Positions 1-64,000 of a DNA stretch of 64,000 nt are shown piece by piece. Where the stretch lies: sequence record PZ386970.1. One strand, 5' to 3'. Position numbers and translations under genes: made by a program. The DNA is from a phage. How positions within the stretch are numbered: position 1 is the first letter of the stretch; the number at the start of each line of letters is the position of its first letter. Below the pieces are notes generated by a model that was given only the letters and a program-made list of their open reading frames with translations, was not told where the DNA came from and searched no databases.

Positions 1-36
1 TTATTTTGGGCTCTTTTTCAAAAGCCCTGGTAAAAT

Positions 37-252
37 TTACAAACTCATTTCTTTAATAAGGCCAATAAGTTTTGCCTTTTTAGAACGAAGCTTTTCTAAA
101 TGATATCCGTTTGAACCGCGAACAACTAAAGAATTGATTTCAACTTCTAAGAAATTTAATTCTTCAACAAGTGCTTTACGGGGAGCATTCATACCAGGTT
201 TAGCTTTACCGAAACGAGTAGTTGTGTTTTGGGTTAATTTCATTTTAGACAT
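37..252 (-). CDS. hypothetical small basic protein (71 aa)
   Basis: ATG ORF directly downstream of an early-type promoter (281-320); no recognisable family. Confidence 0.45.
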   Translation of the reverse strand: MSKMKLTQNTTTRFGKAKPGMNAPRKALVEELNFLEVEINSLVVRGSNGYHLEKLRSKKAKLIGLIKEMSL

Positions 253-280
253 TTTATTTCTCCAATTTGGTTGTTTTGTT

Positions 281-320
281 TTGATAGGTCTATAATATCA
301 TGTTTGAAGCACATGTAAAC
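281..320 (-). promoter_or_regulatory. early-type sigma70 promoter (family A): GTTTACA-N17-TGnTATTAT followed by AGACCTATCAAAAC
   Basis: minus strand reads GTTTACA, 17-nt spacer, extended -10 TGATATTAT; same 40-bp architecture recurs >15 times upstream of minus-strand starts. Confidence 0.6.
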
Positions 321-340
321 TGTTTTGTGAGAAAAATGCA

Positions 341-361
341 CAAAAGGGAGCCGAAGCTCCC
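341..361 (-). terminator. UUCG-tetraloop hairpin (GGGAGC-UUCG-GCUCCC) plus short U run, 3' of gene 52
   Basis: perfect 6-bp stem with UUCG loop on the minus-strand transcript, followed by UUUUG. Confidence 0.5.
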
Positions 362-437
362 TAATCATGTTTGTCCAACCAATACAACCAAATCACTAGT
401 GCAGCTATTGCACCGAGAAATCCTAAGGCTAGGGCAC

Positions 438-1763
438 TCAAAGTGCCTCCAAGTCTTTAGTGTACTCTGTCACAACATCAGTAGACTTCCAATACTCATT
501 TTCTTCTTTCTTAGCTTTAGCTTCTTCTGCTAGTTTACGTGCTTCGTCAGAAGTGATATGGAAGATGTTAAGACCTACCAGCTTATCGACATGTTCTTTA
601 TACATTTCTATTTGTGCTAGCTCTTCAGTCAAAGCTTTACGAGTCTTGCCTTGAATCACAATTTCGCCACTGATAACTTTTTTGATGAAGTGTGCCTTAG
701 CAAAAGCCAGTTTAAATGCTTTTTCAGATTCAAGAATTTTGTTGTCGATACGTTTCTGAACGTAAGTCTTACGGACTTCAACAAAATCTTTGATTAAGTC
801 TACTACATTATCGTAGACCGCTAATTTACCTTTTTCATTAATCACTGTGATGTTTTGTGAACGACGTTCGATGAGACTAAAATCTTTCATGATTTTTTCA
901 TGACGTAGCTCTTCATCGTCTGGAAGCGAGTACTCTTTACGGAACTTCACCTTAAACCCAAAGCCGTGTTCACCACAATCATCTTCCCATGAGATTAGAC
1001 CTTTGTCTTCCAACGGGTCAAGAACCTTACTCACATACGTTTCACGGTCGAATTTATATGGTATTTCAGTTATCTGCATTTGAGTACGAGATGTGAACTT
1101 ATATGTTCCGTGAATCTCATAACGCCCATCAACTTCATGCACTTCACCACGGAATTCTGGGAATTCAACTTTTGGCTTAGCGACATTTTTACCTTGAAGA
1201 GCTTGTAATACAGCCTTTTTGACAGATTTAAAACTATGAGGCAGAATATTTGTTGCGTAACCGGTTGCAATACCAGAGACACCATTCAAAAGAACTGTCG
1301 GAATAATAGGAAGATAGAATTTTGGTGGAACGTGTTCTTTATCTTCATGAGCTGGAGCATATTCAGTATCTTTATAGACATTATAGAAATTTTTACTTAC
1401 ACGAGCAAAAATATAACGAGATGCTGCAGCTTTTTGGACTGTTCGAGAACCAAAGTTGCCTTGACCATCTAATAGTGGATAGTTGTTATTCCATGTGTTA
1501 GCCATCAATGCACCTGCATCTTGTGCAGAAGATTCACCATGGTGATAACCTAAATCTGCAACACCGCCTGCAATTGACGCAAGTTTATGAAATTTTTCTT
1601 TATTACCACGAGCCAAATCTAATGCACGATGAACCACAAAACGTTGAACCGGCTTAAATCCATCAATCATATTTGGGATTGCACGGTTTTCAACGGTGTA
1701 CATCGCATATGCTAAGGCTTCGTTATCAATAATACTTTTTAGATTACGAGAATTCAATTGCAT
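438..1763 (-). CDS. 52: DNA topoisomerase II medium subunit (GyrA-like), gp52
   Basis: 441 aa; N-terminus MQLNSRNLKSIIDNEALAYAMYTVENRAIPNMIDGFKPVQR matches T4 gp52; synteny ndd-52. Confidence 0.9.
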   Translation of the reverse strand: MQLNSRNLKSIIDNEALAYAMYTVENRAIPNMIDGFKPVQRFVVHRALDLARGNKEKFHKLASIAGGVADLGYHHGESSAQDAGALMANTWNNNYPLLDGQGNFGSRTVQKAAASRYIFARVSKNFYNVYKDTEYAPAHEDKEHVPPKFYLPIIPTVLLNGVSGIATGYATNILPHSFKSVKKAVLQALQGKNVAKPKVEFPEFRGEVHEVDGRYEIHGTYKFTSRTQMQITEIPYKFDRETYVSKVLDPLEDKGLISWEDDCGEHGFGFKVKFRKEYSLPDDEELRHEKIMKDFSLIERRSQNITVINEKGKLAVYDNVVDLIKDFVEVRKTYVQKRIDNKILESEKAFKLAFAKAHFIKKVISGEIVIQGKTRKALTEELAQIEMYKEHVDKLVGLNIFHITSDEARKLAEEAKAKKEENEYWKSTDVVTEYTKDLEAL

Positions 1764-1767
1764 ATTT

Positions 1768-1908
1768 TCACCATATTAATGAACGAATATCCATTATAAC
1801 ATCTGAAATGAAAAGCACTACTTGGATTAGTCCAAACATCACACCGTAGTACAGAACCGTAAGCAACAACAAGAGCCCGAAGGCTCCTGCTAAGATTTTC
1901 TTAATCAT
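1768..1908 (-). CDS. small hydrophobic membrane protein (46 aa)
   Basis: manual translation MIKKILAGAFGLLLLLTVLYYGV...; start overlaps upstream stop (TAATG); occupies the T4 ac/stp slot. Confidence 0.3.
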   Translation of the reverse strand: MIKKILAGAFGLLLLLTVLYYGVMFGLIQVVLFISDVIMDIRSLIW

Positions 1909-2054
1909 TACTCGCCTTTTAGCACGTTAATAAGAGCTAAGACCGCTAAGGTACCTTGTGATACGGCCTGTTGAAATACTGTTGTTTCGCCTGTAACTAA
2001 AGTGTTAACGAATAAAAACGACCAACACAGCAATGCAATAATCCATGCTACCAT
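1908..2054 (-). CDS. small hydrophobic membrane protein (48 aa)
   Basis: manual translation MVAWIIALLCWSFLFVNTLVTGETTV...; below ORF-track size cut-off; ac/stp slot. Confidence 0.3.
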   Translation of the reverse strand: MVAWIIALLCWSFLFVNTLVTGETTVFQQAVSQGTLAVLALINVLKGE

Positions 2055-2070
2055 TTTAATTACCTCAAAA

Positions 2071-2100
2071 ATAAATTAAAGGCCCTATTAAGTTGGGCCT
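2071..2100 (-). terminator. hairpin (GGCCC...GGGCC) followed by U-rich tract, 3' of ndd
   Basis: inverted repeat with U-rich downstream sequence on minus strand. Confidence 0.35.
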
Positions 2101-2107
2101 GTATAAA

Positions 2108-2554
2108 TTAGTAACTCTGCAGAATGAATTTGAAATTATCAGCCAGAAGACGGTTCATTTCAGTGAGTGTTTGATATTCTGATGTATGGTTGCGAGTGAA
2201 TGCCAGAGCCAATTGACCTTTACCATAACCAGTGGTCAGTGGTTTCATGTTCTTAGCTGCAACAAAGATTACATCATATTCAATATTGTTAGTGCCCATG
2301 GTACGGGCTAGTTGCGAACGGCCTTGACGAATGTGAGAAAGAATTGCATCCAACCCTTGTTTAGAACGTTGACGTCCTACAAAGAATCGTGCTGCTACTT
2401 GTCGCCAATCAGATGAACCTTTAACGAAGAAGTAAAAACCTTCACGAGAACGAAACTCTTTAGAAACTTCAGAACCGTATTCGCCATTACGAACTACTGC
2501 AACAACTTCACCGCCAACTGCCAGAAGGTCTTTACGAGTTAAATATTTGGACAT
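2108..2554 (-). CDS. ndd: nucleoid disruption protein Ndd
   Basis: 148 aa; FYVGxQRSKQG...LSHIRQxRSQLART...[21 protein letters not shown]...EMNRxLADNFKF matches remembered T4 Ndd. Confidence 0.8.
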
Positions 2555-2630
2555 GCTAATTTCCTCAATTGATTAATGTTTTTGTAATCCATGAGAGCAT
2601 TATACTCTGCTCTCAAGAGTTTGTACAATT

Positions 2631-2831
2631 TTATTCGGCTATATCAGAACGTTCAAAAAGCTCTTCAACAGTTAAACATTCAGTGTCATCTTCAATAAAG
2701 AATCGAGTCCAACACGTTGGGGCGATACAGTTATGAGTTTGTCCGGCGATAGAAGCTACACGAATAAGCTGCTGACCATTATTCAGAACAAATTTTTCAC
2801 CAATTTCAACATCTTTAAAAAGCTTAGCCAT
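2631..2831 (-). CDS. hypothetical protein (66 aa)
   Basis: ATG ORF with family A promoter immediately upstream. Confidence 0.45.
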   Translation of the reverse strand: MAKLFKDVEIGEKFVLNNGQQLIRVASIAGQTHNCIAPTCWTRFFIEDDTECLTVEELFERSDIAE

Positions 2832-2847
2832 TTTGTATTCCTCGTGT

Positions 2848-2889
2848 TTTGATAGGTCTACTATACCATAATCCTACCGTGATGTAAAC
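2848..2889 (-). promoter_or_regulatory. early-type promoter (family A)
   Basis: GTTTACA, 18-nt spacer, TATAGT, then AGACCTATCAAAACA on minus strand. Confidence 0.55.
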
Positions 2890-3081
2890 AATTAAATTAC
2901 ATTAAAATACGTTAAAGCCAACCATGTTCCAGTGAACGAACATGCGATGTAAAAACCCGTATCACAAATTGTTCTTAGTACAATAAGAAGTGCATTTTTC
3001 ATAAGTACCTCAATGCAATTGAAAATATTATACAAATCATAGGGATACTAAGCAACCATATTCCGATCCACATTTTAGAAC

Positions 3082-3345
3082 TCATATCTCAACTTCCGCG
3101 AGTTCCATATATCCTTTGTTGATAACCTCTTTAAGGTCTTTAGAAAGAATAACATTAAAATGGTCGTTCATATGCCCGTTAACCAGACGAGTTATTTCGG
3201 CTTCAGATGACATATAAGGCACGTCTGAGTCCCAATGAGATAGACCTAAATGAGTATAAATCATCCCTTCGTCATCTGCGGTGTTGTACATTGAAACAAA
3301 CTCACCAGTCACTTTATGTTTTGCGTAGAAAAATTTAAATTTCAT
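3082..3345 (-). CDS. hypothetical protein (87 aa)
   Basis: ATG ORF with family A promoter upstream. Confidence 0.45.
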   Translation of the reverse strand: MKFKFFYAKHKVTGEFVSMYNTADDEGMIYTHLGLSHWDSDVPYMSSEAEITRLVNGHMNDHFNVILSKDLKEVINKGYMELAEVEI

Positions 3346-3361
3346 GGTGTTATCCTCTTTT

Positions 3362-3401
3362 AGATAGGACTACTATATCATAGACCTACTTAGGTGTAAA
3401 C
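3362..3401 (-). promoter_or_regulatory. early-type promoter (family A)
   Basis: GTTTACA, 18-nt spacer, TATAGT, then AGTCCTATCTAAAAG. Confidence 0.55.
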
Positions 3402-3413
3402 ACTTTTATGAAA

Positions 3414-3971
3414 TTAAAGATGAAGATACCACCCGTTGTAGTTGCTCTTGCGGACGATTTTCTTTAGGTCTTCATGGTCTCCCACAAACTTTATAGAATA
3501 AGAGAAGACGTCAGGTGAGGTTTCTTTGACATCTAATATAATAATGCAATCTGCGACTCGATGGTTCAAGAAGGGCCCTATATTGATTCCATTACCACCC
3601 GGATAATCACCACTGTATCCTGTGGTAACCGAAATCCATTTAGAATCTATCTGGTGTGTCTTGACTTCGACACGCAGCCCGCAGTATTTAGGATGAGCTA
3701 ACACGTCCCATGCATACGTGTACGGGTCTTCTACGTCTTCAATACCTTTATTAACATATCCGTCTAGCCAATTTGCTACTACATACTCGGCAAAGACTGC
3801 AACCTTACAACGTCGAACTACGTCTTCTTTTATTTGACCTGGATCTTGTTTCAACGAGTACCGAGCGGTATCAGCGATCTTCACCTTCATTTCGCTAGTC
3901 AAAAACTCATTCGACAGGATAAATGTCGGAAGATTCTTCAGTCTCAACAGCCCCAAGTTCGTCTTTACCAT
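3414..3971 (-). CDS. hypothetical protein in the T4 denB (endonuclease IV) slot, 185 aa if started at MVKTNLG
   Basis: position downstream of rIIB; GAGG RBS 5 nt before the internal ATG; length equals T4 DenB from memory; no motif verified. Confidence 0.35.
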   Translation of the reverse strand: MVKTNLGLLRLKNLPTFILSNEFLTSEMKVKIADTARYSLKQDPGQIKEDVVRRCKVAVFAEYVVANWLDGYVNKGIEDVEDPYTYAWDVLAHPKYCGLRVEVKTHQIDSKWISVTTGYSGDYPGGNGINIGPFLNHRVADCIIILDVKETSPDVFSYSIKFVGDHEDLKKIVRKSNYNGWYLHL

Positions 3972-4194
3972 AGATACCTCTGATGTGTAGTTCGCCAAAA
4001 TAAATGCGGTCACCTTCTTCAAGATATTCTGCATCTACAGGCGGAATTTCAATAACAACTTCGTCGCATTCTAACCAGCCGTAGTGTGCGTCGCCAGGAT
4101 GTTTTACCAATTTAGCGCAATAAACTGATTTACACTTATGATGACCACGAAGATTAGCAATTTTGGATTCTGATACGTCAAATGGATGAATCAT
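3907..4194 (-). CDS. hypothetical protein (95 aa from MIHPFDVSE), His/Cys-containing
   Basis: ORF begins just after the rIIB terminator with an AGGGG RBS; 3' end overlaps the next ORF by 65 nt. Confidence 0.3.
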   Translation of the reverse strand: MIHPFDVSESKIANLRGHHKCKSVYCAKLVKHPGDAHYGWLECDEVVIEIPPVDAEYLEEGDRIYFGELHIRGIYGKDELGAVETEESSDIYPVE

Positions 4195-4205
4195 AATTAC
4201 CCCTA

Positions 4206-4232
4206 AAGAAAAAAAAGGGGACCGAAGTCCCC
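4206..4232 (-). terminator. strong rho-independent terminator (GGGGAC-UUCG-GUCCCC plus U8) 3' of rIIB
   Basis: perfect 6-bp GC-rich stem, UUCG loop, followed by UUUUUUUUC on the minus strand. Confidence 0.7.
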
Positions 4233-4237
4233 AATTA

Positions 4238-5185
4238 TTATTCTGCAAATAATTCAGTAACGTCTGAAATTACTTCATAACGACAAGTACGCATCTTAGC
4301 ATCACCATAGTCAACTGGGATGGATACAACATCACGCGGATGAACTTTAACCTTAACAACTTTATCTGAGCTAGAACCAAAGTAACGAATATATGATTTA
4401 GCGCAAACATGTAGACCACGGGAGCAGGTTTGAGTATCATCATCGTTAACACGAGTACGAGGCATTGAAACAACTTTACCTGGTGAGTTATCAAATGTAC
4501 CACTATAACAGTCTAAATAGTCCTTACGAACTACTTTCCATGCATAGAAATGTCCATCTTCAGTGATTTCAATGTCATTTGCAACCAAGAAGTCGAATAA
4601 ACGTTGTACAGCTTTTTCGCTTGGGTTTTCTAACAGGTTTTCAAGGAACGGCAGATAGAATTTAAAGTCTTCACCTTTTTCCATGGAATCAATAATACGA
4701 TTAACCAGTCCTGAACGAATTTCTATACCTTGATAAAATAAACTACCACCTTCAATAGTAACATTACCGTCAACAAACTTACTAATAGCTTTCTTGATGT
4801 TAATAAGTTCGACAGCTTTACTAAGGTTTCCTGCGACCAGATTAGCTTTAATTTCTTCAAAATTTGCATGACTTGATGGGGTCGCATTGTATGCTACGCG
4901 TCCTTCAATAATTGAAATAAATTTAGATGACGCGTTCCATACGATTTCAGGACGATGTCCGCCGATAATAGGTTCATCATTTTCTGGAACTTCTTCGATT
5001 ACATAAGAGGCATCGTTTGCTTCAGGGACAACGCCTTCTGCTTTAAAATTCTTAACAATCTTACGAAGAGTATCTGTTGAAATGTCGAAGTAATCGGCAA
5101 TTTCTTTACGAGTCCATTTGCCTGATTCAACCAGGCCGTAAGCTTCTAACTGTTCTTCTTGGGACAAGCATTTGATATTGTACAT
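4238..5185 (-). CDS. rIIB: rIIB protein
   Basis: 315 aa, N-terminus MYNIKCL...; immediately downstream of rIIA as in T4. Confidence 0.8.
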   Translation of the reverse strand: MYNIKCLSQEEQLEAYGLVESGKWTRKEIADYFDISTDTLRKIVKNFKAEGVVPEANDASYVIEEVPENDEPIIGGHRPEIVWNASSKFISIIEGRVAYNATPSSHANFEEIKANLVAGNLSKAVELINIKKAISKFVDGNVTIEGGSLFYQGIEIRSGLVNRIIDSMEKGEDFKFYLPFLENLLENPSEKAVQRLFDFLVANDIEITEDGHFYAWKVVRKDYLDCYSGTFDNSPGKVVSMPRTRVNDDDTQTCSRGLHVCAKSYIRYFGSSSDKVVKVKVHPRDVVSIPVDYGDAKMRTCRYEVISDVTELFAE

Positions 5186-5194
5186 AATGTTTCC

Positions 5195-7408
5195 TTATTT
5201 GGCTGCTTCCACAGCCTTCATGAATTTAACGATTTGAGCGACCTGTTCTTTGGAAAGAGTACCACGTCGTCCCATGTATTCTGACACAATATGATAATTG
5301 GTTTCGAATTCAATAACCATTTTATCATCATTATCGTAAGCATTATCTTTAAGCTTATCGAAAATTTTAGCACACAATTCTAACTTCCTGTTCAGGTCTG
5401 TATTAGTAGCACCTGCGAATCGATTCCATCCCCAACGATTATTTACTGTTGAGAGTTTTGCAAAGTCTTTACTGATTTCTTTGTTCTTAGAGCTAAAATA
5501 CTTACTAAGGAAATTAAGCTCTTCATTACGAGTAATATGATTCAAATAAGGCTGTGCTCTACGACTTGGTGATACATACTCATCATAATCTACTTTATCG
5601 ATTAGCATAATATAGTCATTAATTGATTTTTCAAACAAACATTCTACTTCACCGAGTTTACGAACTTTCTTAGCAATCTGTGGGCGGACTACAGTGAACT
5701 CTTTAATACCTGACAAATCGGCAATACGGGTCAAGAAATTAGAGTCATAGTTCAACCAACCTTTATCTGCGTCAAGACATTCAGCATTAGAACGATTACG
5801 AACTATAGCATAACCTTGGATTTCATCAGCTTCACTCGCTGGAATAAAGAGATCTTCTGATACCCAAACATCGTTTTCATTCTTAAAGAACCGATGAGCA
5901 CTTGGGGATTTAGGACGAGGCTCATTAGTCCGTTTCCTGACTTCAATCCATGGCTTAACGATTTGTAAAAGCTCTGAAGTCTTGTACATGTTAATGTTGT
6001 CGCCATCAAAGATAACTTTAAGGCGTTCCAGAAGTTTCATTGCATCTTCGTCTGTAGGGTCAACGAATAGTACGCTTTTACCAAAACCACGTGGAACTTT
6101 ACCTGATAATTTAACCTCGTCTTTAGACATTTCAATTGAATTAAGAGCTCGCATTAATGGAACGCGTCCCTTAACGTCGTCAATAACAATTTCAACGTTT
6201 TTAATGTTAATGCCGATCAGGCTGTTAATTGAAATGGTTGATGATGAGCTACCACTTTCACGAATACGACGAAGACGAGGAGATTCAACGATATCGTATA
6301 CGACGCCAAGATTACACCACTCAGGCCCCATTTTAAAACGTTTGTACAACTCAGAATAAGTTAGTTGTTCTTTAGAGTATTTCAGTGATTCAATATTAGA
6401 CCCAGCCTTTTCCATGTATTTACGAGCGGTATAGCCAAGAGAATCAATTTCGCGGAACACATGACGTGGGTATTTACAATCAATCCATTTCTTAGAATCT
6501 TCAGCGAACAATTTAGCATCGATTTCTGCAACGCGTTTATGGATATTTGCTACTGTACGTTTATCAAATGACAATGCTTCACGAGACGGGGCTACATCTA
6601 GTTCACCCATAGGGAATTTAATATAAGCTGTAGTGCATCGCGTCATCATCCATGTTTGTTCTTTAATAACACTTCCGATTGGATATACAATGCCGCCATA
6701 AACAGCCATGATATTACCACGTTCACCCCATGGAGCTTCCTTGGCTAAATAAACATCATCGAATTCCGGGAAGTATTTGATATCTTTAACACCACGAACT
6801 TCTGCAATATCGCCGAGAGGACGCATAACATAAGCAATTTCGGATGCAAACTTTTCAAAATCTTCCGGGTTAACCGGTACAACTACTTCTACACCCGTAC
6901 GGTCATCAGGACCCATCTTATCTACAAAGGTCGGCTTAATCTGTGGACCACTGTCATCTTGATAAATTACATAACCACGAACTTCACCATTATGATAAGA
7001 CGTAAGGTTAAACGTATCAGTATATGCTAATGGAGCTTTAGAGCCGAGTCCGAATCCACCAATGAAATCGTTACTCGATGTTTTAGTTGAAGCAAAATAT
7101 GAGTTATAAATTCCTGGCTCTTCGTCATTACCACGAATAGTGAAATCACTCATACCCGGACCAAAGTCTCGAACTACAAAACGTGGGTCTAAACGACCTG
7201 GAGCCTGAACAATAAACTTATCAGTGCAACCATTAAGAATTTGCCCATCAATACAGTTTGTGATTAATTCACGTACACAAGCCAATTCTTTGTTTGTATA
7301 AAGGTCATTAGACAAAATCTTATAAACTTTGCTATTGCCTTGAATAGTGAATGCTGTGCTCTTACCGCCTGAACCAATAATCGTTTCTTTAGCCGTTTCG
7401 ATAATCAT
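5195..7408 (-). CDS. rIIA: rIIA protein
   Basis: 737 aa, size and position between 39 and rIIB as in T4. Confidence 0.8.
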   Translation of the reverse strand: MIIETAKETIIGSGGKSTAFTIQGNSKVYKILSNDLYTNKELACVRELITNCIDGQILNGCTDKFIVQAPGRLDPRFVVRDFGPGMSDFTIRGNDEEPGIYNSYFASTKTSSNDFIGGFGLGSKAPLAYTDTFNLTSYHNGEVRGYVIYQDDSGPQIKPTFVDKMGPDDRTGVEVVVPVNPEDFEKFASEIAYVMRPLGDIAEVRGVKDIKYFPEFDDVYLAKEAPWGERGNIMAVYGGIVYPIGSVIKEQTWMMTRCTTAYIKFPMGELDVAPSREALSFDKRTVANIHKRVAEIDAKLFAEDSKKWIDCKYPRHVFREIDSLGYTARKYMEKAGSNIESLKYSKEQLTYSELYKRFKMGPEWCNLGVVYDIVESPRLRRIRESGSSSSTISINSLIGINIKNVEIVIDDVKGRVPLMRALNSIEMSKDEVKLSGKVPRGFGKSVLFVDPTDEDAMKLLERLKVIFDGDNINMYKTSELLQIVKPWIEVRKRTNEPRPKSPSAHRFFKNENDVWVSEDLFIPASEADEIQGYAIVRNRSNAECLDADKGWLNYDSNFLTRIADLSGIKEFTVVRPQIAKKVRKLGEVECLFEKSINDYIMLIDKVDYDEYVSPSRRAQPYLNHITRNEELNFLSKYFSSKNKEISKDFAKLSTVNNRWGWNRFAGATNTDLNRKLELCAKIFDKLKDNAYDNDDKMVIEFETNYHIVSEYMGRRGTLSKEQVAQIVKFMKAVEAAK

Positions 7409-7420
7409 GTTTTTCTCTCA

Positions 7421-7621
7421 TCACAAGTTACGTTTAAAAATTTCTGCTACTTCAAGAAGTTCTTCTTTAGTAGCTGTGTCGGTTTGTATTTTATATCGAA
7501 TTTCCTTAAAGCGTTCTTTAAAGGCTTCAGCTGATTCGATATCAAAAAATCTTTGGATAAGCCGGAATTCCCGGAGCACTGCTTTATCAAAAAGTTCCAA
7601 GTCCACGTTATATGTTCTCAT
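7421..7621 (-). CDS. hypothetical protein (66 aa), rIIA.1 position
   Basis: ATG ORF MRTYNVDL... with RBS; synteny. Confidence 0.5.
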   Translation of the reverse strand: MRTYNVDLELFDKAVLREFRLIQRFFDIESAEAFKERFKEIRYKIQTDTATKEELLEVAEIFKRNL

Positions 7622-7645
7622 AATATTCTCTTCAGTAGATTCCTA

Positions 7646-7698
7646 GGGCACTATTACTAAAGACCATATAATCTATCATCTTATGTGTAATAGTGCCT
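7646..7698 (-). other. perfect 11-bp inverted repeat (GGCACTATTAC / GTAATAGTGCC) with 29-nt AT-rich loop
   Basis: seen directly in sequence, between the glycosyltransferase stop and the next start codon. Confidence 0.6.
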
Positions 7699-7713
7699 CA
7701 GGCGATTCAGGAT

Positions 7714-8814
7714 TTACGCTGTGAAGATTTTATCCCACATCGCAACAACTGCATCTCGATTATACTTCTTCCATACTGCTTCAGCACGTTTAACTCGAGC
7801 TTCGTATGTGTCAGTGAATTCTAATACAGCTTTTGTGTAAAGCGCAACTACTTCTTTCTTAGGAGTAGAAGAATCAATTTCTACACGCACAGTATCTGGG
7901 TCATATTCGAATGTCGCATGAGGATAATCCTTAAAAACTAACTGGATTACAGGGACACCTTTAGAGATGGCTTCAATAGAACTATTCTCTACCGTACCTG
8001 TGTCAGGACACGTATTAATAAGTGCTTTAGCTGTTTTAAGACGTTCCATAATTTCACTGTGTGGAGCATCAATAATAACAGGATATTTAGCTGGTGGTGC
8101 CCATTTACTAGGACAGTATCCTGCACCATTTTCGCCTAGTGCTTTAATCGCTTCAAGAGCAACATCAGTACGACGCATTTTAGTGTCATAACGTTGTGCA
8201 CTAATAATCAGATCAGTCGCCGGAAGAACTTCAGGTTTCTCATTCAAACAAATAACCGGATAATCTTCGGCTTCAAACAACGGATTTGCTCGCCAATAAT
8301 CATAATCAATTTTGTCAGTCAGTCCCGAAGTCATATAACAATATTTACGTTCAAATTCACGGAAGGCTTTAGTAGGAGCATAACTCTTACCACCATTCTT
8401 ATGAATTTGAATAGTCTGGTCCCAAATTTGAACAATGCCACGAGATACCGGCTCAAATGGTGTTGCCATAAAATTCTTATGAACTTTAGAGAGACCTGCG
8501 TCTTTAATTGCCTGAACGGTTAGTTTGGTCGGTTCCATTGTAACAACGAAATCGTACTCATTAATGCCGGCTAGTTCAACAATCTTACGAGCCATAGTAT
8601 AACTCATACCTAGACTGAATTTAGTCAGATGACCAACAGGATGATGATTAACCTTCCAATCACCAAATGTGTCATTATCAAAGCCGATATAATCAATATC
8701 AGCACCGATGGACACAAGATATTTCAACACATTTAAATGTACTGCTTCAAGACCACCTTGTACACGTTCTGGGTTAAATGGGACTGCGCGAGATGGGATA
8801 AACATAACTTTCAT
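7714..8814 (-). CDS. GT-B fold glycosyltransferase (GT4-like), candidate DNA sugar transferase
   Basis: 366 aa; N-terminus MKVMFIPSRAVPFNPERVQGGLEAV is the GT-B donor-scaffold signature; C-terminal E..SIEAISKGVPVI motif; lies between rIIA and 39. Confidence 0.7.
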   Translation of the reverse strand: MKVMFIPSRAVPFNPERVQGGLEAVHLNVLKYLVSIGADIDYIGFDNDTFGDWKVNHHPVGHLTKFSLGMSYTMARKIVELAGINEYDFVVTMEPTKLTVQAIKDAGLSKVHKNFMATPFEPVSRGIVQIWDQTIQIHKNGGKSYAPTKAFREFERKYCYMTSGLTDKIDYDYWRANPLFEAEDYPVICLNEKPEVLPATDLIISAQRYDTKMRRTDVALEAIKALGENGAGYCPSKWAPPAKYPVIIDAPHSEIMERLKTAKALINTCPDTGTVENSSIEAISKGVPVIQLVFKDYPHATFEYDPDTVRVEIDSSTPKKEVVALYTKAVLEFTDTYEARVKRAEAVWKKYNRDAVVAMWDKIFTA

Positions 8815-8821
8815 AATTAAG

Positions 8822-8857
8822 CCTTATTAAAATTAAAATGAAGCTCCCGAAGGAGCT
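8822..8857 (-). terminator. UUCG-tetraloop hairpin (AGCUCC-UUCG-GGAGCU) plus U-rich tail, overlapping the HNH gene stop
   Basis: stem-loop followed by UCAUUUUAAUUUU on minus strand. Confidence 0.45.
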
Positions 8858-9654
8858 TAGGACATCCAACACATTTTATAACCTTTGCAGGTTCTGTTAG
8901 GATTATTTAATGCTTTCAATATATTAGAAGACCCTATACCTAAATACTCCCTTAATTCATAAAGATAGTTAAAATCAATAGTTTCACCTGTTTTTACACT
9001 TGTGATTCTTATAGGCCTTCTTTCATATTTAGATTTATACAACTCTCTAGTCTTAGCTTTAGTTTCTTCTGACCTAGGAGTGTATGGTTTAAATCCTTTT
9101 GTTTTAAATGTTTCCATTCTTGATTTAGTTATTTTATCCTGGTGTTCTTTTGTTTTTACAGGTGCTTTTCGCCCATTCTCCCAAGATAACTTGTTGGCCT
9201 GTATTATTTTATCTATTGCTTCTTGCGTATGAGTTTTACCATAAAATGGATTTAATTCGCCTATACGTTGTGAAGCAATATGTGACATTAATTCTCTTGT
9301 TGCTTTAGTATGTTTTTTACCTTTAAATGGGTTGCCATTTTTAGCAATCCATTCTTTCATAAATCTAGAGTGCTCTTTAGAGAATTCTTGTTTAAGCCAA
9401 TCATAATCTCTAGAATTTCTAGCTCCCATGTAAAAAGCTCTAATAGCCATAAGCGTAGAACGGTTCTTATGAATTTTATAAAGCAATAAATGGGCGATAA
9501 AATGCTCTCTAGGGGTCATTTTAACTAGATTTGATTTAGCATTACTCCCGCCCATAGATTTAGGCAAAATATGGTGAGTTTCAGTATAATTAGGAATAGT
9601 GCTGCGGTTTTTAGCCGCAGCGATAAGTTTATCATAAATTTTACGATAATTCAT
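8857..9654 (-). CDS. HNH homing endonuclease with NUMOD-like repeats (free-standing, Mob-like)
   Basis: HHILPKSMGGSNAKSNLVKMTPREHFIAH HNH motif; repeated NPFYGKxHT motifs; ATG overlaps gene 39 stop (TAATG); track start is an upstream TTG. Confidence 0.75.
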   Translation of the reverse strand: MNYRKIYDKLIAAAKNRSTIPNYTETHHILPKSMGGSNAKSNLVKMTPREHFIAHLLLYKIHKNRSTLMAIRAFYMGARNSRDYDWLKQEFSKEHSRFMKEWIAKNGNPFKGKKHTKATRELMSHIASQRIGELNPFYGKTHTQEAIDKIIQANKLSWENGRKAPVKTKEHQDKITKSRMETFKTKGFKPYTPRSEETKAKTRELYKSKYERRPIRITSVKTGETIDFNYLYELREYLGIGSSNILKALNNPNRTCKGYKMCWMS

Positions 9655-11474
9655 TATCCTAGCATCCAATCTTTACGGAGTTCAGGGTCGTTACCCATGA
9701 GCATTTCAAATAGTTCTTTCCAATTTTCAGGAAGTTTAACTACGTCGTACACAGGGTTTTGAATCATTTCTTTATATTCATCCCGCTGAAGTGAGCCCAA
9801 TCCCTTGATGTATCGAATACTATGCTTAGGCAGTGTATCTTTAGCTTCTTCATACTCAGCTACAGTATAAAACCATTTTTGAGATTTGCCAATTTGTGCA
9901 ATAATTACAGGTGTTTTAACAAAGCGAATACGTCCTTGTTCAAACAATTCAGGCCAATTACTAAAGAAAGCAAGCAAAGCCGGATAGATACTTCCAAGAC
10001 CGTCATGATCGGCATCGGTCATAATTGCAATATTACGATAGTTCGTATTCTCTGCCTTTTCACCAAGAATAAGACCTGTGATAGCACAGATATCAAAGAG
10101 CTCTTTGTTCTTCATCATATCAGCATATGACATACCCCAGCTATTCATCACCTTACCACGTAACGGGAATCCACCATGTAGTTCACGGTCACGAACATCA
10201 ATGAGATAACCAATTGCCGAATCACCTTCTGTTAAGAACAATGTCGTATCTGCATCTTTACCACATTGGTTAGCTTTAATATGCTTATGAACCTTAGCTT
10301 TAGTTGCCTTTTTAGCTGCTTTAGTTTCTGCAGCCTTTTCTGCTGCCAATTTACGAGCTAATGCTGCTTCAACAATAGGCATAATCAAGGCTTCGTTTTT
10401 AAGAAGCGCCTGAGCAATTTTCTTAGCATCTAATTGGATATGATTACGAATATCACCATACGTTGACGTTAAACGTTCTTTAGTCTGAGAATCAAAACGC
10501 ATGTTGCTCATGTCTCTAATAAACATCAACATTGTGAGACATTCTTTAACACGAGCTTTAGTGACTTCAATACCCTTATATTTCTTTTTAATACCCGGCA
10601 AAAGATGTTCGCAGATATCATCCATTACACATTCAACATGATGACCGCCATTTTTAGTATGGATGTTATTAACATAAGTTAAATGACGGAAGCCATCTGG
10701 TGATGTTGTGAATGCTATAGAGACTTTATCATTTTCTTGAATGATGTTATCTTCACCAAATTGTTTAGCAAATCGTTTAAAATTACCATCAACCTTTTTA
10801 CCATTAAATGTGAACTTGATATCAGGATAAACGACTGCCAATGTTTGAAGTCGGTCTAAAGTAATATCTAAATAAATTTGAGATAAATTATGCTCTTCAA
10901 ATGAAGAGAAATCAGGAGTGAAGATTACTTTAGTGCCTTTACCTTTAGATTTCTTAGAAGACCATGATTTGTTTTCCATTCCATTTGAACAGTTAACAGT
11001 GATTTCATTTTCACCATCTGACGTGATGCCTGTAAACAACGTAGAGAAGATATTAGTTAAACTACTCCCGACGCCGTTCATACCACCAGTCTTGCGTTCA
11101 GAATCATCACCAAAGTTACCACCAGCTTTTGGAATAGTCCAGGCTGCTACAGGCCCAGGAATTTGTTCACCTGTTTGGTCGGTAACTAAACCTTGAGGAA
11201 TACCACGTCCGTTATCTTCAACCGAAACTTGATTATTTTTAATTTGCACATCAATTTTATTTGCAAACTTAAATGATGTACGAATAGCTTCATCAACTGA
11301 GTTGTCAATAATCTCATCGATTAATTTAACCAGGCCAGGAACATATTCAACTTGTTGATATTTACCAAACAAAAAACGCTCATGTGCTTCTTTGGCCGAA
11401 GAACCAATATACATACCACTACGTTTCTTAATATGTTCTACATCTGACAATACCTTAATTTCATTTTTAATCAT
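9654..11474 (-). CDS. 39: DNA topoisomerase II large subunit (GyrB-like ATPase + Toprim), unsplit gp39
   Basis: 606 aa; MIKNEIKVLSDVEHIKKRSGMYIGSS N-terminus; Toprim LFLTEGDSA...DADHDG at C-terminus in the same ORF. Confidence 0.9.
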   Translation of the reverse strand: MIKNEIKVLSDVEHIKKRSGMYIGSSAKEAHERFLFGKYQQVEYVPGLVKLIDEIIDNSVDEAIRTSFKFANKIDVQIKNNQVSVEDNGRGIPQGLVTDQTGEQIPGPVAAWTIPKAGGNFGDDSERKTGGMNGVGSSLTNIFSTLFTGITSDGENEITVNCSNGMENKSWSSKKSKGKGTKVIFTPDFSSFEEHNLSQIYLDITLDRLQTLAVVYPDIKFTFNGKKVDGNFKRFAKQFGEDNIIQENDKVSIAFTTSPDGFRHLTYVNNIHTKNGGHHVECVMDDICEHLLPGIKKKYKGIEVTKARVKECLTMLMFIRDMSNMRFDSQTKERLTSTYGDIRNHIQLDAKKIAQALLKNEALIMPIVEAALARKLAAEKAAETKAAKKATKAKVHKHIKANQCGKDADTTLFLTEGDSAIGYLIDVRDRELHGGFPLRGKVMNSWGMSYADMMKNKELFDICAITGLILGEKAENTNYRNIAIMTDADHDGLGSIYPALLAFFSNWPELFEQGRIRFVKTPVIIAQIGKSQKWFYTVAEYEEAKDTLPKHSIRYIKGLGSLQRDEYKEMIQNPVYDVVKLPENWKELFEMLMGNDPELRKDWMLG

Positions 11475-11496
11475 GTTGTCTCCTCGTTATGAAGGT

Positions 11497-11523
11497 ATTC
11501 TATCATCCGAAATCTAAAGCAAA
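11497..11523 (-). promoter_or_regulatory. MotA-type middle promoter upstream of gene 39 (TTGCTTTA box, 12 nt, TAGAAT)
   Basis: minus strand tttTTGCTTTAgatttcggatgaTAGAAT; MotA box consensus (a/t)(a/t)TGCTT(t/c)A. Confidence 0.45.
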
Positions 11524-11538
11524 AAGGGCCGAAGCCCT
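11519..11538 (-). terminator. UUCG-tetraloop hairpin (AGGGC-UUCG-GCCCU) plus U5
   Basis: stem-loop followed by UUUUUG directly after the stop of the upstream gene. Confidence 0.5.
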
Positions 11539-11963
11539 TATTTAAATTTAATTTTCTGAAGTGCATCAATTGCAGCCAAACGCCCTTGTTCACTTTTAAC
11601 TGTAATGACCACATCGCCGGATACGATCACCGAACCATCAACAAATTCTATAGAGCCTTTTTTGAAATCGACAGCTGTATCTGGTTCCGGAACTTCTTCA
11701 AAGAATTTAAATTCTGCACCATAAAGCAGAATATCACCTTGCATACTATGAATAGTTCGGCCATAATCGCCTACGGCTTCTACAGCAATAACCGAAACGC
11801 CGTAACCAATCATCTCTTCCACAATAAAATCTTTGGACAATAAAGTAGTATGCAGATTAGTATTAAGACGTTTACCAGTTGTATTAAGAATTCTCAAGAA
11901 ATTATCTTCTTGACCTTTGATAATACGATATTTCTTACCAACTTCAAAACCTTTAAAAGCCAT
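11538..11963 (-). CDS. hypothetical protein (141 aa)
   Basis: ATG ORF MAFKGFEV...; no family recognised. Confidence 0.5.
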   Translation of the reverse strand: MAFKGFEVGKKYRIIKGQEDNFLRILNTTGKRLNTNLHTTLLSKDFIVEEMIGYGVSVIAVEAVGDYGRTIHSMQGDILLYGAEFKFFEEVPEPDTAVDFKKGSIEFVDGSVIVSGDVVITVKSEQGRLAAIDALQKIKFK

Positions 11964-11965
11964 AA

Positions 11966-12145
11966 TTAACCCTTCTTAAGTAAGTCGTAAAAACCGCCGT
12001 TCACATGTTTAGGAGCAGAAACCCGACGAGTAGACAGACGATGACATTCAGGGCAAACATCATTTTCTCGTTCAGAAATCCTTTTAATTTTTTCATATTC
12101 ATGACCACAATCTTCAGATTGACATTTATAGTCGTATAACGGCAT
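11966..12145 (-). CDS. zinc-ribbon protein (59 aa), FmdB-like
   Basis: manual translation [18 protein letters not shown]...CPECH; two CxxC pairs; TAATG-coupled to upstream gene. Confidence 0.45.
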   Translation of the reverse strand: MPLYDYKCQSEDCGHEYEKIKRISERENDVCPECHRLSTRRVSAPKHVNGGFYDLLKKG

Positions 12146-12558
12146 TATTGTTCCTTAAAGTGAGCTTTCAACATTTGATACAAAGACCATGCCTGGTCGT
12201 TATTTTCGATAGTAATCGTCATCACCGGAAATTCAGACAATTCGTCAAGTTCACTAGAATCTTGCTCTTCGGGCGCTTGATATGGATTTCCAACTTCGTC
12301 AAAGAACTCTGCTTCATTCGTGGAGAGCCAGATAAAGTTTTCATCAAGAATATCACCACCTGTTGCGTATCCAACCATGCCAGTAGATGTCACAATTTTA
12401 GTAGGTCGTCCAAGATGGTCAACATCTAATACTTTAAATGGTTCCATGCCAAGACGTCGTGCATAAATCCCATTATCAGTGTGGTCTTTAATAAACTCTT
12501 CTTGGGCACGTTTATCTTTAAATTGGTACCATGAGTTAACACGGAATTTATTAGCCAT
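12145..12558 (-). CDS. hypothetical acidic protein (137 aa from MANKF)
   Basis: internal ATG chosen because it couples (TAATG) to the upstream stop. Confidence 0.45.
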
Positions 12559-12785
12559 TAGTAAGTTTCCTTCCAATAAGTTGTACCGTTTTCAGTGATT
12601 TCACGGAAGATACCATAGATAGGCATTTCATCACCAAGTTTTTCGTAAACGTAAACCACTTCAGTGTAGCATAAAAATTCGGTCCAGTTTTTCTGTACAA
12701 CAACTAAATCAGGATTAAACAAAACATCTTCAAACTCATCGATGTTTGAATCAGTAGTTACGTTTTTAATGATTTGACGTTTCAT
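12558..12785 (-). CDS. hypothetical protein (75 aa from MKRQIIKNV)
   Basis: track N-terminus MVYDTIDLSKQEEN is a translation of the promoter repeat; true start follows GAGGAG RBS. Confidence 0.45.
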
Positions 12786-12799
12786 AATATTCTCCTCTT

Positions 12800-12843
12800 G
12801 TTTTGATAGGTCTATAGTATCATAGACCATAGTTGTTGTACAT
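12800..12843 (-). promoter_or_regulatory. early-type promoter (family A, -35 variant TGTACA)
   Basis: TACTAT -10 followed by AGACCTATCAAAACAAGAGGAG. Confidence 0.5.
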
Positions 12844-13367
12844 CATTTTAGCAAAATAAAATCAACTTGTTCTGCCAATGAACGTCTAAACATTAATTGA
12901 CAACTTCCGAGTATGAAATCAGGTGCTTCATAGACCGCGATGTAGTATCCTTTAGCTTTCAAGAGTTCAACATCCACTTGGTCATCAAACCATGCATAAA
13001 CCGCGTCAACACTTTCAAATCCAAAATAGAACCCTTGAGCCCAATCTTCGCTCAATTCAAATGTGTGCTCAATTCTATAGTATCTTAAGATATTTTGTTC
13101 AAGGAGTTTGTCTTCATTTACTGTAGGACGATTAGGGACGTTATAGTTGTCGCCGTGATGGTAGAAGTTACCTGAGAGTATTCCATGCTTATCAAGGAAC
13201 TCCCATGTTTCTTCAGAGTTGTCGGTGCCCGACCAACCGTATGGTGAGCGAGGTTCTTTATTCCAAGAGGTTTCCCAAATTCTGACGGCTTTGCCGTCTT
13301 CGATAGCAATTCCTGGTAATGATTCACGTTGAGTACAAAAACTACGTTCTACGCGGTAAACTAACAT
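12843..13367 (-). CDS. hypothetical protein (174 aa from MLVYRVE)
   Basis: start placed downstream of promoter 13388-13425 after GAGGAG RBS. Confidence 0.5.
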   Translation of the reverse strand: MLVYRVERSFCTQRESLPGIAIEDGKAVRIWETSWNKEPRSPYGWSGTDNSEETWEFLDKHGILSGNFYHHGDNYNVPNRPTVNEDKLLEQNILRYYRIEHTFELSEDWAQGFYFGFESVDAVYAWFDDQVDVELLKAKGYYIAVYEAPDFILGSCQLMFRRSLAEQVDFILLK

Positions 13368-13387
13368 ATTATTCTCCTCTGGTTGAT

Positions 13388-13425
13388 ATGGCTCTATAAT
13401 ATCAAATCCAGAGGAGAAGTAAACA
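13388..13425 (-). promoter_or_regulatory. early-type promoter (family A)
   Basis: GTTTAC, spacer, TATTAT then AGAGCCATATCAAC. Confidence 0.45.
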
Positions 13426-13428
13426 ACT

Positions 13429-13848
13429 TTATGCAAAAGATGCTGGACAATATTTTTTGATTCGGAACTCAGGAACTACCATGAACTGCCCGGCAAAAAC
13501 AATGTTGTAAAGCTTGACACCATCTTCAACCCATTGGTCGCTAATAAATCCGGCAATTTGCTTAGTTTTCCATGGTGTTCCATCAGTTGCAGCAGAAATA
13601 GTAAATTCATGGTCTTTTACAACTAAAACAGACCTGCACAGTTTCCATTTGAATGCTTTTTCTTCTGGTTCAATGAACCGGCTTTTAACGTAACCAATGT
13701 TACCATCAGCGTCACGAACTTTAACTTCGTTACGTCCAAAAACCGGATCACTTACATAAAGGACTTCAACCAACTTCCCAGCAACTTTAGAGCGAGAAGC
13801 ATCTGATACGTGTACATAATCACCAATAGAGAGATTTGCAATATTCAT
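13429..13848 (-). CDS. hypothetical protein, member 1 of a tandem three-gene paralogous family
   Basis: shares SDASRSKxAGxLVEV and GFISDQWVEDGxKLYNIVF motifs with the two genes upstream. Confidence 0.5.
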   Translation of the reverse strand: MNIANLSIGDYVHVSDASRSKVAGKLVEVLYVSDPVFGRNEVKVRDADGNIGYVKSRFIEPEEKAFKWKLCRSVLVVKDHEFTISAATDGTPWKTKQIAGFISDQWVEDGVKLYNIVFAGQFMVVPEFRIKKYCPASFA

Positions 13849-13857
13849 AATAATTCC

Positions 13858-14313
13858 TTAAGCTTTACGAGGAGATACATAGCGAGTGATTTCAGATTCT
13901 TTAACAACTCGGAAGTCACCTAAGAATACGATATTGTATAACTTTTCACCATCTTCAACCCATTGGTCACTAATGAAGCCACACATAGTATCAGTTTTGC
14001 TTGGATAACCGTATTCATCGATGAAGTCAAATTCTTTATCAGTCTGGAATTCAACACCTTTACACAAGACCCATTTGAACTGTACATTAGGTTCAGTAGA
14101 AGCAAAATGAGCGCTCACATGAGTTTCCAAGAATTTAGGACTTACGTAAGCGTACTGAGTTTCAGTTTTTCCAGAACTAGGAATGATTCGAACTTTAACT
14201 TCTTTAACACGACCAGTACCATTAGTACGAAGTCCTACCACTTCAACTAGACGACCTGCAGCTTTAGAACGAGATGCAGACGATACACGCTTAATTTCAC
14301 CAATAGTAATCAT
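13858..14313 (-). CDS. hypothetical protein, paralogue 2 (from MITIGEIKRV)
   Basis: paralogue motifs; start trimmed to lie downstream of promoter 14335-14372. Confidence 0.5.
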   Translation of the reverse strand: MITIGEIKRVSSASRSKAAGRLVEVVGLRTNGTGRVKEVKVRIIPSSGKTETQYAYVSPKFLETHVSAHFASTEPNVQFKWVLCKGVEFQTDKEFDFIDEYGYPSKTDTMCGFISDQWVEDGEKLYNIVFLGDFRVVKESEITRYVSPRKA

Positions 14314-14334
14314 AATTTCTCTCTCTTTGTTTAA

Positions 14335-14372
14335 ATTGAATTCACTATACTCCATCCATCCTTGGATGTACA
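14335..14372 (-). promoter_or_regulatory. early-type promoter (family B variant, palindromic spacer)
   Basis: TTGTACA, spacer GGATGGATGGAG, TATAGT. Confidence 0.45.
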
Positions 14373-14375
14373 ACA

Positions 14376-14870
14376 TTAATTTAGAATATTAACCACAGCA
14401 CTACGTGGAACTACACTAAAATCACCTGCATGAACAACGTTCAGAAGTTCAACACCGTCTTCAATCCACTGATCAGTTACCCATCCACTCACTGGTCCTG
14501 CGAACGGACGACGAATTGAAACAGCTTTACACAACAAATCAGTAGGCTCAATAGGCTTAATCAGAGTACCGTACATACAAGCGATATCCATATCAAAGTG
14601 GAGACCATCTTTAACAGGTGCTTCTTCAATCAACAGTTCAAAGTCGGTGCTTGGAAGGGCGGTAGTAGAAATTGTACCGTATGAATTTTTAATTTCTAAG
14701 AATAACCAAGGGCCTTCAGCTTGTTTGATGAAGTTAACAATAGTGAAACTATTACCTTGAGTGGCACCTAAAATTTCACAAAACTTTTCATAAGCTCGCA
14801 CTGAAGCACCGTACCAGTTGATTTGTTTTTCGTCTTTCAGGATGTAAGTAGCCGTAGTATTGATATTCAT
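14376..14870 (-). CDS. hypothetical protein, paralogue 3 (from MNINTTATY)
   Basis: C-terminal GWVTDQWIEDGVELLNVVHAGDF matches paralogue motif; start trimmed downstream of promoter. Confidence 0.5.
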   Translation of the reverse strand: MNINTTATYILKDEKQINWYGASVRAYEKFCEILGATQGNSFTIVNFIKQAEGPWLFLEIKNSYGTISTTALPSTDFELLIEEAPVKDGLHFDMDIACMYGTLIKPIEPTDLLCKAVSIRRPFAGPVSGWVTDQWIEDGVELLNVVHAGDFSVVPRSAVVNILN

Positions 14871-14894
14871 AATGGTTTCCCGTTTGGTTAAGAT

Positions 14895-14930
14895 AGAAAG
14901 ATTATACTCCAACCATCCTTGGTTGTAAAC
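14895..14930 (-). promoter_or_regulatory. early-type promoter (family B): GTTTACAACCAAGGATGGTTGGAGTATAAT
   Basis: near-identical copy at 57820-57857; related copy upstream of gene 43. Confidence 0.55.
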
Positions 14931-14935
14931 TGTTT

Positions 14936-15613
14936 TTATCGCTGTTTTACACTTAACGGGTCAGGATTCTCAGGGACATCTTCAAGGCCAAGCGCATAAC
15001 GCTGAGCATATTTTAACATCAAAATATCTTTAGCACAATCATGAATACTATCATGGGCAACGAATCCTTTTAGCGTACCCATCGGTAATGGACACATACT
15101 TAATCCTCGTGTCAACGAGTAAGCTTCGATTGCTGTACGAATATCACGTTGAGCCCAGAATTTAACCGGTTCTAATTTATCAGTATCAATATCTGGTTCA
15201 AGAACACCTTCATCACGATAGAGGTCACGAATCAAATCGACCAAGATTGGGAAGTCAAAGCTCATACCACGGCACCACATCTGTGATTTCCATTGGTCAA
15301 CTTTATTAGCTCGGCAATAGTCTAAAAAGATTTTAATGCCTTCAAGCGTAGTGACATCGTCTTCAGACGGGGCCAAGTTTTTACGTGCTTCAGCCGATTG
15401 TTCTTTCCACCATTTCATAGTGGATTTAGCGAAAACTCGCTTCCCTTTCTGAGAAGCTAAATTAAATTTAATTCGTTTACCTCGTTGAACAAGTTCTTCA
15501 AATGATTCAACAACTTCAGGGTCGGAATTATATGCAATAACCGCAAGGTCAATAACAGCCGCTTTTGATGTATTGCCGAATGTTTCAAAATCTATAATAA
15601 CATCAGTGCTCAT
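14936..15613 (-). CDS. dexA: exonuclease A (DnaQ-like 3'-5' exonuclease), DexA
   Basis: 225 aa, N-terminus MSTDVIIDFETFGN...AAVIDLAVIAY with DxE motif; position next to dda. Confidence 0.75.
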   Translation of the reverse strand: MSTDVIIDFETFGNTSKAAVIDLAVIAYNSDPEVVESFEELVQRGKRIKFNLASQKGKRVFAKSTMKWWKEQSAEARKNLAPSEDDVTTLEGIKIFLDYCRANKVDQWKSQMWCRGMSFDFPILVDLIRDLYRDEGVLEPDIDTDKLEPVKFWAQRDIRTAIEAYSLTRGLSMCPLPMGTLKGFVAHDSIHDCAKDILMLKYAQRYALGLEDVPENPDPLSVKQR

Positions 15614-15622
15614 AATTTTCTC

Positions 15623-16936
15623 TCAAATAAAATGGACGTCAAAACGACCACGAGTTGTGCCTACATACAATAATTGTTTAGCTAATTCTGAATCGGCATA
15701 ATGGATACACGGTGTATAAACAAAGGCCGTGTCAACAGACATACCTTGGGCCTTATGGAAGGTTGATACTGGTAGTGCCTTCACCTTAGTGAACATACGT
15801 TTAGCATCCCAGAATTCGCTCCATGGAGCTTTACCACCTTTATTCCAAAATTTGTATGTTTCTGCGGTCTTAGCCAAAAACAAATTGAATTTATAAAGCT
15901 CTTCTTCGGAAGAAATAACCTTTATATCCTCGCGGACATATTCTTCGTCATCCCCATATGTTTCTACTGTAAGATTCCAGTATCGTATCATATATTCGCC
16001 TGAAACACCACGTGCTTTAACAAATGTAGACGTTTCTACAGCATCTCGAATACGAACGAATTGCCCGTTATTGAAAAGCATTTCAGTCATATTTTTGCCA
16101 TCTAGCTTGTACGTCTTAGTAAACGGCTCTTGTAGAACAATGACTTCGTCTTTAATAAATGGCTTTTCTGTTTCAAGAAGTTTTCGGCGAATAATTGAAT
16201 TTAACTTGTCCACCGACTTATTTGTGAATGCCATCATTCGATTTTCGAAAAGGTCTTCAGGAGTTTTAACGACGTTAAAATAGTTCATCATATACGATTT
16301 AAGGTCTGTATATCCATGAACACCGTGTCCATCAACTACTTTATCGTAAATCCATTTGCCATTACGAATATCAGTCGCAACATCAATAATTGGTGCATTG
16401 CTACGTTTAACTTCTGTAAGGTTGCATTGCACGAAGTCTTTGTGAGTGAAGAAAGGACTTAGATACGCAGTTGATTCGCCTGGGTCGACCGGACGAATCT
16501 GACATCGGTCACCAATTCCAATTACTGTACACCATTTAGGGATACTAGCTAACATTATTTTAAACAGAGAACGGTCACACATTGACGCTTCATCAAATAA
16601 CAGTACACGGCACAAGGCTAAGTCGGGAACCTTTTTCTGTTCAAACAATACGTTTTCTTCGTATGTAGTTGGGTTGATTTTAAGAATGCTATGAATAGTC
16701 GATGCTTCTTGACCCGCAAGTTTGCTTAGAACCTTTTTAGCAGCATGTGTAGGGGCTGCTAAAATAATACCTGATTCTCCAGAAGAAATAAGGGCTTCAA
16801 CGATGAATCTAGTGAGGGTTGTTTTACCTGTACCAGCAGGCCCATTAATAGTTACGTGATGTTTCTTTTCTTTAATAGCGTTCATAACAACGTTGAAGGC
16901 GTTTTTCTGGCCTTCAGTCAAATCATCAAATGTCAT
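15623..16936 (-). CDS. dda: Dda DNA helicase (SF1B)
   Basis: 437 aa, MTFDDLTEGQKNAFN...INGPAGTGKTT Walker A; matches T4 Dda. Confidence 0.9.
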   Translation of the reverse strand: MTFDDLTEGQKNAFNVVMNAIKEKKHHVTINGPAGTGKTTLTRFIVEALISSGESGIILAAPTHAAKKVLSKLAGQEASTIHSILKINPTTYEENVLFEQKKVPDLALCRVLLFDEASMCDRSLFKIMLASIPKWCTVIGIGDRCQIRPVDPGESTAYLSPFFTHKDFVQCNLTEVKRSNAPIIDVATDIRNGKWIYDKVVDGHGVHGYTDLKSYMMNYFNVVKTPEDLFENRMMAFTNKSVDKLNSIIRRKLLETEKPFIKDEVIVLQEPFTKTYKLDGKNMTEMLFNNGQFVRIRDAVETSTFVKARGVSGEYMIRYWNLTVETYGDDEEYVREDIKVISSEEELYKFNLFLAKTAETYKFWNKGGKAPWSEFWDAKRMFTKVKALPVSTFHKAQGMSVDTAFVYTPCIHYADSELAKQLLYVGTTRGRFDVHFI

Positions 16937-17244
16937 CGTAAAGTCCCTGCAATTGGAATACTAACAATACGGCCTGTATCCAGGATTCGTTGATACAATT
17001 TTTGCGTCTCCGCATCTAGTTTAATGTGTTTCATTTCAAGCTTATTAAACCAGAACTTACGCGGAGTTTCGACCATTCTTAGAACTCCCATTTTTAAATC
17101 TGTTTTATACTGGGTTTTCAAAGTATCGAAAACTTTATCTGCAATATCCTTTCTAAAAAATACTGCAGGACGATGCTCATCAAGTGGAACCGGGACAGTA
17201 AATCCTTCCATATCTCGATAAACTATTGCATATACATAAACCAT
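16933..17244 (-). CDS. hypothetical protein (103 aa), dda.1 position
   Basis: ATGA-coupled to dda. Confidence 0.5.
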   Translation of the reverse strand: MVYVYAIVYRDMEGFTVPVPLDEHRPAVFFRKDIADKVFDTLKTQYKTDLKMGVLRMVETPRKFWFNKLEMKHIKLDAETQKLYQRILDTGRIVSIPIAGTLR

Positions 17245-17246
17245 AA

Positions 17247-17993
17247 TTAACCTTTAATAAGTTGGAATAATGATGCGCTAAGTGGTAAGCCACGTTTCAA
17301 TTTTAATTTACCAATGAAACCGATCTTTTCAAAACGTTGCAGACCTTGGATAACTTTATCATATGTATCGAAAAGCGATTCAGCGTCAGTTAATTTAGTT
17401 TTAGTTTTCCAGTCAGAGCCTTTAAGAAGAACGTTGAGTTTAGTAAGTTCATGGCCTTCTGCTTGATGTGAGCCATTAATGCGTGCTTTCAAAGCAACAA
17501 TTCTAAGTTTAGATTCGTTAGATAAAGGTTGATTTTTCGTCATGTTCGCCATATGCTTAACACGATTTTCACGTTTTGCTCGGATTTTTAAAATAGTACC
17601 ATAAACCTTTTTGATTTGGGCCCATTTCTTCTCGTCGAGATTAAGTTTCTCTACTTTACGGGCAGAAGGATTAGCGATACGCCTTGCAATGGCATCACGT
17701 TTCTCAATAAGTTCTTCTAATGTTAAATCAGAACGAGCAGTGTTATATTTTTTCTTAACTGGGATAACATTACCTTTAATGTAGCCGATATCGTTATTAA
17801 AACGTTCTAAGGATAATTTCTCACCTTCAACAGAGTTATTGAAAGATTCACCTGAGTAAGCGCAGACCTTTTGATCAAGAATGTTTTTAAGGTAATTAAA
17901 GTCTAAGTTAAAATCCTTAGAGCGTCTCTTCGCAGAAGCTCTGGTGTGGTCAAGACGACGATTGATTTTGTTAATTTTATTATTTGATAACAT
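17247..17993 (-). CDS. putative HNH-family endonuclease (248 aa)
   Basis: KDFNLDFNYL...CAYSGESF...LSLERFNNDIGYIKGNVIPV resembles phage HNH_3-type nucleases; sits in the T4 srd slot. Confidence 0.45.
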   Translation of the reverse strand: MLSNNKINKINRRLDHTRASAKRRSKDFNLDFNYLKNILDQKVCAYSGESFNNSVEGEKLSLERFNNDIGYIKGNVIPVKKKYNTARSDLTLEELIEKRDAIARRIANPSARKVEKLNLDEKKWAQIKKVYGTILKIRAKRENRVKHMANMTKNQPLSNESKLRIVALKARINGSHQAEGHELTKLNVLLKGSDWKTKTKLTDAESLFDTYDKVIQGLQRFEKIGFIGKLKLKRGLPLSASLFQLIKG

Positions 17994-18034
17994 AATATTT
18001 TCCTCTGTCTTACGGACGTTAAGGTCATTTAGCT

Positions 18035-18071
18035 GATAAGTCTATAATATCATGCCCTCAGGTAGTGTACA
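18035..18071 (-). promoter_or_regulatory. early-type promoter (family A, -35 variant GTGTACA)
   Basis: TATTAT then AGACTTATCAGC. Confidence 0.45.
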
Positions 18072-18146
18072 CTCTTTTTTCATAAAATGCTTTAATTTTT
18101 TATGTGTTATAATGGTTCTGAGTTCCATCCGGTTATTCCAATTCAG

Positions 18147-18755
18147 TCAGTAACTGACAATAGACAGATTCCAGATTGTATAACGTCCATTTTGAATAAT
18201 AGAATCTACACGCAGTGTAGTCCCTATAGGGAGCATAAATTCACATTCGTCAGATATAAGTCTAGCATTAGACCGTCTTGTCGCTTCAGGGAAAGCTCCA
18301 TTGAACTCACAAGATGGCGCAGCCAGAATCATGTTAAGCATATGTTCACGGAAGTTGAAAGCAAATGGTGCATCTTTGATGCAGAACATATTAAATGTTC
18401 CATAAAAATTATACGAAGCAAAGTTACGTGCTACACTGAACACTGGGCTGAAGCTCATTACTCTGTCAAATTTAATAATACTACCAATGCCTTTATCATC
18501 GAGTGTGGCCATAGTTTTCTTAGAGATTCCACGATACATTGTCTCAGGAACAGAAGACGTCCAATTTCTACGAACAATTGAACTTAAATCTTGTTGGATG
18601 CTATCAGGCTTGTTTTCCATACACTGCCACAGTACACTTTGTTCAATGTCGCTGAATTGACTATCAATTTCATACTGCAATTCATCTTGATATTCAGGGT
18701 TTTGAGCACGACGAACCATTTCTTCAATTTCACACTCGTTATACGGCATAAACAT
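18147..18755 (-). CDS. modA: ADP-ribosyltransferase, ModA-like
   Basis: R-S-E triad context: MYRGIS, SFSPVFSVARNF (STS-like), ECEFML; paralogue of next gene; synteny. Confidence 0.6.
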   Translation of the reverse strand: MFMPYNECEIEEMVRRAQNPEYQDELQYEIDSQFSDIEQSVLWQCMENKPDSIQQDLSSIVRRNWTSSVPETMYRGISKKTMATLDDKGIGSIIKFDRVMSFSPVFSVARNFASYNFYGTFNMFCIKDAPFAFNFREHMLNMILAAPSCEFNGAFPEATRRSNARLISDECEFMLPIGTTLRVDSIIQNGRYTIWNLSIVSY

Positions 18756-18769
18756 TTAGGTTTCTCCTG

Positions 18770-18813
18770 TGGTTGATAAAGGTATAGTATCATCATCGGA
18801 AGAGTTTGTAAAC
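18770..18813 (-). promoter_or_regulatory. early-type promoter (family A)
   Basis: GTTTACAAAC, 18-nt spacer, TACTAT. Confidence 0.5.
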
Positions 18814-19394
18814 TAAAAATTCAACATCTTTAAGTGAATGATTTTGTATACTCGAGACAAAGGGTCATACTCTAACTCTTCGATTTCCACAATCTCAAAT
18901 CTAGAGATGCCTGAGACCATGTACTCTTGTTCAGATTCAATCATATCTAGGACGTCAACACGCGTTTCTTCCATAACATGCTTAGGATTCTTTCCGGCAA
19001 GTACAATGTTAACCATGTTTTGGTAGTAATCAAAAATGAATGGAGCATTCCTGAGACTAAGAATAGTGTACGTCTGATATTCCCATCTCCCAGAGAATTG
19101 ACGAGCTGTACTGAAATCAGTTGTGAACGATGTTACTCGTCCAGGAGACCAATGGCATCCAACAGAAAGAAGGGAAAGACGTTCTACTTCTTCTGGAGTT
19201 ACACCACGGTAGAGTTCTACTGGTACTGTAGAAGTCATATGCTTACGAACAAGATGGTCTAATTCATAGTGGAAATCTGGGTCTTCCTTAGAATCAGTGC
19301 AAGCCCAGAGAATGTTTTGTTCTTGGCGGGTGAATTTACTATCAATCAGATTTGTTAGGTATTCGCGTTCTTGAAGTTCAGATTGACATGTCAT
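18813..19394 (-). CDS. modB: ADP-ribosyltransferase, ModB-like
   Basis: LYRGV, SFTTDFSTARQF, EQEYMV motifs; paralogue of ModA-like gene. Confidence 0.6.
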   Translation of the reverse strand: MTCQSELQEREYLTNLIDSKFTRQEQNILWACTDSKEDPDFHYELDHLVRKHMTSTVPVELYRGVTPEEVERLSLLSVGCHWSPGRVTSFTTDFSTARQFSGRWEYQTYTILSLRNAPFIFDYYQNMVNIVLAGKNPKHVMEETRVDVLDMIESEQEYMVSGISRFEIVEIEELEYDPLSRVYKIIHLKMLNF

Positions 19395-19409
19395 GATAGA
19401 CCTCCATTT

Positions 19410-19450
19410 AAAGATAAGTCTATCATAACACGAGAGGAGGGAATGTAAAC
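19410..19450 (-). promoter_or_regulatory. early-type promoter (family A)
   Basis: GTTTACA, 17-nt spacer, TATGAT then AGACTTATC. Confidence 0.5.
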
Positions 19451-19610
19451 TACTTTTTAAGCTTTCCTACTAAAGGACCGTCAGGACCGGGTTGTTCTAA
19501 CATGAATAAAGATGCTTTAAAAAGCAATGTCAACCCTTTCACCATTCGATACCATGTCTCAAAGTCTTTTTCCTTGATTTCTAGTAAGAATTTCTCTTTA
19601 AATTTCTCTT

Positions 19611-19799
19611 TCATTTCCAAGGACTCCATGGCGGAGGGTCGTCATAATAAGAGGCAAGGTCTTTCAGGGCTTCAACAGGTAAACTAAAGCCGTGTCGTTG
19701 TATAATACTATCTAGTTCATCAACAAGTTCACTACGATGCACTTTAGGAGCCTTGACTTCAGGCTCGTCAAACATACTCATAAGGTCCATATTATTCAC
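19611..19799 (-). CDS. hypothetical protein (62 aa)
   Basis: ORF only. Confidence 0.4.
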   Translation of the reverse strand: MNNMDLMSMFDEPEVKAPKVHRSELVDELDSIIQRHGFSLPVEALKDLASYYDDPPPWSPWK

Positions 19800-20256
19800 C
19801 TAAATAAAAACTAGCAGGTTCAGAGAATGTTTCTAGTGCTACACCTTTTGTCTTAAAAAATTTCCAAATAGCTCGTTGCAAATGGGTTAAATCTGCTAAT
19901 GATGTAATAAAGTATTTTTTGGCAAAATACTTATGGTCTCGCTTTTCAAACAAGTCTAAACGCTTTTCAGGATTCACATAAACGGCATTTTCCGTAGATT
20001 CATAACCTAAGTCCTTTATGCCTTCTTCAAGACTAAACGGAGAATTTTTAGAATGAGTAATAGCTCCAACTCGTTCTACACGAATTTTGTAACCTTTAGG
20101 AATCTGCAATTTGTAGAATTCTTCTACAATATATTGCGGATTATTTAGACTTTTGTTAATGAGAATAGCTATTTCTAGTGGAGTCTTATCTTCTACCGGT
20201 ATATGTTTAAATGACTTGGCTTCAAGCAAATACATTTTAAATAGCATAGCATCCAT
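19792..20256 (-). CDS. hypothetical protein (154 aa)
   Basis: ATG ORF; mrh/srh region by synteny. Confidence 0.5.
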   Translation of the reverse strand: MDAMLFKMYLLEAKSFKHIPVEDKTPLEIAILINKSLNNPQYIVEEFYKLQIPKGYKIRVERVGAITHSKNSPFSLEEGIKDLGYESTENAVYVNPEKRLDLFEKRDHKYFAKKYFITSLADLTHLQRAIWKFFKTKGVALETFSEPASFYLGE

Positions 20257-20435
20257 TATAATTTCCTCGATGGTTCACCCATATAAAGTTTTACAATACG
20301 TTCGCCTTCATCTTCGACGAGCTTTTCTTCATGTTTCTGGAATTCTTTAGCCATATTCTCTTCAAGAACATCCAGCCAATCTTCTGGACCGACACCATCG
20401 TCCCAGCTTTTAAACCATTTTACTATTCTGTTCAT
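20256..20435 (-). CDS. hypothetical acidic protein (59 aa)
   Basis: manual translation MNRIVKWFKSWDDGVGPEDW...; TAATG-coupled at both ends. Confidence 0.35.
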   Translation of the reverse strand: MNRIVKWFKSWDDGVGPEDWLDVLEENMAKEFQKHEEKLVEDEGERIVKLYMGEPSRKL

Positions 20436-20635
20436 TAATCACAACTCCCGGAGCTTGAACTACAATCAGAATAACTTGACCCAGAATCTCCAGACCAGGA
20501 TGATACGTAAGAATGATTATAACTTGAAGAGCTTGAAGCATTCGCCTGTTTTGTTTTTGGGCGAATAACTTCTTCCATCATTCCGTCACCAATATATTCC
20601 CAACTTTTTTCATGTGTATCAGGAATAGGCATCAT
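20435..20635 (-). CDS. hypothetical Ser-rich protein (66 aa from MMPIPD)
   Basis: C-terminus SSSSSYNHSYVSSWSGDSGSSYSDCSSSSGSCD; start trimmed. Confidence 0.35.
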   Translation of the reverse strand: MMPIPDTHEKSWEYIGDGMMEEVIRPKTKQANASSSSSYNHSYVSSWSGDSGSSYSDCSSSSGSCD

Positions 20636-20648
20636 ACCTTCGCCTGGT

Positions 20649-20876
20649 TTAACAGCAAATAACTTCTTCAGTATCGTAAGCATTAATTGTTCCTCGAACA
20701 AAACGAACACCACCATCATCCCAACGGATTTCGGCGTTAAATTTGACGTCTTCACCATCCATCATGAATGAGTGTACGACTACATCATCGTAATATCCAA
20801 GACCATATTTCAACGAAACTTCTTGAGCAATCAAAGCACCTAATGTGTTATTAGGTTTAATCCAACGATTTAACAT
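20649..20876 (-). CDS. hypothetical protein (75 aa)
   Basis: ATG ORF after GAGGAG RBS and promoter. Confidence 0.45.
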   Translation of the reverse strand: MLNRWIKPNNTLGALIAQEVSLKYGLGYYDDVVVHSFMMDGEDVKFNAEIRWDDGGVRFVRGTINAYDTEEVICC

Positions 20877-20894
20877 ATTGTTCTCCTCTTGAGT

Positions 20895-20934
20895 AAGTAA
20901 GAATATCTTAACATAGTTTTTAGTGGTTGTAAAC
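20895..20934 (-). promoter_or_regulatory. early-type promoter (GTTTACA, 18 nt, TAAGAT)
   Basis: same architecture as promoter at 49900-49940. Confidence 0.45.
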
Positions 20935-20942
20935 TCTAGAAA

Positions 20943-20968
20943 CGAAAAAAGGAATCCTTCGGGATTCC
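20943..20968 (-). terminator. rho-independent terminator 3' of soc (GGAAUCC-CGAA-GGAUUCC plus U6)
   Basis: 7-bp stem followed by UUUUUUCGUUU on minus strand. Confidence 0.6.
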
Positions 20969-20977
20969 TTAAATTAT

Positions 20978-21214
20978 TTAACCACTTACTGGTGTAGGGG
21001 TAAACATTGCAGCGTTCTTAGTACGCCAATCTGCTGCGTCAGTCACCACAGTAGTGTAAGCAGCTTTTTCAGATGGGAAAGTCTGATAATGAGCATCAGC
21101 AATCCGATGTTCGTTTGAATAAATCTCAAACGGTACAGAAACTTCCATACCTTTAACTTCTTTACCTTCACCAGCAGGATGCGTAAAGGTTTTGATGTTT
21201 ACATAACCACCCAT
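20978..21214 (-). CDS. soc: small outer capsid protein Soc
   Basis: 78 aa; GYVNIKTF...AHYQTFPSEKAAYTTV matches T4 Soc. Confidence 0.8.
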   Translation of the reverse strand: MGGYVNIKTFTHPAGEGKEVKGMEVSVPFEIYSNEHRIADAHYQTFPSEKAAYTTVVTDAADWRTKNAAMFTPTPVSG

Positions 21215-21245
21215 AATTAACTCCTTTGTTGTTTAATTACAGGTG

Positions 21246-21253
21246 TATTTATA
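21246..21253 (-). promoter_or_regulatory. late promoter TATAAATA upstream of soc
   Basis: exact TATAAATA on minus strand about 32 nt before the soc ATG; soc is a late gene in T4. Confidence 0.55.
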
Positions 21254-21259
21254 ACTTAA

Positions 21260-21781
21260 TTAGTAACCATTATCCTGACGTTCAAAGTTGTGTTGGTTTT
21301 TCAGATAATACAGTTTGAAGATTTCTTCAGCAGAAAGTCCTAGACCTTGGAACATATTTAGAACGAAATGCAGAATATCAATCATTTCGAATTTAATTTC
21401 AAGCTGGTCTTCAGGAGACAGTTCATCGATACGACGATTACGATATTCAGCATGCTGTGCCTTCCACGGCTTCCATACACTGCTGGCGGCTTTTTCACCA
21501 TTGCTCATACCACCAAGTGAAGTCAGCAGTTCACGGAATTCATCATCAATATAATCTTTCTGATTACGCAGCCAATCAACAACATCACCAGCAGTAGCCA
21601 ATTCATCAGGATGTTTGTTATGTTCAGGCTTGTCATTTGCCAGACGAACCTGTAAAGATTTCTGCATATCAAGCATTACCTGCAGTGGGTCTTTATCTTC
21701 GTGAATCAGAGCATTAAAATAAGCTTCTTCTGCTTTATCAACACCAGAAATAAGTTGTGAACATTCGTTAAAGTGTGCCAT
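21260..21781 (-). CDS. 56: dCTP pyrophosphatase (MazG-like), gp56
   Basis: MAHFNECSQLISGVDKA... matches T4 gp56; track start is an upstream TTG. Confidence 0.85.
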   Translation of the reverse strand: MAHFNECSQLISGVDKAEEAYFNALIHEDKDPLQVMLDMQKSLQVRLANDKPEHNKHPDELATAGDVVDWLRNQKDYIDDEFRELLTSLGGMSNGEKAASSVWKPWKAQHAEYRNRRIDELSPEDQLEIKFEMIDILHFVLNMFQGLGLSAEEIFKLYYLKNQHNFERQDNGY

Positions 21782-21870
21782 TATTTTTCCTTTCAATTCA
21801 GTATAAGAGAGTTAATTCTAACATTAATTTTATAAAGCGTAATAAATAATAAGGTAACTAAGGAGATATT

Positions 21871-22068
21871 ATGTTTAAACTTCCATCGTTAATCAACGCT
21901 ATTAAAGGCAATAAAAAGAAAACTGCTATCGCTGCAATAGTTGTAGGTGGCATTATTTCATGGAACTTCGGGATTGCACCATTGTTAGTTGCCCATGGTA
22001 TTATAGTTCCTTCTGTTCCATTGGATACTGTTGTTGACCTAGCTTTTGCTGTTATAGGGCTAGTCTAA
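21871..22068 (+). CDS. hypothetical small membrane protein (65 aa), plus strand
   Basis: strong SD (TAAGGAG) 7 nt before ATG; hydrophobic; only plus-strand ORF lying in an otherwise gene-free gap. Confidence 0.4.
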   Translation: MFKLPSLINAIKGNKKKTAIAAIVVGGIISWNFGIAPLLVAHGIIVPSVPLDTVVDLAFAVIGLV

Positions 22069-23087
22069 ATTTTAGAATACCGAGATAATCTCATTTTAGC
22101 ATGCAACCCACTTGAAATATTCTGTTTCATATATTCTAAAATTTCTTGTGGTGTTGCATTTTCTTTCATTACCATATCATTCACATCCTTTGAACTCCAT
22201 GGAGCTCTATCCCAGAACATAACACGTTCACCTGCATCTACTAATCGCTTCATACGAGCTATAGTATCCGGATGCCTAGGTTCATTATCCATTACCCATA
22301 CCCGACGTTCTTTAAATGGTACCACATCTAAATCTATTGAGCCGCCTGTAATAGCGATTGCATTGGGTATGAATAAACTATCAATAGGGCCTTCCATTAC
22401 CCAGACGTCTCCTTCCTTAACACGTTCAACACCATAAATTTTTGTTGCGGTCTCAAACGCTTTAATAGTGATATATTTTTGAGGAGCATCTTTACGAAGT
22501 GCACGTCCTTGGAATGACTCAGCCTTCCCATCTTTATTAAAAATAGGAATAACTAAACGTGGTTCTGGAATCTCTTTCTTATACGTACCAGGTTGAATCT
22601 TGTTGACCAATTTGGGCCATTCTAATGTGAACCATAATCTGTTCCATGATTCTTTAGGAATACACCGAGACTTAACATATTTCACAATAGGATGCTCTTC
22701 AGGCAACTTGTCCAGACGAGAACAAGACGGCAAAGAATTTATAGTCTTTTTCTCTGGCTCCGGCTTAGCTTCAGGAACCTTTTCAATCTTTGGTTCCATT
22801 CTAGCTTTTTCTTTACGAACTTCCATTAGATACTCGCGATAAAGCTCTTCATCGTACTCTTTTAAGTATCCGGAAATTGTATTGTGGTATTGACAGTTAT
22901 AGCAATGTACATTACCAGGAGTACCACCGTAATACCAACCGCGGGCTTTCATTGCATCTGTCTGAGAGTCGCCACAAACTGGACAACGAAATGTTAATTT
23001 AAATGTGCTTGAATTATTGATTTGTCTAAAACGAGGGAGGTGAGAAAACGCACGATAAGCAAATTCATTATCTATCCATTCAGCCAT
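22065..23087 (-). CDS. 61: DNA primase gp61
   Basis: 340 aa; CPVCGDS...CYNC zinc ribbon, MAEWIDNEFAYRAF N-terminus as in T4 gp61. Confidence 0.9.
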   Translation of the reverse strand: MAEWIDNEFAYRAFSHLPRFRQINNSSTFKLTFRCPVCGDSQTDAMKARGWYYGGTPGNVHCYNCQYHNTISGYLKEYDEELYREYLMEVRKEKARMEPKIEKVPEAKPEPEKKTINSLPSCSRLDKLPEEHPIVKYVKSRCIPKESWNRLWFTLEWPKLVNKIQPGTYKKEIPEPRLVIPIFNKDGKAESFQGRALRKDAPQKYITIKAFETATKIYGVERVKEGDVWVMEGPIDSLFIPNAIAITGGSIDLDVVPFKERRVWVMDNEPRHPDTIARMKRLVDAGERVMFWDRAPWSSKDVNDMVMKENATPQEILEYMKQNISSGLHAKMRLSRYSKI

Positions 23088-23126
23088 AGTATTCTCCAGA
23101 GGCCTTAAATTAATAAGGCCATCTTA

Positions 23127-23621
23127 TCACAACTTATTAATATTTACTTTAATTCGCTTTCTTTTCTTGGAAGGAATTTGTTCTGGACCTTTATTTACAA
23201 TTGCGCCTGTAGTAGTTCCTGATGCAATAGCTTGAGGACTGCCGCCTGAATCACCAGCAACCATATCCTCAAATAAAGGGAGTTCTTTAAATATTTCTTT
23301 CTGCTGTTCTTCTGTAATGTTATAGCGGGATGCTACAGCACTCCAGGCAGACATCATTGAGGCCATTCCATTAAGACCTGGAACAGTACTCATCATTCGC
23401 TTCATTGAACGAACTGAAGCATGAAAAGGTGTATAAGCCACTTTCTCTTCGGGAGTAGAAGGACGTTTAAGAACACTTCCACGTTCGTCGATGATTTTGG
23501 CTTCGTATGCTTTCCATTCGGTAAAAGGTTTTTGCATTAGTCGAATAAACTTATATGCGTAAACAGAATCTATTGCAGTGTTAATAATACCCATAGGTAC
23601 CTCCTGAGTATATTTAATCAA
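23127..23621 (-). CDS. hypothetical protein (164 aa)
   Basis: ORF; 61.1 position. Confidence 0.5.
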   Translation of the reverse strand: MIKYTQEVPMGIINTAIDSVYAYKFIRLMQKPFTEWKAYEAKIIDERGSVLKRPSTPEEKVAYTPFHASVRSMKRMMSTVPGLNGMASMMSAWSAVASRYNITEEQQKEIFKELPLFEDMVAGDSGGSPQAIASGTTTGAIVNKGPEQIPSKKRKRIKVNINKL

Positions 23622-23811
23622 TCACAAAGATCGCTTTATCACCGTTCGCATCTGTGACTTCATATGTAGTGCCTTCATACTGTGGAATATTCCAAATTAC
23701 ACCGTCATTAGCTTTTACGCTAATATGGCATTGGTGTTTTGAAACAACTTCATAATCTTCAAAACTTGTAAAAACACTAATTTTAGAACCAGTGCAAATT
23801 GCAGTAGTCAT
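23614..23811 (-). CDS. hypothetical protein (65 aa)
   Basis: ORF only. Confidence 0.4.
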   Translation of the reverse strand: MTTAICTGSKISVFTSFEDYEVVSKHQCHISVKANDGVIWNIPQYEGTTYEVTDANGDKAIFVID

Positions 23812-23812
23812 T

Positions 23813-24472
23813 TTAACCTCGATTCATAAATGCATTAAATATTTGGTCATCAACAGAAATTTCTAATTCGACTTCAATTGTTTCAGCCTTTTCTTCAGGT
23901 GGTAATTCGTATCCACACACTACAATTTTTTCATCGATATCAAAATATACAGAAGCAATACGATTAATGTTACTTTCAGTTAAGTCTAAATCAACATCAA
24001 CATCTTTTTGACCTACACTTAAAGGATAACTAATACGGGTTATTTTATTATCTTTAACAAAGAGTCCGCCAACATACTCTGTACTACGTTTGAAGTTTAC
24101 ACGTTTCCGAATTGAAAGATATGATACATCTTTACCATGAGCTCGGCTCATAGGACATAATGAATAGCTAGAATAAGAGATGTCAAATCCTACGCCTTCA
24201 ACATGTGCTAGAGTATCATGAGTAAACCAATTATAGTCGTATGCCAAATCCATTAAATTATAATATGTGAAAGGCACTGGATTAACATCGTATGTTGTAC
24301 CTTTAAAATCTGCCCAGGCGACGATTTCGTTATCTTTAACAATTACAAAAATTACACCAATATGATATCCGTTATTATTTTCATTCGGCGTTATATTATA
24401 ACATTGTGCATTAGGAAATTTACCATATTTAAATGGCGCATTTTTGTGCATATAATAAATCATATTATTCAC
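23813..24472 (-). CDS. hypothetical protein (219 aa)
   Basis: ORF only. Confidence 0.5.
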   Translation of the reverse strand: MNNMIYYMHKNAPFKYGKFPNAQCYNITPNENNNGYHIGVIFVIVKDNEIVAWADFKGTTYDVNPVPFTYYNLMDLAYDYNWFTHDTLAHVEGVGFDISYSSYSLCPMSRAHGKDVSYLSIRKRVNFKRSTEYVGGLFVKDNKITRISYPLSVGQKDVDVDLDLTESNINRIASVYFDIDEKIVVCGYELPPEEKAETIEVELEISVDDQIFNAFMNRG

Positions 24473-24758
24473 CTGTGATTTCGGTTACGATATCTTTGTT
24501 ATCGAAATTAGGGTCACAATACAAAACATAGTTGTACTGCATGATACCGCCAGACTTAAGTTGTTCAACAACTTTATTAACCATATTAGGACGGTCTCGT
24601 TTAGTGATGTTCATGATATCAGAGAAGATTTGTTGTTCAACATCTTCTTGATTTGCAGTCATTGACCACTCACAGAGGTCTTTATCATAACCTGCCGTAA
24701 CTGGAGCTGGTGCACATGATACTGCAAGTAAGATTGCTGCCAATGATAACTTTTTCAT
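24465..24758 (-). CDS. putative secreted protein or lipoprotein (97 aa)
   Basis: signal peptide MKKLSLAAILLAVSCAP. Confidence 0.5.
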   Translation of the reverse strand: MKKLSLAAILLAVSCAPAPVTAGYDKDLCEWSMTANQEDVEQQIFSDIMNITKRDRPNMVNKVVEQLKSGGIMQYNYVLYCDPNFDNKDIVTEITGE

Positions 24759-24775
24759 TTTAACTCCTTAGTTGA

Positions 24776-24818
24776 TTTGATAGGACTACTATACTATAGT
24801 CCATCTATAATGTAAACA
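24776..24818 (-). promoter_or_regulatory. early-type promoter (family A)
   Basis: GTTTACA, 18 nt, TATAGT then AGTCCTATCAAATC. Confidence 0.5.
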
Positions 24819-24821
24819 AAT

Positions 24822-25070
24822 TTATTCTTTTTCGCGAATAATAATTACTTGTTGAGGCTGCTGAGCCGATTTCTTTTCGGCAACGATAGACCAAATTAAA
24901 GTTCCAATCCAACCAACCATCGTCCAGTTAAAGAGTAAAGATACAAAGAAGATTGCTGTTGTGCTTTTTGTGCCACGAATAAGTGCGATTACCCAAGGCA
25001 ACATGTAAATGATGATTGAACCAATACCTGCGATTAAAACTGCTACTGAACTAGCTACGAATAATTCCAT
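24822..25070 (-). CDS. small membrane protein (82 aa)
   Basis: two predicted TM helices. Confidence 0.5.
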   Translation of the reverse strand: MELFVASSVAVLIAGIGSIIIYMLPWVIALIRGTKSTTAIFFVSLLFNWTMVGWIGTLIWSIVAEKKSAQQPQQVIIIREKE

Positions 25071-25089
25071 GTTAATTTCCTCTTGATTT

Positions 25090-25128
25090 GTTATGTTTAT
25101 AATATCTTGTTTTAACTTTGGTGTAAAC
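25090..25128 (-). promoter_or_regulatory. early-type promoter
   Basis: GTTTACAC, spacer, TATTAT. Confidence 0.4.
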
Positions 25129-25131
25129 CAA

Positions 25132-25500
25132 TTAATTAAATTTGTTTAAACGTTCAATACACTGGACGTAGTTATTCGCGATTTGTTTCTGGGTAGGCTC
25201 TTTACCAGTTGTTTCAACATAGCGAATGAATGCGATTTCAGTAGCCTGTAGGCAATGTTCTTTAACGCGTTGTTCTTTTGACAATGCGACAGTATCAGAA
25301 TCACGATAACGTTGAGCATGAGCATCAGCTTGAATCATTCGATTACCTACAGTAACCGGGTCTTCCACTTCAACTTTAGGTTGGTCGTACTGTTTAACAT
25401 TCGGATTGTAAATCAGTTGGCCAACGTTATTAGGGATAAAGCCATGAGCACCACATCCAGTTAATCCAAATACCATTGCTAAAGCGATTAATTTTTTCAT
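25132..25500 (-). CDS. putative lipoprotein (122 aa)
   Basis: MKKLIALAMVFGLTGC lipobox. Confidence 0.5.
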   Translation of the reverse strand: MKKLIALAMVFGLTGCGAHGFIPNNVGQLIYNPNVKQYDQPKVEVEDPVTVGNRMIQADAHAQRYRDSDTVALSKEQRVKEHCLQATEIAFIRYVETTGKEPTQKQIANNYVQCIERLNKFN

Positions 25501-25514
25501 TTCAATTTCCTCTG

Positions 25515-25558
25515 TAGTTGATAGAAAGATAGTAACACAGTACGTGGTGCTTGTAAAC
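25515..25558 (-). promoter_or_regulatory. early-type promoter (family A)
   Basis: GTTTACA, 18 nt, TACTAT. Confidence 0.5.
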
Positions 25559-25560
25559 AG

Positions 25561-25773
25561 CTATTTTAAACTTTTGCGAAATTTGCGTTTTTCTTGACGA
25601 ATCTGTCGTTTAGTCGGACGTACAGCAAATTTAACGAAGTCCACTTTGCCGTGTGGAAACTTTTCAGATGCTTCACAGTCCATCATTAGTTCCCATCCTT
25701 CCAGAATAAGAGCTTTCCATGGAGTGGTTGACACAAATTCGTACGGGGATGGTTTAAATACTGTTGAATACAT
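25561..25773 (-). CDS. hypothetical small protein with basic VRPTKRQ tail (70 aa)
   Basis: shares C-terminal FxVRPTKRQ[IL]R motif with ORF 55247-55444. Confidence 0.4.
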   Translation of the reverse strand: MYSTVFKPSPYEFVSTTPWKALILEGWELMMDCEASEKFPHGKVDFVKFAVRPTKRQIRQEKRKFRKSLK

Positions 25774-25774
25774 A

Positions 25775-25966
25775 TTAACCTCTGAAATCAGCTTCGAAAA
25801 CTTTCTCGTCATTAACAAATGCTTTAACTAATGCTTTGTTCACTTCAGCAAGTTGTACCGTAACCCACTCGATTTCTTCACGATCACCTGATAACATGAT
25901 ATCTTTAGTGAACATCTCACCGCTTTTAAACCAGCCAATAAAAGTAACTTTAGTTAATTTGCTCAT
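25775..25966 (-). CDS. hypothetical protein (63 aa)
   Basis: ATGA-coupled ORF. Confidence 0.4.
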   Translation of the reverse strand: MSKLTKVTFIGWFKSGEMFTKDIMLSGDREEIEWVTVQLAEVNKALVKAFVNDEKVFEADFRG

Positions 25967-26280
25967 ATTTCCTCGCAAAAGGCCCATTCAGCGTGATAAA
26001 CTGTAGCACCTTTAGTATCATTCATTTGAACTACGTCTACCGGAGAAATTACTCGATAGAGACGTGGTTCACCTCCATAAGAGCGTGCTGCTCGTCCTGC
26101 ATAAATCTTTGCTAAACCGATATCTTCAGTAAAGAATACACGATCCAAGTTTTTCTTACGTCCAGTTTCAGACAGAACTCCTGTTTCTTCAGGAGGACAA
26201 AGCATGTTTTCGATGTTAGCTGAACTACTTGAACCGTGATAAAAAATCTTAAATTCTGCTTTACAATCGATGGTTTTCAT
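25963..26280 (-). CDS. hypothetical protein (105 aa)
   Basis: ATG ORF downstream of family A promoter. Confidence 0.45.
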   Translation of the reverse strand: MKTIDCKAEFKIFYHGSSSSANIENMLCPPEETGVLSETGRKKNLDRVFFTEDIGLAKIYAGRAARSYGGEPRLYRVISPVDVVQMNDTKGATVYHAEWAFCEEI

Positions 26281-26291
26281 TTTGTTCTCCA

Positions 26292-26336
26292 GTAGTTGAT
26301 AGGTCTATAGTAACATGATTTAGGAGTGTTGTAAAC
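26292..26336 (-). promoter_or_regulatory. early-type promoter (family A)
   Basis: GTTTACA, 18 nt, TACTAT then AGACCTATCAACTAC. Confidence 0.55.
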
Positions 26337-26359
26337 CCCGAAAGGAGACCGAAGTCTCC
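26337..26359 (-). terminator. UUCG-tetraloop hairpin (GGAGAC-UUCG-GUCUCC) 3' of gene 41, weak U tail
   Basis: stem-loop seen; U run interrupted. Confidence 0.4.
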
Positions 26360-26365
26360 TTTCTA

Positions 26366-27808
26366 TTAAAATTTTAACTCATTGGCTAAGCTATCTAGGT
26401 CAGCACGTGTTGCTTTGGCTTTACCTACGCGTTCCGTACGATTCACCTCTGCCTGACGCATCTGAGCACCTGCGTTTTCATTTACTGTGTTAGGTGTGTT
26501 CATTCCTTCTTGCTCAATCTCAACCCATTTCTGATTGCCTTTACGTACACCCATCAGGAATTTATTCCACTTATTCTTATCACCATATCGTGATTTGATT
26601 TGTTTGATAAGTTGTTGTTCAGCTTGTGCAAGTTCTTCGGTTTCAATTACGGCCAACATGAAATCTGCCGTTGCTGGTAAACCTGCTGATTCTGCGATAT
26701 CACTCATGTTCATGTCTGAAGCATCCCATGCTGCACGTCCTACTTGAGCTGCAGTCCATAGAACTGTTTCAGATTCTACTGCTAATGCACGAAGTTCTTC
26801 TGCGATAGCTTTAACTAATGTGTAGCTATTTTCAGTGTAAACTCTGATACGACAAGACCCACAAATACCTAAGTAATCGACTATAATTACAGACGGCACA
26901 AAGTTCTTCTTGAGTTTTAACTCATTAAGCAATGCACGGAATGTATTAGCATTAGCTCCACCAGTAGGATACTGTTTGACTACTAAACGTCCTAATGTGG
27001 ATTTTGAACGCCATTTTTCCATTTTGGCTTTATATTCAGCATAAGATACGTTACCATCATCGATATCATCGAGTGATACGTCAAGCATGTTTGCATCTAT
27101 ACGCTTAGCACAAACTTCTTCAGCCATTTCCATGGAAATATAAAGAACATTATGGCCTGTTTGAAGATAATCTGCAGCAAGTGAACAAAGGCCTAAAGAT
27201 TTACCAACGTTAACACCGGCCATTAAAACATTCAGTGTACCGGTTTCAGCACCACCTTTAGTGATTTTATTCAAAATGTTTAATTTGAACGGGACCTTAC
27301 GTGCTTTGTTCAGATAAGAAAGCCAGCGTGCTTCGTAGTCTTCCATCCAGTCATGTCCAACATAACTATCAAACGAAATTGAAAGTGCTTGACGCATAAT
27401 ATCAGGAATAGCTCCTACGTCAGGCATTTTCTTGTTACGTTGTTCTGGAGGTAATTCAGCATTAGACTGAATCTCAATGATTTTGGATGTAGCATTATAC
27501 ATCGCTTTTTGCTGGACATATTTCTCAGTTTCTTTAACCAACCATTCGTGGTCTTCAGGAGTATCAGCCAATTTTTCAATTAGGTCTGAAGTTCCTTTAT
27601 ATTCGGCTTCAGTTAAAGAACTGTTATCTAAAGCCACCTTTAACGCATTGATAGACGGCATTGCATTATATTCGTTAACGTGGCTCTTTATAATTTTAAA
27701 GACATTTTTTGCCGGTCCACGCTCAAAATACTCAGAATCCATATAAGGCCAGACCTTAGAAAAATAAGCCTGGTCGTATACTAGATGAGACAAAATAATT
27801 TCTACCAC
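26366..27808 (-). CDS. 41: replicative DNA helicase (DnaB-like), gp41
   Basis: 480 aa; MVEIILSHL N-terminus, Walker A GVNVGKS; GTG start 5 nt after TAAGGAG. Confidence 0.9.
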   Translation of the reverse strand: MVEIILSHLVYDQAYFSKVWPYMDSEYFERGPAKNVFKIIKSHVNEYNAMPSINALKVALDNSSLTEAEYKGTSDLIEKLADTPEDHEWLVKETEKYVQQKAMYNATSKIIEIQSNAELPPEQRNKKMPDVGAIPDIMRQALSISFDSYVGHDWMEDYEARWLSYLNKARKVPFKLNILNKITKGGAETGTLNVLMAGVNVGKSLGLCSLAADYLQTGHNVLYISMEMAEEVCAKRIDANMLDVSLDDIDDGNVSYAEYKAKMEKWRSKSTLGRLVVKQYPTGGANANTFRALLNELKLKKNFVPSVIIVDYLGICGSCRIRVYTENSYTLVKAIAEELRALAVESETVLWTAAQVGRAAWDASDMNMSDIAESAGLPATADFMLAVIETEELAQAEQQLIKQIKSRYGDKNKWNKFLMGVRKGNQKWVEIEQEGMNTPNTVNENAGAQMRQAEVNRTERVGKAKATRADLDSLANELKF

Positions 27809-27817
27809 GATAACTCC

Positions 27818-28159
27818 TTAAAAGAATTTAAATTTTTTCTTGGTCCGTTCATTAAAAGCTTGTTGTACTTGCATTGTAACACATTTTTCAACATGTGGTG
27901 CAAGTTCTGCTTTTCTGTCTTGGTCAAGAACTGCAAAGTCCATTACGATTTTACCATCAACCCAGTCTAGTTTTGTAATATAGACTATATGATGAGAACC
28001 ATCTTCAAGTGTAATCAGAATCTCTTGAATGACATTTTCCATTGCTGAACGGATAATTTTAAGAGATTCATTAAACACTCGTTCTTTGCGAATGTCTTCC
28101 CCTTCCGAAGAAGGGGATTCATCAACGATTTCTAGATTTAAATCATCAAGATTATTCAT
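27818..28159 (-). CDS. 40: hypothetical protein at the gene 40 position (113 aa from MNNLDDL)
   Basis: synteny between 41 and uvsX; size close to T4 gp40; no motif verified. Confidence 0.4.
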   Translation of the reverse strand: MNNLDDLNLEIVDESPSSEGEDIRKERVFNESLKIIRSAMENVIQEILITLEDGSHHIVYITKLDWVDGKIVMDFAVLDQDRKAELAPHVEKCVTMQVQQAFNERTKKKFKFF

Positions 28160-29324
28160 CGAAATCTTCCATTTCGTCAAGGTCATTTTCTATATCTGCT
28201 GCAGACGGAGCATCAGAAGTTTTAACCGGAACTTTAGTTGTTGCTTTGCAATTAATAAGGTCGTTAACAGCGTCATCAACTTCTTTAATAGAAGAGATAG
28301 CACCTAGTTTATATTTAGTTTCAATTGCATCTCGGAAAGGTTTGTGTTTAAACAACGGTCCCCAGAATTCTACACAATCAGTAGCTTTAGCACGCCACGA
28401 TTTCTCTTCACGAATCATTTCACCTGTTTCTTCGTCAAGGAATTCACGAGCATACCAACCAGCTTTAGGCTTAACAACAAATCCAATTTCAGTTGCCATT
28501 TCTAACAAGCCACTGAATGGGTCGATACCACCATCAAAATTAACTGTGATTGGGAAAGTAGATTTTTCTTTAACAGTACGAGATTTTTCTGCTTTCAACG
28601 TGAAGTCATAACCTGTCAATTCTGTACCTTCTTTAACCTGACGTTTAGAGATAAAGAATACAGTGTTAGCAGAGTAAAGAATACCTGTACCACCACCCAT
28701 AATCTCTTTAGGATACAATCCACCAATTTCCATTGCGGTATGGTTAATTGCAACACACGGAATATCTTTAATAGTCAGATACGGGGTCACAATACGGAAA
28801 AGAGATTTAAGTGCCTTAGCACGAGACATATCACCTACGACTTTCTCGTTCAATGCATCTTCGGTTTCTTTCTTAGATGCAGTATTACCGATTGAATCGA
28901 TAAAGATAATAACTTTATCACCGCGTTCAATTGCATCAAGCTGATTAGTCATATCAACTTTAAGTTGTTCGACGGACTGAATTGGTGTATGAACTACACG
29001 GTCTAAATCAACACCCATTGAACGGAAGTAAGATTCTGAAGCACCGAATTCCGAGTCATAAAACAAACAGATTGCATCTTTATATTTCTTCATATACGCT
29101 GCAACCATGGTCAGCCCAAACAATGTTTTAAAGTGTTTAGAAGGAGCAGCAAAAATAGTTAAGCCTGATTGCAACCCGGCATTCAGTGCACCACCTAATG
29201 CAATATTCAACATCGGAATACGAGTAGGGACTTCATCACGATTATTAAACAGCTTAGACTTAGTCAAGTCGGCAGTCATTTTAGAAGTAGAAGCTTTAAT
29301 CAGACGAGATTTTAAATCAGACAT
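28152..29324 (-). CDS. uvsX: UvsX recombinase (RecA-like)
   Basis: 390 aa; RecA-like core; acidic C-terminus. Confidence 0.9.
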   Translation of the reverse strand: MSDLKSRLIKASTSKMTADLTKSKLFNNRDEVPTRIPMLNIALGGALNAGLQSGLTIFAAPSKHFKTLFGLTMVAAYMKKYKDAICLFYDSEFGASESYFRSMGVDLDRVVHTPIQSVEQLKVDMTNQLDAIERGDKVIIFIDSIGNTASKKETEDALNEKVVGDMSRAKALKSLFRIVTPYLTIKDIPCVAINHTAMEIGGLYPKEIMGGGTGILYSANTVFFISKRQVKEGTELTGYDFTLKAEKSRTVKEKSTFPITVNFDGGIDPFSGLLEMATEIGFVVKPKAGWYAREFLDEETGEMIREEKSWRAKATDCVEFWGPLFKHKPFRDAIETKYKLGAISSIKEVDDAVNDLINCKATTKVPVKTSDAPSAADIENDLDEMEDFDE

Positions 29325-29377
29325 TGTATTTTTCCATAGGCATCATTATATTTTACTCATGTTTAAAAGATAAGATG

Positions 29378-29402
29378 ATTATATACTAAGGGTTATACAG
29401 CA
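29378..29402 (-). promoter_or_regulatory. putative middle promoter for uvsX (imperfect MotA box TGCTGTA, 12 nt, TATAAT)
   Basis: spacing matches MotA-dependent promoters; box has one mismatch. Confidence 0.35.
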
Positions 29403-29432
29403 TTTAAAACTTTAAATGGCTCTTAACGAGCC
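29400..29432 (-). terminator. hairpin (GGCUC-GUUAA-GAGCC) with U-rich tail 3' of kinase gene
   Basis: short stem, AU-rich downstream. Confidence 0.3.
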
Positions 29433-29971
29433 CATTTAATGATTTCTGTAATCAAATAATTACGTTCGCTTGCATTAAATCCTATAACTTTGTTAGCACC
29501 ATCATGATTAAGTAATTGATACGTTTGGATTTTGTTATGAATTGCAAACTCTTCAAAATATGAAATGACTGTATTAAAACCGAATGAAGACAAAGTAATA
29601 AGGTCGTCTTCAAAACTTTCAGTCATTTCGTTACGTGTTAAAATAATTGTGAACACATCATGGTTTTGGCAAAGACGAACATAATCCTGTTCATAAACGT
29701 CAAGAACCGAGTCCACATCTTGTCGAATACGTCCATAAACCCAGTTACTAATATATCCACGGTCTAACAGATAAATCTTAGTAGGGTCTAAATAATTCAA
29801 CATCGTTTCGAAACAACCAACTTCATTTCGAGACTTAACATCGAAACGCCCATCAACTGTTCGTTTAGGGAAATCAATCTTTACATATCTTTCACTAATT
29901 TCCATTATGTCATTAATGAAAGTTGTTTTACCAGCATTATCTGGGCCGTCTACTAAAATAATTTTAGCCAT
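29423..29971 (-). CDS. P-loop nucleotide kinase, thymidylate kinase-like
   Basis: Walker A ILVDGPDNAGKTT; downstream DRGY motif resembling the Tmk DRx motif; 182 aa. Confidence 0.55.
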   Translation of the reverse strand: MAKIILVDGPDNAGKTTFINDIMEISERYVKIDFPKRTVDGRFDVKSRNEVGCFETMLNYLDPTKIYLLDRGYISNWVYGRIRQDVDSVLDVYEQDYVRLCQNHDVFTIILTRNEMTESFEDDLITLSSFGFNTVISYFEEFAIHNKIQTYQLLNHDGANKVIGFNASERNYLITEIIKWAR

Positions 29972-29972
29972 T

Positions 29973-30872
29973 TTATTCCTCGATTACGACATCTTCGTAT
30001 TTAGGTATATTATACGGTGAAGAAATTAAAGCATTAAAGTAGATGAACTCACCAAGACCTGGATGGAATACTTCTTCAGGATTTTCGAAATATTGAATTT
30101 TCGGACGTCCTTTAAGAATTTGATAGTACTCAGTTTTAGTTGGATTAAAAATTCGAATCAGCGCTTCTTCAGGATACTTATTTCTGTCGAAACTATTATT
30201 TGGATCAGTTATATAAAGCGGTTGACCTAATTGAATTGCGCATTCAACAACTTGTTCAAAACGATAGCATGGGTCACTAATTCGAAATGGATGAAAAATA
30301 CCATCTAGATGAATAGGAGCCAAATCACCTACAAGACGCTGCATGATGGAAGGACGTATAACTTTCTGAGTTACGATAATCTTATTACCATCTGCACCTG
30401 CGTTAACCAGCACTTCTTTTTGACGTTCATTCAACACAGTAGTTTGAAGTGAACGATTAACTGACAACATATCGGTTTTTAAGAATTCGTCAATATAAAA
30501 ACGTGGTTTATTAGGGTCTGCCGTGATATTGAAATTGAATTCTACATCAAAAGCGCCGTCATATCCAGTGATATCTGTTATTAGAAAATCACAATCATAA
30601 TAAGCAATTAATGAATCAACCACAAATTCATTTTCAGACCAGAAATATTTACGAGTGTTATACGCGTTATCTTTATACCATAATGGAACAAACTTAAATT
30701 CCGGGAAAAGACGTTCACATTCTTTAATATCAGATGCATTACGTGGATATGTAATCACATCACCCGGATTAGCACGGTGCAAATGAAGTTGGAAGTTGCC
30801 ATCCTTAAGGATAGCATACTGTCCAGTTTCATAAGACCGCATACTCAAGATTGGTACGCGGAAAATAGCCAT
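29973..30872 (-). CDS. hypothetical protein (299 aa), cluster member of unknown function
   Basis: TAATG-coupled to the hydroxymethylase-like gene; no family recognised. Confidence 0.5.
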   Translation of the reverse strand: MAIFRVPILSMRSYETGQYAILKDGNFQLHLHRANPGDVITYPRNASDIKECERLFPEFKFVPLWYKDNAYNTRKYFWSENEFVVDSLIAYYDCDFLITDITGYDGAFDVEFNFNITADPNKPRFYIDEFLKTDMLSVNRSLQTTVLNERQKEVLVNAGADGNKIIVTQKVIRPSIMQRLVGDLAPIHLDGIFHPFRISDPCYRFEQVVECAIQLGQPLYITDPNNSFDRNKYPEEALIRIFNPTKTEYYQILKGRPKIQYFENPEEVFHPGLGEFIYFNALISSPYNIPKYEDVVIEE

Positions 30873-31588
30873 TAGTCAAGGAATCCTTTAACATAATCAA
30901 AATCACGTTCAAACACATGGGCACTTACCATGGTATGAGTATAATCACCAACTTCTACACCACATTCGTTAGCGATATAATGAAGTAATTTTCCTTGGAG
31001 ATAAAAATCCAACTGCATAACAACAGCACAATTCTGAGAACGCATATGACAGTGGGTATAAAGCTTACCATCACGAATATAATAAGTCACTGAGTCAGTA
31101 CATGGATATTCAAGCGTTTCGTCCGAATCAAGCAAAGCCTGATCAGAACTTTCTAGAATTTGGAACACAACTCTTCGGGAGTTAGGCTTCTCTTTAAGTT
31201 CTTTTAGAAGAGCTGGTAATTGGGCCGCAATTCGAGGACCATAGAAAGTGTTGAAGTTCGCAGGCAAAGCATCTGATTTTGGTTTAGAAATAAATTTAGC
31301 GACATTAGGATATGCCTTAAACGCTTCTTCTGCATCAGTACCACCAGAAATCATAAACTTCCAGAAATCTTCGGCATATTCATAAGAGATGCGGTTAATA
31401 CGTGGGTCGGTCATTTTGAATGATGATGGAGTGTCAACAACTACTGTCATGGACCCAATTTCATTACAACGTCCAATACGAGAATCAGTTACGAATTCCG
31501 GGTTTTCTAAAATTTCACGATTGACTGCTTTAAATGCGGCTTGAAAATCTGCTGCTTTGATATATTTCATTGTGTTATGTTTTCCCAT
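30872..31588 (-). CDS. 42: thymidylate synthase-family pyrimidine hydroxymethylase, gp42-like (dCMP hydroxymethylase), divergent
   Basis: KPNSRRVVFQI and PCTDSVTYYIRDGKL align with T4 gp42 NPDSRRGIMIY and MCTNTVQYLIRDKKI (catalytic Cys); 238 aa. Confidence 0.7.
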   Translation of the reverse strand: MGKHNTMKYIKAADFQAAFKAVNREILENPEFVTDSRIGRCNEIGSMTVVVDTPSSFKMTDPRINRISYEYAEDFWKFMISGGTDAEEAFKAYPNVAKFISKPKSDALPANFNTFYGPRIAAQLPALLKELKEKPNSRRVVFQILESSDQALLDSDETLEYPCTDSVTYYIRDGKLYTHCHMRSQNCAVVMQLDFYLQGKLLHYIANECGVEVGDYTHTMVSAHVFERDFDYVKGFLD

Positions 31589-31607
31589 GTTTACCTCAAT
31601 ACAATTT

Positions 31608-31633
31608 ATTATATACTCAATTCGTAAAGCTTA
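31608..31633 (-). promoter_or_regulatory. putative middle-type promoter (GCTTTAC box, 11 nt, TATAAT)
   Basis: upstream of the hydroxymethylase-like gene. Confidence 0.3.
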
Positions 31634-31870
31634 TTTGAATTTCTTGGCAATGTTGATATAACGTAAAGCTTCAGAATCTATACTTCCAAGAACACTATGA
31701 AGGAATGCATCAGTGTAGTATTCCAATTGAACAGGTTCTTTAATCACTTTAGCCGCTTTGGTTTCAAACAGGCCCATCAGGGCCTTTTTAAGAATTTGTT
31801 CGTTAGTGTTCAGTTTTATAGTCAAAATCTCTTCATTAAGTTTATAATTAAAAGTTTTTCTAGAAATCAT
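31631..31870 (-). CDS. hypothetical protein (79 aa)
   Basis: ORF only. Confidence 0.4.
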   Translation of the reverse strand: MISRKTFNYKLNEEILTIKLNTNEQILKKALMGLFETKAAKVIKEPVQLEYYTDAFLHSVLGSIDSEALRYINIAKKFK

Positions 31871-33027
31871 TCCGGGTACCTCAAAGCGTCATCAGAGTTA
31901 GTTATATCAATAATAGATATAGAGTTTTCTGCTAACCCGTTTTTAGATAATTGACGTTTATAATACCTTTCACAATATGTACACGTTGACCCACAGATTT
32001 CATTAGCACAATCAAAATCCGGATGTCTGAACCACCTTTTTTCTAAAAAGCCATCTAACAAAGAGGTTTCAATATTTACTGTATGTGAAAACTCAGTCTC
32101 ATTTTCAAGAGTGAAAATAGTCTCTAAAGGCTTCCACAGTTCTAACAAATTACCTTCAAACTTTTCAGAAGCGTATGCTTCAAGAACTTTCAAAATGTAG
32201 TCTGTGCTACCTGTACGTCCTGAAACTTTGAATTGAGTGATACCAATATCATTATAAAGTTTCAAATCTTGTGGACGAACAAAACGAGTTCTCAACCAGT
32301 TAAACGGGTCTGTATCACGAGCTTTAATACAGTGCTGCATAGGATATCCATTTAAGGATTTAGCATCATCAGCTGTAACATCAGTACTATGGAAAATATA
32401 GCAAGAGTCACGATAGCTACAATGTGTTGTATACCCTTTACCAGCATTAGAACAGAACTCATTTACAAGAACTTCAAATATTATATTGTTTTTATTGCAA
32501 AACTCTGCTGCACGCTTCAGGAAAGAAACTGAACGGTTCTTATGAATTCCACAGCAGACCTTTTTGATATTATACTGGTCATGTAAGTATTTGATTTGAG
32601 TTACAGCATCGACATGTAGAATTGTTGAAACTTCAATCTCAATGTCTTTATTGACTTCACGAACAATTTCCATAACAACAGGGTTAGCGATAGTAATACG
32701 CCATACGCCTATTGACCAAAGATACTGAACATAATCCTGAATAGCTTTCTTCTTCCACTCAACTAGTTCTCTTTTTGAACCAGGATTTATCGTGTTGAGT
32801 GTATAGTTAAAGCAAATACCTAATTCGTTACAACGTTTAACATAATCTTCTAACATCTTTTTGTCAACGTCAGGAAGCCTAAAATCAGGTCTGGCTGCTA
32901 CAAAAGCCATTTCTCTTGTAGAGCCGTATACTTCGTTTATCAAGCTATTAGGATAAGTTTTATTGAGCTCTACGATTTTATCAAGAAGAGCTAAATCAAA
33001 ATTCGTTCCGATTTTAAAAGTATTCAT
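31867..33027 (-). CDS. Cys-rich putative metalloenzyme, weak resemblance to peptidase-U32-family Fe-S proteins
   Basis: 386 aa; EVLVNEFCSNAGKGYTTHCSY resembles the U32 signature; additional C-terminal CxxxxCxxxCxxC; N-terminal pattern similar to U32 barrel. Confidence 0.35.
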   Translation of the reverse strand: MNTFKIGTNFDLALLDKIVELNKTYPNSLINEVYGSTREMAFVAARPDFRLPDVDKKMLEDYVKRCNELGICFNYTLNTINPGSKRELVEWKKKAIQDYVQYLWSIGVWRITIANPVVMEIVREVNKDIEIEVSTILHVDAVTQIKYLHDQYNIKKVCCGIHKNRSVSFLKRAAEFCNKNNIIFEVLVNEFCSNAGKGYTTHCSYRDSCYIFHSTDVTADDAKSLNGYPMQHCIKARDTDPFNWLRTRFVRPQDLKLYNDIGITQFKVSGRTGSTDYILKVLEAYASEKFEGNLLELWKPLETIFTLENETEFSHTVNIETSLLDGFLEKRWFRHPDFDCANEICGSTCTYCERYYKRQLSKNGLAENSISIIDITNSDDALRYPE

Positions 33028-33083
33028 TTTTTTGCATCTCGCGTTAATTGATGCGATGGTTTTTGCAGGTCTTACTTAAATTA

Positions 33084-33452
33084 TTATAGATTCGGTTTAT
33101 ATGATTTAAATGTTTCGAATTCGCCTTTATTCATAAGAGCTTTGAATTCGTCAGGACGCATAGCTTTGTCGTCGATAATCCAATCATATACTGGTTTATG
33201 TGTTAGCAAATTATGGTACTTCAAACCAATGTTTTCCAAGTTCTGAATCAGACTTGGGAGAATGTCAATTGCTATACGACCAGGACCTACTGACTTCATA
33301 CCACGAGCAGTGTAAAGCGTTATGGTATGCCCTGCATCATACAGGGCATTAATGGCAGACACCATTTCGACGTCTGGTTTGAAGTTCACGTAATCACGAT
33401 TGTTATTCCACTCTGTTATACAATCATCGACATCAAAACAAAGATTAAGCAT
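33084..33452 (-). CDS. small HAD-like phosphatase (122 aa from MLNLCFDVDD)
   Basis: FDVDDCIT (motif I-like), TARG, DWIIDDK (motif IV-like); resembles KdsC-type phosphatases; motif I imperfect. Confidence 0.35.
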   Translation of the reverse strand: MLNLCFDVDDCITEWNNNRDYVNFKPDVEMVSAINALYDAGHTITLYTARGMKSVGPGRIAIDILPSLIQNLENIGLKYHNLLTHKPVYDWIIDDKAMRPDEFKALMNKGEFETFKSYKPNL

Positions 33453-33469
33453 GTTTTCTACACGGTGCA

Positions 33470-35155
33470 TTAGATTCGTTCCCATTGATGAGTGATATCG
33501 CCACCGATTGGACGATAGGAAACACCAGTTTCTTTATCAGTTAGTACCCATTTACCAGGATTTTTTGTAATCAGAGTAGCCGTTACAGGTTCTGCTACGT
33601 CATAACTAATAGAGCCGTCCTGAAGTACACGGCCCATGTTACGTAATTGCTTAGTCAGAAGTTCCATGCCTTTATAATATGCGGCTACCGCTTTAAGTGG
33701 ATTATTCTTGAAATAACCACCCAATGCAATCCAGATAATTGCCACCGCCAAATGATGATACTCGTTAAACGAACTCATCTTTCCATATTTGTAAACTAAT
33801 GGATTGATGTTAATAGTCACATTACAAGTTGTTTCATCAATAGTAAACTGACCCCAGGTCGGATTAGCATTGAATTCATCATAACCTGAAACAGCATAAA
33901 GCACTTTAGCTTCATCATATAATTTTGGCCCGTAAATCTTGGTTTCACCAAAATATCCACGAGGGTCGATAAACTTGACTTCGCCGTTATCAGTAATCAT
34001 AGTATTACTGAAGTTCGGGTCACCGTGAATAACAGAGTACTGTCCCTGAGAACGGTTATGATAACGAATAAGATGTTCTAAAGCTTGTTTCAACATTGGC
34101 TTCAGACGTCCAATCTTAGTGTAGTTCACGTGTGTGATTTTACCAAATGAATCAATCAATGGCTGAATGCTTTCACAACGATCAATAACTTTCGTATAGA
34201 ACTCTTTAGTGAAATCACGGCGAACAGTTTCAGGACTTACAAAATAAGTGTCTGTGCTGAATTTCAGTGCATCTAAAATTGCATCAACAATTTGTGGACG
34301 AGCAAGACTTGATTTGGATTTAATATATTCAAATGCCGGCTTACCTTTAATGCGTTCCATTTCAAAGTTATTTTCATTAACAGAAACTAACTGAGGAACT
34401 GAATCTGATTTCACTTTCAAATACCACGAAATCTCATCTTTCTGAAGAGCTCGACCCTGTTCGGTTAATGCGAATTTAGTTACAGTTTCTTCACCAATTT
34501 CAACTGCATTAAAACTACGATTAAGTTCACGAACTTCATGAGCTTTTTCAAGTTTAGGCATATCACCTAAATCAATTATATTCATAAGCTCTGATTTATT
34601 GAATGCGCCGCTGTAAAGGAATTCTACGAAATCACGTCCTTTGCAGTATTCATGAATTTCCTCATCGGTAGAACCCATATAGAATTCCCAGTCTTTGAAT
34701 TGATAAATTCCTACAACATTACCGCCTGTTGCACCTACATTAGTGATATTTTCACCGTCGAAATTATATCGACATTCATCACCCTTAACATAGATTGCGT
34801 TAACATTCCAAGACCATGAACCAAAATCAGGAATAATATCGCACCAGTTAACAATTACGTTATGGCCGTCTAAATCTTTGTGTAATTTAGCAAGAGCATA
34901 AGCAGAACCATACGCTTCATCAACTGTACGAATAGTCACATTGAACCCTTCTTGCTCACAATAAGCTCGAACAGTTTCAGCAAATTTTGAATGAACTACT
35001 ACAATAATTTCATCTGCGCCAAGGTCAGAATAAATTGTATATAAATTGCTCAGAATAGTGTCTTGTTTATAGTTAACAAGCACCTTAGGAATATGATGCG
35101 TTATTGGATACAAACGAGTTGCCAGTCCGGCACCAAGAATAACAGCTTTTTTCAT
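33470..35155 (-). CDS. bifunctional sugar-1-phosphate nucleotidyltransferase (N-terminal) / APH-like sugar kinase (C-terminal)
   Basis: N-terminus MKKAVILGAGLATRLYPIT (GxGTRL NTP-transferase motif); C-terminus VIHGDPNFSNTMI...FIDPRG (Brenner HGDxxxxN and DxE/D kinase motifs); 561 aa. Confidence 0.65.
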   Translation of the reverse strand: MKKAVILGAGLATRLYPITHHIPKVLVNYKQDTILSNLYTIYSDLGADEIIVVVHSKFAETVRAYCEQEGFNVTIRTVDEAYGSAYALAKLHKDLDGHNVIVNWCDIIPDFGSWSWNVNAIYVKGDECRYNFDGENITNVGATGGNVVGIYQFKDWEFYMGSTDEEIHEYCKGRDFVEFLYSGAFNKSELMNIIDLGDMPKLEKAHEVRELNRSFNAVEIGEETVTKFALTEQGRALQKDEISWYLKVKSDSVPQLVSVNENNFEMERIKGKPAFEYIKSKSSLARPQIVDAILDALKFSTDTYFVSPETVRRDFTKEFYTKVIDRCESIQPLIDSFGKITHVNYTKIGRLKPMLKQALEHLIRYHNRSQGQYSVIHGDPNFSNTMITDNGEVKFIDPRGYFGETKIYGPKLYDEAKVLYAVSGYDEFNANPTWGQFTIDETTCNVTININPLVYKYGKMSSFNEYHHLAVAIIWIALGGYFKNNPLKAVAAYYKGMELLTKQLRNMGRVLQDGSISYDVAEPVTATLITKNPGKWVLTDKETGVSYRPIGGDITHQWERI

Positions 35156-35183
35156 GTTGTGGTCCTCATTGGTAAGTAGGTGT

Positions 35184-35208
35184 ATTGTACACTATTCTAG
35201 TTAAAGCA
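35184..35208 (-). promoter_or_regulatory. MotA-type middle promoter (TGCTTTA, 12 nt, TACAAT) upstream of the nucleotidyltransferase-kinase gene
   Basis: exact MotA box core with canonical spacing to a TAnnnT -10. Confidence 0.45.
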
Positions 35209-35340
35209 TTCATACTTTGCCTGTAGACCAATCATAATCCATCCAATTACAAGTGTTGGAATCATTACTGGAGCCGTTAAGCTCCAGTAGATAGTCATGA
35301 CAAGCATCAATAGTAAAAGTCCTATTGTTATTGCTTTCAT
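35197..35340 (-). CDS. small membrane protein (47 aa)
   Basis: manual translation MKAITIGLLLLMLVMTIYWSL...; TAATG-coupled to SIS gene stop. Confidence 0.3.
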   Translation of the reverse strand: MKAITIGLLLLMLVMTIYWSLTAPVMIPTLVIGWIMIGLQAKYECFN

Positions 35341-35972
35341 TATTCGCCTCGTAACATGGCACCTAGTGCACCGCCAGGGTGGAACTTAAGGAAGTCATTA
35401 GAGGTAAATCCACGTTCAGAAGAAAGGTTGATAGCAAACGTATCGATAAGCGCTAACAACAATGTAGTGGACATTGTCGGAGCTAAAGAGTTCTCATCGA
35501 CCTCTACCGCGATGCCTGTACAGAAAGAGTAATCAAAAAGGGCTTCATTTTCTTGCGGAATGTCAGGGTTACAATGTAACAGAATCTGTTTAACCTGAGG
35601 ACGAATCATACGAAGATGTTTAGCAACACCTATCATTTCTTCGGTCTTACCAGAACGACTAATATGAATCAACACATCATTAGGCGCAATGAATCCTGCA
35701 TCACCGTGAGAATAATGCCCGGTGTTCAAGTACATACTAGGAATACCTAGTGAAGCAAATGTCTCAGAAGCTTTAGTTGCAATATTAGCATTCTTACCAA
35801 CACCTGTAATAATTACTCGGCTTTCATAATTACTAAGTCCTGGGCGTCGAAGAGTTTCTAGAATAGCATTATAACGAGCAGGGTTTTGACTAATTACTTT
35901 GGCCATAGTAGCCAAAGAAGAAGCTTGTTTTATGATTGCGTCAATAGCGATAGTGATTGGTGTAGTTTTCAT
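35340..35972 (-). CDS. SIS-domain sugar-phosphate isomerase, KdsD/GutQ-like (arabinose-5-phosphate isomerase-like), no CBS domains
   Basis: VIITGVGKNANIATKASETFASLGIPS...HISRSGKTEE and FLKFHPGGALG match the KdsD SIS domain; 210 aa. Confidence 0.7.
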   Translation of the reverse strand: MKTTPITIAIDAIIKQASSLATMAKVISQNPARYNAILETLRRPGLSNYESRVIITGVGKNANIATKASETFASLGIPSMYLNTGHYSHGDAGFIAPNDVLIHISRSGKTEEMIGVAKHLRMIRPQVKQILLHCNPDIPQENEALFDYSFCTGIAVEVDENSLAPTMSTTLLLALIDTFAINLSSERGFTSNDFLKFHPGGALGAMLRGE

Positions 35973-36012
35973 ATTTCTCTCATTTAATTAGTTTACCGTC
36001 CATGGTATTATA

Positions 36013-38724
36013 TCAAAAATCGAACATATCGAACAGAGATGCTTTCTTCTCGTAATCGAGTTTCGCTGCTGATGTGAATCCTTCAAGTGGTTTAATAAAT
36101 GTCTTCTCAAGGAGAACAGTGTAGTCCATCCAATGAAGTACGTCGTCTTTAATTAAATCTGTGATTTCAGTACCAGAAGGCCATGCGATACATTTATCAC
36201 CGAATGGGTTTCCATCACGTAAAGGCAGAACGTATACCTTTTCGCCTTCTACAACTTGTGGAGCATCAATATTACCTTTGATAGCCCGGTTATATGTCAG
36301 AATTCCACGAATATGGAACGGGCATTTAGGACCAGGGAATCCACCAACGTCATATTTAGCAATGTTATTCGCAGAAGATACCGACGCGATGCTAATATAA
36401 TTCAATTGACGGAATTCTTTTTCAAACTCTTTAAAATATTCTTGTAATGATTCTTCACCTTCTTGAAGCATACGACGAATACATTCTTTAAGAGCTTTCT
36501 GTACTGCTTTAGGGGTCGAAGATTTCTGAGTCTCTAGACCCATGATTTTGAGTTTAGGCTCAGCGTAACGAGTACCTTCCATATCCCACACGTTTAATGC
36601 ATAACGTTTCTTACCAGTCCAGAATCCACCAATACCTTTAGAACCAAGCGGAGGCCCAGCGATAGCTTCTCGGTCCATGAACATCAAATGTTGCTTATTA
36701 TTCATGTATTCGCACATTTCACGGAAACCTCTATCAATAGCAGGTTCCATACGTTCACGAGCGAACTTATCTAAGAAGTCTACCCAATGGTTGGTATCAC
36801 GGAATTTAGATTCACCAACCTTATCGATAATTTTATCAGCAGATACGTAAATAGAGTCTGTATCACCATAAAGAACGAAAGCTTCGCCTTCTGTACCACA
36901 AACTTCATTCAGATATTCATTAACTTTACGTTCAATCCACTGTAAAGCCATTTGCCCGAATGTTGTGATTGCAGTAGCATTACGCAAATCATAATAACGG
37001 AACCAAACGTTACCAAGTGCACCATAAAGTGAGTTGATAAGCAATTTACGGTTAATTTGTGCAGTCATACCTGCAACTTCAGTACGTTGAGCTCTAAACA
37101 GCATTTCATTAAGAGATTTAGCAGACAACTTTTTAATCTTTTCTTTAATCTCATCACTGAAGTCGAAACGATAATCAACATCTAATGGTTCGTCAACAGA
37201 AAGATTAGGATTATGCAATGCCTCTTTAATTATTTCACCATTACGTTGAGCTGCAAGCATGTAACCTTTATGTTCTTTACGTTGATTAAAGACCTTAGTG
37301 ATTTCAGTTGGAACTACACCATCACGGTCTTTATAATACATCATGCCGTTAGGAGAGCAACTGTACACATCTGAAGGACGTTCAGCAACAGCGTTAATAT
37401 AATCATGCAATGGAGCTACTTTAAACGTTCCTGCTATTGTTTCTGGGCTAATATTCACTTGGCGAATAATACTTGGATACAGAGATGTAAGGTCGAAACT
37501 CATTACATATTTGTATCGATTTGGAATAGGTTCCTTAACAAAAGCGCCTGGGTAAGGTTGAACTGGATGCGAACGACCTTGTGGAATCACCTTGTTCTGC
37601 TCTTTAAGGCTATTAAAAATAATAGCATCCCATGTTTTAATTGGGCTAAACACAGATTGAATCTGTATCTTAGCATAATAACCCATGTCCAAGCTCAAGT
37701 TAATGAACTGGCGTTTAGCATCAATTTGCAATACACGATACACGTCGATAATGTTATAAGAAATATATCGTTGGTGATTGCTTTCACGAAGCTTAGAAAT
37801 AGGGCCGTCGTATTTCAGTTTACCAACGTTCAATTCAAATTCTGAAATGTAATCCAGAGAATATGACGGTTGATTGGTAAAAGAGAATTTTTTGTAAAGG
37901 TCAATGTAATCAAGAACAGAGATACCGAACAATGTAATGATTTCACGAGAACCATACATGTTTTCGATAACTTTAACACGAGTTTTACGATGTGGCGATA
38001 AACGTTTCGCAGTAGATTCGCCAAAAATATTCTTGATTCGGTTATACACATATGGAATATCAAATGACTCAACGTTCCATCCAGTCAAAATGACAGGAGT
38101 TTTCTGTTGCCAGAAGTTGAGATATTCCATCAACAATTCTTTTTCGTTATCGAACGGCATATAAATGATTTTATCGATAATTTCAGATGGAACTTCATCA
38201 CCGCCTTGTTCTTGAAGCTTAGCCGCAATTTCGATAGACCATTCTTCTACATTACCATATGGAGAATTCAATAGATCAAATACGTAGAACCTGTCGTCAA
38301 TTGAGTCATAATGGGTGATAGCATCAATCGGATGTTTTGCTTGTGACGGCTCAGGGAACCCATCCGGAGATGTTACTTCGATGTCGAAGTTAGCCACACG
38401 AATTTTTGTATGGTCGTATTTGATTTCATAGTTATAAGTGTCAGACAAATACGCCAATTTGAAATCGTCCATGCCAAGTGCTTCAAGTCCGATATCTTCC
38501 ATGCGTTTAATCCATTGGGAGGCATCACGCATATTAGCGAACAACTTACGAGTACACGGCTTACCGTAGATATCGAAATATTTCGTAGCCTGACTTTCTG
38601 GACAATGAGCAAACAGTGATGGTTTATATTCTACTTCGCGAGTACGTTCACGGCCATTAGAATCGATGTAACGTTCAAAAATTGAATCACCAATCTGTTC
38701 AACCGTTAAGTAAAATTCTTTCAT
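36013..38724 (-). CDS. 43: DNA polymerase gp43 (family B)
   Basis: 903 aa; exo motifs FDIE and YNIIDV, pol motifs DLTSLYPS, KILINSLYG, YGDTDS. Confidence 0.95.
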   Translation of the reverse strand: MKEFYLTVEQIGDSIFERYIDSNGRERTREVEYKPSLFAHCPESQATKYFDIYGKPCTRKLFANMRDASQWIKRMEDIGLEALGMDDFKLAYLSDTYNYEIKYDHTKIRVANFDIEVTSPDGFPEPSQAKHPIDAITHYDSIDDRFYVFDLLNSPYGNVEEWSIEIAAKLQEQGGDEVPSEIIDKIIYMPFDNEKELLMEYLNFWQQKTPVILTGWNVESFDIPYVYNRIKNIFGESTAKRLSPHRKTRVKVIENMYGSREIITLFGISVLDYIDLYKKFSFTNQPSYSLDYISEFELNVGKLKYDGPISKLRESNHQRYISYNIIDVYRVLQIDAKRQFINLSLDMGYYAKIQIQSVFSPIKTWDAIIFNSLKEQNKVIPQGRSHPVQPYPGAFVKEPIPNRYKYVMSFDLTSLYPSIIRQVNISPETIAGTFKVAPLHDYINAVAERPSDVYSCSPNGMMYYKDRDGVVPTEITKVFNQRKEHKGYMLAAQRNGEIIKEALHNPNLSVDEPLDVDYRFDFSDEIKEKIKKLSAKSLNEMLFRAQRTEVAGMTAQINRKLLINSLYGALGNVWFRYYDLRNATAITTFGQMALQWIERKVNEYLNEVCGTEGEAFVLYGDTDSIYVSADKIIDKVGESKFRDTNHWVDFLDKFARERMEPAIDRGFREMCEYMNNKQHLMFMDREAIAGPPLGSKGIGGFWTGKKRYALNVWDMEGTRYAEPKLKIMGLETQKSSTPKAVQKALKECIRRMLQEGEESLQEYFKEFEKEFRQLNYISIASVSSANNIAKYDVGGFPGPKCPFHIRGILTYNRAIKGNIDAPQVVEGEKVYVLPLRDGNPFGDKCIAWPSGTEITDLIKDDVLHWMDYTVLLEKTFIKPLEGFTSAAKLDYEKKASLFDMFDF

Positions 38725-38730
38725 TTAATT

Positions 38731-38751
38731 TCCTTTAGACGAGTTATTGTC
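38731..38751 (-). promoter_or_regulatory. gene 43 translational operator-like element: short hairpin with loop AAUAACUC next to the SD
   Basis: minus strand GACAAUAACUCGUC then AAGGAAAUUAA-AUG; loop resembles remembered T4 gene 43 operator loop. Confidence 0.4.
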
Positions 38752-38771
38752 TTTTGTTTGTTGATGAACTT

Positions 38772-38800
38772 ATTATACTCCAAATGGGACCGAAGTCCCA
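38772..38800 (-). promoter_or_regulatory. promoter for gene 43 (TATAAT -10 of the family B repeat; -35 overlaps terminator hairpin)
   Basis: TATACTCCAA motif shared with family B promoters. Confidence 0.4.
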
Positions 38801-38805
38801 TTGCT
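38785..38805 (-). terminator. UUCG-tetraloop hairpin (UGGGAC-UUCG-GUCCCA) 3' of regA
   Basis: stem-loop followed by UUUGG. Confidence 0.45.
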
Positions 38806-39174
38806 TTAATTACCAATTGTATATTTTGCTTTCAAAGTCCAGTCGTCTTTCTGTTTAAAAGAGATAACACGGAAGTTATTAGTCAGGCTAAATAGATCTT
38901 CACGAGCAGAGTCTTCAATAACAATCAATCCCCAGTCTTCAAGCAACTGAGCAATCGAATCACGTCGCTGATAGTCTTCACCGTCAATATCAACCTGGCG
39001 TCCATCCATACGCAGCATTTCTTTAAAGTGGACAATATAGTACTTACCTTGCTTTTGGAGGATATGACAAGACTGGTAAAGGACTTTATCTTTGTTATTA
39101 GCGATGCCCATACGGGTCAAAGTCTCTTTGACTTTCAGAAAATCTTCAGGGTTCTTCAATTTAATTTCAATCAT
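38806..39174 (-). CDS. regA: translational repressor RegA
   Basis: MIEIKLKNPEDFLKVKETLTRMGIANNKDKVLYQSCHILQK near-identical to T4 RegA; 122 aa. Confidence 0.85.
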   Translation of the reverse strand: MIEIKLKNPEDFLKVKETLTRMGIANNKDKVLYQSCHILQKQGKYYIVHFKEMLRMDGRQVDIDGEDYQRRDSIAQLLEDWGLIVIEDSAREDLFSLTNNFRVISFKQKDDWTLKAKYTIGN

Positions 39175-39176
39175 TT

Positions 39177-39740
39177 TTACCATTCCAATGCTAATTTTTT
39201 AAATTGTTTTTGTTCTTTCACGTTTTTGGTAACTTCTTTAAGAAATTCATCAGTGACCATGGCCTTCAGTTCTTTAAGGACTATTGGCAACTTGTTATTT
39301 TTTTCAAGGAGCCGCTTATACTCGGTAGCATCATTCATGTTGATTGTGTAATGTTTCATCAACAGTTTGATAACTAGTAACTCTGAAGTGTCTTCAACTA
39401 GTTTAGCCCATTTAGAGAATCGACGACCACGCGGAATTGCCGCCATCATATAGTTGAAGTGCGCTTCATCACTTAATTCAGAACCGACTAAGTTCATCAT
39501 GTAAACGGCTGGCATACATTCTGGGAACTGTGATAATGAGTTCTCAACCATAAATTTTGAGTAGTCGACCTGAGCAATTGACATAGATTTCTTTTCATTA
39601 ATAGCATTAATGATTTTAAAGAATTCATTCTCAGGTTTTTCTTTAAACATATCAGCACATTTTTGAATCGCATCAGCGTCATTAGACTTCCATGCAATTT
39701 GGTGCTCGTTAAGCTGGACGTCATCATCGAATAAGTTCAT
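39177..39740 (-). CDS. 62: clamp loader small subunit gp62
   Basis: 187 aa; matches T4 gp62 throughout. Confidence 0.85.
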
Positions 39741-39741
39741 A

Positions 39742-40704
39742 TTATTTCCAAGTCAGTTCACAGGTCAGTTGAAGAAGCATATACATAACATGTAATTCAA
39801 TATTACTTGCTAGTCCATGAAACTTATTATTTTCGCCTGCAATTTCGTAAAGCGAAATAATACTTTTACCAGGTGCAACTTGGTCATAACATTCTGAAAC
39901 TAATTTATCGATGAACCATGAATAATCTGCAGCATATTTTGGAGCTAATGCACGAAGTTGTTTGATATCTTTGTTCTTCATTGCTTCGATAACATCAGAG
40001 ACTGTGCCACGGTCATTAGTTACGATAGACAGAATACCTGCATCAAGAACACCTTTAGACGAGTACTGGTCTAATTGGCCAATTGTACGACGAAAGTCTG
40101 GGAAGTTCTTTTTAACCAGAGCTGCAACAACTTTCATATCAGCGATTTCGATATTTTCGTTCTTACAGATTTCAACCATACGATGAATCATTTTCTTCAT
40201 CATCGAGATTTTATCTTCTTCAGTCGGACGACCGAATTCGATAACTCGACAACGGCTACGTAATGGTTCAATAATTCCGTCAATGTTGTTAGCAGTGATA
40301 ATAATAGAGCAGTTACTAGAGAATTCTTCCATAAACGTACGAAGGTGACGTTGTGATTCGGCGAGGCCACTACGGTCAAATTCATCAATAACAATAACTT
40401 TAGGCTTGCCTTCCATTGAGACTGAACGAGCGAATGCAGTTAACGGACCACGCACAAAATCAATCTTACAATCAGAACCGTTGACGAACATCATTTCGGC
40501 ATTGATATCATTACATAATGCTTTTGCTACGGTTGTTTTACCTGTACCAGGAGAAGGAGAGTGCAAAATAATATGAGGAAGTTTTCCTTTAGATACTAAA
40601 GACTTGAATGTTTCGTGGTCATACGCAGGCAGAATACATTCGTCAATGGAAGAAGGACGATATTTCTGTTCTAGAATGTGTTCTTTGGAATTGATAGTAA
40701 TCAT
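39742..40704 (-). CDS. 44: clamp loader ATPase gp44 (AAA+)
   Basis: 320 aa; Walker [15 protein letters not shown] Walker B, SRC motif. Confidence 0.9.
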
Positions 40705-40779
40705 GTAATTTTCCTCATTATCATTAAACTGGAGGATTTCTCCTCCATAATCGTACTACATTAAACGTAAAGCTTTGAC

Positions 40780-41466
40780 TTAGAAGTCGTGAGTAGAATC
40801 AGCTTCCATTGCAATAACATAACTTACTTGAGAGCTTTCAAACTTAGCTGCAACTTTATCACCAGCTCCCCACAACATTACTTTATAGTTACCTGGCTGG
40901 ATTTTCATATTAGCCATATTGATTACGAAGTTAAAGTTGTTAGAACCATCATAATCGGTAAGAGTCAAAGAATACTTAGGACGAGTCAAGCCAGAATCTT
41001 CAACTTTATTGTAACCGTTGATAACAATTTTACCATCTTTATTTGTAATAGCAATTGTATCAATCTGCAGTCCACGTGAAACTCGGAGCAATTGTTGGAG
41101 GTCTTCAGCTTTAATTTCAGTAATAACGGAAGCTACTGGGAACTGAATTGGCTTATTCGGGAACACGATAGTGCTCTTGTCAGCGGCAGGCCAATAAACT
41201 GTGGAACGTGTATCTGCAATTTTAATATTACCGTCAGTGTGCATTGAAATTTCAGCATCATCAGACACTAGACTCAAAATGCTTAAGAAGCTATTCAAAT
41301 CATAAAGTGCTACGTCAAAATCAATTTCATCAGAGATATTTGCTTCTGCATAAGTGGTGCCATTAACTGCACGAGTCATAATAAATTTACCTTGACTCAG
41401 AAGAATACCGGAGTTAATAGAGGCAAAGTTTTTCAGAATAGCGATAGTATCTTTAGACAGTTTCAT
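40780..41466 (-). CDS. 45: sliding clamp gp45
   Basis: MKLSKDTIAILKNF... matches T4 gp45; track start over-extended by 5 codons. Confidence 0.9.
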   Translation of the reverse strand: MKLSKDTIAILKNFASINSGILLSQGKFIMTRAVNGTTYAEANISDEIDFDVALYDLNSFLSILSLVSDDAEISMHTDGNIKIADTRSTVYWPAADKSTIVFPNKPIQFPVASVITEIKAEDLQQLLRVSRGLQIDTIAITNKDGKIVINGYNKVEDSGLTRPKYSLTLTDYDGSNNFNFVINMANMKIQPGNYKVMLWGAGDKVAAKFESSQVSYVIAMEADSTHDF

Positions 41467-41506
41467 TTTATTTCCTTTCAAGACAATTCAAAGTTTAACA
41501 AATTTA

Positions 41507-41923
41507 TTATGCAGCAACCATCTGCTTTTTAATAGCTTCAGGCAGTGATTCAATATATTCTGGAATTTTAGAAGCAACAATTTCGCCAGCTGCAATTAGT
41601 TGTTCGTCGGCATCAACACAGTAAAAATCTTCAAGGCGTTCAGAACCGTCTTTATCAAGAACGATTTTAGCACCTGCTTCGATAGAATCTTTATAGTGCT
41701 TACGCATCAGATGAATCCACATATCAGATACATCATTATCAATAAAACCATAAATCATAAAACGAGTTTCTTGTGGCAAAGATTGAAGCTTTTTAGCACT
41801 TGCGTCATCACAATGCAGGACCCATGCTTTACGAACACGATTATGGTTATGCGGGTTAGCGTCAGTACGGATAGAAGTAACTTTCAGATCAGCAGCGGTA
41901 AAACCTTTAGCAGTAGTAAACAT
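41507..41923 (-). CDS. rpbA: hypothetical protein at the rpbA position (138 aa)
   Basis: synteny between 45 and 46 only. Confidence 0.4.
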   Translation of the reverse strand: MFTTAKGFTAADLKVTSIRTDANPHNHNRVRKAWVLHCDDASAKKLQSLPQETRFMIYGFIDNDVSDMWIHLMRKHYKDSIEAGAKIVLDKDGSERLEDFYCVDADEQLIAAGEIVASKIPEYIESLPEAIKKQMVAA

Positions 41924-41935
41924 ATTATTTCTCTC

Positions 41936-42136
41936 TTATTCGTAGAAGTCGGTAACTGTCCATGCGGAATTGCGATTAGACATTATTTTATTATACTCAT
42001 CTTTAAAAGCAGATTTGAGCATTTGTTCAGTAACAATATGTTCTTCACCTGAAAAAGTATTGGTCAAAACATATTTTTTAATTTCAGGGACAACGAGAAG
42101 ATGTTGTCCGGTTGAATACTCCATGTTGTTCTCCAT
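41936..42136 (-). CDS. hypothetical protein (66 aa)
   Basis: ORF; 45.2 position. Confidence 0.4.
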   Translation of the reverse strand: MENNMEYSTGQHLLVVPEIKKYVLTNTFSGEEHIVTEQMLKSAFKDEYNKIMSNRNSAWTVTDFYE

Positions 42137-42178
42137 TTAATTTGATGTGGTCATTATAACCACATCGTGTTAAAGCGT

Positions 42179-43867
42179 TTATGAAACAGTCATCACAGTA
42201 AATCGTCCAACTTTGCTCATTTGAAGATGTTGTCCATAAGCTTGTGGGTCATGGTCTCTGTGACTAATTATAAACACGTTTGCATCGGTTAGAGAGTTAA
42301 GAATTGTTGAAATAGCTTTAATACCTTCAGAATCAGTCGCTGAATCCATGACTTCGTCCATAATTAATGTATTGATTCTAACACCAGAGACCTTTTCAGC
42401 AATATCTCGCCATGTAAACAACAATGCGATATCGATACGTGCCTTTTCACCTTGACTAAATGAAGCATAACTAAAATCTTCACGGCCACGTGATTTTATA
42501 GATTCATTGAATTCTTCGTCAATAGAAAACACGTAATCAGCTTCCATGATTTTAAGATAATGGTTAATCTGCTTGTTGAACAGAGGCACATATTTTTTAA
42601 TGATAGCACCTTTAATACCAGAATCTTTTAACATATCTGTGATAATACCACGATGGTATTTTTCAAGAACGATATCTGATTTTGTTTTAATGATTTTATC
42701 AAGTTCTTTTTGAAGCAAAGCTATCTCATCGGCATGGTCGATAAATTCTGCTGAGGCTTGTTCTATTGCAGCTTTAACTTTCTTAGCTTTATCAATAGTG
42801 GCAATCATTGCTTGTTTCTTGGTACGAATATCAGATGCAAGGTCCTGTTTAGTCTTAACATTAGCTCTATATTCGTCCACTAGGACACTCAGATTATCTC
42901 TGTGACAGGTAAGTTGCTCGAATGAGTGATTACATTCATGAAGCTTATCGGTAATCTTAGAGACAATAGGATCACCCTGGTGCAACTGTGATGCGCAAGT
43001 AGGACATGTACCGCCATCATGATACATCTTAATAACTTTGTTATATGAGTCAATTTTAGATTTAATCAAGAATGCTTCTTGTCCTATCTTGTTGAATGCC
43101 TCAGTAGGATCTTCATCAAGAACGATATTAAGTAGTCGCTCATTAGCTTCTTCGATTTCTGCTTTTAATGAACGAGCTTCTTTGGCTAGGTCGTCATACA
43201 TATTCTGTAGACGCGCTACATTATCACCAGATAATTTCTTTTGACGTTCGATATTATCGTTATAAATCTTAATTTGTTGGATAATACCATCTTTCTTGGC
43301 ATCAAGAACTTGTCCCTGGGAATTAAGTTCTCGAACTTGAGACTTATTGATTTTATCCATTTCAGCGAGTGTGCCAACTTCTAAAAGGTCTTCGACAAGT
43401 TTTCTACGAGCAGGGGTGCTAAGAGCCATGAAAGGGGTATACCCTGCCGTCCCAAGCACAACGATTTGTTTAAAAGACGCGTATGACATTCCGATGCTAC
43501 GTTCAAATTCTTCTTGGAAGTCACGACTGCTGGCAGATTCATCGAGACGAACACCGTCAACGGAGATTTCGAAAATATTGGGCTTTTGGCCGCGTTTAAT
43601 GAAGTATTTTTTATCATCGAATTCCATCCAAAGCTCAACTAAGAGCTCTTTCTTGTTCGTGCTATTAATGATTTGTCCTTTCTTAACATCACGAAATGGT
43701 TTACCGAAAAGTCCGAAAGTAATGGCTTCTAACATCGTAGATTTACCACCGCCGTTTTTACCGGTGATTAATGTCTTTTGGACTTTATCTAATTGGATAT
43801 CAATAGGATTCCCACCTACCGACATGATGTTTTGATAACGAACACGATTTAATTTAAATGATTTCAT
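42179..43867 (-). CDS. 46: recombination nuclease subunit gp46 (SbcC/Rad50-like ATPase)
   Basis: 562 aa; Walker A GKNGGGKST, coiled-coil middle, CPTC zinc hook-like, C-terminal DE Walker B. Confidence 0.9.
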   Translation of the reverse strand: MKSFKLNRVRYQNIMSVGGNPIDIQLDKVQKTLITGKNGGGKSTMLEAITFGLFGKPFRDVKKGQIINSTNKKELLVELWMEFDDKKYFIKRGQKPNIFEISVDGVRLDESASSRDFQEEFERSIGMSYASFKQIVVLGTAGYTPFMALSTPARRKLVEDLLEVGTLAEMDKINKSQVRELNSQGQVLDAKKDGIIQQIKIYNDNIERQKKLSGDNVARLQNMYDDLAKEARSLKAEIEEANERLLNIVLDEDPTEAFNKIGQEAFLIKSKIDSYNKVIKMYHDGGTCPTCASQLHQGDPIVSKITDKLHECNHSFEQLTCHRDNLSVLVDEYRANVKTKQDLASDIRTKKQAMIATIDKAKKVKAAIEQASAEFIDHADEIALLQKELDKIIKTKSDIVLEKYHRGIITDMLKDSGIKGAIIKKYVPLFNKQINHYLKIMEADYVFSIDEEFNESIKSRGREDFSYASFSQGEKARIDIALLFTWRDIAEKVSGVRINTLIMDEVMDSATDSEGIKAISTILNSLTDANVFIISHRDHDPQAYGQHLQMSKVGRFTVMTVS

Positions 43868-44112
43868 ATGTATTCTCTTCGAATGAAGTCCTCTACATAT
43901 TTTAACATGTCATCCCTATCAGCAAAATATTCATCTAGTTCTGCATACATAACAACACCTGGTGCGTACTCACAGGTAACATACATTGTTCCAAAGAAAC
44001 GAGGAGTTGATTCCTCGTAATTCTCAGTCCATTCTACGATACCAAAATAACCGTCGCCAATACTAAATTCATGGCGCTGGTATTCATTAGTCTTCGTAGT
44101 CATTATAAGCAT
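43864..44112 (-). CDS. hypothetical protein (82 aa)
   Basis: ORF; 46.1 position. Confidence 0.4.
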   Translation of the reverse strand: MLIMTTKTNEYQRHEFSIGDGYFGIVEWTENYEESTPRFFGTMYVTCEYAPGVVMYAELDEYFADRDDMLKYVEDFIRREYI

Positions 44113-44347
44113 CCTCGATGCAGGCTTCAGCCATTTTCAGAAGAGAACCAGGAGTATCACCGTCCATTACATTGAAACTGAATTCCACAGCCCAGTCTGT
44201 ACAGACACGAACTGCTTTAACTTCACCGTCTTCAACTCGTAATGGTTCAATCCAGTATTTCACTGTGTTCTCGAATCCATCATCATCTTTAACGTCTATT
44301 TCAACTTCAAGCCCGAGCCCAGCATTGTTAAATTCATCTAAAGTCAT
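44087..44347 (-). CDS. hypothetical acidic protein (86 aa)
   Basis: ORF; 46.2 position. Confidence 0.4.
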   Translation of the reverse strand: MTLDEFNNAGLGLEVEIDVKDDDGFENTVKYWIEPLRVEDGEVKAVRVCTDWAVEFSFNVMDGDTPGSLLKMAEACIEDAYNDYED

Positions 44348-45363
44348 TGTGTTGCCTCAATATAAAGTTCGTTGGAATATTTGACCAGCGCTTCTCTGTC
44401 TTCGTCTGAGATATCTGGAATCGCATCAATATATTCTTTAATGATATCTTGAAGTGATTTAATCTCGATTTCCTGGTCGTCATCGGATTCAACACTGTTA
44501 TCAACTTTAGAAACCATACGAAGAGAGTGAACTACTTTTTCAAGTTCAGATTCAAACTTAGTCAATTCTGAATCAATTTCTGATACTATAACACGTACGG
44601 CTAGATTAGTATAATCAGAATAATTGATTTTGCCTTTAAACGGATAAGTGATTCGTCGATGCCATGTTGTTTCATTAGGAATAAATTCCATACGTTCAAC
44701 ATCAGTGTCAAATACCCAGAATCCGCGCGGGTCATTCTCATCGCCTGCAGTAAGGGTCCATGGTGTCCCAATATATTTGACGTTAGCAGCTTCAGAGATT
44801 GTGTGGAAGTGGCCAGACCAGACTTGTTTATAGGTCTTTAAGAAATCAGGTTCAAGCCCATGAGACTTCATTCCTTTATAGAAATAAAAGCCATTCAGTT
44901 CCCAGTGTCCAACACAATACGCAGCAGAAGAAGTCTTGATGTGCTCTAAGATTTCACCTGTATTTTCTTCACACATCCATGGAATTAAATCAATCAGACA
45001 CCCATCGAAATCAACAGTCGTAGGTTTATCATAAATAACAACATTTTTACGATGAGACAAAAGCTCTTGGGTTGTATTAGGGTATAAAGTTGTCTTATAA
45101 AAAAGGTCGTGGTTACCCAAAATAGTGTGAACGGTTATTCCAGCGTTTTCAGCCATATCAAATAATTCACGAGTAAACTCCATACAACGTTGTGTTGTGT
45201 GAGCTCGTACATCAAATACGTCCCCGTACTGTATCCATGTTGTTATTCCATTTTTAACAGAATAATCCACCATTTGTTTGAATCCGTGTCGTTGGATGTT
45301 TTGAATCCAAACATCATCCTTTTTTACACCTAAGTGCAAATCGCCCACGTTAAGAATTTTCAT
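44344..45363 (-). CDS. 47: recombination nuclease subunit gp47 (SbcD/Mre11-like phosphoesterase)
   Basis: MKILNVGDLHLG, GNHD, GHxH phosphoesterase motifs; start trimmed to MKILNVG. Confidence 0.9.
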   Translation of the reverse strand: MKILNVGDLHLGVKKDDVWIQNIQRHGFKQMVDYSVKNGITTWIQYGDVFDVRAHTTQRCMEFTRELFDMAENAGITVHTILGNHDLFYKTTLYPNTTQELLSHRKNVVIYDKPTTVDFDGCLIDLIPWMCEENTGEILEHIKTSSAAYCVGHWELNGFYFYKGMKSHGLEPDFLKTYKQVWSGHFHTISEAANVKYIGTPWTLTAGDENDPRGFWVFDTDVERMEFIPNETTWHRRITYPFKGKINYSDYTNLAVRVIVSEIDSELTKFESELEKVVHSLRMVSKVDNSVESDDDQEIEIKSLQDIIKEYIDAIPDISDEDREALVKYSNELYIEATQ

Positions 45364-46177
45364 ATTGCACCTTAAATTTACCATAAATTATACTGTGATA
45401 ACTTAAATCAGGAAAACCTTCTGCGACGGCTAAAGGTCTAAACTTCTTAGGACTTATTCTACCACATTTTACCCAAAGAGTATATAGTGCTTCATAATAT
45501 TCAAATAATGGTCCTTTACGAGCTTCAGAAACAGTTTTACGCACTTTGTCCTTTATTGACGGGTCTAAATTTCTAAGGGTTTCACTAATTTTGTTTCGAT
45601 GGGTTTCATTAATAAGATTTCCTTTAACCCAGCCTTCAGGTTCAGTCCCTGGGACAAACATTTTCTTTTCTTTGCCATTATTATACCATTTGCGACCTTT
45701 ATTGTGACTAGAGGCTTTATATTCAGGAGAACGACCTTTTACATTACCTTCTGGTATATAAGGTAGAAAACTTTGTTCTAACGTTTCAGGGTTGTATGAG
45801 TGTATATGGCCTTTACCATTATGTGAGCCGTACAATGGGTGCTCTTCTTTTGGAAGTGATAATCCGAAAAATCCTTTAGGAGCAGCAATTGCTTTATTCA
45901 TATACATCGGGTTATTGGCAGCATCCACCTTTAGTTGGAGTAAACGTTCAGCTTTTGTCGCTTCTTCTCTTGTGGCGTGTTCACTTACAATACATGAATC
46001 AAAAAGATGTGGATTCATTTTTAGTTCAGAATTGTAAATTTCCTTATACGCTTTTGATAAAACCGTTCCGTGATATCCAGCTTTATGTTTTGCAATATTT
46101 GTGGAACCTATATAAAACGGTGGAAGTTTGTCACCATCATAAATCGTAAAATATACTATGTACATGTTATTCTCCAT
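45350..46177 (-). CDS. GIY-YIG homing endonuclease (Seg-like) with NUMOD-type repeats
   Basis: MYIVYFTIYDGDKLPPFYIGST GIY-YIG-like core; repeated basic GKxHxxYN / KGRKWYNNG motifs; occupies the T4 alpha-gt slot next to 47. Confidence 0.6.
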   Translation of the reverse strand: MENNMYIVYFTIYDGDKLPPFYIGSTNIAKHKAGYHGTVLSKAYKEIYNSELKMNPHLFDSCIVSEHATREEATKAERLLQLKVDAANNPMYMNKAIAAPKGFFGLSLPKEEHPLYGSHNGKGHIHSYNPETLEQSFLPYIPEGNVKGRSPEYKASSHNKGRKWYNNGKEKKMFVPGTEPEGWVKGNLINETHRNKISETLRNLDPSIKDKVRKTVSEARKGPLFEYYEALYTLWVKCGRISPKKFRPLAVAEGFPDLSYHSIIYGKFKVQYENS

Positions 46178-46185
46178 TTTGTATA

Positions 46186-46220
46186 GAAATTACTATATCA
46201 TAGTTTATACTGTTTGTAAA
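46186..46220 (-). promoter_or_regulatory. early-type promoter (GTTTACA, 18 nt, TATAGT)
   Basis: drives the GIY-YIG gene. Confidence 0.5.
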
Positions 46221-46227
46221 CCCTAGA

Positions 46228-46254
46228 AACGAGAAAAGGAACTCCGAAGAGTTC
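46228..46254 (-). terminator. UUCG-tetraloop terminator (GGAACUC-UUCG-GAGUUCC plus U-rich tail)
   Basis: 7-bp stem followed by UUUUCUCGUUU. Confidence 0.55.
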
Positions 46255-46428
46255 CTATCCACATAGTACACCGTACAGAGGCTCATTTGAACTTTTAAAT
46301 CGAATGGGCTTGTATGTAATAGTTCCTTCGGCAGAAGCTTTATCATAAGACTCTTTAAAACGTCTCATTCTTTCTGCTTTGCCTTTACGGATTTTATCGA
46401 AATTTTCAGAAGTCGGGATGTTCGTCAT
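46255..46428 (-). CDS. hypothetical small basic protein (about 57 aa)
   Basis: manual translation MTNIPTSENFDKIRKGKAERMRRF...; coordinates approximate to 1 nt. Confidence 0.25.
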   Translation of the reverse strand: MTNIPTSENFDKIRKGKAERMRRFKESYDKASAEGTITYKPIRFKSSNEPLYGVLCG

Positions 46429-46467
46429 GCATAAGCACCTCTCAGAAAATGCCTAAATCGATTTCTC

Positions 46468-46674
46468 TCATCGTTTCCACCATTTCTTAACTTGAAATGA
46501 ATCAACCCACACGAGTTGTTTTGGGTCTGCCTTTACAATAGGCAGACAAATTTCTGTAATAGAACCGTCGTGATATTCCTTTTCAGAAATTTTAACACAA
46601 AGAGGACCTCCCAATTTAAGGGTGAACCCTGCGTTCAGCTTCAGACGTTTAAACTTTGTTTGAACTAGCGCCAT
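46468..46674 (-). CDS. hypothetical protein (about 68 aa)
   Basis: ORF; start uncertain. Confidence 0.3.
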   Translation of the reverse strand: MALVQTKFKRLKLNAGFTLKLGGPLCVKISEKEYHDGSITEICLPIVKADPKQLVWVDSFQVKKWWKR

Positions 46675-46972
46675 TAATGATGTCCTCAATAGCCTGACGA
46701 GTAGTAACCCACTGGATTTTAATTAACTTGTCATTATATGGTTGTCGTAGAATATCCCGAGATTTCTTAATAGCATATTCGTAAGCTTCGAAGTTGTTTT
46801 GAATTGCTGCTTCTTGAGCATGAGCATAAAGACGGTTTAGCTCAAAACGATTCTTTTTAAGAATCTTTTCGGATTTTTTACGTGCTTCAGCTTCATTTTT
46901 CTTTTGTATTTCTTGTAGCATTTTGGCTACTGCATCTTCTGCTTCTTTATTTTCAATAATCTCGGTAGTCAT
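46649..46972 (-). CDS. hypothetical protein (107 aa)
   Basis: ORF only. Confidence 0.45.
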   Translation of the reverse strand: MTTEIIENKEAEDAVAKMLQEIQKKNEAEARKKSEKILKKNRFELNRLYAHAQEAAIQNNFEAYEYAIKKSRDILRQPYNDKLIKIQWVTTRQAIEDIINGASSNKV

Positions 46973-46973
46973 A

Positions 46974-47189
46974 TTATCTCATTAAATTAAAATAAAAACG
47001 TCCGTCCTCTTCAATACAGAACTCGTACTCAACTGGAGTCCCATTTATCGAAAATGACACGTCATGTGGGTTCAAAGGGTCGATGTCAAAATTAATTTTA
47101 AATTCTCTACCCAACAGTTTTACCAAATAAGGGATTGCTTCGTCAAAAGGTTCTTCTAAGTAGTTAGAGATGTCAATTGTTATCCTCAT
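46974..47189 (-). CDS. hypothetical protein (71 aa from MRITIDIS)
   Basis: track start overlaps gene 55 by 95 nt; trimmed. Confidence 0.35.
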
Positions 47190-47730
47190 ATAAAAAATCC
47201 AAACTAGGCGAATCGCTAACAACTTCCTTCTTTTCAGCCCCAGGAGCTTTATAAGCTGATTCTTCATAATGCGTCATTTTATCGTAGATGTCTTGAATAA
47301 ACGTTTCATCTACCAACGCTACCATATCATCGTCATGACTGTCGTAGACATTATGAACGAAGTAACTATATTTCTTTGCAACTTCCTTACGTTCTTTTTT
47401 GATACGTTGGACAAAAGCATTAAAACAAGCTCGAGTTATGTATGCATGTGGGTTATTGTACTTAGTTTCGTCGAAATTATGAAGTCCCTTAATAGAGGCT
47501 TCAATCCCATCTGCAATCATCTCCTGCTTCCAAGACTGGGTATATCCTGAAAAGTTGAAACGTTTGGACAGGCCTTCGGCGATAAGCATAATTGCTAAAC
47601 CGATGGTATCATTCTGACGAATAATTTTGTTTGGGTCTTTATTATTTAAGAGCTCCTTTTTCCACTCGATTATAGCGGCGAGAAGCTCTTTATTATTCAC
47701 ATAGTTATTTTTAGGTTTTTGTTCAGTCAT
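47173..47730 (-). CDS. 55: late sigma factor gp55
   Basis: 185 aa; [24 protein letters not shown]...; matches T4 gp55. Confidence 0.85.
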
Positions 47731-47754
47731 AAGTACCTCTTAGCTCAATTCATA

Positions 47755-47790
47755 GGTCTATTATATCATAATATTTAGAGACCTATCTTA
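47755..47790 (-). promoter_or_regulatory. promoter upstream of gene 55 with TATAAT and flanking inverted copies of the ATAGGTCT motif
   Basis: TATAAT then AGACCTATGAATTG; second ATAGGTCT copy in opposite orientation replaces the usual -35. Confidence 0.4.
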
Positions 47791-47802
47791 AAGCACGAGA
47801 TA

Positions 47803-48072
47803 CTATCGGAGCAAACAATAAGCCTGAAACACTTTTTCCATTAAACGTTTGAACTCATGGATATCGATATAAAGCTCAGTAAGACCGGCATTATAAAGAA
47901 AATCTAAAAAGTTCTCATGTGTTTCGTTATAGTCGCCTTCGTTTAATTGAGATACATGAGTTTCCCAAAAACCAACACCTTTAACGAATGGAAAATACGT
48001 GACTTTCATGTATTCGTCAACATAAAATTCGCCAAGCTTTTCTTCTGTTATAGAAATTCGAGATAGTTTCAT
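47803..48072 (-). CDS. hypothetical protein (89 aa)
   Basis: ORF only. Confidence 0.45.
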   Translation of the reverse strand: MKLSRISITEEKLGEFYVDEYMKVTYFPFVKGVGFWETHVSQLNEGDYNETHENFLDFLYNAGLTELYIDIHEFKRLMEKVFQAYCLLR

Positions 48073-48296
48073 TCTATTTCCTTTGCTGCTTCAAGAGCAG
48101 CATCCAGCGAATCAAATTGGTCAACGAAATCAATATTCAACGCATCGTCAACCGTAGCATATAACCACCATTGTTTGAATTCATATTCTAGGATAAATCC
48201 AGGCCCTTCAATCTGAGGAAGACCTAGACTATTTGTACCAACTTCGTAACCAGCTAGACGCAGGTCATTAATCAAAGTTTCTGTTAATACGCTCAT
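48069..48296 (-). CDS. hypothetical acidic protein (75 aa)
   Basis: ATGA-coupled. Confidence 0.45.
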   Translation of the reverse strand: MSVLTETLINDLRLAGYEVGTNSLGLPQIEGPGFILEYEFKQWWLYATVDDALNIDFVDQFDSLDAALEAAKEIE

Positions 48297-48673
48297 TTTA
48301 CCGCCTTAACAATTTTCAGGTCAGCGAATTTTTTCTTACGTTGATTTTTCATACGACGGATAGTCTTTTCAGAGATTTCATGTTTCTGATAAGCTTTAGA
48401 TTCAACACCAAATGCAGCAACGTCAAATTCAGAAAGAATATATTGTACTAGAATTTCACGAATAGAATTACGTCCAATTTTCTGGTCGTGTTTTTGCATG
48501 ATTTCATAAAGACGGAATTCCCACGCGTCAAGAACTTGAGGAGTAACAATATTGCCGGATTCCAGAAGAGCAACAACTTTATCGAAAGCGAAAGAATTAA
48601 CTACGTTTTTGATTTTAGTAGACATATTATTTTCCTCGGTTATTTTATTATCCAACGAGAGAATTATACTCAT
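48293..48673 (-). CDS. hypothetical protein (126 aa)
   Basis: ORF only. Confidence 0.45.
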   Translation of the reverse strand: MSIILSLDNKITEENNMSTKIKNVVNSFAFDKVVALLESGNIVTPQVLDAWEFRLYEIMQKHDQKIGRNSIREILVQYILSEFDVAAFGVESKAYQKHEISEKTIRRMKNQRKKKFADLKIVKAVK

Positions 48674-48691
48674 CTCCCAAGAGTTTGTATA

Positions 48692-48931
48692 TTATTTTTT
48701 AAGCATGAAAAGTAAGTAATTTGTATCACGTGGAGTAATATCAACACCCATATCAAAGATGCCTTTATAGATTGGGTATTTGTTTTCGGTTGTATCGAAG
48801 CTGAAACTATTTCCATCACAACTAACAGTAATAGCATCTGTTAAAATGTCATACTCAACCCTAACAATTGAATCCCCAATTTTAACGTCGAGGTGTTTTT
48901 TGAATTTGATAAAATCTAATTCTTGGGCCAT
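48692..48931 (-). CDS. hypothetical protein (79 aa)
   Basis: ORF only. Confidence 0.45.
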   Translation of the reverse strand: MAQELDFIKFKKHLDVKIGDSIVRVEYDILTDAITVSCDGNSFSFDTTENKYPIYKGIFDMGVDITPRDTNYLLFMLKK

Positions 48932-48994
48932 GATATTTTCCTCATTTTAAGACGATAGGAAGACATGTTATTATCTTCCTATCGTTGTACATTA

Positions 48995-49207
48995 TTAACC
49001 GAACTTTTTAGCGCCTTTCCAGCCTTCGTACATAACTGCACAAGTCAGTAGTACAGCGTGCTGGCATTCTTTGTATTTGTAAATCCAGAACCAGCGTAAG
49101 AAGTCTTCATCCTCAACGCCGTTGAGTTTCATATTGGCAAAGAATTCGGCACGTTCTTCACGAAGTTGCCATGACACAATATTTTCAGGATTCATTTTGT
49201 GTTCCAC
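48995..49207 (-). CDS. hypothetical protein (70 aa)
   Basis: ORF only. Confidence 0.4.
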   Translation of the reverse strand: MEHKMNPENIVSWQLREERAEFFANMKLNGVEDEDFLRWFWIYKYKECQHAVLLTCAVMYEGWKGAKKFG

Positions 49208-49333
49208 GCCCCATTTTCATCGATGAACTTAATCCAGTCATTTACAGACCATTTAGTTGTATCACCCTTTGGATTAACATTTAAAGTATATAATCCCTGC
49301 TTAAAAAGCATTCGTTTGATATTCATAATTTCC

Positions 49334-49627
49334 TCAACTGTAACGATAACATTCGTTAGCTTTACGTTTGGCTTCAGTATGAGAAGTATTATAATCATAC
49401 TCTTCTTTACTGTAAACATCTTTTTTCAACTTACGAACTTCTTTGCGGAGTTGTCGATTCATTTCATTCTTGACTTCAGAATCAACACCTTTCATACGTT
49501 TCCATTTATCTGAGCGGAAGATGTTTTCAACCATGTTTTTGTGGCTAACACCATCAGGAGCTTTACGCTTACCAAAATAGTCGTAATCGCGAACTTTCAA
49601 ATCTTTACGACGATATGTTTTACCCAT
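49334..49627 (-). CDS. hypothetical highly basic protein (97 aa from MGKTYRRKD)
   Basis: Lys/Arg-rich; start trimmed. Confidence 0.4.
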   Translation of the reverse strand: MGKTYRRKDLKVRDYDYFGKRKAPDGVSHKNMVENIFRSDKWKRMKGVDSEVKNEMNRQLRKEVRKLKKDVYSKEEYDYNTSHTEAKRKANECYRYS

Positions 49628-49634
49628 AAGTACC

Positions 49635-49883
49635 TCAGAGGTTGATTGATACAATGCGTTTGATAAAATTCACTTCACTTACTGAAAGGTCTTTAAGACC
49701 GATTGATTCTAAACGCTGAGTAAGCGTCAACATCGGGATATAGTCCCATTGAGTTTTAGACGCTTGATAAGTACGAACGCCATTAGCAATTTCAACATGC
49801 AAATTTGAAATGGTAACGAATACCAGACGCTCATCATTAACTTTAAGGGTTAGAACAACTTTCTTTGAATCTAAACTAATCAT
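49635..49883 (-). CDS. hypothetical protein (82 aa)
   Basis: ORF downstream of promoter 49900-49940. Confidence 0.45.
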   Translation of the reverse strand: MISLDSKKVVLTLKVNDERLVFVTISNLHVEIANGVRTYQASKTQWDYIPMLTLTQRLESIGLKDLSVSEVNFIKRIVSINL

Positions 49884-49899
49884 TTTATTTTCCTCTATA

Positions 49900-49940
49900 G
49901 TAGTTGGTTTAATCTTAACATATCTATCGAGGATGTAAAC
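49900..49940 (-). promoter_or_regulatory. early-type promoter (GTTTACA, 17 nt, TAAGAT)
   Basis: same architecture as 20895-20934. Confidence 0.45.
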
Positions 49941-50030
49941 TGTTTTATGAAAATATTTTTATTTGAGAGGGGCACAAGGAGATAGTGAAGTGAAGATTCC
50001 AATGGATTATATTAGAAATAGGATAAAGAA

Positions 50031-50050
50031 GACCAGGCGGCACCTGGTCA
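50031..50050 (-). terminator. hairpin (GACCAGG-loop-CCUGGUC) with U-rich tail 3' of glutaredoxin gene
   Basis: 7-bp stem followed by UUCUUUAUCCUAUUU. Confidence 0.4.
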
Positions 50051-50371
50051 ATCTTCTATGATATCAGAGTCGTATCCTAATGAAATCAAAGACTTTTTAA
50101 ACTCTGCAATATTCTTTTGTTTCTTATCATTTAAAAATATGACAGGATAACGAATATTAAGTGAAGTGAATCCTGCACGTTTAGCAAGAGATACGATTAA
50201 AGGACGGTCATATTCAATCTTACCATTATTAGTGAGGACTTTATAAAATGTATAAGGAGCATTGAGCTCCTTTAAAAGTTTTGTAACAGTATAACATCCT
50301 GGACAACGTCCTACTTCTTCAGGGATGCCGTAGATTTCAATCTTATTCTTTAAGTTCGAGTTTTGTTCCAC
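50048..50371 (-). CDS. nrdH: glutaredoxin-like protein (NrdH-like), probable GTG start
   Basis: CPGC redox motif in IEIYGIPEEVGRCPGCY; no in-frame ATG after upstream stop, GTG at 50371 in frame. Confidence 0.5.
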   Translation of the reverse strand: MEQNSNLKNKIEIYGIPEEVGRCPGCYTVTKLLKELNAPYTFYKVLTNNGKIEYDRPLIVSLAKRAGFTSLNIRYPVIFLNDKKQKNIAEFKKSLISLGYDSDIIED

Positions 50372-50654
50372 GAGAAATAATTCCTTGATAAGCCCAATAA
50401 GGAGGATTAACAGAATCCTCACCCGAGTTTTCTTCAGGAAAATAAACCTGGATAACAAATCCAGATGCATCAAAGGTAAAATAAACCGTAGGCAGTTCAC
50501 CTAACAATTCGGCACGAGCGTTGATTTCTTCGAGGTCTTGTTCACGTCCAGCCCAAAAACTAGGATTTAGACTACATTCGTAAAAATAATAGTCATTACC
50601 GAACATATCAAACCCCTTCCAACTCTCTACCACGTACCGCTCAAAACTAATCAT
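50343..50654 (-). CDS. hypothetical acidic protein (103 aa)
   Basis: ATG ORF. Confidence 0.45.
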   Translation of the reverse strand: MISFERYVVESWKGFDMFGNDYYFYECSLNPSFWAGREQDLEEINARAELLGELPTVYFTFDASGFVIQVYFPEENSGEDSVNPPYWAYQGIISRGTKLELKE

Positions 50655-50656
50655 AA

Positions 50657-50872
50657 TTAAGCCTTTTTATCAAGAACAGAATTCAGTTTGTTAGTAATTT
50701 TGTCCAGACGCTCATTGAACTCACTAGAAGATAAGCCCTTTTCCGGAGAAATTAAACTAATCACGAAAAATACACCAGTAAAAGGAATAAGAAAAATAGC
50801 TCCAACTGCCATAAACAGAAAGAATGTTACAGTTGTAAGAAAATCAGCTAAACCTTTACGAAATTTATACAT
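50657..50872 (-). CDS. small membrane protein (71 aa)
   Basis: two TM helices. Confidence 0.45.
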   Translation of the reverse strand: MYKFRKGLADFLTTVTFFLFMAVGAIFLIPFTGVFFVISLISPEKGLSSSEFNERLDKITNKLNSVLDKKA

Positions 50873-50983
50873 ATTTACCCTTAATTAATTAACCAAGCGT
50901 TGATAAGCAAACCATATTGCGAATAAAATTCTGGACCAAAATGAAAAATCATATCATTTATAGTATCCATAATGTAGTTCAAT

Positions 50984-51454
50984 TTAATCATGTTTCCACA
51001 CCCCATCGGTATTTGACCAAAGTCGCTGATTATCTGATCCTCGCCACAGCTTTTTGGTCGGAAGATTTTTCTCATACTTCCCATCAATAATAACATCAAC
51101 ATATTTAAGCATTTCTAGCTGTTTAATATCTTCAAACTTATATCCTGTCCACAACCAAATGCTTTTATTAGGATAAAGATTTTTTACTGTTTGAACAATG
51201 CAATGAATAACATCTCGGTTATCAGGATAGAGAGGGTCACCTCCGGTTATAGTCAATCCTTCTATATAATCATTATTCAAACATTCAATTAATTGTTCTA
51301 GTGTTTCACCAGTGAATGGAATACCATTTCTAGCATTCCATGTTGATTTATTATAACACCCTTCGCATTTATGCAAACACCCTGTAACGAAAAGAACGAC
51401 CCTACAACCAGGGCCATTCACAAAATCGCAAGGATAAAACCTATCATAATTCAT
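50984..51454 (-). CDS. nrdG: anaerobic ribonucleotide reductase activating protein NrdG (radical SAM)
   Basis: 156 aa; CLHKCEGC (CxxxCxxC) radical-SAM motif, GGDP. Confidence 0.85.
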   Translation of the reverse strand: MNYDRFYPCDFVNGPGCRVVLFVTGCLHKCEGCYNKSTWNARNGIPFTGETLEQLIECLNNDYIEGLTITGGDPLYPDNRDVIHCIVQTVKNLYPNKSIWLWTGYKFEDIKQLEMLKYVDVIIDGKYEKNLPTKKLWRGSDNQRLWSNTDGVWKHD

Positions 51455-52751
51455 TGGTGTTTAACCCTATGCATGATTTCTTTATTTTTACCGAGATTAA
51501 ATCCGCGTTCGTTCGGATTTCCCAAATAGCCGCATGTTCTTCTTATGGTGTTCATCTTTTTAGGATCAGTTTCTCCACAAACTGAACAAACAAATCCGTT
51601 TTCAGTAGGAGTCATTTCATGAGTACTTCCGCATGTAAAACATTTATCCACTGGCATATTAACACCAAAATAATCTAAATGTTGTGCAGCATAATCCCAG
51701 ACAGCCTCAAGACCCTTTAAATTGTTTTTCATATCTGGAAGTTCAACATAAGAAATGTGACCACCTGTCGCAATGAAATGATATGGCGCTTCACGAGAAA
51801 TCTTTTCAAATGGAGTAATATTTTCTTCTACTGAAACATGGAAACTGTTAGTGTACCAGCCTTTATCGGTAACATCTTTTACACTTCCATATTTTTCTGT
51901 GTCTAGTTTACAGAAACGATAACAAAGGTTTTCAGCAGGAGTAGAATACAAACTAAAAGCAAATCCAGTTCTTTCAGTCCACTGTTTAAGATGAGCATTC
52001 ATTTTAGTTAAAATTTCTTGCCCAATATCACGACCAACAAGAATATTCAATTCATGAATACCAATGTATCCTAAAGACACTGAACTTCTACCATTTTTAA
52101 ATAACTCAATTATGTCATCATCAGGTTTAAGACGAACCCCGAATGCACCTTCTTGGTAAAGAATAGGAGCAACAGTCGCTTTAACTCCTTTTAAGGAACT
52201 AATTCTACACATCAAAGCTTCAAAACATAAATCCATTCGTTCATTGAATAATTCAACAAATTTCTGTTCATTGAACTGTGTTCCAATATAAGAATCTAAT
52301 GCGATACGAGGAAGATTCAGTGTTACAACACCGAGATTATTACGTCCATCAAGAATTTCATTACCAGTCGAATCTTTCCATACACTCAAGAAACTACGGC
52401 AGCCCATTGGAGAAACAGGAACAGATGAACCGGTAATAGCTTTATTATTCTTAACAGAAATAATGTCAGGATACATTCTTTTGCTTGCACATTCTAACGC
52501 AAGTTGTTTAATATCATAGTTCGGATCATCTTTATAAAGATTAACACCCTCTTCAACAAACATAACAAGTTTAGGAAAAATAGGAGTTATCCCATCACGA
52601 CCAAGACCTTTAATACGATTTTTCAGAATTGCTTTCTGAATCATTCGTTCAGTCCAGTCAGTTCCCGTACCAAATGTAATTGTTACAAAAGGCGTTTGTC
52701 CATTAGAGCTGAAAAGTGTATTTACTTCATCATTATATTCAGCATGAGTCG
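51451..52751 (-). CDS. nrdD: anaerobic ribonucleoside-triphosphate reductase NrdD, exon 2
   Basis: C-terminal CxxC...C and glycyl-radical region (RTCGYLG); 5' boundary predicted from intron terminal G and reading-frame continuity. Confidence 0.75.
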
Positions 52752-52756
52752 CAAAT

Positions 52757-53527
52757 TCATGCCCGTTTATATGAAACAACAAAATTTGGATAGTCCATAG
52801 ATATGCAACGTTCTTTTATAGTGCTAGGATGAAAATTTAGCGCTTTAGCTGCTTCTATATAAGACGTATACTTAATACCGTCAACAACCACATATTCAGG
52901 AACTTTATGAATAGTAGTCTTAATACTCAAAACAAGAGGATGAGTTTCGACTTCACTTTCAGTGCAATTTAAATATTCCGCTGCTTTTTTAAAACTTCTA
53001 AAAGTTTTATTTTTAAGCTTTATCGATACTTGTTTTTTACTTTTTCGACTATTGATATTATTTTGCACATGTTCCTTAGATCTTCCATTTTTAGCATAAT
53101 ATTCAGCTACAGAAGATTTTATATTGTTTTTATGAGATTTGGATAACACTTTACCCTTATGAGCATCTCTTAATTTTTGAATATGTTCTTCAGTATCCGG
53201 ATGTTTATAAAACTTTTTACCGCCTATGGATTTATTTAAACATTTTTTGCTATAAAAATATTTACGTATGACCTCTTCTTCATGTTTTAATGCATCTTTA
53301 TAACTATCAAATGTTTTTAAAATTATCCATTTAGTAGGTGTATCAGTTTTTAAGCGTTCATTTATATACTTAGATGACGTTGTGTAAGTTTTCCAGTTTG
53401 TGGGCTTGTTTTTAATTGTTCTAAATTTTTTATAACCGATATAAATGTCGCCATTAGAAAACTTAACTAAGTATGTAAATGCGTCTTTATCTTTTATTTT
53501 AGTACAACGTCTTTTTATCCATTTCAT
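52757..53527 (-). CDS. intron-encoded GIY-YIG homing endonuclease (I-TevII-like)
   Basis: 256 aa; FTYLVKFSNGDIYIGYKKF GIY-YIG core, NUMOD-like repeats, C-terminal HTH-like IKYTSYIEAAKALNFHPSTI; own RBS GAGGTG. Confidence 0.75.
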   Translation of the reverse strand: MKWIKRRCTKIKDKDAFTYLVKFSNGDIYIGYKKFRTIKNKPTNWKTYTTSSKYINERLKTDTPTKWIILKTFDSYKDALKHEEEVIRKYFYSKKCLNKSIGGKKFYKHPDTEEHIQKLRDAHKGKVLSKSHKNNIKSSVAEYYAKNGRSKEHVQNNINSRKSKKQVSIKLKNKTFRSFKKAAEYLNCTESEVETHPLVLSIKTTIHKVPEYVVVDGIKYTSYIEAAKALNFHPSTIKERCISMDYPNFVVSYKRA

Positions 53528-53556
53528 TGTTTCACCTCGTATTCATAAGATAATCT

Positions 53557-53564
53557 TATTTATA
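53557..53564 (-). promoter_or_regulatory. late promoter TATAAATA inside the intron, upstream of the homing endonuclease ORF
   Basis: exact TATAAATA about 30 nt before the ATG; T4 intron endonucleases are late-expressed. Confidence 0.5.
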
Positions 53565-53776
53565 CAAGATGACTGCTGCATGTCGCCATGCAGATTAGAC
53601 TATATCTTCATCTTTCGATGCCGGCCGTTTCGAATAGCATTAGCTTCTATTCTACACCGTTACATTCATCACGGTTAGTCGTTAGGCATTTAGTTCAAAA
53701 GAACATTTAGCACGGGATTGTCTTACTAGAGAGGTTCCCCGTTTAGACCGGTTTTACATGAGCCTGAATTAAATTA

Positions 53777-54314
53777 ACTCATACGCCTGAAATGCATCGT
53801 ATACATCTTTTTCTGTTTTAGATTGAGCATAATTCAACGCATCAGCGATTTGCCATTTTTCTGCATCCTCAATATGTTTTGCATAGGTGCGTTTAACATA
53901 AGGAGAAAGTACTTTATCTACATTTGCAAAAGTCGTTCCGCCGTATTGATGGGAAGCAACCTGTGCAGTAATTTGTGCCATAATTGCAGTAGCAACGCCA
54001 ATTGATTTAGGAGTTTCAATCTGTGCATTACCTAGCTTAAATCCATTTTCAAGCATTCCTTTTAAATCTACTAAACAGCAATTAGTAAAAGGAAGAGCAG
54101 GGGAATAATCAATATCGTGCACGTGAATAATTCCGCTTTCATGCGCTTTCATAATAAAAGACGGGACCATATTTTTGGCAATGTGTTTAGACACAATACC
54201 AGCCATAAGGTCCCGTTGAGTTGGAAAAACACGAGAATCTTTATTAGCATTCTCGTTCAAAAGATCTTTATTAGTTTTATGAATTAATCCTTCAATTTCT
54301 TTTTCAATTTTCAT
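53777..54314 (-). CDS. nrdD: anaerobic ribonucleoside-triphosphate reductase NrdD, exon 1
   Basis: 181-aa ORF ends in a stop just inside the intron; exon ends at U of GAGU predicted by P1 pairing. Confidence 0.75.
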
Positions 54315-54784
54315 TTTAAACTCTTTCTAAGCTGCTTTTTGAATGAAGCTATTAATTGTGGTTTAGTATCAGATTCATTATATTCAAATCCTCTTTGAAG
54401 CATCTCAGCCATCATTTCCTCTTTACCTAAACGAGAAAATTCCTTTGATTTATCTCCAACAAAATTAGGATGGATATTATTATCAGAATAATCTTGTTTC
54501 AAATAAGCAAGAAGAGCTTCAAGCCATTCTAGGTAGTCGACATCACGGCCTTTAAGACCAGAACGGTTGAACTTATGCTTCATTTGACCTTCTGCTGCGT
54601 TGCACAGATTACAGAGTAATCCACGAACTCTACCGGCTTTTGGCCCGTTTAATTCGTGGTCGTGGTCAAGATGGTTACCTTGAACATCAGGGTCTAATTC
54701 ACGGTGGCAAATAGGACACTTACCGTTCTGTGCATCATAAAATTTTTGTTTTTCTTCTTTATATTTTGCGCCTGATAATAACAT
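54311..54784 (-). CDS. 49: endonuclease VII (Holliday junction resolvase), gp49
   Basis: 157 aa; CPICHRELD...HLDHDHELNGPKAGRVRGLLCNLCN matches T4 endo VII. Confidence 0.9.
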   Translation of the reverse strand: MLLSGAKYKEEKQKFYDAQNGKCPICHRELDPDVQGNHLDHDHELNGPKAGRVRGLLCNLCNAAEGQMKHKFNRSGLKGRDVDYLEWLEALLAYLKQDYSDNNIHPNFVGDKSKEFSRLGKEEMMAEMLQRGFEYNESDTKPQLIASFKKQLRKSLK

Positions 54785-54819
54785 GATAAACCCTTACCTT
54801 AAATAGATAAGGGTATTTA

Positions 54820-55245
54820 TTAACTTAAACGTCTTTCTAAATATTCAATGTATTCTGCGGCTGCTTGCATCAGGTTACCTTCATATCCGTCATTATTTTC
54901 TTGTCCGGCTAATTTAGCTAATGCATAAGAAATTCGTTCACCTTCGAATTCACCAAGTTTACTACCTAGCACATCCGCAATATCAGCCGAATCAATTTCT
55001 TCGAGTTCATCTATTGAATGGGATTCCCAGAAGCACCAAAGAGAAGTATCACGGTCATAGATGCAAAGTTTCTCACCTGTGTTCAACATCACTTCGTTAA
55101 TGCCATGGTCGCCATAACCATCCTCGGTAGTAGTACCAATTACCTTGATGATTGTTCCTTTCTTTAATTCAGGAAACTTGGCTTGTAGTTCTTCATCTTC
55201 TTTAACAATCTTGAACCATTTACCGCGAGTTTCAGAAATATTCAT
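54820..55245 (-). CDS. hypothetical acidic protein at the pin position (141 aa from MNISETRG)
   Basis: synteny only; track start overlaps upstream ORF and was trimmed. Confidence 0.35.
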   Translation of the reverse strand: MNISETRGKWFKIVKEDEELQAKFPELKKGTIIKVIGTTTEDGYGDHGINEVMLNTGEKLCIYDRDTSLWCFWESHSIDELEEIDSADIADVLGSKLGEFEGERISYALAKLAGQENNDGYEGNLMQAAAEYIEYLERRLS

Positions 55246-55246
55246 A

Positions 55247-55444
55247 TCAATATTCTCTATAAAAGTTACGATGAGAACGTTTAGCTTTGCGAAGCTGACG
55301 TTTAGTAGGACGAACTGTAAATGGTTGTCCAGAGAAAAAATTCGGATCGGTTTTAATAAGCAAATACCAATCATGCTTGCCATTTTTTAATAAACGGTAC
55401 AATAATTTAACTTGCATAATAATCTCTTCCCATTTCCATATCAA
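55247..55444 (-). CDS. hypothetical small protein with basic VRPTKRQ tail (65 aa)
   Basis: C-terminal FTVRPTKRQLRKAKR shared with ORF 25561-25773. Confidence 0.4.
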   Translation of the reverse strand: MIWKWEEIIMQVKLLYRLLKNGKHDWYLLIKTDPNFFSGQPFTVRPTKRQLRKAKRSHRNFYREY

Positions 55445-55545
55445 TTAATTCATTTATTGAAGGTTCATCATAACACGTTTCTTCGTCGTTGTAAACTGTT
55501 TCGACGTCTGGCTCGACTGTCTCCCATCGAGCGGTATACCATGGT

Positions 55546-55881
55546 TTAACCCCGGAGTTTATTGAGCTCTTCATAATCAACCCAGGATTCTAGCCCAGAT
55601 GGCAAAGCTGATTCAACGTTCCACAGAAGCTCTTCGATGGCTTGTAGGCGATTATATTCTTCAACAGTAATAGTAACCATTGTTTCAGGCTTTTTAACCA
55701 TCATGTCATTCATCAGAATGTACAGGTCTTCACAAACAGCCGGGTCGTCCCATGTCCATATTTCAGCATCTCGAACCAATGAAGTCGGAATCGAATTTAA
55801 AACTTCAAGCTTAGTAGGAGCGTCAGGGCCGAGAAGAGTTGCTACAAATTTATATGCTTTGGCGAAATCAATATCGTTCAT
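55546..55881 (-). CDS. hypothetical acidic protein (111 aa)
   Basis: ORF only. Confidence 0.45.
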   Translation of the reverse strand: MNDIDFAKAYKFVATLLGPDAPTKLEVLNSIPTSLVRDAEIWTWDDPAVCEDLYILMNDMMVKKPETMVTITVEEYNRLQAIEELLWNVESALPSGLESWVDYEELNKLRG

Positions 55882-56141
55882 TTAAAATATTCTCGCAGTT
55901 GGTCAAATCCACCAATGTGACTTCCGTCAGGAGCAAACACTTGAGGCATAGTCAATCCAACTTGTGATTCACGTCCAAGCTTAACCAGAAGCTCAGCAAT
56001 TTTCTCATCGTCGAACACACCTTTTTCTGGCATAACATTAATGAATTCGAATGGCTGTTTCTTAACAGTCAGCAATCGTTTCGCATTATCACAATAAATG
56101 CATTTATGAATAGTAGAGTCATACCCGTACACTTTAAACAT
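55878..56141 (-). CDS. nrdC: glutaredoxin/thioredoxin NrdC
   Basis: MFKVYGYDSTIHKCIYCDNAKRLL...TMPQVFAPDGSHIGGFDQLREYFK near-identical to T4 NrdC; 87 aa. Confidence 0.85.
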   Translation of the reverse strand: MFKVYGYDSTIHKCIYCDNAKRLLTVKKQPFEFINVMPEKGVFDDEKIAELLVKLGRESQVGLTMPQVFAPDGSHIGGFDQLREYFK

Positions 56142-56547
56142 TATTTTTCCTTTCATCGATTAAATATGCAATGCCAAATACAATACATGTAATAAAACCT
56201 GTGATACAGATAGAAACCAACAACACTGTACCAAAGAACCAAATCAAGTTATCTTTAGTAGTTTGTTTGATATCCATCTCACGAATTTCTATAGCTATCG
56301 TATCACCTTTATTCAGAAGCGTATAAAACGATGGTGATACATGCCTGTCAAAAACTCGACCTTGTTCATCTTTATAAACTGCAATAAATTCCAATTTAGA
56401 ATATTTTCCTGTAGATTGGCCTGAGATTAATTCCACTACCTCCACAGGAATTACTTTAGTTTCCATGTAAGTATTCTGGCTGTTCCAAATGAATGGAATG
56501 ATGGCAAAAACTAAAGCTGCGATAAAACAACGAAGGCTATATCTCAT
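56134..56547 (-). CDS. membrane protein (137 aa)
   Basis: N- and C-terminal TM helices. Confidence 0.45.
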   Translation of the reverse strand: MRYSLRCFIAALVFAIIPFIWNSQNTYMETKVIPVEVVELISGQSTGKYSKLEFIAVYKDEQGRVFDRHVSPSFYTLLNKGDTIAIEIREMDIKQTTKDNLIWFFGTVLLVSICITGFITCIVFGIAYLIDERKNNV

Positions 56548-56852
56548 TATAATGTTCTCTCAAATTTGTGGAAGCATTTACGGCATTTCAATTTCAAGTT
56601 ATCAGTGGTCCAGTTAACCAGTTGGACTTGGATAGTTCCACATTCCGGGCATGGGTGTTTTGCTGCCGATTTGGCAGCATTTTCACGTCGTTCAACCATT
56701 TTCATTATTTCGTTCCATGCCGGAGGAACGAACTCTTCTTCACCGTGGATTTTATCTCGCTGAACAAATTCAATCTTTGAACTATCGTCAATAAACTTAA
56801 CCAAGCCATGATTAGTGCTCATATCAATATCCTCTAAAAGACGTAGTTTCAT
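56547..56852 (-). CDS. zinc-ribbon protein (101 aa)
   Basis: CPECG...CRKC motif. Confidence 0.45.
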   Translation of the reverse strand: MKLRLLEDIDMSTNHGLVKFIDDSSKIEFVQRDKIHGEEEFVPPAWNEIMKMVERRENAAKSAAKHPCPECGTIQVQLVNWTTDNLKLKCRKCFHKFERTL

Positions 56853-57799
56853 TATAACACCTCAATGGCATTTCGTAAACCGTCCGCTTTCGCATTCAGA
56901 GCTTTTAACGATTTAGTCTGTTCTTTAATCTGGGCTTCGACTTCTTTCAGACGAGATTTGAGGTACTCACGTTCTTCGCTCAAGTTGTCAACTTTTTCTA
57001 CTTTAGGTTCTTTAATAGTCTTAAGTTTATACTCGTTAGGGTTCTTCAGCTTAATTCGGGTGCGAGAACTGAATAACATTGAACCGTTATCTTCGGATTC
57101 GTCGAACGTTTCAACAACATCCATAGTCTCTAACAATGTAATAAGTTTATAAGACAACGAACGAATAGTTTTGTTGTGCTTATTAATTTCTTCGGCTTTC
57201 ATGGTACCGAGATTACGTGAGTAATAATAAGGAACCTGGATATTAATTGATAATGATGCGTTACCATTACCGGTTGGTTTGAATACTGCAGTAACCCAAT
57301 CTTTAACATGAACTTTATTTGTACGACCATCACCACCTGTGAATAATTTACGAGAATGTTTAAAAAGCATATTCACTTGGTTATTGAATTCACAAGCAAA
57401 TTTATCAGCAAATTTAGTTTCAGGAATGGTAGAGAACCAATCGGCTAAATGGGTCTTTTTAACATCGTTAATAATAGTAAATTCAACTAAATCTGATTTA
57501 GATTCCACTGATTTGAAGCATGGCTTCATAAAGTTTTTAATATTATCGCGAGCTACAGTAGAAGATAATAAACGAGAACGTTTGAACCATTGAAGCAGTG
57601 TCCCTAATGAATGAGAATACGCATTCTGAGTATCTTTACAGATATGATTTTCTTGGTCTGTGTATGTACCAAAATCTCGAAGAATACCACTTACTACATC
57701 TCGGTGTGGAACATCAAATCCTAGTGTACCAGTGGCGCGCTGAGCATGAACGTTAGCGATAAGACCGGCAAAGTATTCAATGTAATGTGAACGTGTCAT
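56852..57799 (-). CDS. hypothetical protein (315 aa) with C-terminal coiled coil
   Basis: ATG ORF downstream of family B promoter. Confidence 0.5.
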   Translation of the reverse strand: MTRSHYIEYFAGLIANVHAQRATGTLGFDVPHRDVVSGILRDFGTYTDQENHICKDTQNAYSHSLGTLLQWFKRSRLLSSTVARDNIKNFMKPCFKSVESKSDLVEFTIINDVKKTHLADWFSTIPETKFADKFACEFNNQVNMLFKHSRKLFTGGDGRTNKVHVKDWVTAVFKPTGNGNASLSINIQVPYYYSRNLGTMKAEEINKHNKTIRSLSYKLITLLETMDVVETFDESEDNGSMLFSSRTRIKLKNPNEYKLKTIKEPKVEKVDNLSEEREYLKSRLKEVEAQIKEQTKSLKALNAKADGLRNAIEVL

Positions 57800-57819
57800 A
57801 ATATTTTCCTCTCGTTAAG

Positions 57820-57857
57820 ATAGATTTATTATACTCCAACCATCCTTGGTTGTACAT
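57820..57857 (-). promoter_or_regulatory. early-type promoter (family B): TGTACAACCAAGGATGGTTGGAGTATAAT
   Basis: near-identical to 14895-14930. Confidence 0.55.
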
Positions 57858-58852
57858 CATTCCTTAAGAAGTTTTACTACTTGAATAAGATTAGCTCGTT
57901 CTGTTTTATTTTTACCGTTCAATCCGGCCAGTCGCGAGATTTCATCGTCAATCTGTTGAATAGTTACATTAAGTTCGTTAATCAAAGCTTCAAAGTATTT
58001 GATTTGCTCAGCATGTTTTGATTCAAATTTCTGAACCGGAATAACGTCTTGGTTCAGTTCATCAATAAGGTCTTTAAGAGCATCTTCTTGGTTGATATCG
58101 TATTCAACTTCTTTTATTTCTTCAACGAGCTCGTCTTTATATCTAACGTCTTTTAGTCCTGAAGCTGGTCCTGAAATCTCTTCTTTAAGAGTACAAACAT
58201 ATCCAATACGGTATCCAATGCCGTCTCGCTTGATATCAACTTCGTCGATAAATCCACAATGTTTAAGCCCGGAGCCAATTAGGTCAAAATATCCTTGACG
58301 TCGTCCTTCAAACGTTACACGAACTACTAAGACAGTTTTACCTGCAACCTTTTGAAGCTCACATTTATAAAAGTCAGTTGAACCTGAATAACGTGGATGA
58401 GTTTTAAAGTTCATCTGACGATCTAGACCCATTTGTAAACGTGCTGATACGGCCAGAAAACGTGTTTGGTTCTCGTTAAGATGAGCAACAATCCATTTCA
58501 AAGGCATTTTACCCTGTTCACGGCCGAACAAATCAGTACGTCCTAAATTACGCAGGATATTGTTAGAGTTAATCATCGACAGAACGTTAAGTTTATTCAG
58601 CGCGCTGAAGATTCCATCAGCCATTGATTTTCCATAACCTTTACACGCTTTAATAAGTGCTCGCGGCAGATTAGTATAGATTTCAGACGGCATATGAAAA
58701 TCAAATTTACTAGTCAGTAATTGATGAACTTGGATAGCAATTTGTTCATAATTAAGTGCTCTGCGATCATTATGGTCTTTAAACCACACTTTAATCTGTG
58801 AAGCACATAAACCGTTAATTTCATGTTTTACCGCATCAGATGTAATGCTCAT
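57857..58852 (-). CDS. hypothetical protein (331 aa) with C-terminal coiled coil
   Basis: ORF only. Confidence 0.5.
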   Translation of the reverse strand: MSITSDAVKHEINGLCASQIKVWFKDHNDRRALNYEQIAIQVHQLLTSKFDFHMPSEIYTNLPRALIKACKGYGKSMADGIFSALNKLNVLSMINSNNILRNLGRTDLFGREQGKMPLKWIVAHLNENQTRFLAVSARLQMGLDRQMNFKTHPRYSGSTDFYKCELQKVAGKTVLVVRVTFEGRRQGYFDLIGSGLKHCGFIDEVDIKRDGIGYRIGYVCTLKEEISGPASGLKDVRYKDELVEEIKEVEYDINQEDALKDLIDELNQDVIPVQKFESKHAEQIKYFEALINELNVTIQQIDDEISRLAGLNGKNKTERANLIQVVKLLKE

Positions 58853-58914
58853 AACTATTTCCTCAGATTGAATTGGAACTCAAAACCATTATAACCCGTC
58901 CTTGGGTAAAGCGT

Positions 58915-59442
58915 TTATGCGTGAACCGACTTTAAACGTTCTTCAAATTTCCGAAGAGTACTAATACGTTCTGCTTTCTGTTTTGTGTAGTTTGCAATAC
59001 GTTCTGAAGTGAGAGCGTATCGTTCGTTTACTGATTCTTTCATGAAGTCAGGGATTTCACGAGAAGCTTTAATTTCATCAAACTTATCGAGTACTGCCTG
59101 GTCTTCAGCAATTAAATTTTCGTACATCTCGATATCTTTCTTGATGAAGTCGATATCTTCCTGGGTTACTTTGGATAAACGAGATGCTTTATCCTTTTTG
59201 TACTGCTCGTTAGTTTCACGAGACCAGAATAATGTACGTTTTTTATTAGTGTTTTTGTAGACTTCCACAATTCCAACTGAATCGATGATAACAATCCAAT
59301 TCCAGCGAGATTTGAAAATCTGACCTCCATCCACGGTAATCTCGTTACCATAAGCAACGTCATTAAAGAACTTGCTCTGTGCTTCAGATTTAAATTTACC
59401 GTCGTTATAATTTACCAGGTTGAAAATATCTTTAGCGTTCAT
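58915..59442 (-). CDS. hypothetical protein (175 aa)
   Basis: ATG ORF downstream of family A promoter. Confidence 0.5.
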   Translation of the reverse strand: MNAKDIFNLVNYNDGKFKSEAQSKFFNDVAYGNEITVDGGQIFKSRWNWIVIIDSVGIVEVYKNTNKKRTLFWSRETNEQYKKDKASRLSKVTQEDIDFIKKDIEMYENLIAEDQAVLDKFDEIKASREIPDFMKESVNERYALTSERIANYTKQKAERISTLRKFEERLKSVHA

Positions 59443-59454
59443 GTTTTACCTCCA

Positions 59455-59496
59455 GTAGTTGATAGGTCTATAATAACATAACCATAGACCTTGTAA
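59455..59496 (-). promoter_or_regulatory. early-type promoter (family A)
   Basis: GTTTACA, 17 nt, TATTAT then AGACCTATCAACTAC. Confidence 0.55.
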
Positions 59497-59500
59497 ACAA

Positions 59501-59788
59501 CTAAAAGAAACTTTTTTCGGTATTTTTTCCACTGAACCAAACCGACTTCGGGTTTTTTTGTAATTTTTCAGATTTAAGTTTCTCTTCCTGTTCTTTCTTA
59601 TATACACCCTTGTCGTACTGGAGCATCTCTATGGCACTCTTTTGCAAACGATCTAAGGTAATTAAGGCTTTAGTTTTTCCTTTCAAGGAAGAGTCCTGGC
59701 GAACCTCCTCGCTATATTGCATTGTAGAACTAACCATACGATGAGCATAGAGTTCGACTGCGGCTTTAATTTTTTGCATAAAATCCAT
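59501..59788 (-). CDS. hypothetical protein (95 aa)
   Basis: ORF only; overlaps an alternative frame ORF. Confidence 0.3.
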   Translation of the reverse strand: MDFMQKIKAAVELYAHRMVSSTMQYSEEVRQDSSLKGKTKALITLDRLQKSAIEMLQYDKGVYKKEQEEKLKSEKLQKNPKSVWFSGKNTEKSFF

Positions 59789-59926
59789 AACATATCCTCT
59801 TTGATTTGTACATCATTATTTTTAAATATTTCTATGCCCTCAGTAGGTTCCTGGTGTCCTTCTTTGAGGTAAGCTATATGATTATTCATCTTTATGGCTT
59901 TTGTTACCTCAGAACTTCCTATAAGC

Positions 59927-60907
59927 TTATTTCAGTAAAGTTACTTCAGAGATTTCCTCCCAACCATCTTTATCAGTTGAAATAAAATCTGCTACATAAA
60001 GAGCCGTACGTAATGATACATTGCGAAGACGAGATACGTTAGCCTTCATCCAGGACAATGCTTTATACGTTTCTGCATCCGTCAGACCACGTTTCTGCAT
60101 CATGTCAGTAGATAATATTACATCTTCAACTCGAACCATAATCTCTTCATTAGAGTGTACTCCAAGGTCGAGATACACTGAACGAGATACTAAAGCTTGA
60201 AGGTGCGGAGCAAGTTTCGAACCACGTTCTAACTCTTTATCGATATCAACGTTTGTAATGAAAACGATAGTACCTTCAAACTCAAATTCTTTATCAATAC
60301 CCTTATCATCGAGATAAGATGACGCAGTACTCCAACAAACTTTGCGTTTATCGCCAGTATCCAATGCTGCTTTAAGAAGGTTCAGGATGTCCATATCCGA
60401 GAATACGTCAACGTCGTCGATTAAGAGAACGCTGTCTGCATCACGGTTGAGCCAAAGTTGTTCGTAAAGGCCAATACCAGAGATTTTGCCATTAATGCTT
60501 TTGTATTTGATGAAACCGTTATCATTAGCATTATTAAGTGCTTTATCCAGAGAATACGTCTTACCAATACCAGCTGCACCTGAAATAATGAGTGAACGAA
60601 TTTTGCCATCGATAATGCCATTCGTCATCATGTTCATTACTTTAAAGCGTTTGTTGATACGAGTTTTCATATCTTCAGTGCTTTCAACAACTGCAACTGG
60701 TGATGTCTCAACTCCTTCCATTACGATGTCTGATTTGAAGACCCATACTCCACGTTCAGAACCATCAATCATAACGAAAATTTTACCATCACCTAAGTGG
60801 GAACATTCAGGATTAAGCTTTGCCGGGAACCATGTCTTTGTGGCAACATAAGAACCAGAGATTTCGTTATTACGATAGATACCTTTTTTGATTTGAACGT
60901 TGAACAT
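59927..60907 (-). CDS. P-loop NTPase (AAA-like), about 326 aa from MFNVQIKKG
   Basis: Walker A SGAAGIGKT, Walker B LLIDDVD; start trimmed to the ATG preceded by GGAGAA RBS. Confidence 0.55.
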   Translation of the reverse strand: MFNVQIKKGIYRNNEISGSYVATKTWFPAKLNPECSHLGDGKIFVMIDGSERGVWVFKSDIVMEGVETSPVAVVESTEDMKTRINKRFKVMNMMTNGIIDGKIRSLIISGAAGIGKTYSLDKALNNANDNGFIKYKSINGKISGIGLYEQLWLNRDADSVLLIDDVDVFSDMDILNLLKAALDTGDKRKVCWSTASSYLDDKGIDKEFEFEGTIVFITNVDIDKELERGSKLAPHLQALVSRSVYLDLGVHSNEEIMVRVEDVILSTDMMQKRGLTDAETYKALSWMKANVSRLRNVSLRTALYVADFISTDKDGWEEISEVTLLK

Positions 60908-60934
60908 TTTATTCTCCAATTTACTCATTTCGTT

Positions 60935-60974
60935 TCGATAGGTCTATAATAACATGTTTAAAGCAAAAGTAAAC
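60935..60974 (-). promoter_or_regulatory. early-type promoter (family A)
   Basis: GTTTAC, 17 nt, TATTAT then AGACCTATCGAAAC. Confidence 0.55.
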
Positions 60975-60976
60975 AA

Positions 60977-61195
60977 TTATTTGCGACGAGATTTTTTGGT
61001 AAGAGGTTGAAAGAACACTGCTTTACCTGCCGGGGTTAAGGTGACTCGTAATGCGTTACCGATTCCTAAGGATGCTTTAACTAGTCCTTTAGCTTTCAGT
61101 TCACCGAATGCTTGACGTTGGTCTGCATCACGAGTGTTAACCATAAGACCTTTATCACCAGCTTCACGAATCATTTCTAACATTTTGGTTTTCAT
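60977..61195 (-). CDS. hypothetical small protein (72 aa from MKTKMLEMIREAG)
   Basis: track N-terminus IIDLSKQEEN is promoter read-through; trimmed. Confidence 0.45.
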   Translation of the reverse strand: MKTKMLEMIREAGDKGLMVNTRDADQRQAFGELKAKGLVKASLGIGNALRVTLTPAGKAVFFQPLTKKSRRK

Positions 61196-61210
61196 TTTGT
61201 TCTCCTCTTG

Positions 61211-61251
61211 TTTTGATAGGTCTATAATAACATATCCTAAAAGCATGTACA
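61211..61251 (-). promoter_or_regulatory. early-type promoter (family A, -35 variant GTGTACA)
   Basis: TATTAT then AGACCTATCAAAACAAGAGGAG. Confidence 0.5.
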
Positions 61252-61276
61252 CTACTTTTTAAAAATATTTTGACCC

Positions 61277-61299
61277 CCTAAAGGGACCCGAAGGTCCCC
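61277..61299 (-). terminator. UUCG-tetraloop hairpin (GGGACC-UUCG-GGUCCC)
   Basis: stem-loop directly 3' of the secreted-protein gene; weak U tail. Confidence 0.4.
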
Positions 61300-61303
61300 A
61301 CAT

Positions 61304-61570
61304 TTACTTATCGCACTTAGCAACATAATTAGGCATATCACAGAATACGGAGCGAGTAACTACTCGGCCCTTTGACCATGCTTCAGTTGCTTGTCCTGCC
61401 GTGCTATTAATATAGCTTGATTTAATGTTCTCAATACCCTGAGAATGTGATGCATTTACCGAACCGTTGGAAGGTGCAGAAGACTGGTTACCACCAGCTC
61501 CTGTACCTGTGGTAGCACCAACAGAGAATGCCATCATTACTGCGAATAAACCAATTACTAATTTTTTCAT
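61304..61570 (-). CDS. putative secreted/periplasmic protein (88 aa)
   Basis: signal peptide MKKLVIGLFAVMMAFSVGA; late promoter upstream. Confidence 0.5.
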   Translation of the reverse strand: MKKLVIGLFAVMMAFSVGATTGTGAGGNQSSAPSNGSVNASHSQGIENIKSSYINSTAGQATEAWSKGRVVTRSVFCDMPNYVAKCDK

Positions 61571-61601
61571 ATTTACCTCAAGTTAAGAGTTATTTATCTA
61601 C

Positions 61602-62591
61602 TTATTTATAGTAAGAATTATGATTTTCGAGATAGACTTGCTCAAGGAAATCATCCCAGAAACTCATATCTACTTTTTGTTGCATACCGTTCTTAGCGGC
61701 CTGTTCTGATGCTTGTTCTACCTGGTCAACGATATCTTCTAGGAATTCTTGTACAGTTTTAAACGTATGTTTACCAAGCTTAACATCGAGAATAAATGGA
61801 GCATCTTGAAGTGGGTAAACCAGGTCGCCGGTTTTATAAATTTCCAATAGTTGAAGTCCACCACGACATGCATGACTCAATGCTTTCCAGTCAATACCTT
61901 CGTTAGCTTCTGCCTTACGAGCACGTTCACCGTAGTTCTCTTCCAGTTTAACCAGGATGGCATTGAACTCTTTATTGGTTAACGTGTCTTGGAATTTACG
62001 GTCTAACAGACTATAGAACGTTTGCTTACCTGTTTTCTCGTTTTCGGTTTCAACCCATGAAGCAAATTCACCTACAGGCAGAACATTCTTCATATGTGAT
62101 AAACGAATTACTGCACCATTATCAAAGTATTGTCCCCATTCATTAGAACGTTTAAGGGCTTGACGAAGAACAGCCAGTCGAGAACCCTTGACACCGTATT
62201 TAGAAGCTTGCTTACGGACATACCCTAAATAAGATTTCATGTTAGTGGTATAGAAACGAGACCTGTTATCTTGAATATACTTCCATACATCAGGCAAATC
62301 AGATTTAACTACTAGACTTTGTGGAGTGTGAAGCATATCTAATGCGACGGTTTCACCATCCGCAGCTAGTTTAAAGAAATATTTGAGACTATATAACTCA
62401 TGGTCCACGTCGTCTTTTGTGTTCTTAGAAGATGTGTTATTCGTGTTCTTGCTCATATGTTCTTTAACGTTACCGGTCAAGATATCACGAGCATGAGGGA
62501 CATAAATTTCTTTAAAATCGACGTCAGATTCAGGAGTAGACGTTCCATAAAGGTGGCTACCAAAGTAGCCTTTCATAATTGTTTTCATCAT
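61602..62591 (-). CDS. nucleotidyltransferase-fold protein (329 aa)
   Basis: GSHLYGTSTPESDVDF resembles the Pol-beta-type NTase motif (G[SG]...DxD). Confidence 0.45.
   Translation of the reverse strand: MMKTIMKGYFGSHLYGTSTPESDVDFKEIYVPHARDILTGNVKEHMSKNTNNTSSKNTKDDVDHELYSLKYFFKLAADGETVALDMLHTPQSLVVKSDLPDVWKYIQDNRSRFYTTNMKSYLGYVRKQASKYGVKGSRLAVLRQALKRSNEWGQYFDNGAVIRLSHMKNVLPVGEFASWVETENEKTGKQTFYSLLDRKFQDTLTNKEFNAILVKLEENYGERARKAEANEGIDWKALSHACRGGLQLLEIYKTGDLVYPLQDAPFILDVKLGKHTFKTVQEFLEDIVDQVEQASEQAAKNGMQQKVDMSFWDDFLEQVYLENHNSYYK
61603..61610 (-). promoter_or_regulatory. late promoter TATAAATA
   Basis: exact TATAAATA about 33 nt before the ATG at 61570. Confidence 0.5.
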
Positions 62592-63061
62592 TTAGCCTTA
62601 TATTCAAGAGTAGGACAGACTTTTTCTTTACGAGCTTTAAGGTATTCACCTATTAATGATTTCTTACGTTCAATAGGCTCAAGTCCATTTTTAATTCGTT
62701 CTTGGTTTTGCGCAATGAGCTCAATTTCTTTATAATATTTTCTGTCGTTATATTTGTCTAACAACCAAGACGGACCAATTACCAACCCGGTAGCAATAAA
62801 AGCCATGACTGCTACAATTAAAATGCCTACACCAATTGAGGCTGGAACTAATGTCCATAGACTGCTAAAAACAAAGAATTTAGTTAAAATTTCCTGGCCA
62901 ATGATTGTGACTGCTGCTAAAATCGCAAATCCAATAATTGAAACAGCCAATACCGGGATTAACGTTTTCCAAAAATAAGCACACAACGTTTTCGGACGAT
63001 TCCATGTACTATTGAACGCGGCATAAATTTTAAAGTGCCAAGAGTTTTCATTGATAATCAT
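62588..63061 (-). CDS. membrane protein (157 aa)
   Basis: multiple TM helices. Confidence 0.45.
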   Translation of the reverse strand: MIINENSWHFKIYAAFNSTWNRPKTLCAYFWKTLIPVLAVSIIGFAILAAVTIIGQEILTKFFVFSSLWTLVPASIGVGILIVAVMAFIATGLVIGPSWLLDKYNDRKYYKEIELIAQNQERIKNGLEPIERKKSLIGEYLKARKEKVCPTLEYKAK

Positions 63062-63070
63062 AATAATTCC

Positions 63071-63613
63071 TTATTTCAAAGTCGGGATAATAGAATCGAG
63101 ATAAGCTTTAAGAGCAACCGCTTCATCTTTGTCTAATGTAACGATATGCTGACGAAGGTCATCAATTTGGCGAATAACTACGACATCACCGTCTTCATAA
63201 GAAGGATTAACGCCTAGGACTGTTGTATAGTCAGGGCGGTCCTGATTTGTAATAAAAGCATTACGGCATTTAGCCCATTGAAGTTTGGCCTTTTTGGCTG
63301 TTTCAGATTCCACGAATTCTTTCACCTTAGTGACGAATGTTTTCCAATTATTAATAGAAAGGCATTCATCTTCTGTTTCGATATTAACCCCACTATAAAG
63401 GCCGTGATAAAAACGAACTTGAAGGTCTTCATCGATGTTAATTACAGATGCATGGCCGGGCGGATTGAGTTTCAAAATCTTGTCCAGTTCCATAGGAAGA
63501 ATAGTAATAGAATCATCTTCTTGTGTCAGAACATACACATAACCGCGTTTTTCGATACATAAATCGCCAAACAACTCGGTTGTTTCAATTACGGTTTTCA
63601 TATTATTCACCAA
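63071..63613 (-). CDS. hypothetical protein (180 aa)
   Basis: ORF only. Confidence 0.45.
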   Translation of the reverse strand: MVNNMKTVIETTELFGDLCIEKRGYVYVLTQEDDSITILPMELDKILKLNPPGHASVINIDEDLQVRFYHGLYSGVNIETEDECLSINNWKTFVTKVKEFVESETAKKAKLQWAKCRNAFITNQDRPDYTTVLGVNPSYEDGDVVVIRQIDDLRQHIVTLDKDEAVALKAYLDSIIPTLK

Positions 63614-63782
63614 TTAAAGTTTCAACAAAATTCACCAAAGCATTCTGGCAAGCGTCAACCTGATTTTCATAAAAGTCTCCGTTATCATTTACCGCATGAT
63701 AAGCTACATCACTCAAATCTGAATCGGCTTCACGTAAGTCACGGATAAGGTCCATCAATTTATTAGCTTGTTCACGGGTCAT
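63603..63782 (-). CDS. hypothetical small acidic protein (about 58 aa)
   Basis: manual translation MTREQANKLMDLIRDLREADSD...; coordinates approximate. Confidence 0.25.
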   Translation of the reverse strand: MTREQANKLMDLIRDLREADSDLSDVAYHAVNDNGDFYENQVDACQNALVNFVETLIGE

Positions 63783-63904
63783 TTTACCATACTCGTTTCA
63801 ATAAGATTCACTATGCCGTTTACCATGTTATAAGTAAACATCGGATAATTGTATTGTACTACAACATAAGCGATAAGCAAAAGTTTCATTTTGTTCTCCA
63901 ATTG

Positions 63905-63946
63905 TTTTGATAGGACTACTATAACATAGTCCTACCAAGATGTAAA
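63905..63946 (-). promoter_or_regulatory. early-type promoter (family A)
   Basis: GTTTACA, 18 nt, TATAGT then AGTCCTATCAAAACAA. Confidence 0.55.
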
Positions 63947-64000
63947 CTACCGATTATGTTTTAAATGTTGATAAAGTTCTTCAACTTGTTTAGGGTCCAA

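Follow-up and report, generated by a model that had tools for sequence, protein, structure and literature searches.

What might a U32-family protein be doing among the DNA-modification genes of an RB69-like coliphage? The window, by which we mean the whole 64,000-nucleotide stretch of DNA that was analysed, came from a Mosigvirus of the RB69/PhAPEC2 type, and its DNA-modification cluster was 98% identical in DNA to that of Bas46. The product of the RB69 cluster has been reported as arabinosyl-5-hydroxycytosine, not a glucosyl-hmC-type modification (PMC13326640). The U32 gene is RB69p050 (99.2% identity to RB69, syntenic, between the genes of a HAD phosphatase and a ThyA-like protein), confirming the placement inside a DNA-modification and sugar-nucleotide cluster that a sequence-only reading had given it. 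The labels of RB69p050 in the accessible literature were only guesses: ‘peptidase’, ‘UDP-arabinose biosynthesis’ and ‘sugar or heterocycle reductase’, the last of these in Table 1 of a 2026 paper (PMC13326640). In papers on RB69, Thanatos, LC53, the Durham collection and the Tevenvirinae (excluding He et al. 2026 and Mahler et al. 2025), the only mentions of U32 that we found were two table entries, reading ‘Homologs among peptidases’ and ‘Sugar or heterocycle reductase’. The genes considered here were as follows.

29423..29971, minus strand: thymidylate-kinase-like nucleotide kinase, RB69 gp45 ortholog
29973..30872, minus strand: glycosyltransferase, RB69 gp46:47, arabinosyltransferase 1
30872..31588, minus strand: ThyA-like 5-hydroxy-dCMP synthase, RB69 gp48 ortholog (Pfam Thymidylat_synt)
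31631..31870, minus strand: small protein of 79 aa, RB69 ORF049c, phrog_8601; its start codon and the stop codon of U32 overlap (ATGA)
31867..33027, minus strand: U32-family protein, RB69p050 ortholog (ORF, Pfam PF01136, AF2 model and 5d88 match)
33084..33485, minus strand: HAD phosphatase, RB69 gp51, AfhF-like
33470..35155, minus strand: bifunctional sugar kinase/nucleotidyltransferase, RB69 gp52:53, AfhE-like (Pfam NTP_transferase and a kinase-like C-terminus; PMC13326640)
35340..35972, minus strand: arabinose-5-phosphate isomerase, SIS, RB69 gp55 ortholog
50984..54314, minus strand: anaerobic ribonucleotide reductase genes (tblastn with Bas46 NrdD/NrdG queries, 97-99% identity)
50984-51454, minus strand: nrdG
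51451-52782 and 53769-54314, minus strand: nrdD, in two pieces

A scan of the cluster for promoters and terminators gave signal no better than that of shuffled sequence, and the split nrdD had no group I intron match in Rfam. As a side observation, single-sequence AF2 modelling of the 79-aa protein gave a helical hairpin at low confidence (pLDDT 61.5, pTM 0.34).

Family, fold and cysteines of the U32 protein

The 386-aa open reading frame previously placed at 31867-33027 was borne out in coordinates and in length, with an ATG start. PF01136 (Peptidase_U32) matched residues 94-286 with 42.2 bits (E 7e-11), compared to a gathering cut-off of 22.4 bits, and was the only domain detected in the Pfam scan; homologs of the protein likewise had this domain in precomputed annotation, and PHROG 5757 was a full-length match. 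When a profile of the phage U32 family was compared by hhalign, RlhA was the closest E. coli match (83.7% probability over 202 columns). The AlphaFold2 model of the protein is a beta/alpha (TIM) barrel with a pLDDT of 93.5 and a pTM of 0.91. Its top Foldseek match in the PDB was 5d88 (the U32 protein Mk0906; E 6.7e-7, target-normalised TM-score 0.68), the remaining matches being generic TIM barrels, and a sequence search of the PDB produced no match. The U32 resemblance noticed earlier is thus beyond chance, and the profile and AlphaFold comparison that had been suggested for it found both the barrel and the similarity, establishing family membership and fold. Mk0906 of Methanopyrus kandleri, the best structural match and the sole U32 core with a solved structure, has the TIM-barrel U32 core in common with the phage protein; however, the two are only 11% identical and the match covers the barrel only (247 aa), the Mk0906 structure is without an Fe-S cluster and its function is not known. 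We regard the 386-aa protein as a U32-like, cysteine-rich member of the TIM-barrel class and as a probable Fe-S protein, Fe-S binding being only inferred.

Two stretches of the protein hold most of the cysteines discussed below.

32401..32475, minus strand: U32 core motif, residues 185-209, with E185, C192, C203 and C209 (translation, MAFFT, hhalign and invariance)
31972..32010, minus strand: C-terminal CX4CX3CX2C, with C340, C345, C349 and C352 (translation and invariance in 114 homologs)

Nucleotides 32401-32475 translate to EVLVNEFCSNAGKGYTTHCSYRDSC, and the motif originally quoted, EVLVNEFCSNAGKGYTTHCSY, corresponds to residues 185-205. The C-terminal CxxxxCxxxCxxC cluster claimed for the protein is present in nucleotides 31972-32010 (CANEICGSTCTYC) as C340-x4-C345-x3-C349-x2-C352. 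These four residues, together with C158, C192, C203, C209 and C233, were invariant in the 114 homologs, whose identity went down to 46%, and C177 was conserved at more than 90% across the same set.

Cysteines that are essential in RlhA and UbiU aligned to invariant cysteines of the phage protein. MAFFT paired C192 and C209 with C169 and C176 of both UbiU and RlhA, and E185 with E161 of RlhA, whereas hhalign paired C203 and C209 with RlhA C169 and C176. The methods conflict, therefore, on the equivalent of ligand 1 (C192 or C203) and agree on C209 as ligand 2. The phage family has a 10-residue insertion between the first two cysteines, bearing an additional invariant cysteine, and ligands 3 and 4 of the canonical CX6CX15CX3/4C, which also occurs in variants, (the CX15CX3/4C portion) could not be aligned with the phage protein. 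The strict PROSITE-type U32 signature, which we take to be E-x-F-x2-G-[SA]-[LIVM]-C-x4-G-x-C-x-[LIVM]-S, was found as a regular expression in UbiU, RlhA and TrhP and was absent from the phage protein; UbiV, a bona fide U32 member, was likewise missed by that expression. On the basis of conservation, C192, C203, C209 and C233 are candidate ligands of a putative first [4Fe-4S] cluster, and C340, C345, C349 and C352 are candidates for a second metal or Fe-S site; in RlhA, too, C-terminal cysteines (C580 and C611) are essential (PMC5727448). The invariant pattern fits metal clusters.

This pattern bears on the possibility that the protein is a true collagenase-type peptidase, serving host takeover or the processing of virion proteins, as the old family name and many GenBank annotations would have it. 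The U32 ‘peptidases’ are without a known catalytic mechanism, the characterised members of the family are all tied to hydroxylation, and the gene context is nucleotide or DNA modification throughout. With invariant cysteines that fit metal clusters in addition, we consider a peptidase extremely unlikely.

Distribution and gene neighbourhoods

Identity of the U32 protein was 99-100% in 134 phage records, against 79-89% in 10 further genera of the Straboviridae; the protein was the most conserved one of the cluster in 8 of the 10 genera compared, with DNA polymerase at 64-79%. By tblastn it was found in 222 records, all of them non-Tequatrovirus Straboviridae with hosts among the Enterobacterales or Shewanella, and the earlier claim that it has no T4 counterpart holds. 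We did not find U32 in ThyA-like-positive phages of Acinetobacter (57 records), Rhizobium (20), Agrobacterium or Pseudomonas. Relatives infecting strict aerobes were without U32, and genome bins with U32 were mostly those of strict anaerobes. This phyletic pattern is observed, with few independent lineages behind it. Since E. coli Dhakaviruses (JS98) and some Enterobacter phages manage without U32, the gene is dispensable for infecting facultative anaerobes.

Chorismate mutase and DAHP synthase lead to prephenate. A chorismate mutase gene (Pfam CM_2, 34.7-46.8 bits compared to a cut-off of 27) was located beside U32 in Serratia LC53, Klebsiella PhiKpNIH-6, Shewanella Thanatos-1, Proteus Pm5461, Yersinia TG1 and Serratia 92A1, and at least six Straboviridae genera had the two genes next to each other. 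The chorismate mutase gene came immediately after U32, except for one small intervening gene in TG1, 92A1 and Pm5461, and was no more than about 1.5 kb away in all loci inspected. Thanatos-1 had kept the pair intact although its position with respect to the ThyA-like gene had shifted. The EcCM catalytic residues R11, R28, K39, E52 and S84 were retained in the U32-linked enzymes. Chorismate mutases of this type occurred in 54 of 50,697 phage records, every host genus among them being also U32-bearing. Further, DAHP-synthase/chorismate-mutase fusions were found at most one gene from U32 in three uncultured phage lineages, abutting it directly in L062 and L074 and separated from it by a HAD gene in L052, and two more lineages (L010 and L037) had DAHP synthase alone. 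We also considered that the DAHPS-like genes might encode KDO-8-P synthases, which together with SIS, HAD and NTP-transferase genes would mimic KdsDACB. This was judged unlikely: scores were 150-237 bits with the DAHPS models and 38-67 with those of KDO8PS, and three of the genes encode fusions with a CM_2 domain.

Neither the rest of the window nor any Mosigvirus yielded a chorismate mutase, and because the genus of the window is without one, the strongest linkage to prephenate comes from its relatives. The 79-aa protein was examined as a diverged chorismate mutase and rejected (BLASTP E = 16, no Pfam match, hhalign 3.7%); Yersinia TG1 and Serratia 92A1 have both genes, the homolog of the 79-aa protein being encoded between U32 and the chorismate mutase. 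The linkage between U32 and prephenate-pathway genes is an observation, and it constitutes strong genomic evidence that the U32 protein depends on prephenate; the dependence itself is inferred. In UbiU/V, RlhA and TrhP, prephenate is the oxygen donor or a required metabolite (PMC10990095, PMC5727448, PMC6599085).

More divergent loci, with U32 homologs 44-58% identical, shared homologs of the RB69-type glycosyltransferase, SIS, NTP-transferase/kinase and Tmk-like kinase genes. Among the loci with U32, tblastn detected glycosyltransferase homologs in 27 of the 40 from viruses or metagenomes and in 5 of the 11 from genome bins, and in divergent phages they adjoin U32. Bar one weak match, no ThyA-like gene was found in about 51 divergent U32 loci when about 7 kb on each side was searched. 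As far as gene content can tell, these results indicate that U32 replaces the ThyA-like cytosine hydroxylase in divergent phages, with O2-independent hydroxylation being inferred. The sequence-only reading had left the role undecided between the sugar, the base and an accessory function. The prephenate-supplying neighbours and the displacement of the ThyA-like gene narrow it to the base; catalysis remains an inference.

These neighbourhoods are also where an action on the sugar or on the glycosylated base has to be weighed, with U32 as a reductase, oxidase or epimerase tailoring arabinose or its nucleotide-sugar precursor. The position of the gene, between those for sugar activation and those for base modification, would suit such an enzyme, as would the SIS and NTP-transferase genes that accompany it in divergent loci; the labels given in Table 1 of PMC13326640 and in the Bas46 record (‘sugar or heterocycle reductase’ and ‘UDP-arabinose biosynthesis’) point the same way. 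However, Acinetobacter and Pseudomonas phages and the Dhakaviruses keep the same sugar genes without U32, and arabinosyl-5hoC is reported for Acinetobacter phages such as DLP3. All three sugar steps are already attributed to other proteins, and there is no sugar enzyme among the characterised U32 members. A sugar enzyme would also leave unexplained the linkage to chorismate mutase and DAHPS-CM genes and the absence of the ThyA-like gene from clusters that have only U32. We consider it unlikely.

A proposed oxygen-independent route to 5-hydroxy-dCMP

Our preferred explanation, which we hold with somewhat more confidence than doubt, is that the U32 protein is a prephenate-dependent, O2-independent dCMP C5 hydroxylase that in coliphages would back up the O2- and flavin-dependent enzyme. 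There is no biochemistry for it, and the use of prephenate, dCMP as the substrate and the anaerobic back-up role are all inferred. Besides family, fold, prephenate linkage and displacement of the ThyA-like gene, the phyletic pattern and the strong conservation of U32 speak for it. The unaligned ligands 3 and 4, the conflict over ligand 1, the unmatched strict signature, the lack of a chorismate mutase in the genus of the window, the enterobacterial phages that manage without U32 and the published ‘sugar or heterocycle reductase’ label speak against it. A single-subunit Fe-S enzyme would hydroxylate C5 of a cytosine nucleotide, most likely dCMP, in the absence of O2, with prephenate supplying the oxygen atom, as proposed by analogy with RlhA (ho5C, 23S rRNA), TrhP (ho5U, tRNA) and UbiU/V. 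The resulting 5-hydroxy-dCMP would join the route downstream of the ThyA-like product, through the kinase, the polymerase and the arabinosyltransferases. Since the product of the cluster is arabinosyl-5-hydroxycytosine, a C5 hydroxylase fits the need of the pathway exactly.

RB69 gp48 was assigned its O2- and flavin-dependent route to 5hodCMP via 18O2 labelling (PMC13326640). The nrdDG genes show that the phage is equipped for anoxic hosts, yet the oxygen of the ThyA-like product derives from O2; hence the need for an anaerobic hydroxylase. In enterobacterial Straboviridae, the ThyA-like and U32 enzymes would form an aerobic/anaerobic pair comparable to TrhO/TrhP and UbiIHF/UbiUV, while U32 would be the sole hydroxylase in uncultured phages of anoxic habitats. 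Some phages may bring in DAHP synthase and chorismate mutase to boost the prephenate supply of the host. A more specific form of the proposal is that a single-chain, two-cluster viral U32 enzyme converts dCMP to 5-hydroxy-dCMP with prephenate as the O donor, that DNA is thereby kept hypermodified across the oxygen range, and that this is the sole route in phages of strict anaerobes; we find the case for and against that form evenly balanced.

U32 could instead be no hydroxylase at all and assist the ThyA-like flavoenzyme as an accessory or electron-transfer partner, for example in flavin reduction or loading. The two genes are adjacent in Straboviridae, the abundant cysteines suggest electron-transfer clusters and the ThyA-like enzyme holds its flavin only loosely. 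Against this, that enzyme is active on its own in E. coli, as well as in phages without U32, many U32 clusters have no ThyA-like gene to be assisted, and the prephenate-pathway genes would go unexplained. We consider such a partner very unlikely.

If the hydroxylase proposal is true, it would explain how phages with an O2-requiring modification replicate in the anoxic gut with their DNA disguise kept, a matter relevant to phage therapy and to how defence systems see such phages. Chorismate mutase and DAHP synthase would then be viral auxiliary genes serving DNA modification, about 220 GenBank phage records labelled ‘peptidase’ would need re-annotation, and 1,187 sequence clusters at 50% identity would indicate that phages of anaerobes hold many glycosylated hydroxypyrimidine DNA modifications still to be explored. 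The enzyme would be the first U32 hydroxylase whose substrate is a DNA precursor, and also the first whose substrate is small and soluble. It counts against the proposal that the known U32 substrates are, to our knowledge, RNA or lipid, never a mononucleotide, and that no U32 hydroxylase has been reconstituted in vitro so far (PMC10990095). We attribute the latter to the nature of the substrates, which are precursors of the ribosome, tRNA or a prenylated lipid. For prephenate-dependent hydroxylation, a compact, soluble, dCMP-acting U32 enzyme would be an ideal model.

Comparison with known systems

RlhA (YdcP), which acts on C2501 of E. coli 23S rRNA, has a U32 domain and makes 5-hydroxycytosine, as proposed for the phage enzyme. 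It requires prephenate and Fe-S biogenesis, and its essential cysteines are C169 and C176 in the U32 motif and C580 and C611 in the C-terminal part (PMC5727448). RlhA is 653 aa long, contains DUF3656 and acts on a ribosome precursor, whereas the phage protein has 386 aa and no further Pfam domain, a different cysteine spacing (CX10CX5CX23C plus CX4CX3CX2C) and a place within a DNA-precursor pathway. The likeness raises the possibility that the phage protein is itself an RNA hydroxylase of the RlhA/TrhP kind, putting ho5U or ho5C on host or phage tRNA or rRNA and tuning translation. RNAs are the only known nucleic-acid substrates of U32 enzymes, which need prephenate, and the nearest E. coli profile match is RlhA. 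Neither the DUF3656 of RlhA nor the Peptidase_U32_C of TrhP was detected in the 386-aa protein by the Pfam scan, however, and in all lineages the gene sits in DNA-precursor and glycosylation clusters (GT, Tmk-like kinase, dCMP deaminase, dUTPase, dNK), where it is frequently translationally coupled to the glycosyltransferase gene. An RNA substrate therefore appears quite unlikely to us.

For a dCMP hydroxylase working beside an O2-dependent one, TrhP and TrhO offer a precedent for the paired ThyA-like and U32 routes. These unrelated enzymes make the same 5-hydroxypyrimidine, tRNA ho5U34, one depending on O2 and the other being a U32 enzyme that depends on prephenate (PMC6599085). They differ from the phage pair in that the substrate is a tRNA uridine and the aerobic route relies on a rhodanese protein where the phages have a ThyA homolog. 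The Peptidase_U32_C domain of TrhP has no counterpart in the phage protein, which also gave no match to the NCBIfam TrhP model, and the hhalign probability between TrhP and the phage family was 20%.

UbiU-UbiV, U32 proteins with [4Fe-4S] on conserved cysteines and prephenate as the proven O donor, stand in for flavin/O2 hydroxylases under anaerobic conditions (PMC6747719, PMC10990095). The heterodimer holds two clusters, and the phage protein has invariant cysteines enough for two in one chain. In contrast to the phage protein, UbiU-UbiV act on a lipid and work as a heterodimer with an SCP2 partner (UbiT); no UbiT or UbiV partner was found in the phage cluster, and the NCBIfam UbiU model scored 18.5 bits on the phage protein compared to a cut-off of 440.

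The ThyA-like 5hodCMP synthases (RB69 gp48 and DLP3 gp80) share the gene cluster and the proposed product with U32, which is a neighbour of the ThyA-like gene (30872-31588) in the window. Their fold is unrelated to that of U32, and their flavin- and O2-dependent activity has been shown experimentally (PMC13326640), whereas the function of U32 is only inferred. As far as the available part of the source goes (PMC12783734), the enzymes of the phage CmoX/CmoA-type carboxymethylcytosine pathway are unrelated to U32 and consume prephenate in making carboxy-SAM, not as an O donor, but that pathway likewise draws on prephenate to modify C5 of DNA cytosine.

The U32 protein and its gene cluster

The window is from a Mosigvirus, with 98% identity over 4.4 kb to vB_Eco_mar005P1, PhAPEC2, Bas46 and many others. 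We confirmed the U32 open reading frame, whose product is 99.2% identical to RB69p050. U32 and three neighbouring genes are placed as follows:

29973-30872, minus strand: glycosyltransferase (RB69 gp46:47 ortholog)
30872-31588, minus strand: ThyA-like 5-hydroxy-dCMP synthase (RB69 gp48 ortholog)
31631-31870, minus strand: 79-aa ORF (RB69 ORF049c, phrog_8601)
31867-33027, minus strand: U32, 386 aa

The minus-strand order is DNA polymerase, arabinose-5-P isomerase, bifunctional kinase/nucleotidyltransferase, HAD phosphatase, U32, 79-aa ORF, ThyA-like gene, glycosyltransferase, Tmk-like kinase and UvsX. U32 lies between the HAD phosphatase and the 79-aa ORF/ThyA-like gene, in agreement with the sequence-only reading, which had placed it inside a sugar-nucleotide/DNA-modification cluster. 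RB69 DNA contains arabinosylated 5-hydroxycytosine, and the flavin-bearing ThyA homolog gp48 makes 5-hydroxy-dCMP with oxygen derived from O2, as determined by 18O2 labelling (Lee et al. 2026, PMC13326640). By the same paper's account, the isomerase, AfhE and AfhF homologs had been given the sugar steps in phage HY126. RB69p050 is named in that paper in Table 1 alone, under the label ‘sugar or heterocycle reductase’, and the Discussion cites RNA hydroxylation pathways without tying them to RB69p050. Other labels on the gene are ‘peptidase’, ‘homologs among peptidases’ and ‘putative enzyme involved in UDP-arabinose biosynthesis’. A sugar-tailoring enzyme or a true peptidase would each explain part of the context, as would a helper of the flavoenzyme.

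The U32-like motif claimed for the 386-aa protein was found in its place, with a Pfam Peptidase_U32 match of 42.2 bits (gathering score, 22.4), and PHROG 5757 matched over the full length. The C-terminal CX4CX3CX2C cluster was likewise present where it had been reported, and its cysteines are invariant in 114 homologs (identity down to 46%). The invariant set in this alignment is C158, C192, C203, C209, C233, C340, C345, C349 and C352, with C177 kept in more than 90%. AlphaFold2 on the same alignment gave a confident beta/alpha-barrel (pLDDT 93.5, pTM 0.91) whose best PDB match was the U32 protein Mk0906 (5d88), all remaining matches being generic TIM barrels. A strict PROSITE-style U32 signature was present in UbiU, RlhA and TrhP and absent from the phage protein and from UbiV. 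Canonical cysteine ligands three and four of the U32 hydroxylases had no alignable counterpart in the phage protein, and the equivalence of ligand 1 differed between MAFFT and hhalign. A 10-residue insertion in the phage family adds a further invariant cysteine. The protein belongs to the U32 superfamily, yet lies outside the RlhA, TrhP, UbiU and UbiV families.

Prephenate-pathway genes beside U32

By tblastn, U32 matched 222 phage records, every one at ≥80% identity and exclusively Straboviridae of Enterobacterales, plus Shewanella; the ThyA-like gene is in 374 records. Six phages have a gene near U32 that exceeds the Pfam CM_2 (chorismate mutase, CM) cut-off, at 34.7-46.8 bits against 27. 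CM directly follows U32 in Serratia LC53, Klebsiella PhiKpNIH-6 and Shewanella Thanatos-1, and one small gene separates the two in Yersinia TG1, Serratia 92A1 and Proteus Pm5461; the distance was within about 1.5 kb in the inspected loci. In Thanatos-1 the ThyA-like, glycosyltransferase and kinase genes precede the pair, whose two members are still adjacent. Alignment with the CM domains of E. coli PheA and TyrA revealed invariant R11, R28, K39, E52 and S84, the EcCM active-site residues. This CM type occurs in 54 of 50,697 phage records, from host genera that all carry U32 as well, and was not found in the window's own genus. CM tracks U32, not the ThyA-like gene; Acinetobacter phages, Pseudomonas phages and Dhakaviruses have the ThyA-like gene and lack both U32 and CM. 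Prephenate, the CM product, is the proven oxygen donor for UbiU/V (PMC10990095) and is genetically required for RlhA-dependent ho5C (PMC5727448) and TrhP-dependent ho5U (PMC6599085).

The 79-aa ORF has homologs between U32 and CM in Yersinia, Serratia 92A1 and Pectobacterium phages, with a common EYYxDAFxHS motif. In the window its ATGA overlap with U32 indicates translational coupling. The protein has no cysteine, and single-sequence AF2 was poor; it may be a U32 partner.

An exhaustive HMMER search (E <= 1e-3) expanded the U32 family to 1,187 clusters at 50% identity, mostly of 350-390 aa. We fetched 46 loci from IMG/VR, 11 from metagenomes and 11 from GTDB genomes, the divergent set having 44-58% U32 identity. 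Divergent loci contained a homolog of the window glycosyltransferase (27/40 and 5/11), frequently overlapping the U32 start, the bifunctional kinase/nucleotidyltransferase (17/40 and 3/11) and SIS (10/40 and 2/11), with recurrent Tmk-like kinases, dUTPase and dCMP deaminase. Within the approximately 7 kb covered on each side of U32, no ThyA-like gene was detected in divergent loci apart from one weak match (24% identity). DAHP synthase (DAHPS) genes lie within one gene of U32, and three lineages have a DAHPS/CM fusion there:

L052, 5321-6376: DAHPS/CM fusion, Pfam 125 and 65 bits, a HAD gene between fusion and U32
L074, 5931-6959: DAHPS/CM fusion, Pfam 113 and 67 bits, directly upstream of U32
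L062, 8079-9197: DAHPS/CM fusion, Pfam 112 and 39 bits, directly downstream of U32
L010, 8145-8891: DAHPS without CM
L037, 8080-8826: DAHPS without CM

NCBIfam DAHPS models scored these proteins about 3x higher than KDO-8-P synthase models. These DAHPS genes of uncultured phage contigs, usually with CM fused C-terminally, are viral shikimate-pathway auxiliary genes. L052 reads glycosyltransferase, SIS, kinase/nucleotidyltransferase, Tmk-like, DAHPS/CM, HAD and U32; it is the RB69 pathway with U32 in the expected place of the hydroxylase, plus a prephenate supply line. None of the three alternatives (sugar tailoring, flavoenzyme helper, peptidase) covers both the linkage to the prephenate pathway and the replacement of the ThyA-like enzyme, and the same applies to an RNA hydroxylase, which also explains part of the context.

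U32-bearing genome bins are mostly of strict anaerobes (Erysipelotrichales, Oscillospiraceae, Romboutsia, Gastranaerophilaceae, Tannerella, Phocaeicola). L074, binned as Gastranaerophilaceae, encodes the type I Thoeris inhibitor (anti-Thoeris) Tad3 (1441-2103) 5 kb from the U32/DAHPS-CM cluster and is probably phage DNA. The small number of such bins (11/185,579 species) and the Tad3 gene on L074 are each consistent with phage DNA.

The window glycosyltransferase has no Pfam match, and its homologs (23-27% identity) adjoin U32 in most divergent viral loci; together they are an undescribed family of DNA glycosyltransferases. Several gut-phage-like loci have SPASM-type radical SAM genes upstream of U32, two to three genes away (e.g. 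L012:4980-6011, L003:1-249), adjoining a Tmk-like kinase. RimK/glutathione-synthetase-type ATP-grasp proteins made up 4 of 132 neighbour proteins scanned in 19 dereplicated divergent viral loci (L037-L066). On a Clostridia-like contig (L004:12160-14360 and L005), a U32 homolog lies beside NT5C, a deoxynucleoside kinase, an NMN transporter and a radical SAM/SPASM protein. The same contig also encodes a nucleoside deoxyribosyltransferase and another U32-like protein, 377 aa long and very divergent; the set as a whole may be a different nucleoside-modification module. L004 has glutamate-cysteine ligase and an ATP-grasp protein as well.

Proposed reaction and relation to oxygen

Although there is no biochemistry, U32 most likely works like RlhA, TrhP, UbiU and UbiV, on a DNA precursor. 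The specific function we propose, with moderate confidence, is O2-independent, prephenate-dependent formation of 5-hydroxy-dCMP. The sequence-only reading, a redox or hydroxylating enzyme, is upheld overall and sharpened towards hydroxylation of a DNA precursor, itself still a proposal. In the inferred mechanism, modelled on the scheme of Pierrel and colleagues, the barrel would bind the pyrimidine and prephenate, and the ring would undergo two-electron oxidation, with Fe-S clusters passing the electrons on to an acceptor of unknown identity. Prephenate would be decarboxylated, freeing a hydroxide that adds to C5 and yielding 5-hydroxy-dCMP, phenylpyruvate and CO2. One chain could hold two clusters (C192/C203/C209/C233 and C340/C345/C349/C352; Fe-S binding is inferred), mirroring the two clusters of the UbiU-UbiV heterodimer and the two essential cysteine groups of RlhA. 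We favour dCMP as substrate because the neighbours act at the nucleotide level and complete cytosine replacement in RB69 is pre-replicative; hydroxylation of dUMP or DNA is not excluded.

The window encodes the anaerobic ribonucleotide reductase NrdD/NrdG, so the phage is equipped to replicate in anoxic hosts although its ThyA-like enzyme needs O2. Organism tallies of the U32 search imply its absence from all 57 Acinetobacter, all 20 Rhizobium and all Agrobacterium records; Pseudomonas phage PspYZU05 lacks U32 too, and direct inspection of the DLP1 and PspYZU05 loci confirmed the absence. Few independent lineages stand behind this correlation. E. coli Dhakaviruses (e.g. JS98) and some Enterobacter phages likewise lack U32, so it is advantageous, not obligatory. 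In 8 of 10 Straboviridae genera compared, no other cluster protein is as well conserved as U32 (79-89% identity, against 64-79% for DNA polymerase and 72-82% for the ThyA-like protein), HAD being slightly above it in two genera.

The nrdD region of the window (51451-54314, minus strand) has an insert with a 256-aa ORF (52757-53527), and nrdD is intact in the close relative Bas46. The insert had no Rfam intron match and its ORF no NCBIfam match; a mobile insertion of homing-endonuclease type is the probable explanation.

What the first reader, a model, noticed from the sequence alone, without database searches (positions are those of the whole stretch)
33470..35155. Fused nucleotidyltransferase-kinase: a single-polypeptide salvage module for an activated sugar
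The N-terminus carries the GxGTRL motif of sugar-1-phosphate nucleotidyltransferases. The C-terminus carries the HGDxxxxN and D-x-E/D motifs of APH/choline-kinase-like anomeric sugar kinases. Fusions of this kind are known for fucose and arabinose salvage in eukaryotes and Bacteroides, but are unusual in a phage. The domain combination (APH-type kinase rather than GHMP) may be novel.
Basis: partly seen in the sequence, partly recalled or inferred. Interest (0 to 1): 0.7.

Follow-up and report, generated by a model that had tools for sequence, protein, structure and literature searches.

The report
Phage UDP-arabinose kinase–transferase fusion (AfhE)
This gene of an RB69-like coliphage encodes a real two-domain enzyme (sugar-phosphate kinase plus nucleotidyltransferase) that makes the activated arabinose the phage attaches to its DNA cytosines, but it is the already published AfhE / RB69 ORF53_52c enzyme rather than a new discovery.

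Summary

The window is a Mosigvirus (RB69-like T-even phage). The protein is 99.6% identical to Bas46 gp0146 and 96.8% identical to the syntenic protein of phage HY126. The literature describes the HY126 enzyme, AfhE, as a bifunctional D-arabinose-5-phosphate kinase / UDP-D-arabinose pyrophosphorylase. RB69 ORF53_52c was proposed for this role in 2018.

It acts with the adjacent SIS isomerase and HAD phosphatase: ribulose-5-P to Ara-5-P to Ara-1,5-P2 to Araf-1-P to UDP-Araf, which glycosyltransferases add to 5-hydroxycytosine in phage DNA.

The route is de novo rather than salvage, the gene occurs in 377 phage records, and the architecture is published. Novelty: already known.

Side observation: the neighbouring U32-family Fe-S protein (31867-33027) has no assigned function and may be an O2-independent cytosine hydroxylase.

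The parts
33470..35155 (-). Whole gene: bifunctional kinase / nucleotidyltransferase, 561 aa. Ortholog of HY126 AfhE, RB69 ORF53_52c and Bas46 bas46_0146.
   Evidence: ORF. 543/561 aa identical to the syntenic HY126 protein XAN60479.1 and 559/561 to Bas46. Literature.
34526..35155 (-). N-terminal sugar-1-phosphate nucleotidyltransferase domain (aa 1 to ~210). Signature G8AGLATRL15 at 35111-35134. K24, D106 and D195-x-G-D198 are invariant.
33635..34525 (-). C-terminal ePK-like (choline kinase / APH fold) kinase domain (aa ~211-507). K227 and E241 invariant; catalytic loop H377GDPNFSN384 at 34004-34027; metal-binding D397 in FIDPRG at 33956-33973.
33473..33634 (-). C-terminal tail of ~54 aa (aa ~508-561, 'TKNPGKWvLtDkETG..YRP....QWE'). 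Present in T4-like phage orthologs, absent from shorter homologs. Function unknown.
   Evidence: Alignment A1. pLDDT is lower here, 74-85.
33084..33485 (-). HAD-type phosphatase (AfhF ortholog; RB69 gp51). The ORF starts at 33485. An alternative start at 33470 forms a TAATG overlap with the stop codon of the kinase/NT gene, suggesting translational coupling.
   Evidence: ORF. NCBIfam TIGR01689 capsule biosynthesis phosphatase E 1.9e-13. 127/128 aa identical to HY126. Junction sequence. Role per PMC13326640.
35340..35972 (-). SIS-domain D-arabinose-5-phosphate isomerase (RB69 gp55). Supplies Ara-5-P from ribulose-5-P.
   Evidence: Pfam SIS E 2.6e-10. NCBIfam KpsF/GutQ 4.7e-32 and KdsD 1.3e-30. 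PHROG 5670.
35197..35340 (-). 47-aa strongly hydrophobic small ORF between the isomerase and the kinase/NT gene (RB69 ORF054c / bas46_0147). Its ATG overlaps the isomerase stop codon (TAATG). Function unknown.
   Evidence: Sequence. Annotated in Bas46, HY126 and RB69.
31867..33027 (-). U32-family protein (RB69 gp50) with 10 invariant cysteines. No assigned role in the pathway. Context gene, and the subject of the side hypothesis.
   Evidence: Pfam Peptidase_U32 E 7.3e-11. Invariant Cys. At least 82% identical in all 222 phage records that carry it.
31631..31870 (-). 79-aa ORF of unknown function (RB69 ORF049c). It is absent together with the U32 gene from the three U32-lacking modules inspected.
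   Evidence: ORF. PHROG 8601, unknown function. Absent from AM101, QL01 and PspYZU05 modules.
30872..31588 (-). Thymidylate-synthase homolog (RB69 gp48). Reported to be a flavin/O2-dependent 5-hydroxy-dCMP synthase that makes the acceptor base.
   Evidence: Pfam Thymidylat_synt E 2.4e-15. 235/238 aa identical to HY126. Function per PMC13326640.
29973..30872 (-). 299-aa glycosyltransferase (RB69 gp46:47, proposed arabinosyltransferase 1). Consumer of the UDP-arabinose.
   Evidence: ORF. 296/299 aa identical to HY126. Assignment from PMC13326640 Table 1.
29423..29971 (-). Thymidylate-kinase-like nucleotide kinase (RB69 gp45), last gene of the module before uvsX.
   Evidence: ORF. PHROG 761 thymidylate kinase E 7.9e-45.

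Best explanation
The gene encodes the Mosigvirus ortholog of AfhE. AfhE is a bifunctional enzyme that carries out the first and last of three steps turning D-arabinose-5-phosphate into UDP-D-arabinofuranose.

Proposed sequence of steps:
1. The upstream SIS isomerase converts host ribulose-5-phosphate into D-arabinose-5-phosphate. The 5-phosphate locks the sugar in the furanose form.
2. The C-terminal choline-kinase/APH-fold domain uses ATP to phosphorylate the anomeric C1, giving arabinofuranose-1,5-bisphosphate. Catalytic residues: K227, E241, D379, N384, D397.
3. The downstream, translationally coupled HAD phosphatase removes the 5-phosphate.
4. The N-terminal nucleotidyltransferase domain condenses arabinofuranose-1-phosphate with UTP to give UDP-Araf. 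Catalytic residues: G8-x-G-x-x-T-R14, K24, D106, D198.
5. Phage glycosyltransferases transfer the arabinose onto 5-hydroxycytosine in replicated phage DNA, protecting it from host nucleases.

Shown here: the ORF, both folds, conservation of the catalytic residues, near-identity and synteny with the characterised HY126 enzyme, and gene linkage and gene fusion with the SIS and HAD partners.

Taken from the literature, second-hand: the substrates, the order of steps and the use of UTP.

My inference: phosphorylating C1 before removing the 5-phosphate is what keeps the sugar a furanose without needing a mutase.

For: The window is a Mosigvirus. The protein is 96.8% identical to the syntenic HY126 protein and 99.6% to Bas46, and all seven neighbouring genes compared are 96-99% identical to their HY126 counterparts.

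PMC13326640 states that HY126 AfhE is a dual-function D-arabinose-5-phosphate kinase / UDP-D-arabinose pyrophosphorylase, that AfhF is a Mg-dependent phosphatase, and that RB69 gp52:53 is the counterpart. PMC6024577 showed that RB69 DNA contains arabinose and that ORF53_52c is one 561-residue protein.

The flanking genes are an arabinose-5-P isomerase (KpsF/GutQ 4.7e-32) and a HAD phosphatase. The SIS, NT-kinase, HAD, ThyA-like order recurs in Acinetobacter, Pseudomonas, Dhakavirus and jumbo-phage genomes. Single-chain HAD+SIS+NT+kinase proteins exist.

The Thanatos ortholog (54% identical) is essential for phage propagation and inactive on xylose-1-P (PMC12838424).
Against: No enzymology was or could be done here. 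The primary biochemical paper (He et al., Nat Chem Biol 2026) and Mahler et al. 2025 are not in the library, so substrates and step order reach me only through PMC13326640.

That paper is not fully consistent with itself. Its Table 1 labels the phosphatase as 'dephosphorylates Araf5P to Ara' and the kinase as 'phosphorylates Ara to Araf1P', whereas its text gives the 1,5-bisphosphate order.

That XAN60479.1 is the protein named AfhE is inferred from architecture and synteny, because the GenBank record calls it hypothetical.

The kinase domain of this particular protein does not reach any Pfam gathering threshold by sequence. Nucleotide specificity cannot be read from the sequence.
Confidence: 0.88

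Rival explanations
1. Same enzymes, different order (AmgK/MurU/MupP-like). The HAD phosphatase first strips the 5-phosphate from arabinose-5-P. The kinase domain then acts as a true anomeric kinase on free D-arabinose, and the NT domain activates the resulting arabinose-1-P. This is closest to the first reader's 'salvage-type' kinase.
For: Table 1 of PMC13326640 annotates the RB69 and DLP3 proteins in exactly this way. The same three folds work in this order in MurNAc recycling (papers listed). The structurally nearest sugar kinases, glucosamine kinase and maltokinase, act on non-phosphorylated sugars.
Against: The text of PMC13326640, citing experiments on HY126, gives Ara-5-P to Ara-1,5-P2 to Ara-1-P. 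Free arabinose would equilibrate to the pyranose form, losing the furanose ring (inference). Linkage and fusion with a SIS isomerase shows that the input is a sugar phosphate in either case, so it would still not be salvage.
Confidence: 0.08
2. The pathway is as described, but the nucleotide donor or product differs in this phage, for example CDP-, GDP- or dTDP-arabinose, or the pyranose form.
Against: 96.8% identity to the HY126 enzyme reported to make UDP-D-arabinose. No substitutions fall at invariant positions.
Confidence: 0.05
3. It is a LicC/LicA-type enzyme pair that phosphorylates and then nucleotide-activates a small alcohol such as choline or ethanolamine, or an antibiotic/aminoglycoside kinase fused to an unrelated transferase.
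Against: The gene neighbourhood is constant: arabinose-5-P isomerase, HAD phosphatase, 5-hydroxy-dCMP synthase and glycosyltransferases. The chemically determined modification in these phages is arabinose. There is fusion to SIS and HAD domains. Identity to the choline enzymes is only 10-20%.
Confidence: 0.01
4. The protein is itself the DNA glycosyltransferase, as suggested by CDD 'glycosyltransferase family A' labels and by the Thanatos study.
For: CDD/GT-A annotation is quoted in PMC6024577 and PMC12838424. Loss of TH1_060 blocks phage growth.
Against: The conserved signature is that of nucleotidyltransferases (GxGxxTR...K), and all top structural matches are pyrophosphorylases, not transferases acting on acceptors. 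Dedicated GT-B glycosyltransferases are encoded in the module. TH1_060 did not glycosylate DNA in vitro.
Confidence: 0.01

Closest known systems
AfhE of Escherichia phage HY126 (He et al., Nat Chem Biol 2026, as cited in PMC13326640); equivalent to RB69 ORF53_52c / gp52:53 (PMC6024577) and Bas46 bas46_0146
   Same: Same gene: 96.8% (HY126) and 99.6% (Bas46) amino-acid identity, the same 561-562 aa two-domain architecture, and the same position between the SIS isomerase and the HAD phosphatase downstream of DNA polymerase gp43.
   Different: 18 substitutions and one single-residue indel relative to HY126, concentrated at residues 240-265 in the kinase N-lobe and none at invariant positions. The RB69 reference record splits the gene in two; Thomas et al. 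attributed this to a one-base sequencing error. The window has the intact frame.
AmgK / MurU / MupP (MurNAc recycling in Pseudomonas)
   Different: These are separate proteins, not a fusion. The phosphatase acts first and the kinase works on a free sugar. It is a genuine salvage route with a different sugar. NCBIfam MurU scores 24.8 bits against a cut-off of 250, so this protein is not a member.
GmhA / HldE / GmhB (ADP-heptose biosynthesis)
   Same: Identical pathway logic (established biochemistry, from my own knowledge): SIS isomerase, then a bifunctional kinase/nucleotidyltransferase that makes a 1,n-bisphosphate, then a HAD phosphatase that removes the distal phosphate, then nucleotidyl transfer by the second domain of the same bifunctional protein. 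The phage HAD protein is even mislabelled 'phosphoheptose isomerase' in databases.
   Different: HldE uses a ribokinase/PfkB-fold kinase and a cytidylyltransferase-like (HIGH-motif) adenylyltransferase. No such families hit the phage protein. The resemblance is convergent in logic, not homologous.
LicA / LicC (choline kinase + CTP:phosphocholine cytidylyltransferase)
   Different: The substrate is an amino alcohol, not a sugar phosphate. Identity is only 11-20%. There are no SIS or HAD partners.
   Same: A bifunctional kinase + pyrophosphorylase on one chain that yields an NDP-sugar.
   Different: Those use a GHMP kinase acting on free sugar for salvage and make GDP-sugars (established knowledge). 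No GHMP family hits this protein, and here the input is a biosynthetic sugar phosphate.

Membership tests
AfhE-type bifunctional D-arabinose-5-P kinase / UDP-D-arabinose pyrophosphorylase (phage arabinosyl-5-hydroxycytosine pathway) | N-terminal sugar-1-P nucleotidyltransferase domain with an intact GxGxxTR...K signature and metal-binding Asp residues | tested here: met
AfhE-type bifunctional D-arabinose-5-P kinase / UDP-D-arabinose pyrophosphorylase (phage arabinosyl-5-hydroxycytosine pathway) | C-terminal ePK-like kinase domain with the catalytic Lys/Glu/HxD/Asn/Asp set | tested here: met
AfhE-type bifunctional D-arabinose-5-P kinase / UDP-D-arabinose pyrophosphorylase (phage arabinosyl-5-hydroxycytosine pathway) | Orthology (high identity plus synteny) to the characterised HY126 enzyme | tested here: met
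   543/561 aa identical. The seven neighbouring genes compared are 96-99% identical and in the same order. That XAN60479.1 is the protein named AfhE is inferred from its architecture.
AfhE-type bifunctional D-arabinose-5-P kinase / UDP-D-arabinose pyrophosphorylase (phage arabinosyl-5-hydroxycytosine pathway) | Linkage with an arabinose-5-P isomerase, a HAD phosphatase, a ThyA-like 5-hydroxy-dCMP synthase and glycosyltransferases | tested here: met
   for the window. The same module is seen.
AfhE-type bifunctional D-arabinose-5-P kinase / UDP-D-arabinose pyrophosphorylase (phage arabinosyl-5-hydroxycytosine pathway) | Enzymatic activities: Ara-5-P + ATP gives Ara-1,5-P2; Araf-1-P + UTP gives UDP-Araf | not testable with these tools
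   Reported for HY126 AfhE only via PMC13326640. The primary paper is not held.
Pfam NTP_transferase (PF00483) | Score above the gathering threshold (21.2 bits) | tested here: met
   39.1 bits, residues 3-99.
Pfam APH / Choline_kinase phosphotransferase families (PF01636, PF01633) | Score above the gathering threshold for this protein | tested here: not met
   No APH or Choline_kinase hit at E <= 0.01. The best kinase-like hits are sub-threshold (Fructosamin_kin 17.1 bits against a cut-off of 22.4). Homologs P0056 and P0082 do pass PF01636, and the fold matches. It therefore has the same fold and superfamily but is a divergent branch.
GHMP-kinase bifunctional salvage enzymes (FKP type) | GHMP kinase domain | tested here: not met
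   No GHMP family in the Pfam or NCBIfam scans. The kinase fold is ePK-like.
HldE (heptose-7-P kinase / heptose-1-P adenylyltransferase) | PfkB/ribokinase kinase domain plus cytidylyltransferase-like domain | tested here: not met
   Neither family is detected. The resemblance is in pathway logic only.
MurU (NCBIfam NF045761) and GlmU (TIGR01173), labels used in some phage records | Score above the equivalog cut-off | tested here: not met
   MurU 24.8 bits against 250; GlmU 22 bits against 366.85. The 'bifunctional protein GlmU' annotations seen are mislabels.

The most novel reading that the evidence does not exclude
The unexplained part of this module is not the kinase/transferase but its neighbour two genes downstream. 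The U32-family protein at 31867-33027 would be an O2-independent, Fe-S and prephenate-dependent hydroxylase that makes 5-hydroxycytosine nucleotides when the O2/flavin-dependent ThyA-like synthase cannot work, for example during infection in the anoxic gut. This would parallel the TrhP/TrhO dual routes to ho5U in tRNA and RlhA's synthesis of ho5C in rRNA.

Evidence for:
- U32 relatives RlhA, TrhP and UbiU/V are O2-independent hydroxylases, two of them acting on pyrimidine C5 (PMC5727448, PMC6599085, PMC10990095).
- The subfamily has 10 invariant cysteines.
- It is at least 82% identical across all 222 phage records carrying it, while the kinase/NT drops to 42-66% in some of the same phages.
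- Its distant homologs always sit among deoxynucleotide-metabolism genes.
- It is absent from the modules of phages of strict aerobes (DLP3).

Evidence against:
- E. coli Dhakavirus QL01 also lacks it.
- Pairwise similarity to RlhA and UbiU is not significant.
- A role as a redox partner for the flavoenzyme is equally possible.
- The two key papers could not be read, so the idea may already have been addressed.
Probability: 0.3. Interest if true: 0.75.

Novelty: already known. Interest (0 to 1): 0.2.

Why it matters
The enzyme supplies the donor sugar for arabinosyl-5-hydroxycytosine. This DNA hypermodification lets RB69-like phages evade restriction and CRISPR nucleases, and it is a determinant of which defence systems can still see them. 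That is relevant to phage therapy and phage engineering.

As a finding it adds nothing new. The gene was flagged in 2018 and its ortholog was reported as biochemically characterised in 2026.

Practical value remains in three places:
1. Public databases still call it 'hypothetical', 'GlmU' or 'unknown function' (PHROG 4098), and call its phosphatase partner 'phosphoheptose isomerase'. Annotation transfer is overdue.
2. The family extends, as four-domain single-chain enzymes, into contigs that look like giant viruses and into a eukaryotic transcriptome. This hints at NDP-D-arabinofuranose use beyond phage DNA.
3. The conserved U32 Fe-S neighbour is an open, testable question.

Tried and rejected
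- **Primary papers not readable.** He et al. 2026 (DOI) and Mahler et al. 2025 (PMID) are not held. No supplementary text is held for PMC13326640. One malformed term search failed.
- **No solved AfhE structure.** The PDB sequence search returned only weak nucleotidyltransferase hits to the N-terminal ~100 residues.
- **No fusion precedent found.** A literature search for fused LicC-LicA ('LicCA') gave zero papers, so that precedent rests on memory only.
- **GHMP/FKP-type salvage reading rejected.** No GHMP domain is present, and a SIS isomerase is linked and fused to the gene.
- **Glycosyltransferase and choline-kinase readings rejected.** The reasons are given under the rival explanations.
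- **U32 side lead, negative results.** Pairwise BLASTP to E. coli RlhA and UbiU is not significant. The PDB sequence search was empty. Foldseek returned only the uncharacterised U32 structure 5d88 plus generic TIM barrels. Pfam on unannotated neighbours of distant U32 homologs was uninformative. A strict 'facultative anaerobe host' rule fails, because Dhakavirus QL01 lacks the gene.
- **One script error.** The first Python comparison failed on a missing file and was rerun.
- **Not used.** The representative-protein HMM search, the RNA tools and the metagenome/genome locus scans were not used, because the question was settled without them.
Full report
**1. Observation**

The stated coordinates are exactly one ATG-initiated ORF on the minus strand, 33470..35155, 561 aa. 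A GAGGA Shine-Dalgarno sequence lies 8 nt upstream.

The N-terminus reads MKKAVILGAGLATRLYPITHHIPK. The motif is G8-A-G-L-A-T-R-L15 followed by P23-K24. This is the GxGxxTRL form of the nucleotidyltransferase signature found in LicC and GlmU, not a literal GxGTRL.

In the C-terminal half, H377-G-D-P-N-F-S-N384 is an exact HGDxxxxN.

Several independent lines show this is not chance:
- Pfam NTP_transferase scores E 8.4e-10, above the curated threshold, over residues 3-99. The kinase half gets only sub-threshold hits to Fructosamin_kin, EcKL and RIO1.
- The PDB sequence search gives LicC at E 2e-5.
- In an alignment of 33 homologs down to 29% identity, G10, R14, K24, D106, D195, G197 and D198 (transferase) and K227, E241, H377, G378, D379, N384 and D397 (kinase) are invariant.
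- An AlphaFold2 model built on that alignment is confident: pLDDT 92.7, pTM 0.89.

**2. What genome this is**

The neighbouring 903-aa ORF is a T4-type family B DNA polymerase. Megablast places the gene (98.5%) and the surrounding 24 kb (about 97%) in Mosigvirus phages, that is RB69 and its relatives.

The local gene order on the minus strand, in the direction of transcription, is:
1. gp43 polymerase
2. SIS isomerase, 35340-35972
3. 47-aa hydrophobic ORF, 35197-35340
4. this gene
5. HAD phosphatase, 33084-33485
6. U32-family protein, 31867-33027
7. 79-aa ORF
8. thymidylate-synthase homolog, 30872-31588
9. 299-aa glycosyltransferase
10. thymidylate-kinase-like protein
11. uvsX

The stop codon of this gene overlaps an ATG of the HAD gene (TAATG). 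The same arrangement joins the SIS gene to the small ORF. This suggests translational coupling.

**3. It is a published gene**

Thomas et al. 2018 (PMC6024577) showed that RB69 DNA carries arabinose. They found that RB69 ORF053c and ORF052c are a single 561-residue protein split by a one-base sequencing error, and proposed it and the SIS protein ORF055c as UDP-arabinose biosynthesis candidates. The RB69 reference record still shows the split. The window has the intact frame.

The BASEL phage Bas46 annotates its copy as a 'putative enzyme involved in UDP-arabinose biosynthesis'.

A 2026 NAR paper (PMC13326640) reports the following, citing He et al. (Nat Chem Biol 2026) and Mahler et al. (Cell Host Microbe 2025):
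- The base is arabinosylated 5-hydroxycytosine, not hydroxymethylcytosine.
- The ThyA homolog is a flavin/O2-dependent 5-hydroxy-dCMP synthase.
- AfhF is a Mg-dependent phosphatase that converts Ara-1,5-bisphosphate to Araf-1-P.
- RB69 gp52:53, gp51 and gp55 are the counterparts.

I located HY126 in the phage collection (PP658200.1) and fetched the region. Identities to the window proteins are:
- the syntenic 562-aa protein: 543/561 (96.8%)
- HAD: 127/128
- SIS: 205/210
- U32: 384/386
- ThyA-like: 235/238
- glycosyltransferase: 296/299

The Bas46 protein is 559/561 identical. The 18 substitutions relative to HY126 avoid all invariant positions.

I could not read the two primary papers, so the substrates and the order of steps are second-hand. 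That XAN60479.1 is the protein named AfhE is inferred from its unique architecture and position.

**4. Mechanism**

The best-supported reading has four steps:
1. The SIS isomerase draws ribulose-5-P from the pentose-phosphate pathway and makes D-arabinose-5-P.
2. The C-terminal kinase domain phosphorylates C1.
3. The HAD phosphatase removes the 5-phosphate.
4. The N-terminal domain couples Araf-1-P to UTP.

The module's glycosyltransferases then use UDP-Araf on 5-hydroxycytosine in DNA.

Independent support generated here:
- The SIS, NT-kinase, HAD, ThyA-like order recurs in distant phages. Examples are Acinetobacter AM101 (57% identity), Pseudomonas PspYZU05, E. coli Dhakavirus QL01 (43%), a 350-kb jumbo-phage-like contig and a metagenomic phage contig.
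- About 890-955-aa homologs carry HAD, SIS, NT and kinase on one chain. All catalytic residues of both the NT and kinase domains are intact in them. This is a Rosetta-stone argument that the three phage genes act together on a phosphorylated sugar.
- The Thanatos ortholog (54% identity) is essential for phage propagation and inactive on xylose-1-P (PMC12838424).

My own inference is that phosphorylating C1 while the 5-phosphate is still in place preserves the furanose ring, which explains the bisphosphate detour.

The main residual uncertainty is the order of the kinase and phosphatase steps. Table 1 of PMC13326640 gives the opposite order to its text. The nucleotide specificity is also uncertain.

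**5. Comparison with known systems**

- **By descent**, the protein is AfhE / RB69 ORF53_52c.
- **By fold**, the nearest characterised trio is AmgK/MurU/MupP of MurNAc recycling: an APH-type anomeric kinase, a minimal uridylyltransferase and a HAD phosphatase. Those are separate proteins acting in a different order on a free sugar.
- **By logic**, it mirrors ADP-heptose synthesis (GmhA, HldE, GmhB). HldE's two domains have different folds, so this is convergence.

Labels such as 'GlmU', 'mannose-1-phosphate guanyltransferase' and, for the HAD protein, 'phosphoheptose isomerase' in phage records are mis-annotations. PHROGs still lists the family (phrog_4098) as unknown function.

**6. Verdict on the interpretation**

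The domain call is right, and so is 'activated sugar'. 'Salvage' is not supported. 'Unusual in a phage' is wrong, since 377 phage records carry it. 'May be novel' is wrong. Novelty: already known. Interest in the finding itself is low.

**7. Things noticed along the way**

(a) The U32-family neighbour has no assigned role; PMC13326640 only guesses 'sugar or heterocycle reductase'.
- U32 proteins RlhA, TrhP and UbiU/V are O2-independent hydroxylases. RlhA makes 5-hydroxycytidine in rRNA and TrhP makes 5-hydroxyuridine in tRNA.
- The phage subfamily has ten invariant cysteines, including a C-terminal C340-x4-C-x3-C-x2-C352 cluster.
- It is at least 82% identical in all 222 phage records carrying it, while the NT-kinase falls to 42-66% in some of the same genomes.
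- Its 46-58% identical metagenomic relatives all sit among deoxynucleotide-metabolism genes: dCMP deaminase, thymidylate kinase, UDG, MazG, dNK, NT5C, nucleoside deoxyribosyltransferase and radical-SAM/SPASM.
- U32 and the 79-aa ORF are missing from the modules of phages of strict aerobes (DLP3). They are also missing from E. coli Dhakavirus QL01.
- No paper in the searchable library links U32 to phage hydroxycytosine.
- An O2-independent route to 5-hydroxycytosine is therefore a plausible, untested idea. A role as a redox partner of the flavoenzyme is an alternative.

(b) The four-domain fusion P0084 lies beside Rpb2, Rpb10 and a MutS-HNH gene, a context typical of giant viruses. P0091 comes from a eukaryotic transcriptome set.

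(c) Versions of about 786-790 aa carry a C-terminal extension that in one case weakly matches a cupin-type mannose-6-P isomerase domain.

(d) T4-like phage orthologs have an extra C-terminal tail of about 54 aa with unknown function.

Noticed in passing
window 31867-33027 (-): A U32-family ('peptidase') protein with 10 invariant Cys, including a C-terminal C-x4-C-x3-C-x2-C cluster. It sits between the arabinose genes and the 5-hydroxy-dCMP synthase and has no assigned role. It is at least 82% identical in all 222 phage records that carry it, far more conserved than the NT-kinase. Its distant homologs always lie among deoxynucleotide-metabolism genes. U32 relatives RlhA and TrhP hydroxylate pyrimidine C5 without O2, so it may be an anaerobic route to 5-hydroxycytosine..
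   Followed up: partly
window 31631-31870 (-): A 79-aa ORF (PHROG 8601, unknown function, no Cys). It is absent, together with the U32 gene, from the three U32-lacking modules inspected (AM101, PspYZU05, QL01). It may be a partner of the U32 protein..
   Followed up: no
window 35197-35340 (-): A 47-aa, strongly hydrophobic ORF (MKAITIGLLLLMLVMTIYWSLTAPVMIPTLVIGWIMIGLQAKYECFN) wedged between the isomerase and the NT-kinase. Its ATG overlaps the isomerase stop codon (TAATG). It is annotated as hypothetical in Bas46, HY126 and RB69. A small membrane protein inside a cytoplasmic sugar-nucleotide operon is unexplained..
   Followed up: no
L002 8001-10781 (P0084); also P0088, P0089, P0091, P0092, P0096, P0104, P0108: Single-chain proteins of about 890-955 aa with the domain order HAD, SIS, NTP-transferase, kinase; a SIS hit is on record for P0084, P0088, P0089, P0091, P0092, P0096 and P0108, but not for P0104 or the ~890-aa members P0097, P0103, P0107 and P0118 (precomputed Pfam). 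All NT and kinase catalytic residues are conserved. P0084 lies next to Rpb2, Rpb10 and MutS-HNH genes (a giant-virus-like context, with no ThyA-like neighbour), and P0091 comes from a eukaryotic transcriptome collection. This suggests NDP-D-arabinose synthesis outside phage DNA modification..
   Followed up: partly
P0105, P0106, P0109, P0110, P0116 (homologs, no locus fetched): Variants of about 777-790 aa in which the NT-kinase carries a C-terminal extension. In P0106 this weakly matches a cupin-type mannose-6-phosphate isomerase domain, and JGI names two of them accordingly. They may be the same pathway with a different isomerase or sugar..
   Followed up: no
window 33473-33634 (-), aa ~508-561 of the NT-kinase: A C-terminal tail of about 54 aa conserved in T4-like phage orthologs ('TKNPGKWxLxDxETGxxYRP...QWE'), absent from shorter phage and metagenomic homologs, and modelled with lower confidence (pLDDT 74-85). 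Its function is unknown; it may be a docking element..
   Followed up: no
window 33084-33485 (-) and database records: There is systematic mis-annotation. The HAD phosphatase is labelled 'phosphoheptose isomerase' in RefSeq phage records and in PHROG 1238. The NT-kinase is labelled 'GlmU', 'mannose-1-phosphate guanyltransferase', 'nucleotide-sugar epimerase' or 'unknown function' (PHROG 4098). The RB69 reference still splits the gene into ORF052c and ORF053c..
   Followed up: yes
L012 314-1249 and L013 13160-14185: A radical-SAM/SPASM gene recurs near distant homologs of the phage U32 protein in two unrelated contigs. L013 also carries a second, weaker U32-like gene. This may be a conserved partnership..
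   Followed up: no

Follow-up and report, generated by a model that had tools for sequence, protein, structure and literature searches.

In T4, the genes a-gt.2, mobB, a-gt, 47.1 and 47 follow one another in this order. In the 64 000-nucleotide stretch of phage DNA analysed here (record PZ386970.1; hereafter, the window), which comes from a Mosigvirus (RB69 group), a putative nuclease gene is found between a-gt.2 and gene 47 (Table 1), and the question is whether this gene replaced the alpha-glucosyltransferase gene a-gt or is a mobile element unconnected with it. We consider it quite probable that the ORF encodes a Seg-type GIY-YIG homing endonuclease carried by a mobile cassette of ∼1.2 kb that entered an RB69-like genome at the a-gt.2/gene 47 junction, and that the absence of a-gt is an unrelated matter.

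Table 1. Features of the region between a-gt.2 and gene 47 (positions in the window)
Feature	Position	Strand	Basis or detail
Longest ORF, 275 aa	45350..46177	-	ORF list and sequence
CDS of the predicted Seg-like GIY-YIG homing endonuclease, free-standing	45350..46165	-	starts at the likely ATG, 46165; 271 aa
Shine-Dalgarno GGAG of the nuclease	46172..46175	-	6 nt ahead of the ATG at 46165, read from the sequence
Predicted N-terminal catalytic GIY-YIG domain	45878..46165	-	residues ∼5-100, 275-aa numbering
Motifs of the GIY-YIG domain			T-I-Y13, Y22-I-G24, K30 (K/R across the family), E77, N94
Extended linker, two beta-hairpin repeats and a NUMOD3-like stretch (ETHRNKISETL)	45608..45877	-	
C-terminal helical DNA-binding domain, helix-turn-helix/Myb-like (predicted)	45353..45607	-	
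Gene 47 (Mre11/SbcD-like recombination nuclease subunit), chimeric	44344..45363	-	LF82-4/JS09 annotation and identity profile
Shine-Dalgarno AAGGTG of gene 47	45368..45373	-	within the last nuclease codons, read from the sequence
Foreign tract compared with nuclease-less Mosigviruses	45000..46233	.	mismatch map against JS09; ends approximate
T4-early-type promoter-like site, GTTTACA-17-TGaTATAGT	46192..46220	-	directly upstream of the nuclease
Intrinsic-terminator-like hairpin, AGGAACTC-TTCG-GAGTTCCT then T run	46237..46256	-	scan
a-gt.2 homologue, 57 aa, conserved upstream neighbour	46255..46428	-	JS09 annotation ‘a-gt.2'

Gene boundaries and predicted fold

The second ATG, at 46165, is the likely start of the nuclease gene, rather than the one at 46177, because of the GGAG located 6 nt upstream and because the LF82-4 and P0001 versions of the protein are annotated or called at 271 aa. 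The TAA stop codon (45352-45350) sits 14 nt within gene 47, the ATG of which is at 45363-45361; the 14-nt overlap given in the preliminary description is correct, and the nuclease gene indeed lies immediately upstream of gene 47.

A Pfam search with the nuclease sequence retrieved no family at E ≤ 1 and, hence, no GIY-YIG model; an I-TevII-like protein encoded in the same window, the control for this search, does match PF19835. A PDB sequence search produced no match with either the single sequence or a 40-sequence profile, and NCBIfam yielded nothing useful, with the GIY-YIG domain going unrecognized; the sole NCBIfam line, RelB antitoxin (E = 0.0066, 16.5 bits against a cutoff of 50), was rejected as noise. 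The GIY-YIG assignment is a prediction that rests on fold and profile evidence, not on curated sequence models, and the several lines of this evidence agree. The AF2 model (pLDDT 86.7) has a predicted beta-beta-alpha-alpha-beta-alpha core, with a three-stranded sheet flanked by helices, and the top three Foldseek matches are all to the catalytic domain of I-TevI; hhalign comparison with a Seg/I-TevI alignment gives a probability of 95.9% and lines up the YIG and Asn motifs; and BLASTP matches SegG by the N-terminus and SegA by the C-terminus, all in accord with the Seg-like GIY-YIG nuclease originally proposed. The close homologues of the protein span E-values from 1e-181 to 1e-18, and the PHROG 314 label is ‘homing endonuclease'.

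Both motifs of the GIY/YIG pair are present, the first one as a variant, TIY rather than GIY (T11-I12-Y13), and the second one as Y22-I23-G24; none of Y13, Y22, I23 and G24 varies among 40 homologues, and hhalign places FYIGS of the nuclease on VYVGS of I-TevI. Equally invariant are the predicted catalytic residues E77 and N94, of which N94 aligns with N90 of I-TevI and E77 falls one residue off E75 within ‘ERE', the Glu-Asn spacing being 17 residues in the nuclease versus 15 in I-TevI. The position of Arg27 of I-TevI is taken by Lys or Arg (position 30) in the family, with a gap in the hhalign alignment at this place, and Y35-x-G37 is invariant. The linker contains the hairpin repeats HPLYG...PEGxVKG and GRKWYNNG...PEGWVKG, its strand pairs 125-138 and 163-174 are present in the AF2 model, and relatives of the nuclease carry Pfam NUMOD3 (PF07460). 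Structural matches of the C-terminal part include HTH, so that the predicted protein has the Seg architecture, an N-terminal GIY-YIG domain with a separate C-terminal DNA-binding module.

Among the known systems, I-TevI (td intron; PDB 1LN0/1MK0), the top structural match for the catalytic domain, follows the same three-part plan of catalytic domain, extended linker and C-terminal helix-turn-helix at ∼13-17% identity, but is intron-encoded, has a cleavage site no more than 25 bp away from its insertion site and possesses a linker zinc finger that is not seen in the nuclease. The best named sequence match is T4 SegG, the gene of which lies between 32 and 59. The catalytic domains are 30% identical over 116 aa and share the PP(F/Y)YIGS and AER...NP.Y.N motifs, and segG is likewise a free-standing gene adjoining an essential gene of DNA metabolism; SegG differs in the locus (32 versus 47 here) and in the C-terminal domain, and the resemblance is weaker than what Pfam or PDB sequence searches pick up, with nuclease activity being putative in the present case. 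T4 SegA, encoded between uvsX and beta-gt, is 27% identical over 52 aa in the C-terminal helical DNA-binding domain, shows a weak N-terminal match and has the same overall architecture, but differs in the locus, the target (uvsX) and the linker.

Database labels point elsewhere: the LF82-4 record, RefSeq records of the homologues and PHROG 10820 all name an HNH endonuclease. No HNH-family Pfam model matches the nuclease even at E ≤ 1, however, the conserved motifs are YIG, E and N, not H-N-H, and no HNH nuclease is among the listed structural matches, which makes this identity exceedingly improbable.

Distribution of the nuclease and structure of the inserted tract

Full coverage of the query was obtained, among the matches listed, in one of the 729 matching phage records, that of LF82-4; the other 39 records listed, with ∼98% identical flanks, lack ∼822 nt, and in them a-gt.2 runs straight to gene 47. 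The 95-99% identity band comprises 148 records. In JS09, a-gt.2 and 47 are separated at the empty site by a 69-nt spacer, and a metagenomic contig (L014) is identical to LF82-4. Thus, among the closely related Mosigvirus records listed, the nuclease gene is limited to two near-identical phages, the one in the window and LF82-4, the only one to share its allele (98.5% identity). As with Seg genes, this is a stand-alone gene, located between the conserved a-gt.2 and 47 and sporadic among close relatives; it is a recent, sporadic insertion.

The same slot is occupied in other phages. Tequatrovirus G9062 has a 61% identical homologue, inserted cleanly (594 bp) where 47.1 meets 47, and further same-slot homologues are found in Mosigvirus AV109, Dhakavirus KIT01, Aeromonas phage avDM3 and a metagenomic contig (L015). 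Altogether, the gene-47-adjacent homologues (AV109, KIT01/IME08, G9062, many Tequatroviruses, KPV15, avDM3/avDM5, FBB1 and LC53) form a family with 41-69% identity, have the same orientation, are inserted immediately 5' of the gene 47 ATG and are mostly labelled ‘hypothetical' or ‘HNH endonuclease'; their C-terminal domains vary, and most Tequatrovirus copies, of ∼207 aa, are devoid of the HTH. The N-terminal domain is encoded by 162 IMG/VR stretches; since only the closer relatives (≥54% identity) are located upstream of gene 47, this domain is widespread at other loci too. No paper describing a gene-47-adjacent nuclease was found in the literature.

The insertion involves more than the nuclease gene. 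The foreign tract, which is sharply delimited, comprises, besides this gene, the promoter region and ∼365 nt at the 5' end of gene 47, and reaches ∼57 nt upstream of the nuclease; the upstream flank is identical to JS09 at 292 of 300 positions. Compared with JS09, gene 47 is 65.5% identical over nt 1-365 and 97.9% over nt 366-1020, and the gp47 protein 63.6% over aa 1-121 and 100% over aa 122-339. This profile suggests that the first ∼121 codons of gene 47 (∼45000..45363) arrived with the cassette. The foreign segment of gene 47 has no close donor in the collections (best identity, 76%). Its N-terminal allele, ‘GDLHLGVKKDD...VRAHTTQRCMEFTRE', is common to the long-type cassettes AV109 and L015 and is unlike those of JS09, T4 and G9062; the nuclease and this ‘AHTTQRC' allele are coupled in the three closest long-type cassettes (window/LF82-4, AV109 and L015). 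A universal link between the two was considered and rejected because it fails for KIT01, L016, L017, G9062 and avDM3; in KIT01, L016, L017 and G9062, nuclease homologues lie beside a standard-type gene 47 allele. The base composition of positions 43000..48500 carries no foreign signature, and an Rfam scan of the whole window detected no family at the gathering score.

The promoter-like site upstream of the nuclease scores 10/12 in the consensus scan, with a TG extension, and falls inside DNA that is missing from the nuclease-less genomes; AV109, a diverged sister cassette, has the same layout (a hairpin, GTTTAC...TATAAT and GGAG before the ATG). The region contains seven such sites versus 5.6 expected from shuffling, which is no excess. 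The claim of an own early promoter finds support in this candidate sigma-70/T4-early-type site (46220..46192, minus strand), which lies in the inserted DNA and, if functional, would direct transcription of the nuclease gene and probably also of gene 47. The terminator that was also ascribed to the nuclease does not belong to it: the only terminator-like hairpin (46256..46237) directly follows a-gt.2, is identical in nuclease-less JS09 and is the a-gt.2 terminator, because it lies upstream of the promoter and occurs in genomes without the nuclease. This hairpin delimits the insertion on the upstream side without belonging to it; the scan found no terminator between the nuclease and gene 47. Pfam DUF5486 is found at the a-gt.2 position in L014 and L015.

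Alpha-glucosyltransferase and DNA modification

The preliminary description placed the nuclease in the position of T4 a-gt and connected it with loss or replacement of that gene and a non-glucose modification chemistry. If the nuclease took the place of a-gt, marking or causing the loss of the latter and the switch in modification, the interval between a-gt.2 and 47 would look as it does, with the nuclease alone where T4 has mobB, a-gt and 47.1. An Agt or Bgt homologue, named at the outset as the finding that would speak against this reading, was not detected at a significant level: tblastn with T4 Agt and Bgt gave no match in the window at E ≤ 10 and nothing significant in LF82-4, the closest relative, the complete genome of which was searched alongside the window (best E = 0.044 over 69 aa). 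The absence of a homologue is valid only at the BLAST level, because the arabinosyltransferases themselves are reported to be distant GT-B relatives of Agt/Bgt at the fold level (PMC6024577).

The replacement is, nevertheless, already contradicted, and we consider it very improbable. The nuclease did not replace a-gt because G9062 has an intact a-gt side by side with the homologous nuclease, cleanly inserted at the 47.1/47 junction, and it is not tied to the absence of a-gt because RB69-group genomes without a-gt come with or without the nuclease, the other listed Mosigvirus records lacking both. Only the approximate map region was thus right: the actual slot is the 47.1/47 junction, distinct from that of a-gt, and all that is shared with Agt/Bgt is roughly where the genes lie with respect to 55 and 47, with no similarity in sequence or fold between GT-B glycosyltransferases and a nuclease. 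T4 gene 47.1 was also considered as a nuclease remnant, and this was rejected, there being no similarity and 47.1 being retained in G9062 with the nuclease inserted after it. The MobB-like protein that the window encodes at 8857..9669 is, for its part, truly related to T4 MobB.

The modification chemistry itself is old in the genus and has been published: Mosigvirus is devoid of Agt/Bgt, and its modified cytosine is arabinosylated instead. The window encodes a copy of RB69p003, the assigned arabinosyltransferase (99.2% identity), and its ORFs are collinear with the LF82-4 region matching the RB69 gp45-55 arabinose/5-hydroxycytosine cluster; in RB69, the arabinose chemistry is encoded elsewhere than at this locus, by RB69p003 and gp45-55 (PMC6024577, PMC13326640). 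The non-glucose part of the original suggestion, therefore, holds, the arabinosylation genes being present, and the part that involves the nuclease does not.

Homing and its implications

Intronless homing with co-conversion has reportedly been shown for T4 SegF/gene 56 and SegG/gene 32. Under this mechanism, in a mixed infection, the nuclease would act on a phage lacking the cassette and cut both strands of its DNA within or close to the 5' third of gene 47; the break would be resected and repaired from the cassette-bearing genome, and the repair would copy the nuclease gene together with the adjoining stretch of gene 47. The foreign gene 47 segment would then be a cleavage-resistant allele, and gene 47 of the nuclease-less relatives the predicted target. 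The tract, which extends both into gene 47 and upstream of the nuclease, resembles the usual footprint of intronless homing and is consistent with a presumed co-conversion event; cleavage, the cut site and homing by this nuclease are all what we infer from the analysis. Seg homing and distant cleavage sites have been described (PMC2988022), and SegG is documented to co-convert the gene next to it from a cut site some distance away (PMC2988022).

The foreign gene 47 tract could also stem from ordinary mosaic recombination among T4-like phages, the cassette being a passive passenger and the nuclease inactive, decaying or retained for other reasons (marker exclusion, regulation of gene 47). Several observations are compatible with this: the tract is only 65-76% identical to anything known; the crossover points match conserved sequence, namely the hairpin and the YDKPTTVDFDG-coding region; many of the Tequatrovirus homologues are short and lack the C-terminal domain; and the ribosome-binding site of gene 47, probably along with its promoter, is now in the cassette. 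We consider passive transfer unlikely because the nuclease ORF is full length and retains all the residues that are invariant in the alignment of 40 homologues, because the comparison with the LF82-4 allele gives dN/dS of 0.13 (8 synonymous and 4 non-synonymous changes), and because the insertion point recurs in at least five genera, as is typical of site-specific homing.

The gp47 protein is an Mre11-like nuclease on which T4 homing itself depends, and the hypermodifications differ between the genera, with glucosyl-hmC in Tequatrovirus and arabinosylated cytosine in Mosigvirus. We tentatively suggest, with more doubt than confidence, that this ORF, together with its relatives, represents a Seg family without a name of its own and specialized for gene 47, missed by the curated GIY-YIG models and mislabelled HNH, that moves as a cassette of promoter, nuclease and cleavage-resistant N-terminal third of gp47 and crosses T4-like genera with different cytosine hypermodifications.

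The practical value is mainly corrective and concerns the a-gt inference and the HNH label: that a-gt is missing is already known for the whole genus of RB69-like phages and should not be read from this ORF, and the common label ‘HNH endonuclease' for this family is wrong, the predicted fold being GIY-YIG. Beyond that, the locus would be one more case of intronless homing making an essential gene mosaic, with the first 121 residues of gp47 swapped for a version that is 64% identical. If the cassette does cross genera, the enzyme must cut differently hypermodified DNA, and it would be a candidate for studying how arabinosylated phage DNA, as opposed to glucosylated, is dealt with by homing nucleases.

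Fold and kinship of the nuclease

Database searches with the nuclease encoded between a-gt.2 and gene 47 yielded no matches in Pfam at E ≤ 1, only noise in NCBIfam, and no match among PDB sequences with either the single protein or a 40-sequence profile. The AlphaFold2 model, with 40 homologues as input (mean pLDDT 86.7), consists of a beta-beta-alpha-alpha-beta-alpha N-terminal core, a middle region with two beta-hairpins and a C-terminal domain of five helices. The top three Foldseek matches are all to the I-TevI catalytic domain (1ln0, 1mk0; probability 0.96-0.97, target-normalised TM 0.55-0.60), followed by the GIY-YIG domain of UvrC. Profile comparison with an alignment of I-TevI, SegA, SegF, SegG and other Seg-like proteins from T4, the window and LF82-4 (the closest relative, which also carries the nuclease) gave 95.9% probability, aligning FYIGS with VYVGS and N94 with I-TevI N90. 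BLASTP detects T4 SegG at the N-terminus (30% over 116 aa) and T4 SegA at the C-terminus (27% over 52 aa). Residues Y13, Y22-I-G24, E77 and N94 are invariant in the 40 homologues, several relatives contain Pfam NUMOD3, the position of I-TevI Arg27 is Lys/Arg in the family, and the catalytic Glu aligns with that of I-TevI one residue out of register. Because of this structural and profile evidence, the Seg-like GIY-YIG assignment in the preliminary description is upheld and the 'HNH' database label is wrong, the predicted fold being GIY-YIG.

PHROGs assigns the nuclease to phrog_10820 ('HNH endonuclease') and phrog_314 ('homing endonuclease'). PHROG 10820 and the RefSeq/GenBank entries for homologues systematically call the family 'HNH endonuclease' despite its predicted GIY-YIG fold, a mislabel that is likely to propagate.

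The incoming cassette

The 3.5 kb around the nuclease ORF match 729 phage records, and the top 148 (95-99% identity) include the RB69-group Mosigvirus JS09, APCEc01 and phiC120; gene order in the window is that of LF82-4 and RB69, and the protein counterpart of RB69p003 is nearly identical. Among the matches listed, of the 729, LF82-4 alone contains the whole query (98.5% identity), and the other 39 records match both flanks at ~98%, with a span shorter by ~822 nt. In JS09, which lacks the nuclease, a 69-nt spacer separates a-gt.2 from gene 47; RB69 is annotated in the same way, according to notes in the JS09 record. The nuclease is a recent, sporadic insertion.

Features of the nuclease region and of the modification genes in the window
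Feature	Position	Strand	Evidence or remark
Nuclease ORF, 275 aa	46177 to 45350	minus	longest ORF
GGAG (Shine-Dalgarno)	6 nt upstream of second ATG at 46165	minus	sequence
Gene 47 ribosome-binding site AAGGTG	45373-45368	minus	within final codons of nuclease ORF
Sigma-70 site, T4-early type (G-TTTACA, 17 nt, TG-a-TATAGT)	46220..46192	minus	26 nt before ATG
Terminator-like hairpin	46256..46237	minus	upstream of nuclease promoter
Gene 47, 5' part	nt 1-365		65.5% identity to JS09
Gene 47, remainder	nt 366-1020		97.9% identity to JS09
gp47, N-terminal part	aa 1-121		63.6% identity to JS09
gp47, remainder	aa 122-339		100% identity to JS09
RB69p003 homologue	7714..8814	minus	99.2% identical
ORF run collinear with LF82-4 genes	~29423..35972	minus	position and domain content

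Compared with JS09, the upstream edge of the divergent tract lies just past the a-gt.2 terminator hairpin (last divergent base ~46233) and the downstream edge ~365 nt into gene 47, near 45000. These edges, together with the step in gene 47 identity, indicate that the incoming DNA was a ~1.2-kb cassette comprising the promoter region, the gene for the nuclease and, from gene 47, a foreign 5' third. There is no close donor of the gene 47 segment in the phage collection (top match 76%), and base composition does not mark out the tract. The nuclease gene differs from that of LF82-4 by eight synonymous and four non-synonymous changes (dN/dS 0.13); a metagenomic contig (L014) matches LF82-4 exactly.

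Translation most likely starts at the second ATG, because of the preceding GGAG and because the closest database copies, in LF82-4 and P0001, are annotated or called there (271 aa). The TAA at 45352-45350 ends the ORF 14 nt into gene 47 (ATG at 45363-45361), exactly the overlap originally noted. The predicted early-type promoter, a good sigma-70 match, falls within the inserted DNA, and the 61% identical AV109 cassette has a matching layout (hairpin, GTTTAC...TGtTATAAT, then GGAG ahead of the ATG), which supports a cassette-borne promoter; in a promoter scan, sites in the region are no commoner than in shuffled sequence. The hairpin is identical in genomes without the nuclease and terminates a-gt.2 rather than forming part of the nuclease unit, and no terminator separates the nuclease from gene 47. 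Thus, of the early promoter and terminator previously ascribed to the nuclease, only the promoter is retained; the start codon, the terminator and the exact slot are corrected here.

The gene 47 slot and cytosine modification

The T4 gene order is 55, a-gt.5 to a-gt.2, mobB, a-gt, 47.1, 47. Tequatrovirus G9062 has a-gt plus a 207-aa nuclease homologue (61% identity); with T4 as reference, the homologue forms a clean insertion of 594 bp where 47.1 meets 47. The nuclease slot thus adjoins the a-gt slot but is distinct from it, and in G9062 both genes coexist. The preliminary description, which put the nuclease where T4 encodes a-gt, was therefore right on the neighbourhood but not on the slot; its structural observations largely stand, whereas the suggestion that the nuclease is linked to loss of a-gt is unsupported.

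Co-oriented homologues whose ends reach or overlap the start of gene 47 are found in Mosigvirus AV109, Dhakavirus KIT01, Aeromonas phage avDM3, a metagenomic T4-like contig (L015) and more isolates; more distant catalytic-domain copies are frequent in environmental phage contigs, where they sit at other loci. AV109 (3190..4313), with AV114-AV118, represents a second Mosigvirus lineage in which a nuclease of 61% identity occupies the same site; this copy has a hairpin and GTTTAC...TATAAT promoter of its own, no a-gt.2 or a-gt.3 is annotated upstream, and gene 47 is of the same unusual 5' allele class. The copies in G9062 (3492..4115) and many Tequatrovirus records (~207 aa) lack the C-terminal helix-turn-helix and adjoin a standard T4-type gene 47 in which divergence does not extend over a long tract; truncation is one possibility, a different specificity another. 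In an IMG/VR contig (L033, ~1351..2845), a catalytic-domain homologue lies beside a distant gp47 homologue in divergent orientation.

With T4 Agt and Bgt as queries, tblastn found no match in the window and nothing significant in the assembled complete LF82-4 genome (best E 0.044, 69 aa). This absence holds at the BLAST level only, because the arabinosyltransferases are reportedly GT-B enzymes distantly related to Agt/Bgt (PMC6024577). The ~29423..35972 run includes ORFs resembling a kinase, a thymidylate synthase and a U32 peptidase, together with a 299-aa ORF in the gp46:47 position, a nucleotidyltransferase/kinase fusion and a SIS isomerase. Among its Pfam matches are thymidylate-synthase-like, peptidase U32, nucleotidyltransferase and SIS domains, and the LF82-4 annotations are thymidylate kinase, thymidylate synthase, peptidase, phosphoheptose isomerase and arabinose 5-phosphate isomerase. 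On the basis of position and domain content, we take this run to be the counterpart of the RB69 gp45-55 cluster; direct comparison with RB69 covered RB69p003 only, the run being matched through LF82-4 collinearity. Since the RB69 genes assigned to arabinosylation of modified cytosine (PMC6024577, PMC13326640) have counterparts in the window, the earlier suggestion of a non-glucose chemistry is correct, and this chemistry is already known for Mosigvirus, independent of the nuclease.

Other insertions and the proposed homing

A MobB-like endonuclease gene (8857..9669, minus strand, likely ATG 9654) separates the RB69p003 homologue from gene 39. It is the second homing-endonuclease insertion of a sporadic kind, missing from LF82-4 (~786-nt insertion) and RB69 (42-nt spacer); its product is 45% identical to T4 MobB over 116 aa and contains NUMOD3 motifs. 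The nrdD gene is split by ~1.04 kb (~52738..53778), an insertion that LF82-4 lacks, with a minus-strand ORF (52757..53527) whose GIY-YIG product shares 56% identity with T4 I-TevII (Pfam SegE_GIY-YIG). Over 2.85 kb, the entire nrdD region aligns at 84.7% with T4 nrdD including its group I intron, and Rfam finds no group I intron at gathering score. Segments 25525..26330 and 60956..61603 also diverge from LF82-4, failing to align or aligning at just 88-94% identity.

Those Seg enzymes of T4 that have been characterised cleave a conserved gene nearby, hundreds of bp away from their own, and are inherited along with flanking markers (PMC2988022). By analogy, the nuclease would cut the allele without it within, or close to, the first 365 nt of gene 47, and repair from a cassette-bearing genome would copy the nuclease gene together with the adjacent, presumably cleavage-resistant gene 47 segment; we infer cleavage, target and homing alike from this analogy. 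The three closest long-type cassettes (window/LF82-4, AV109 and L015) share one distinctive gp47 N-terminal allele, GDLHLGVKKDD...VRAHTTQRCMEFTRE, and JS09, T4 and G9062 have the standard allele. This association, which is absent for homologues with other C-terminal domains, could reflect shared cassette ancestry. The nuclease is an ordinary free-standing homing endonuclease of a known type.
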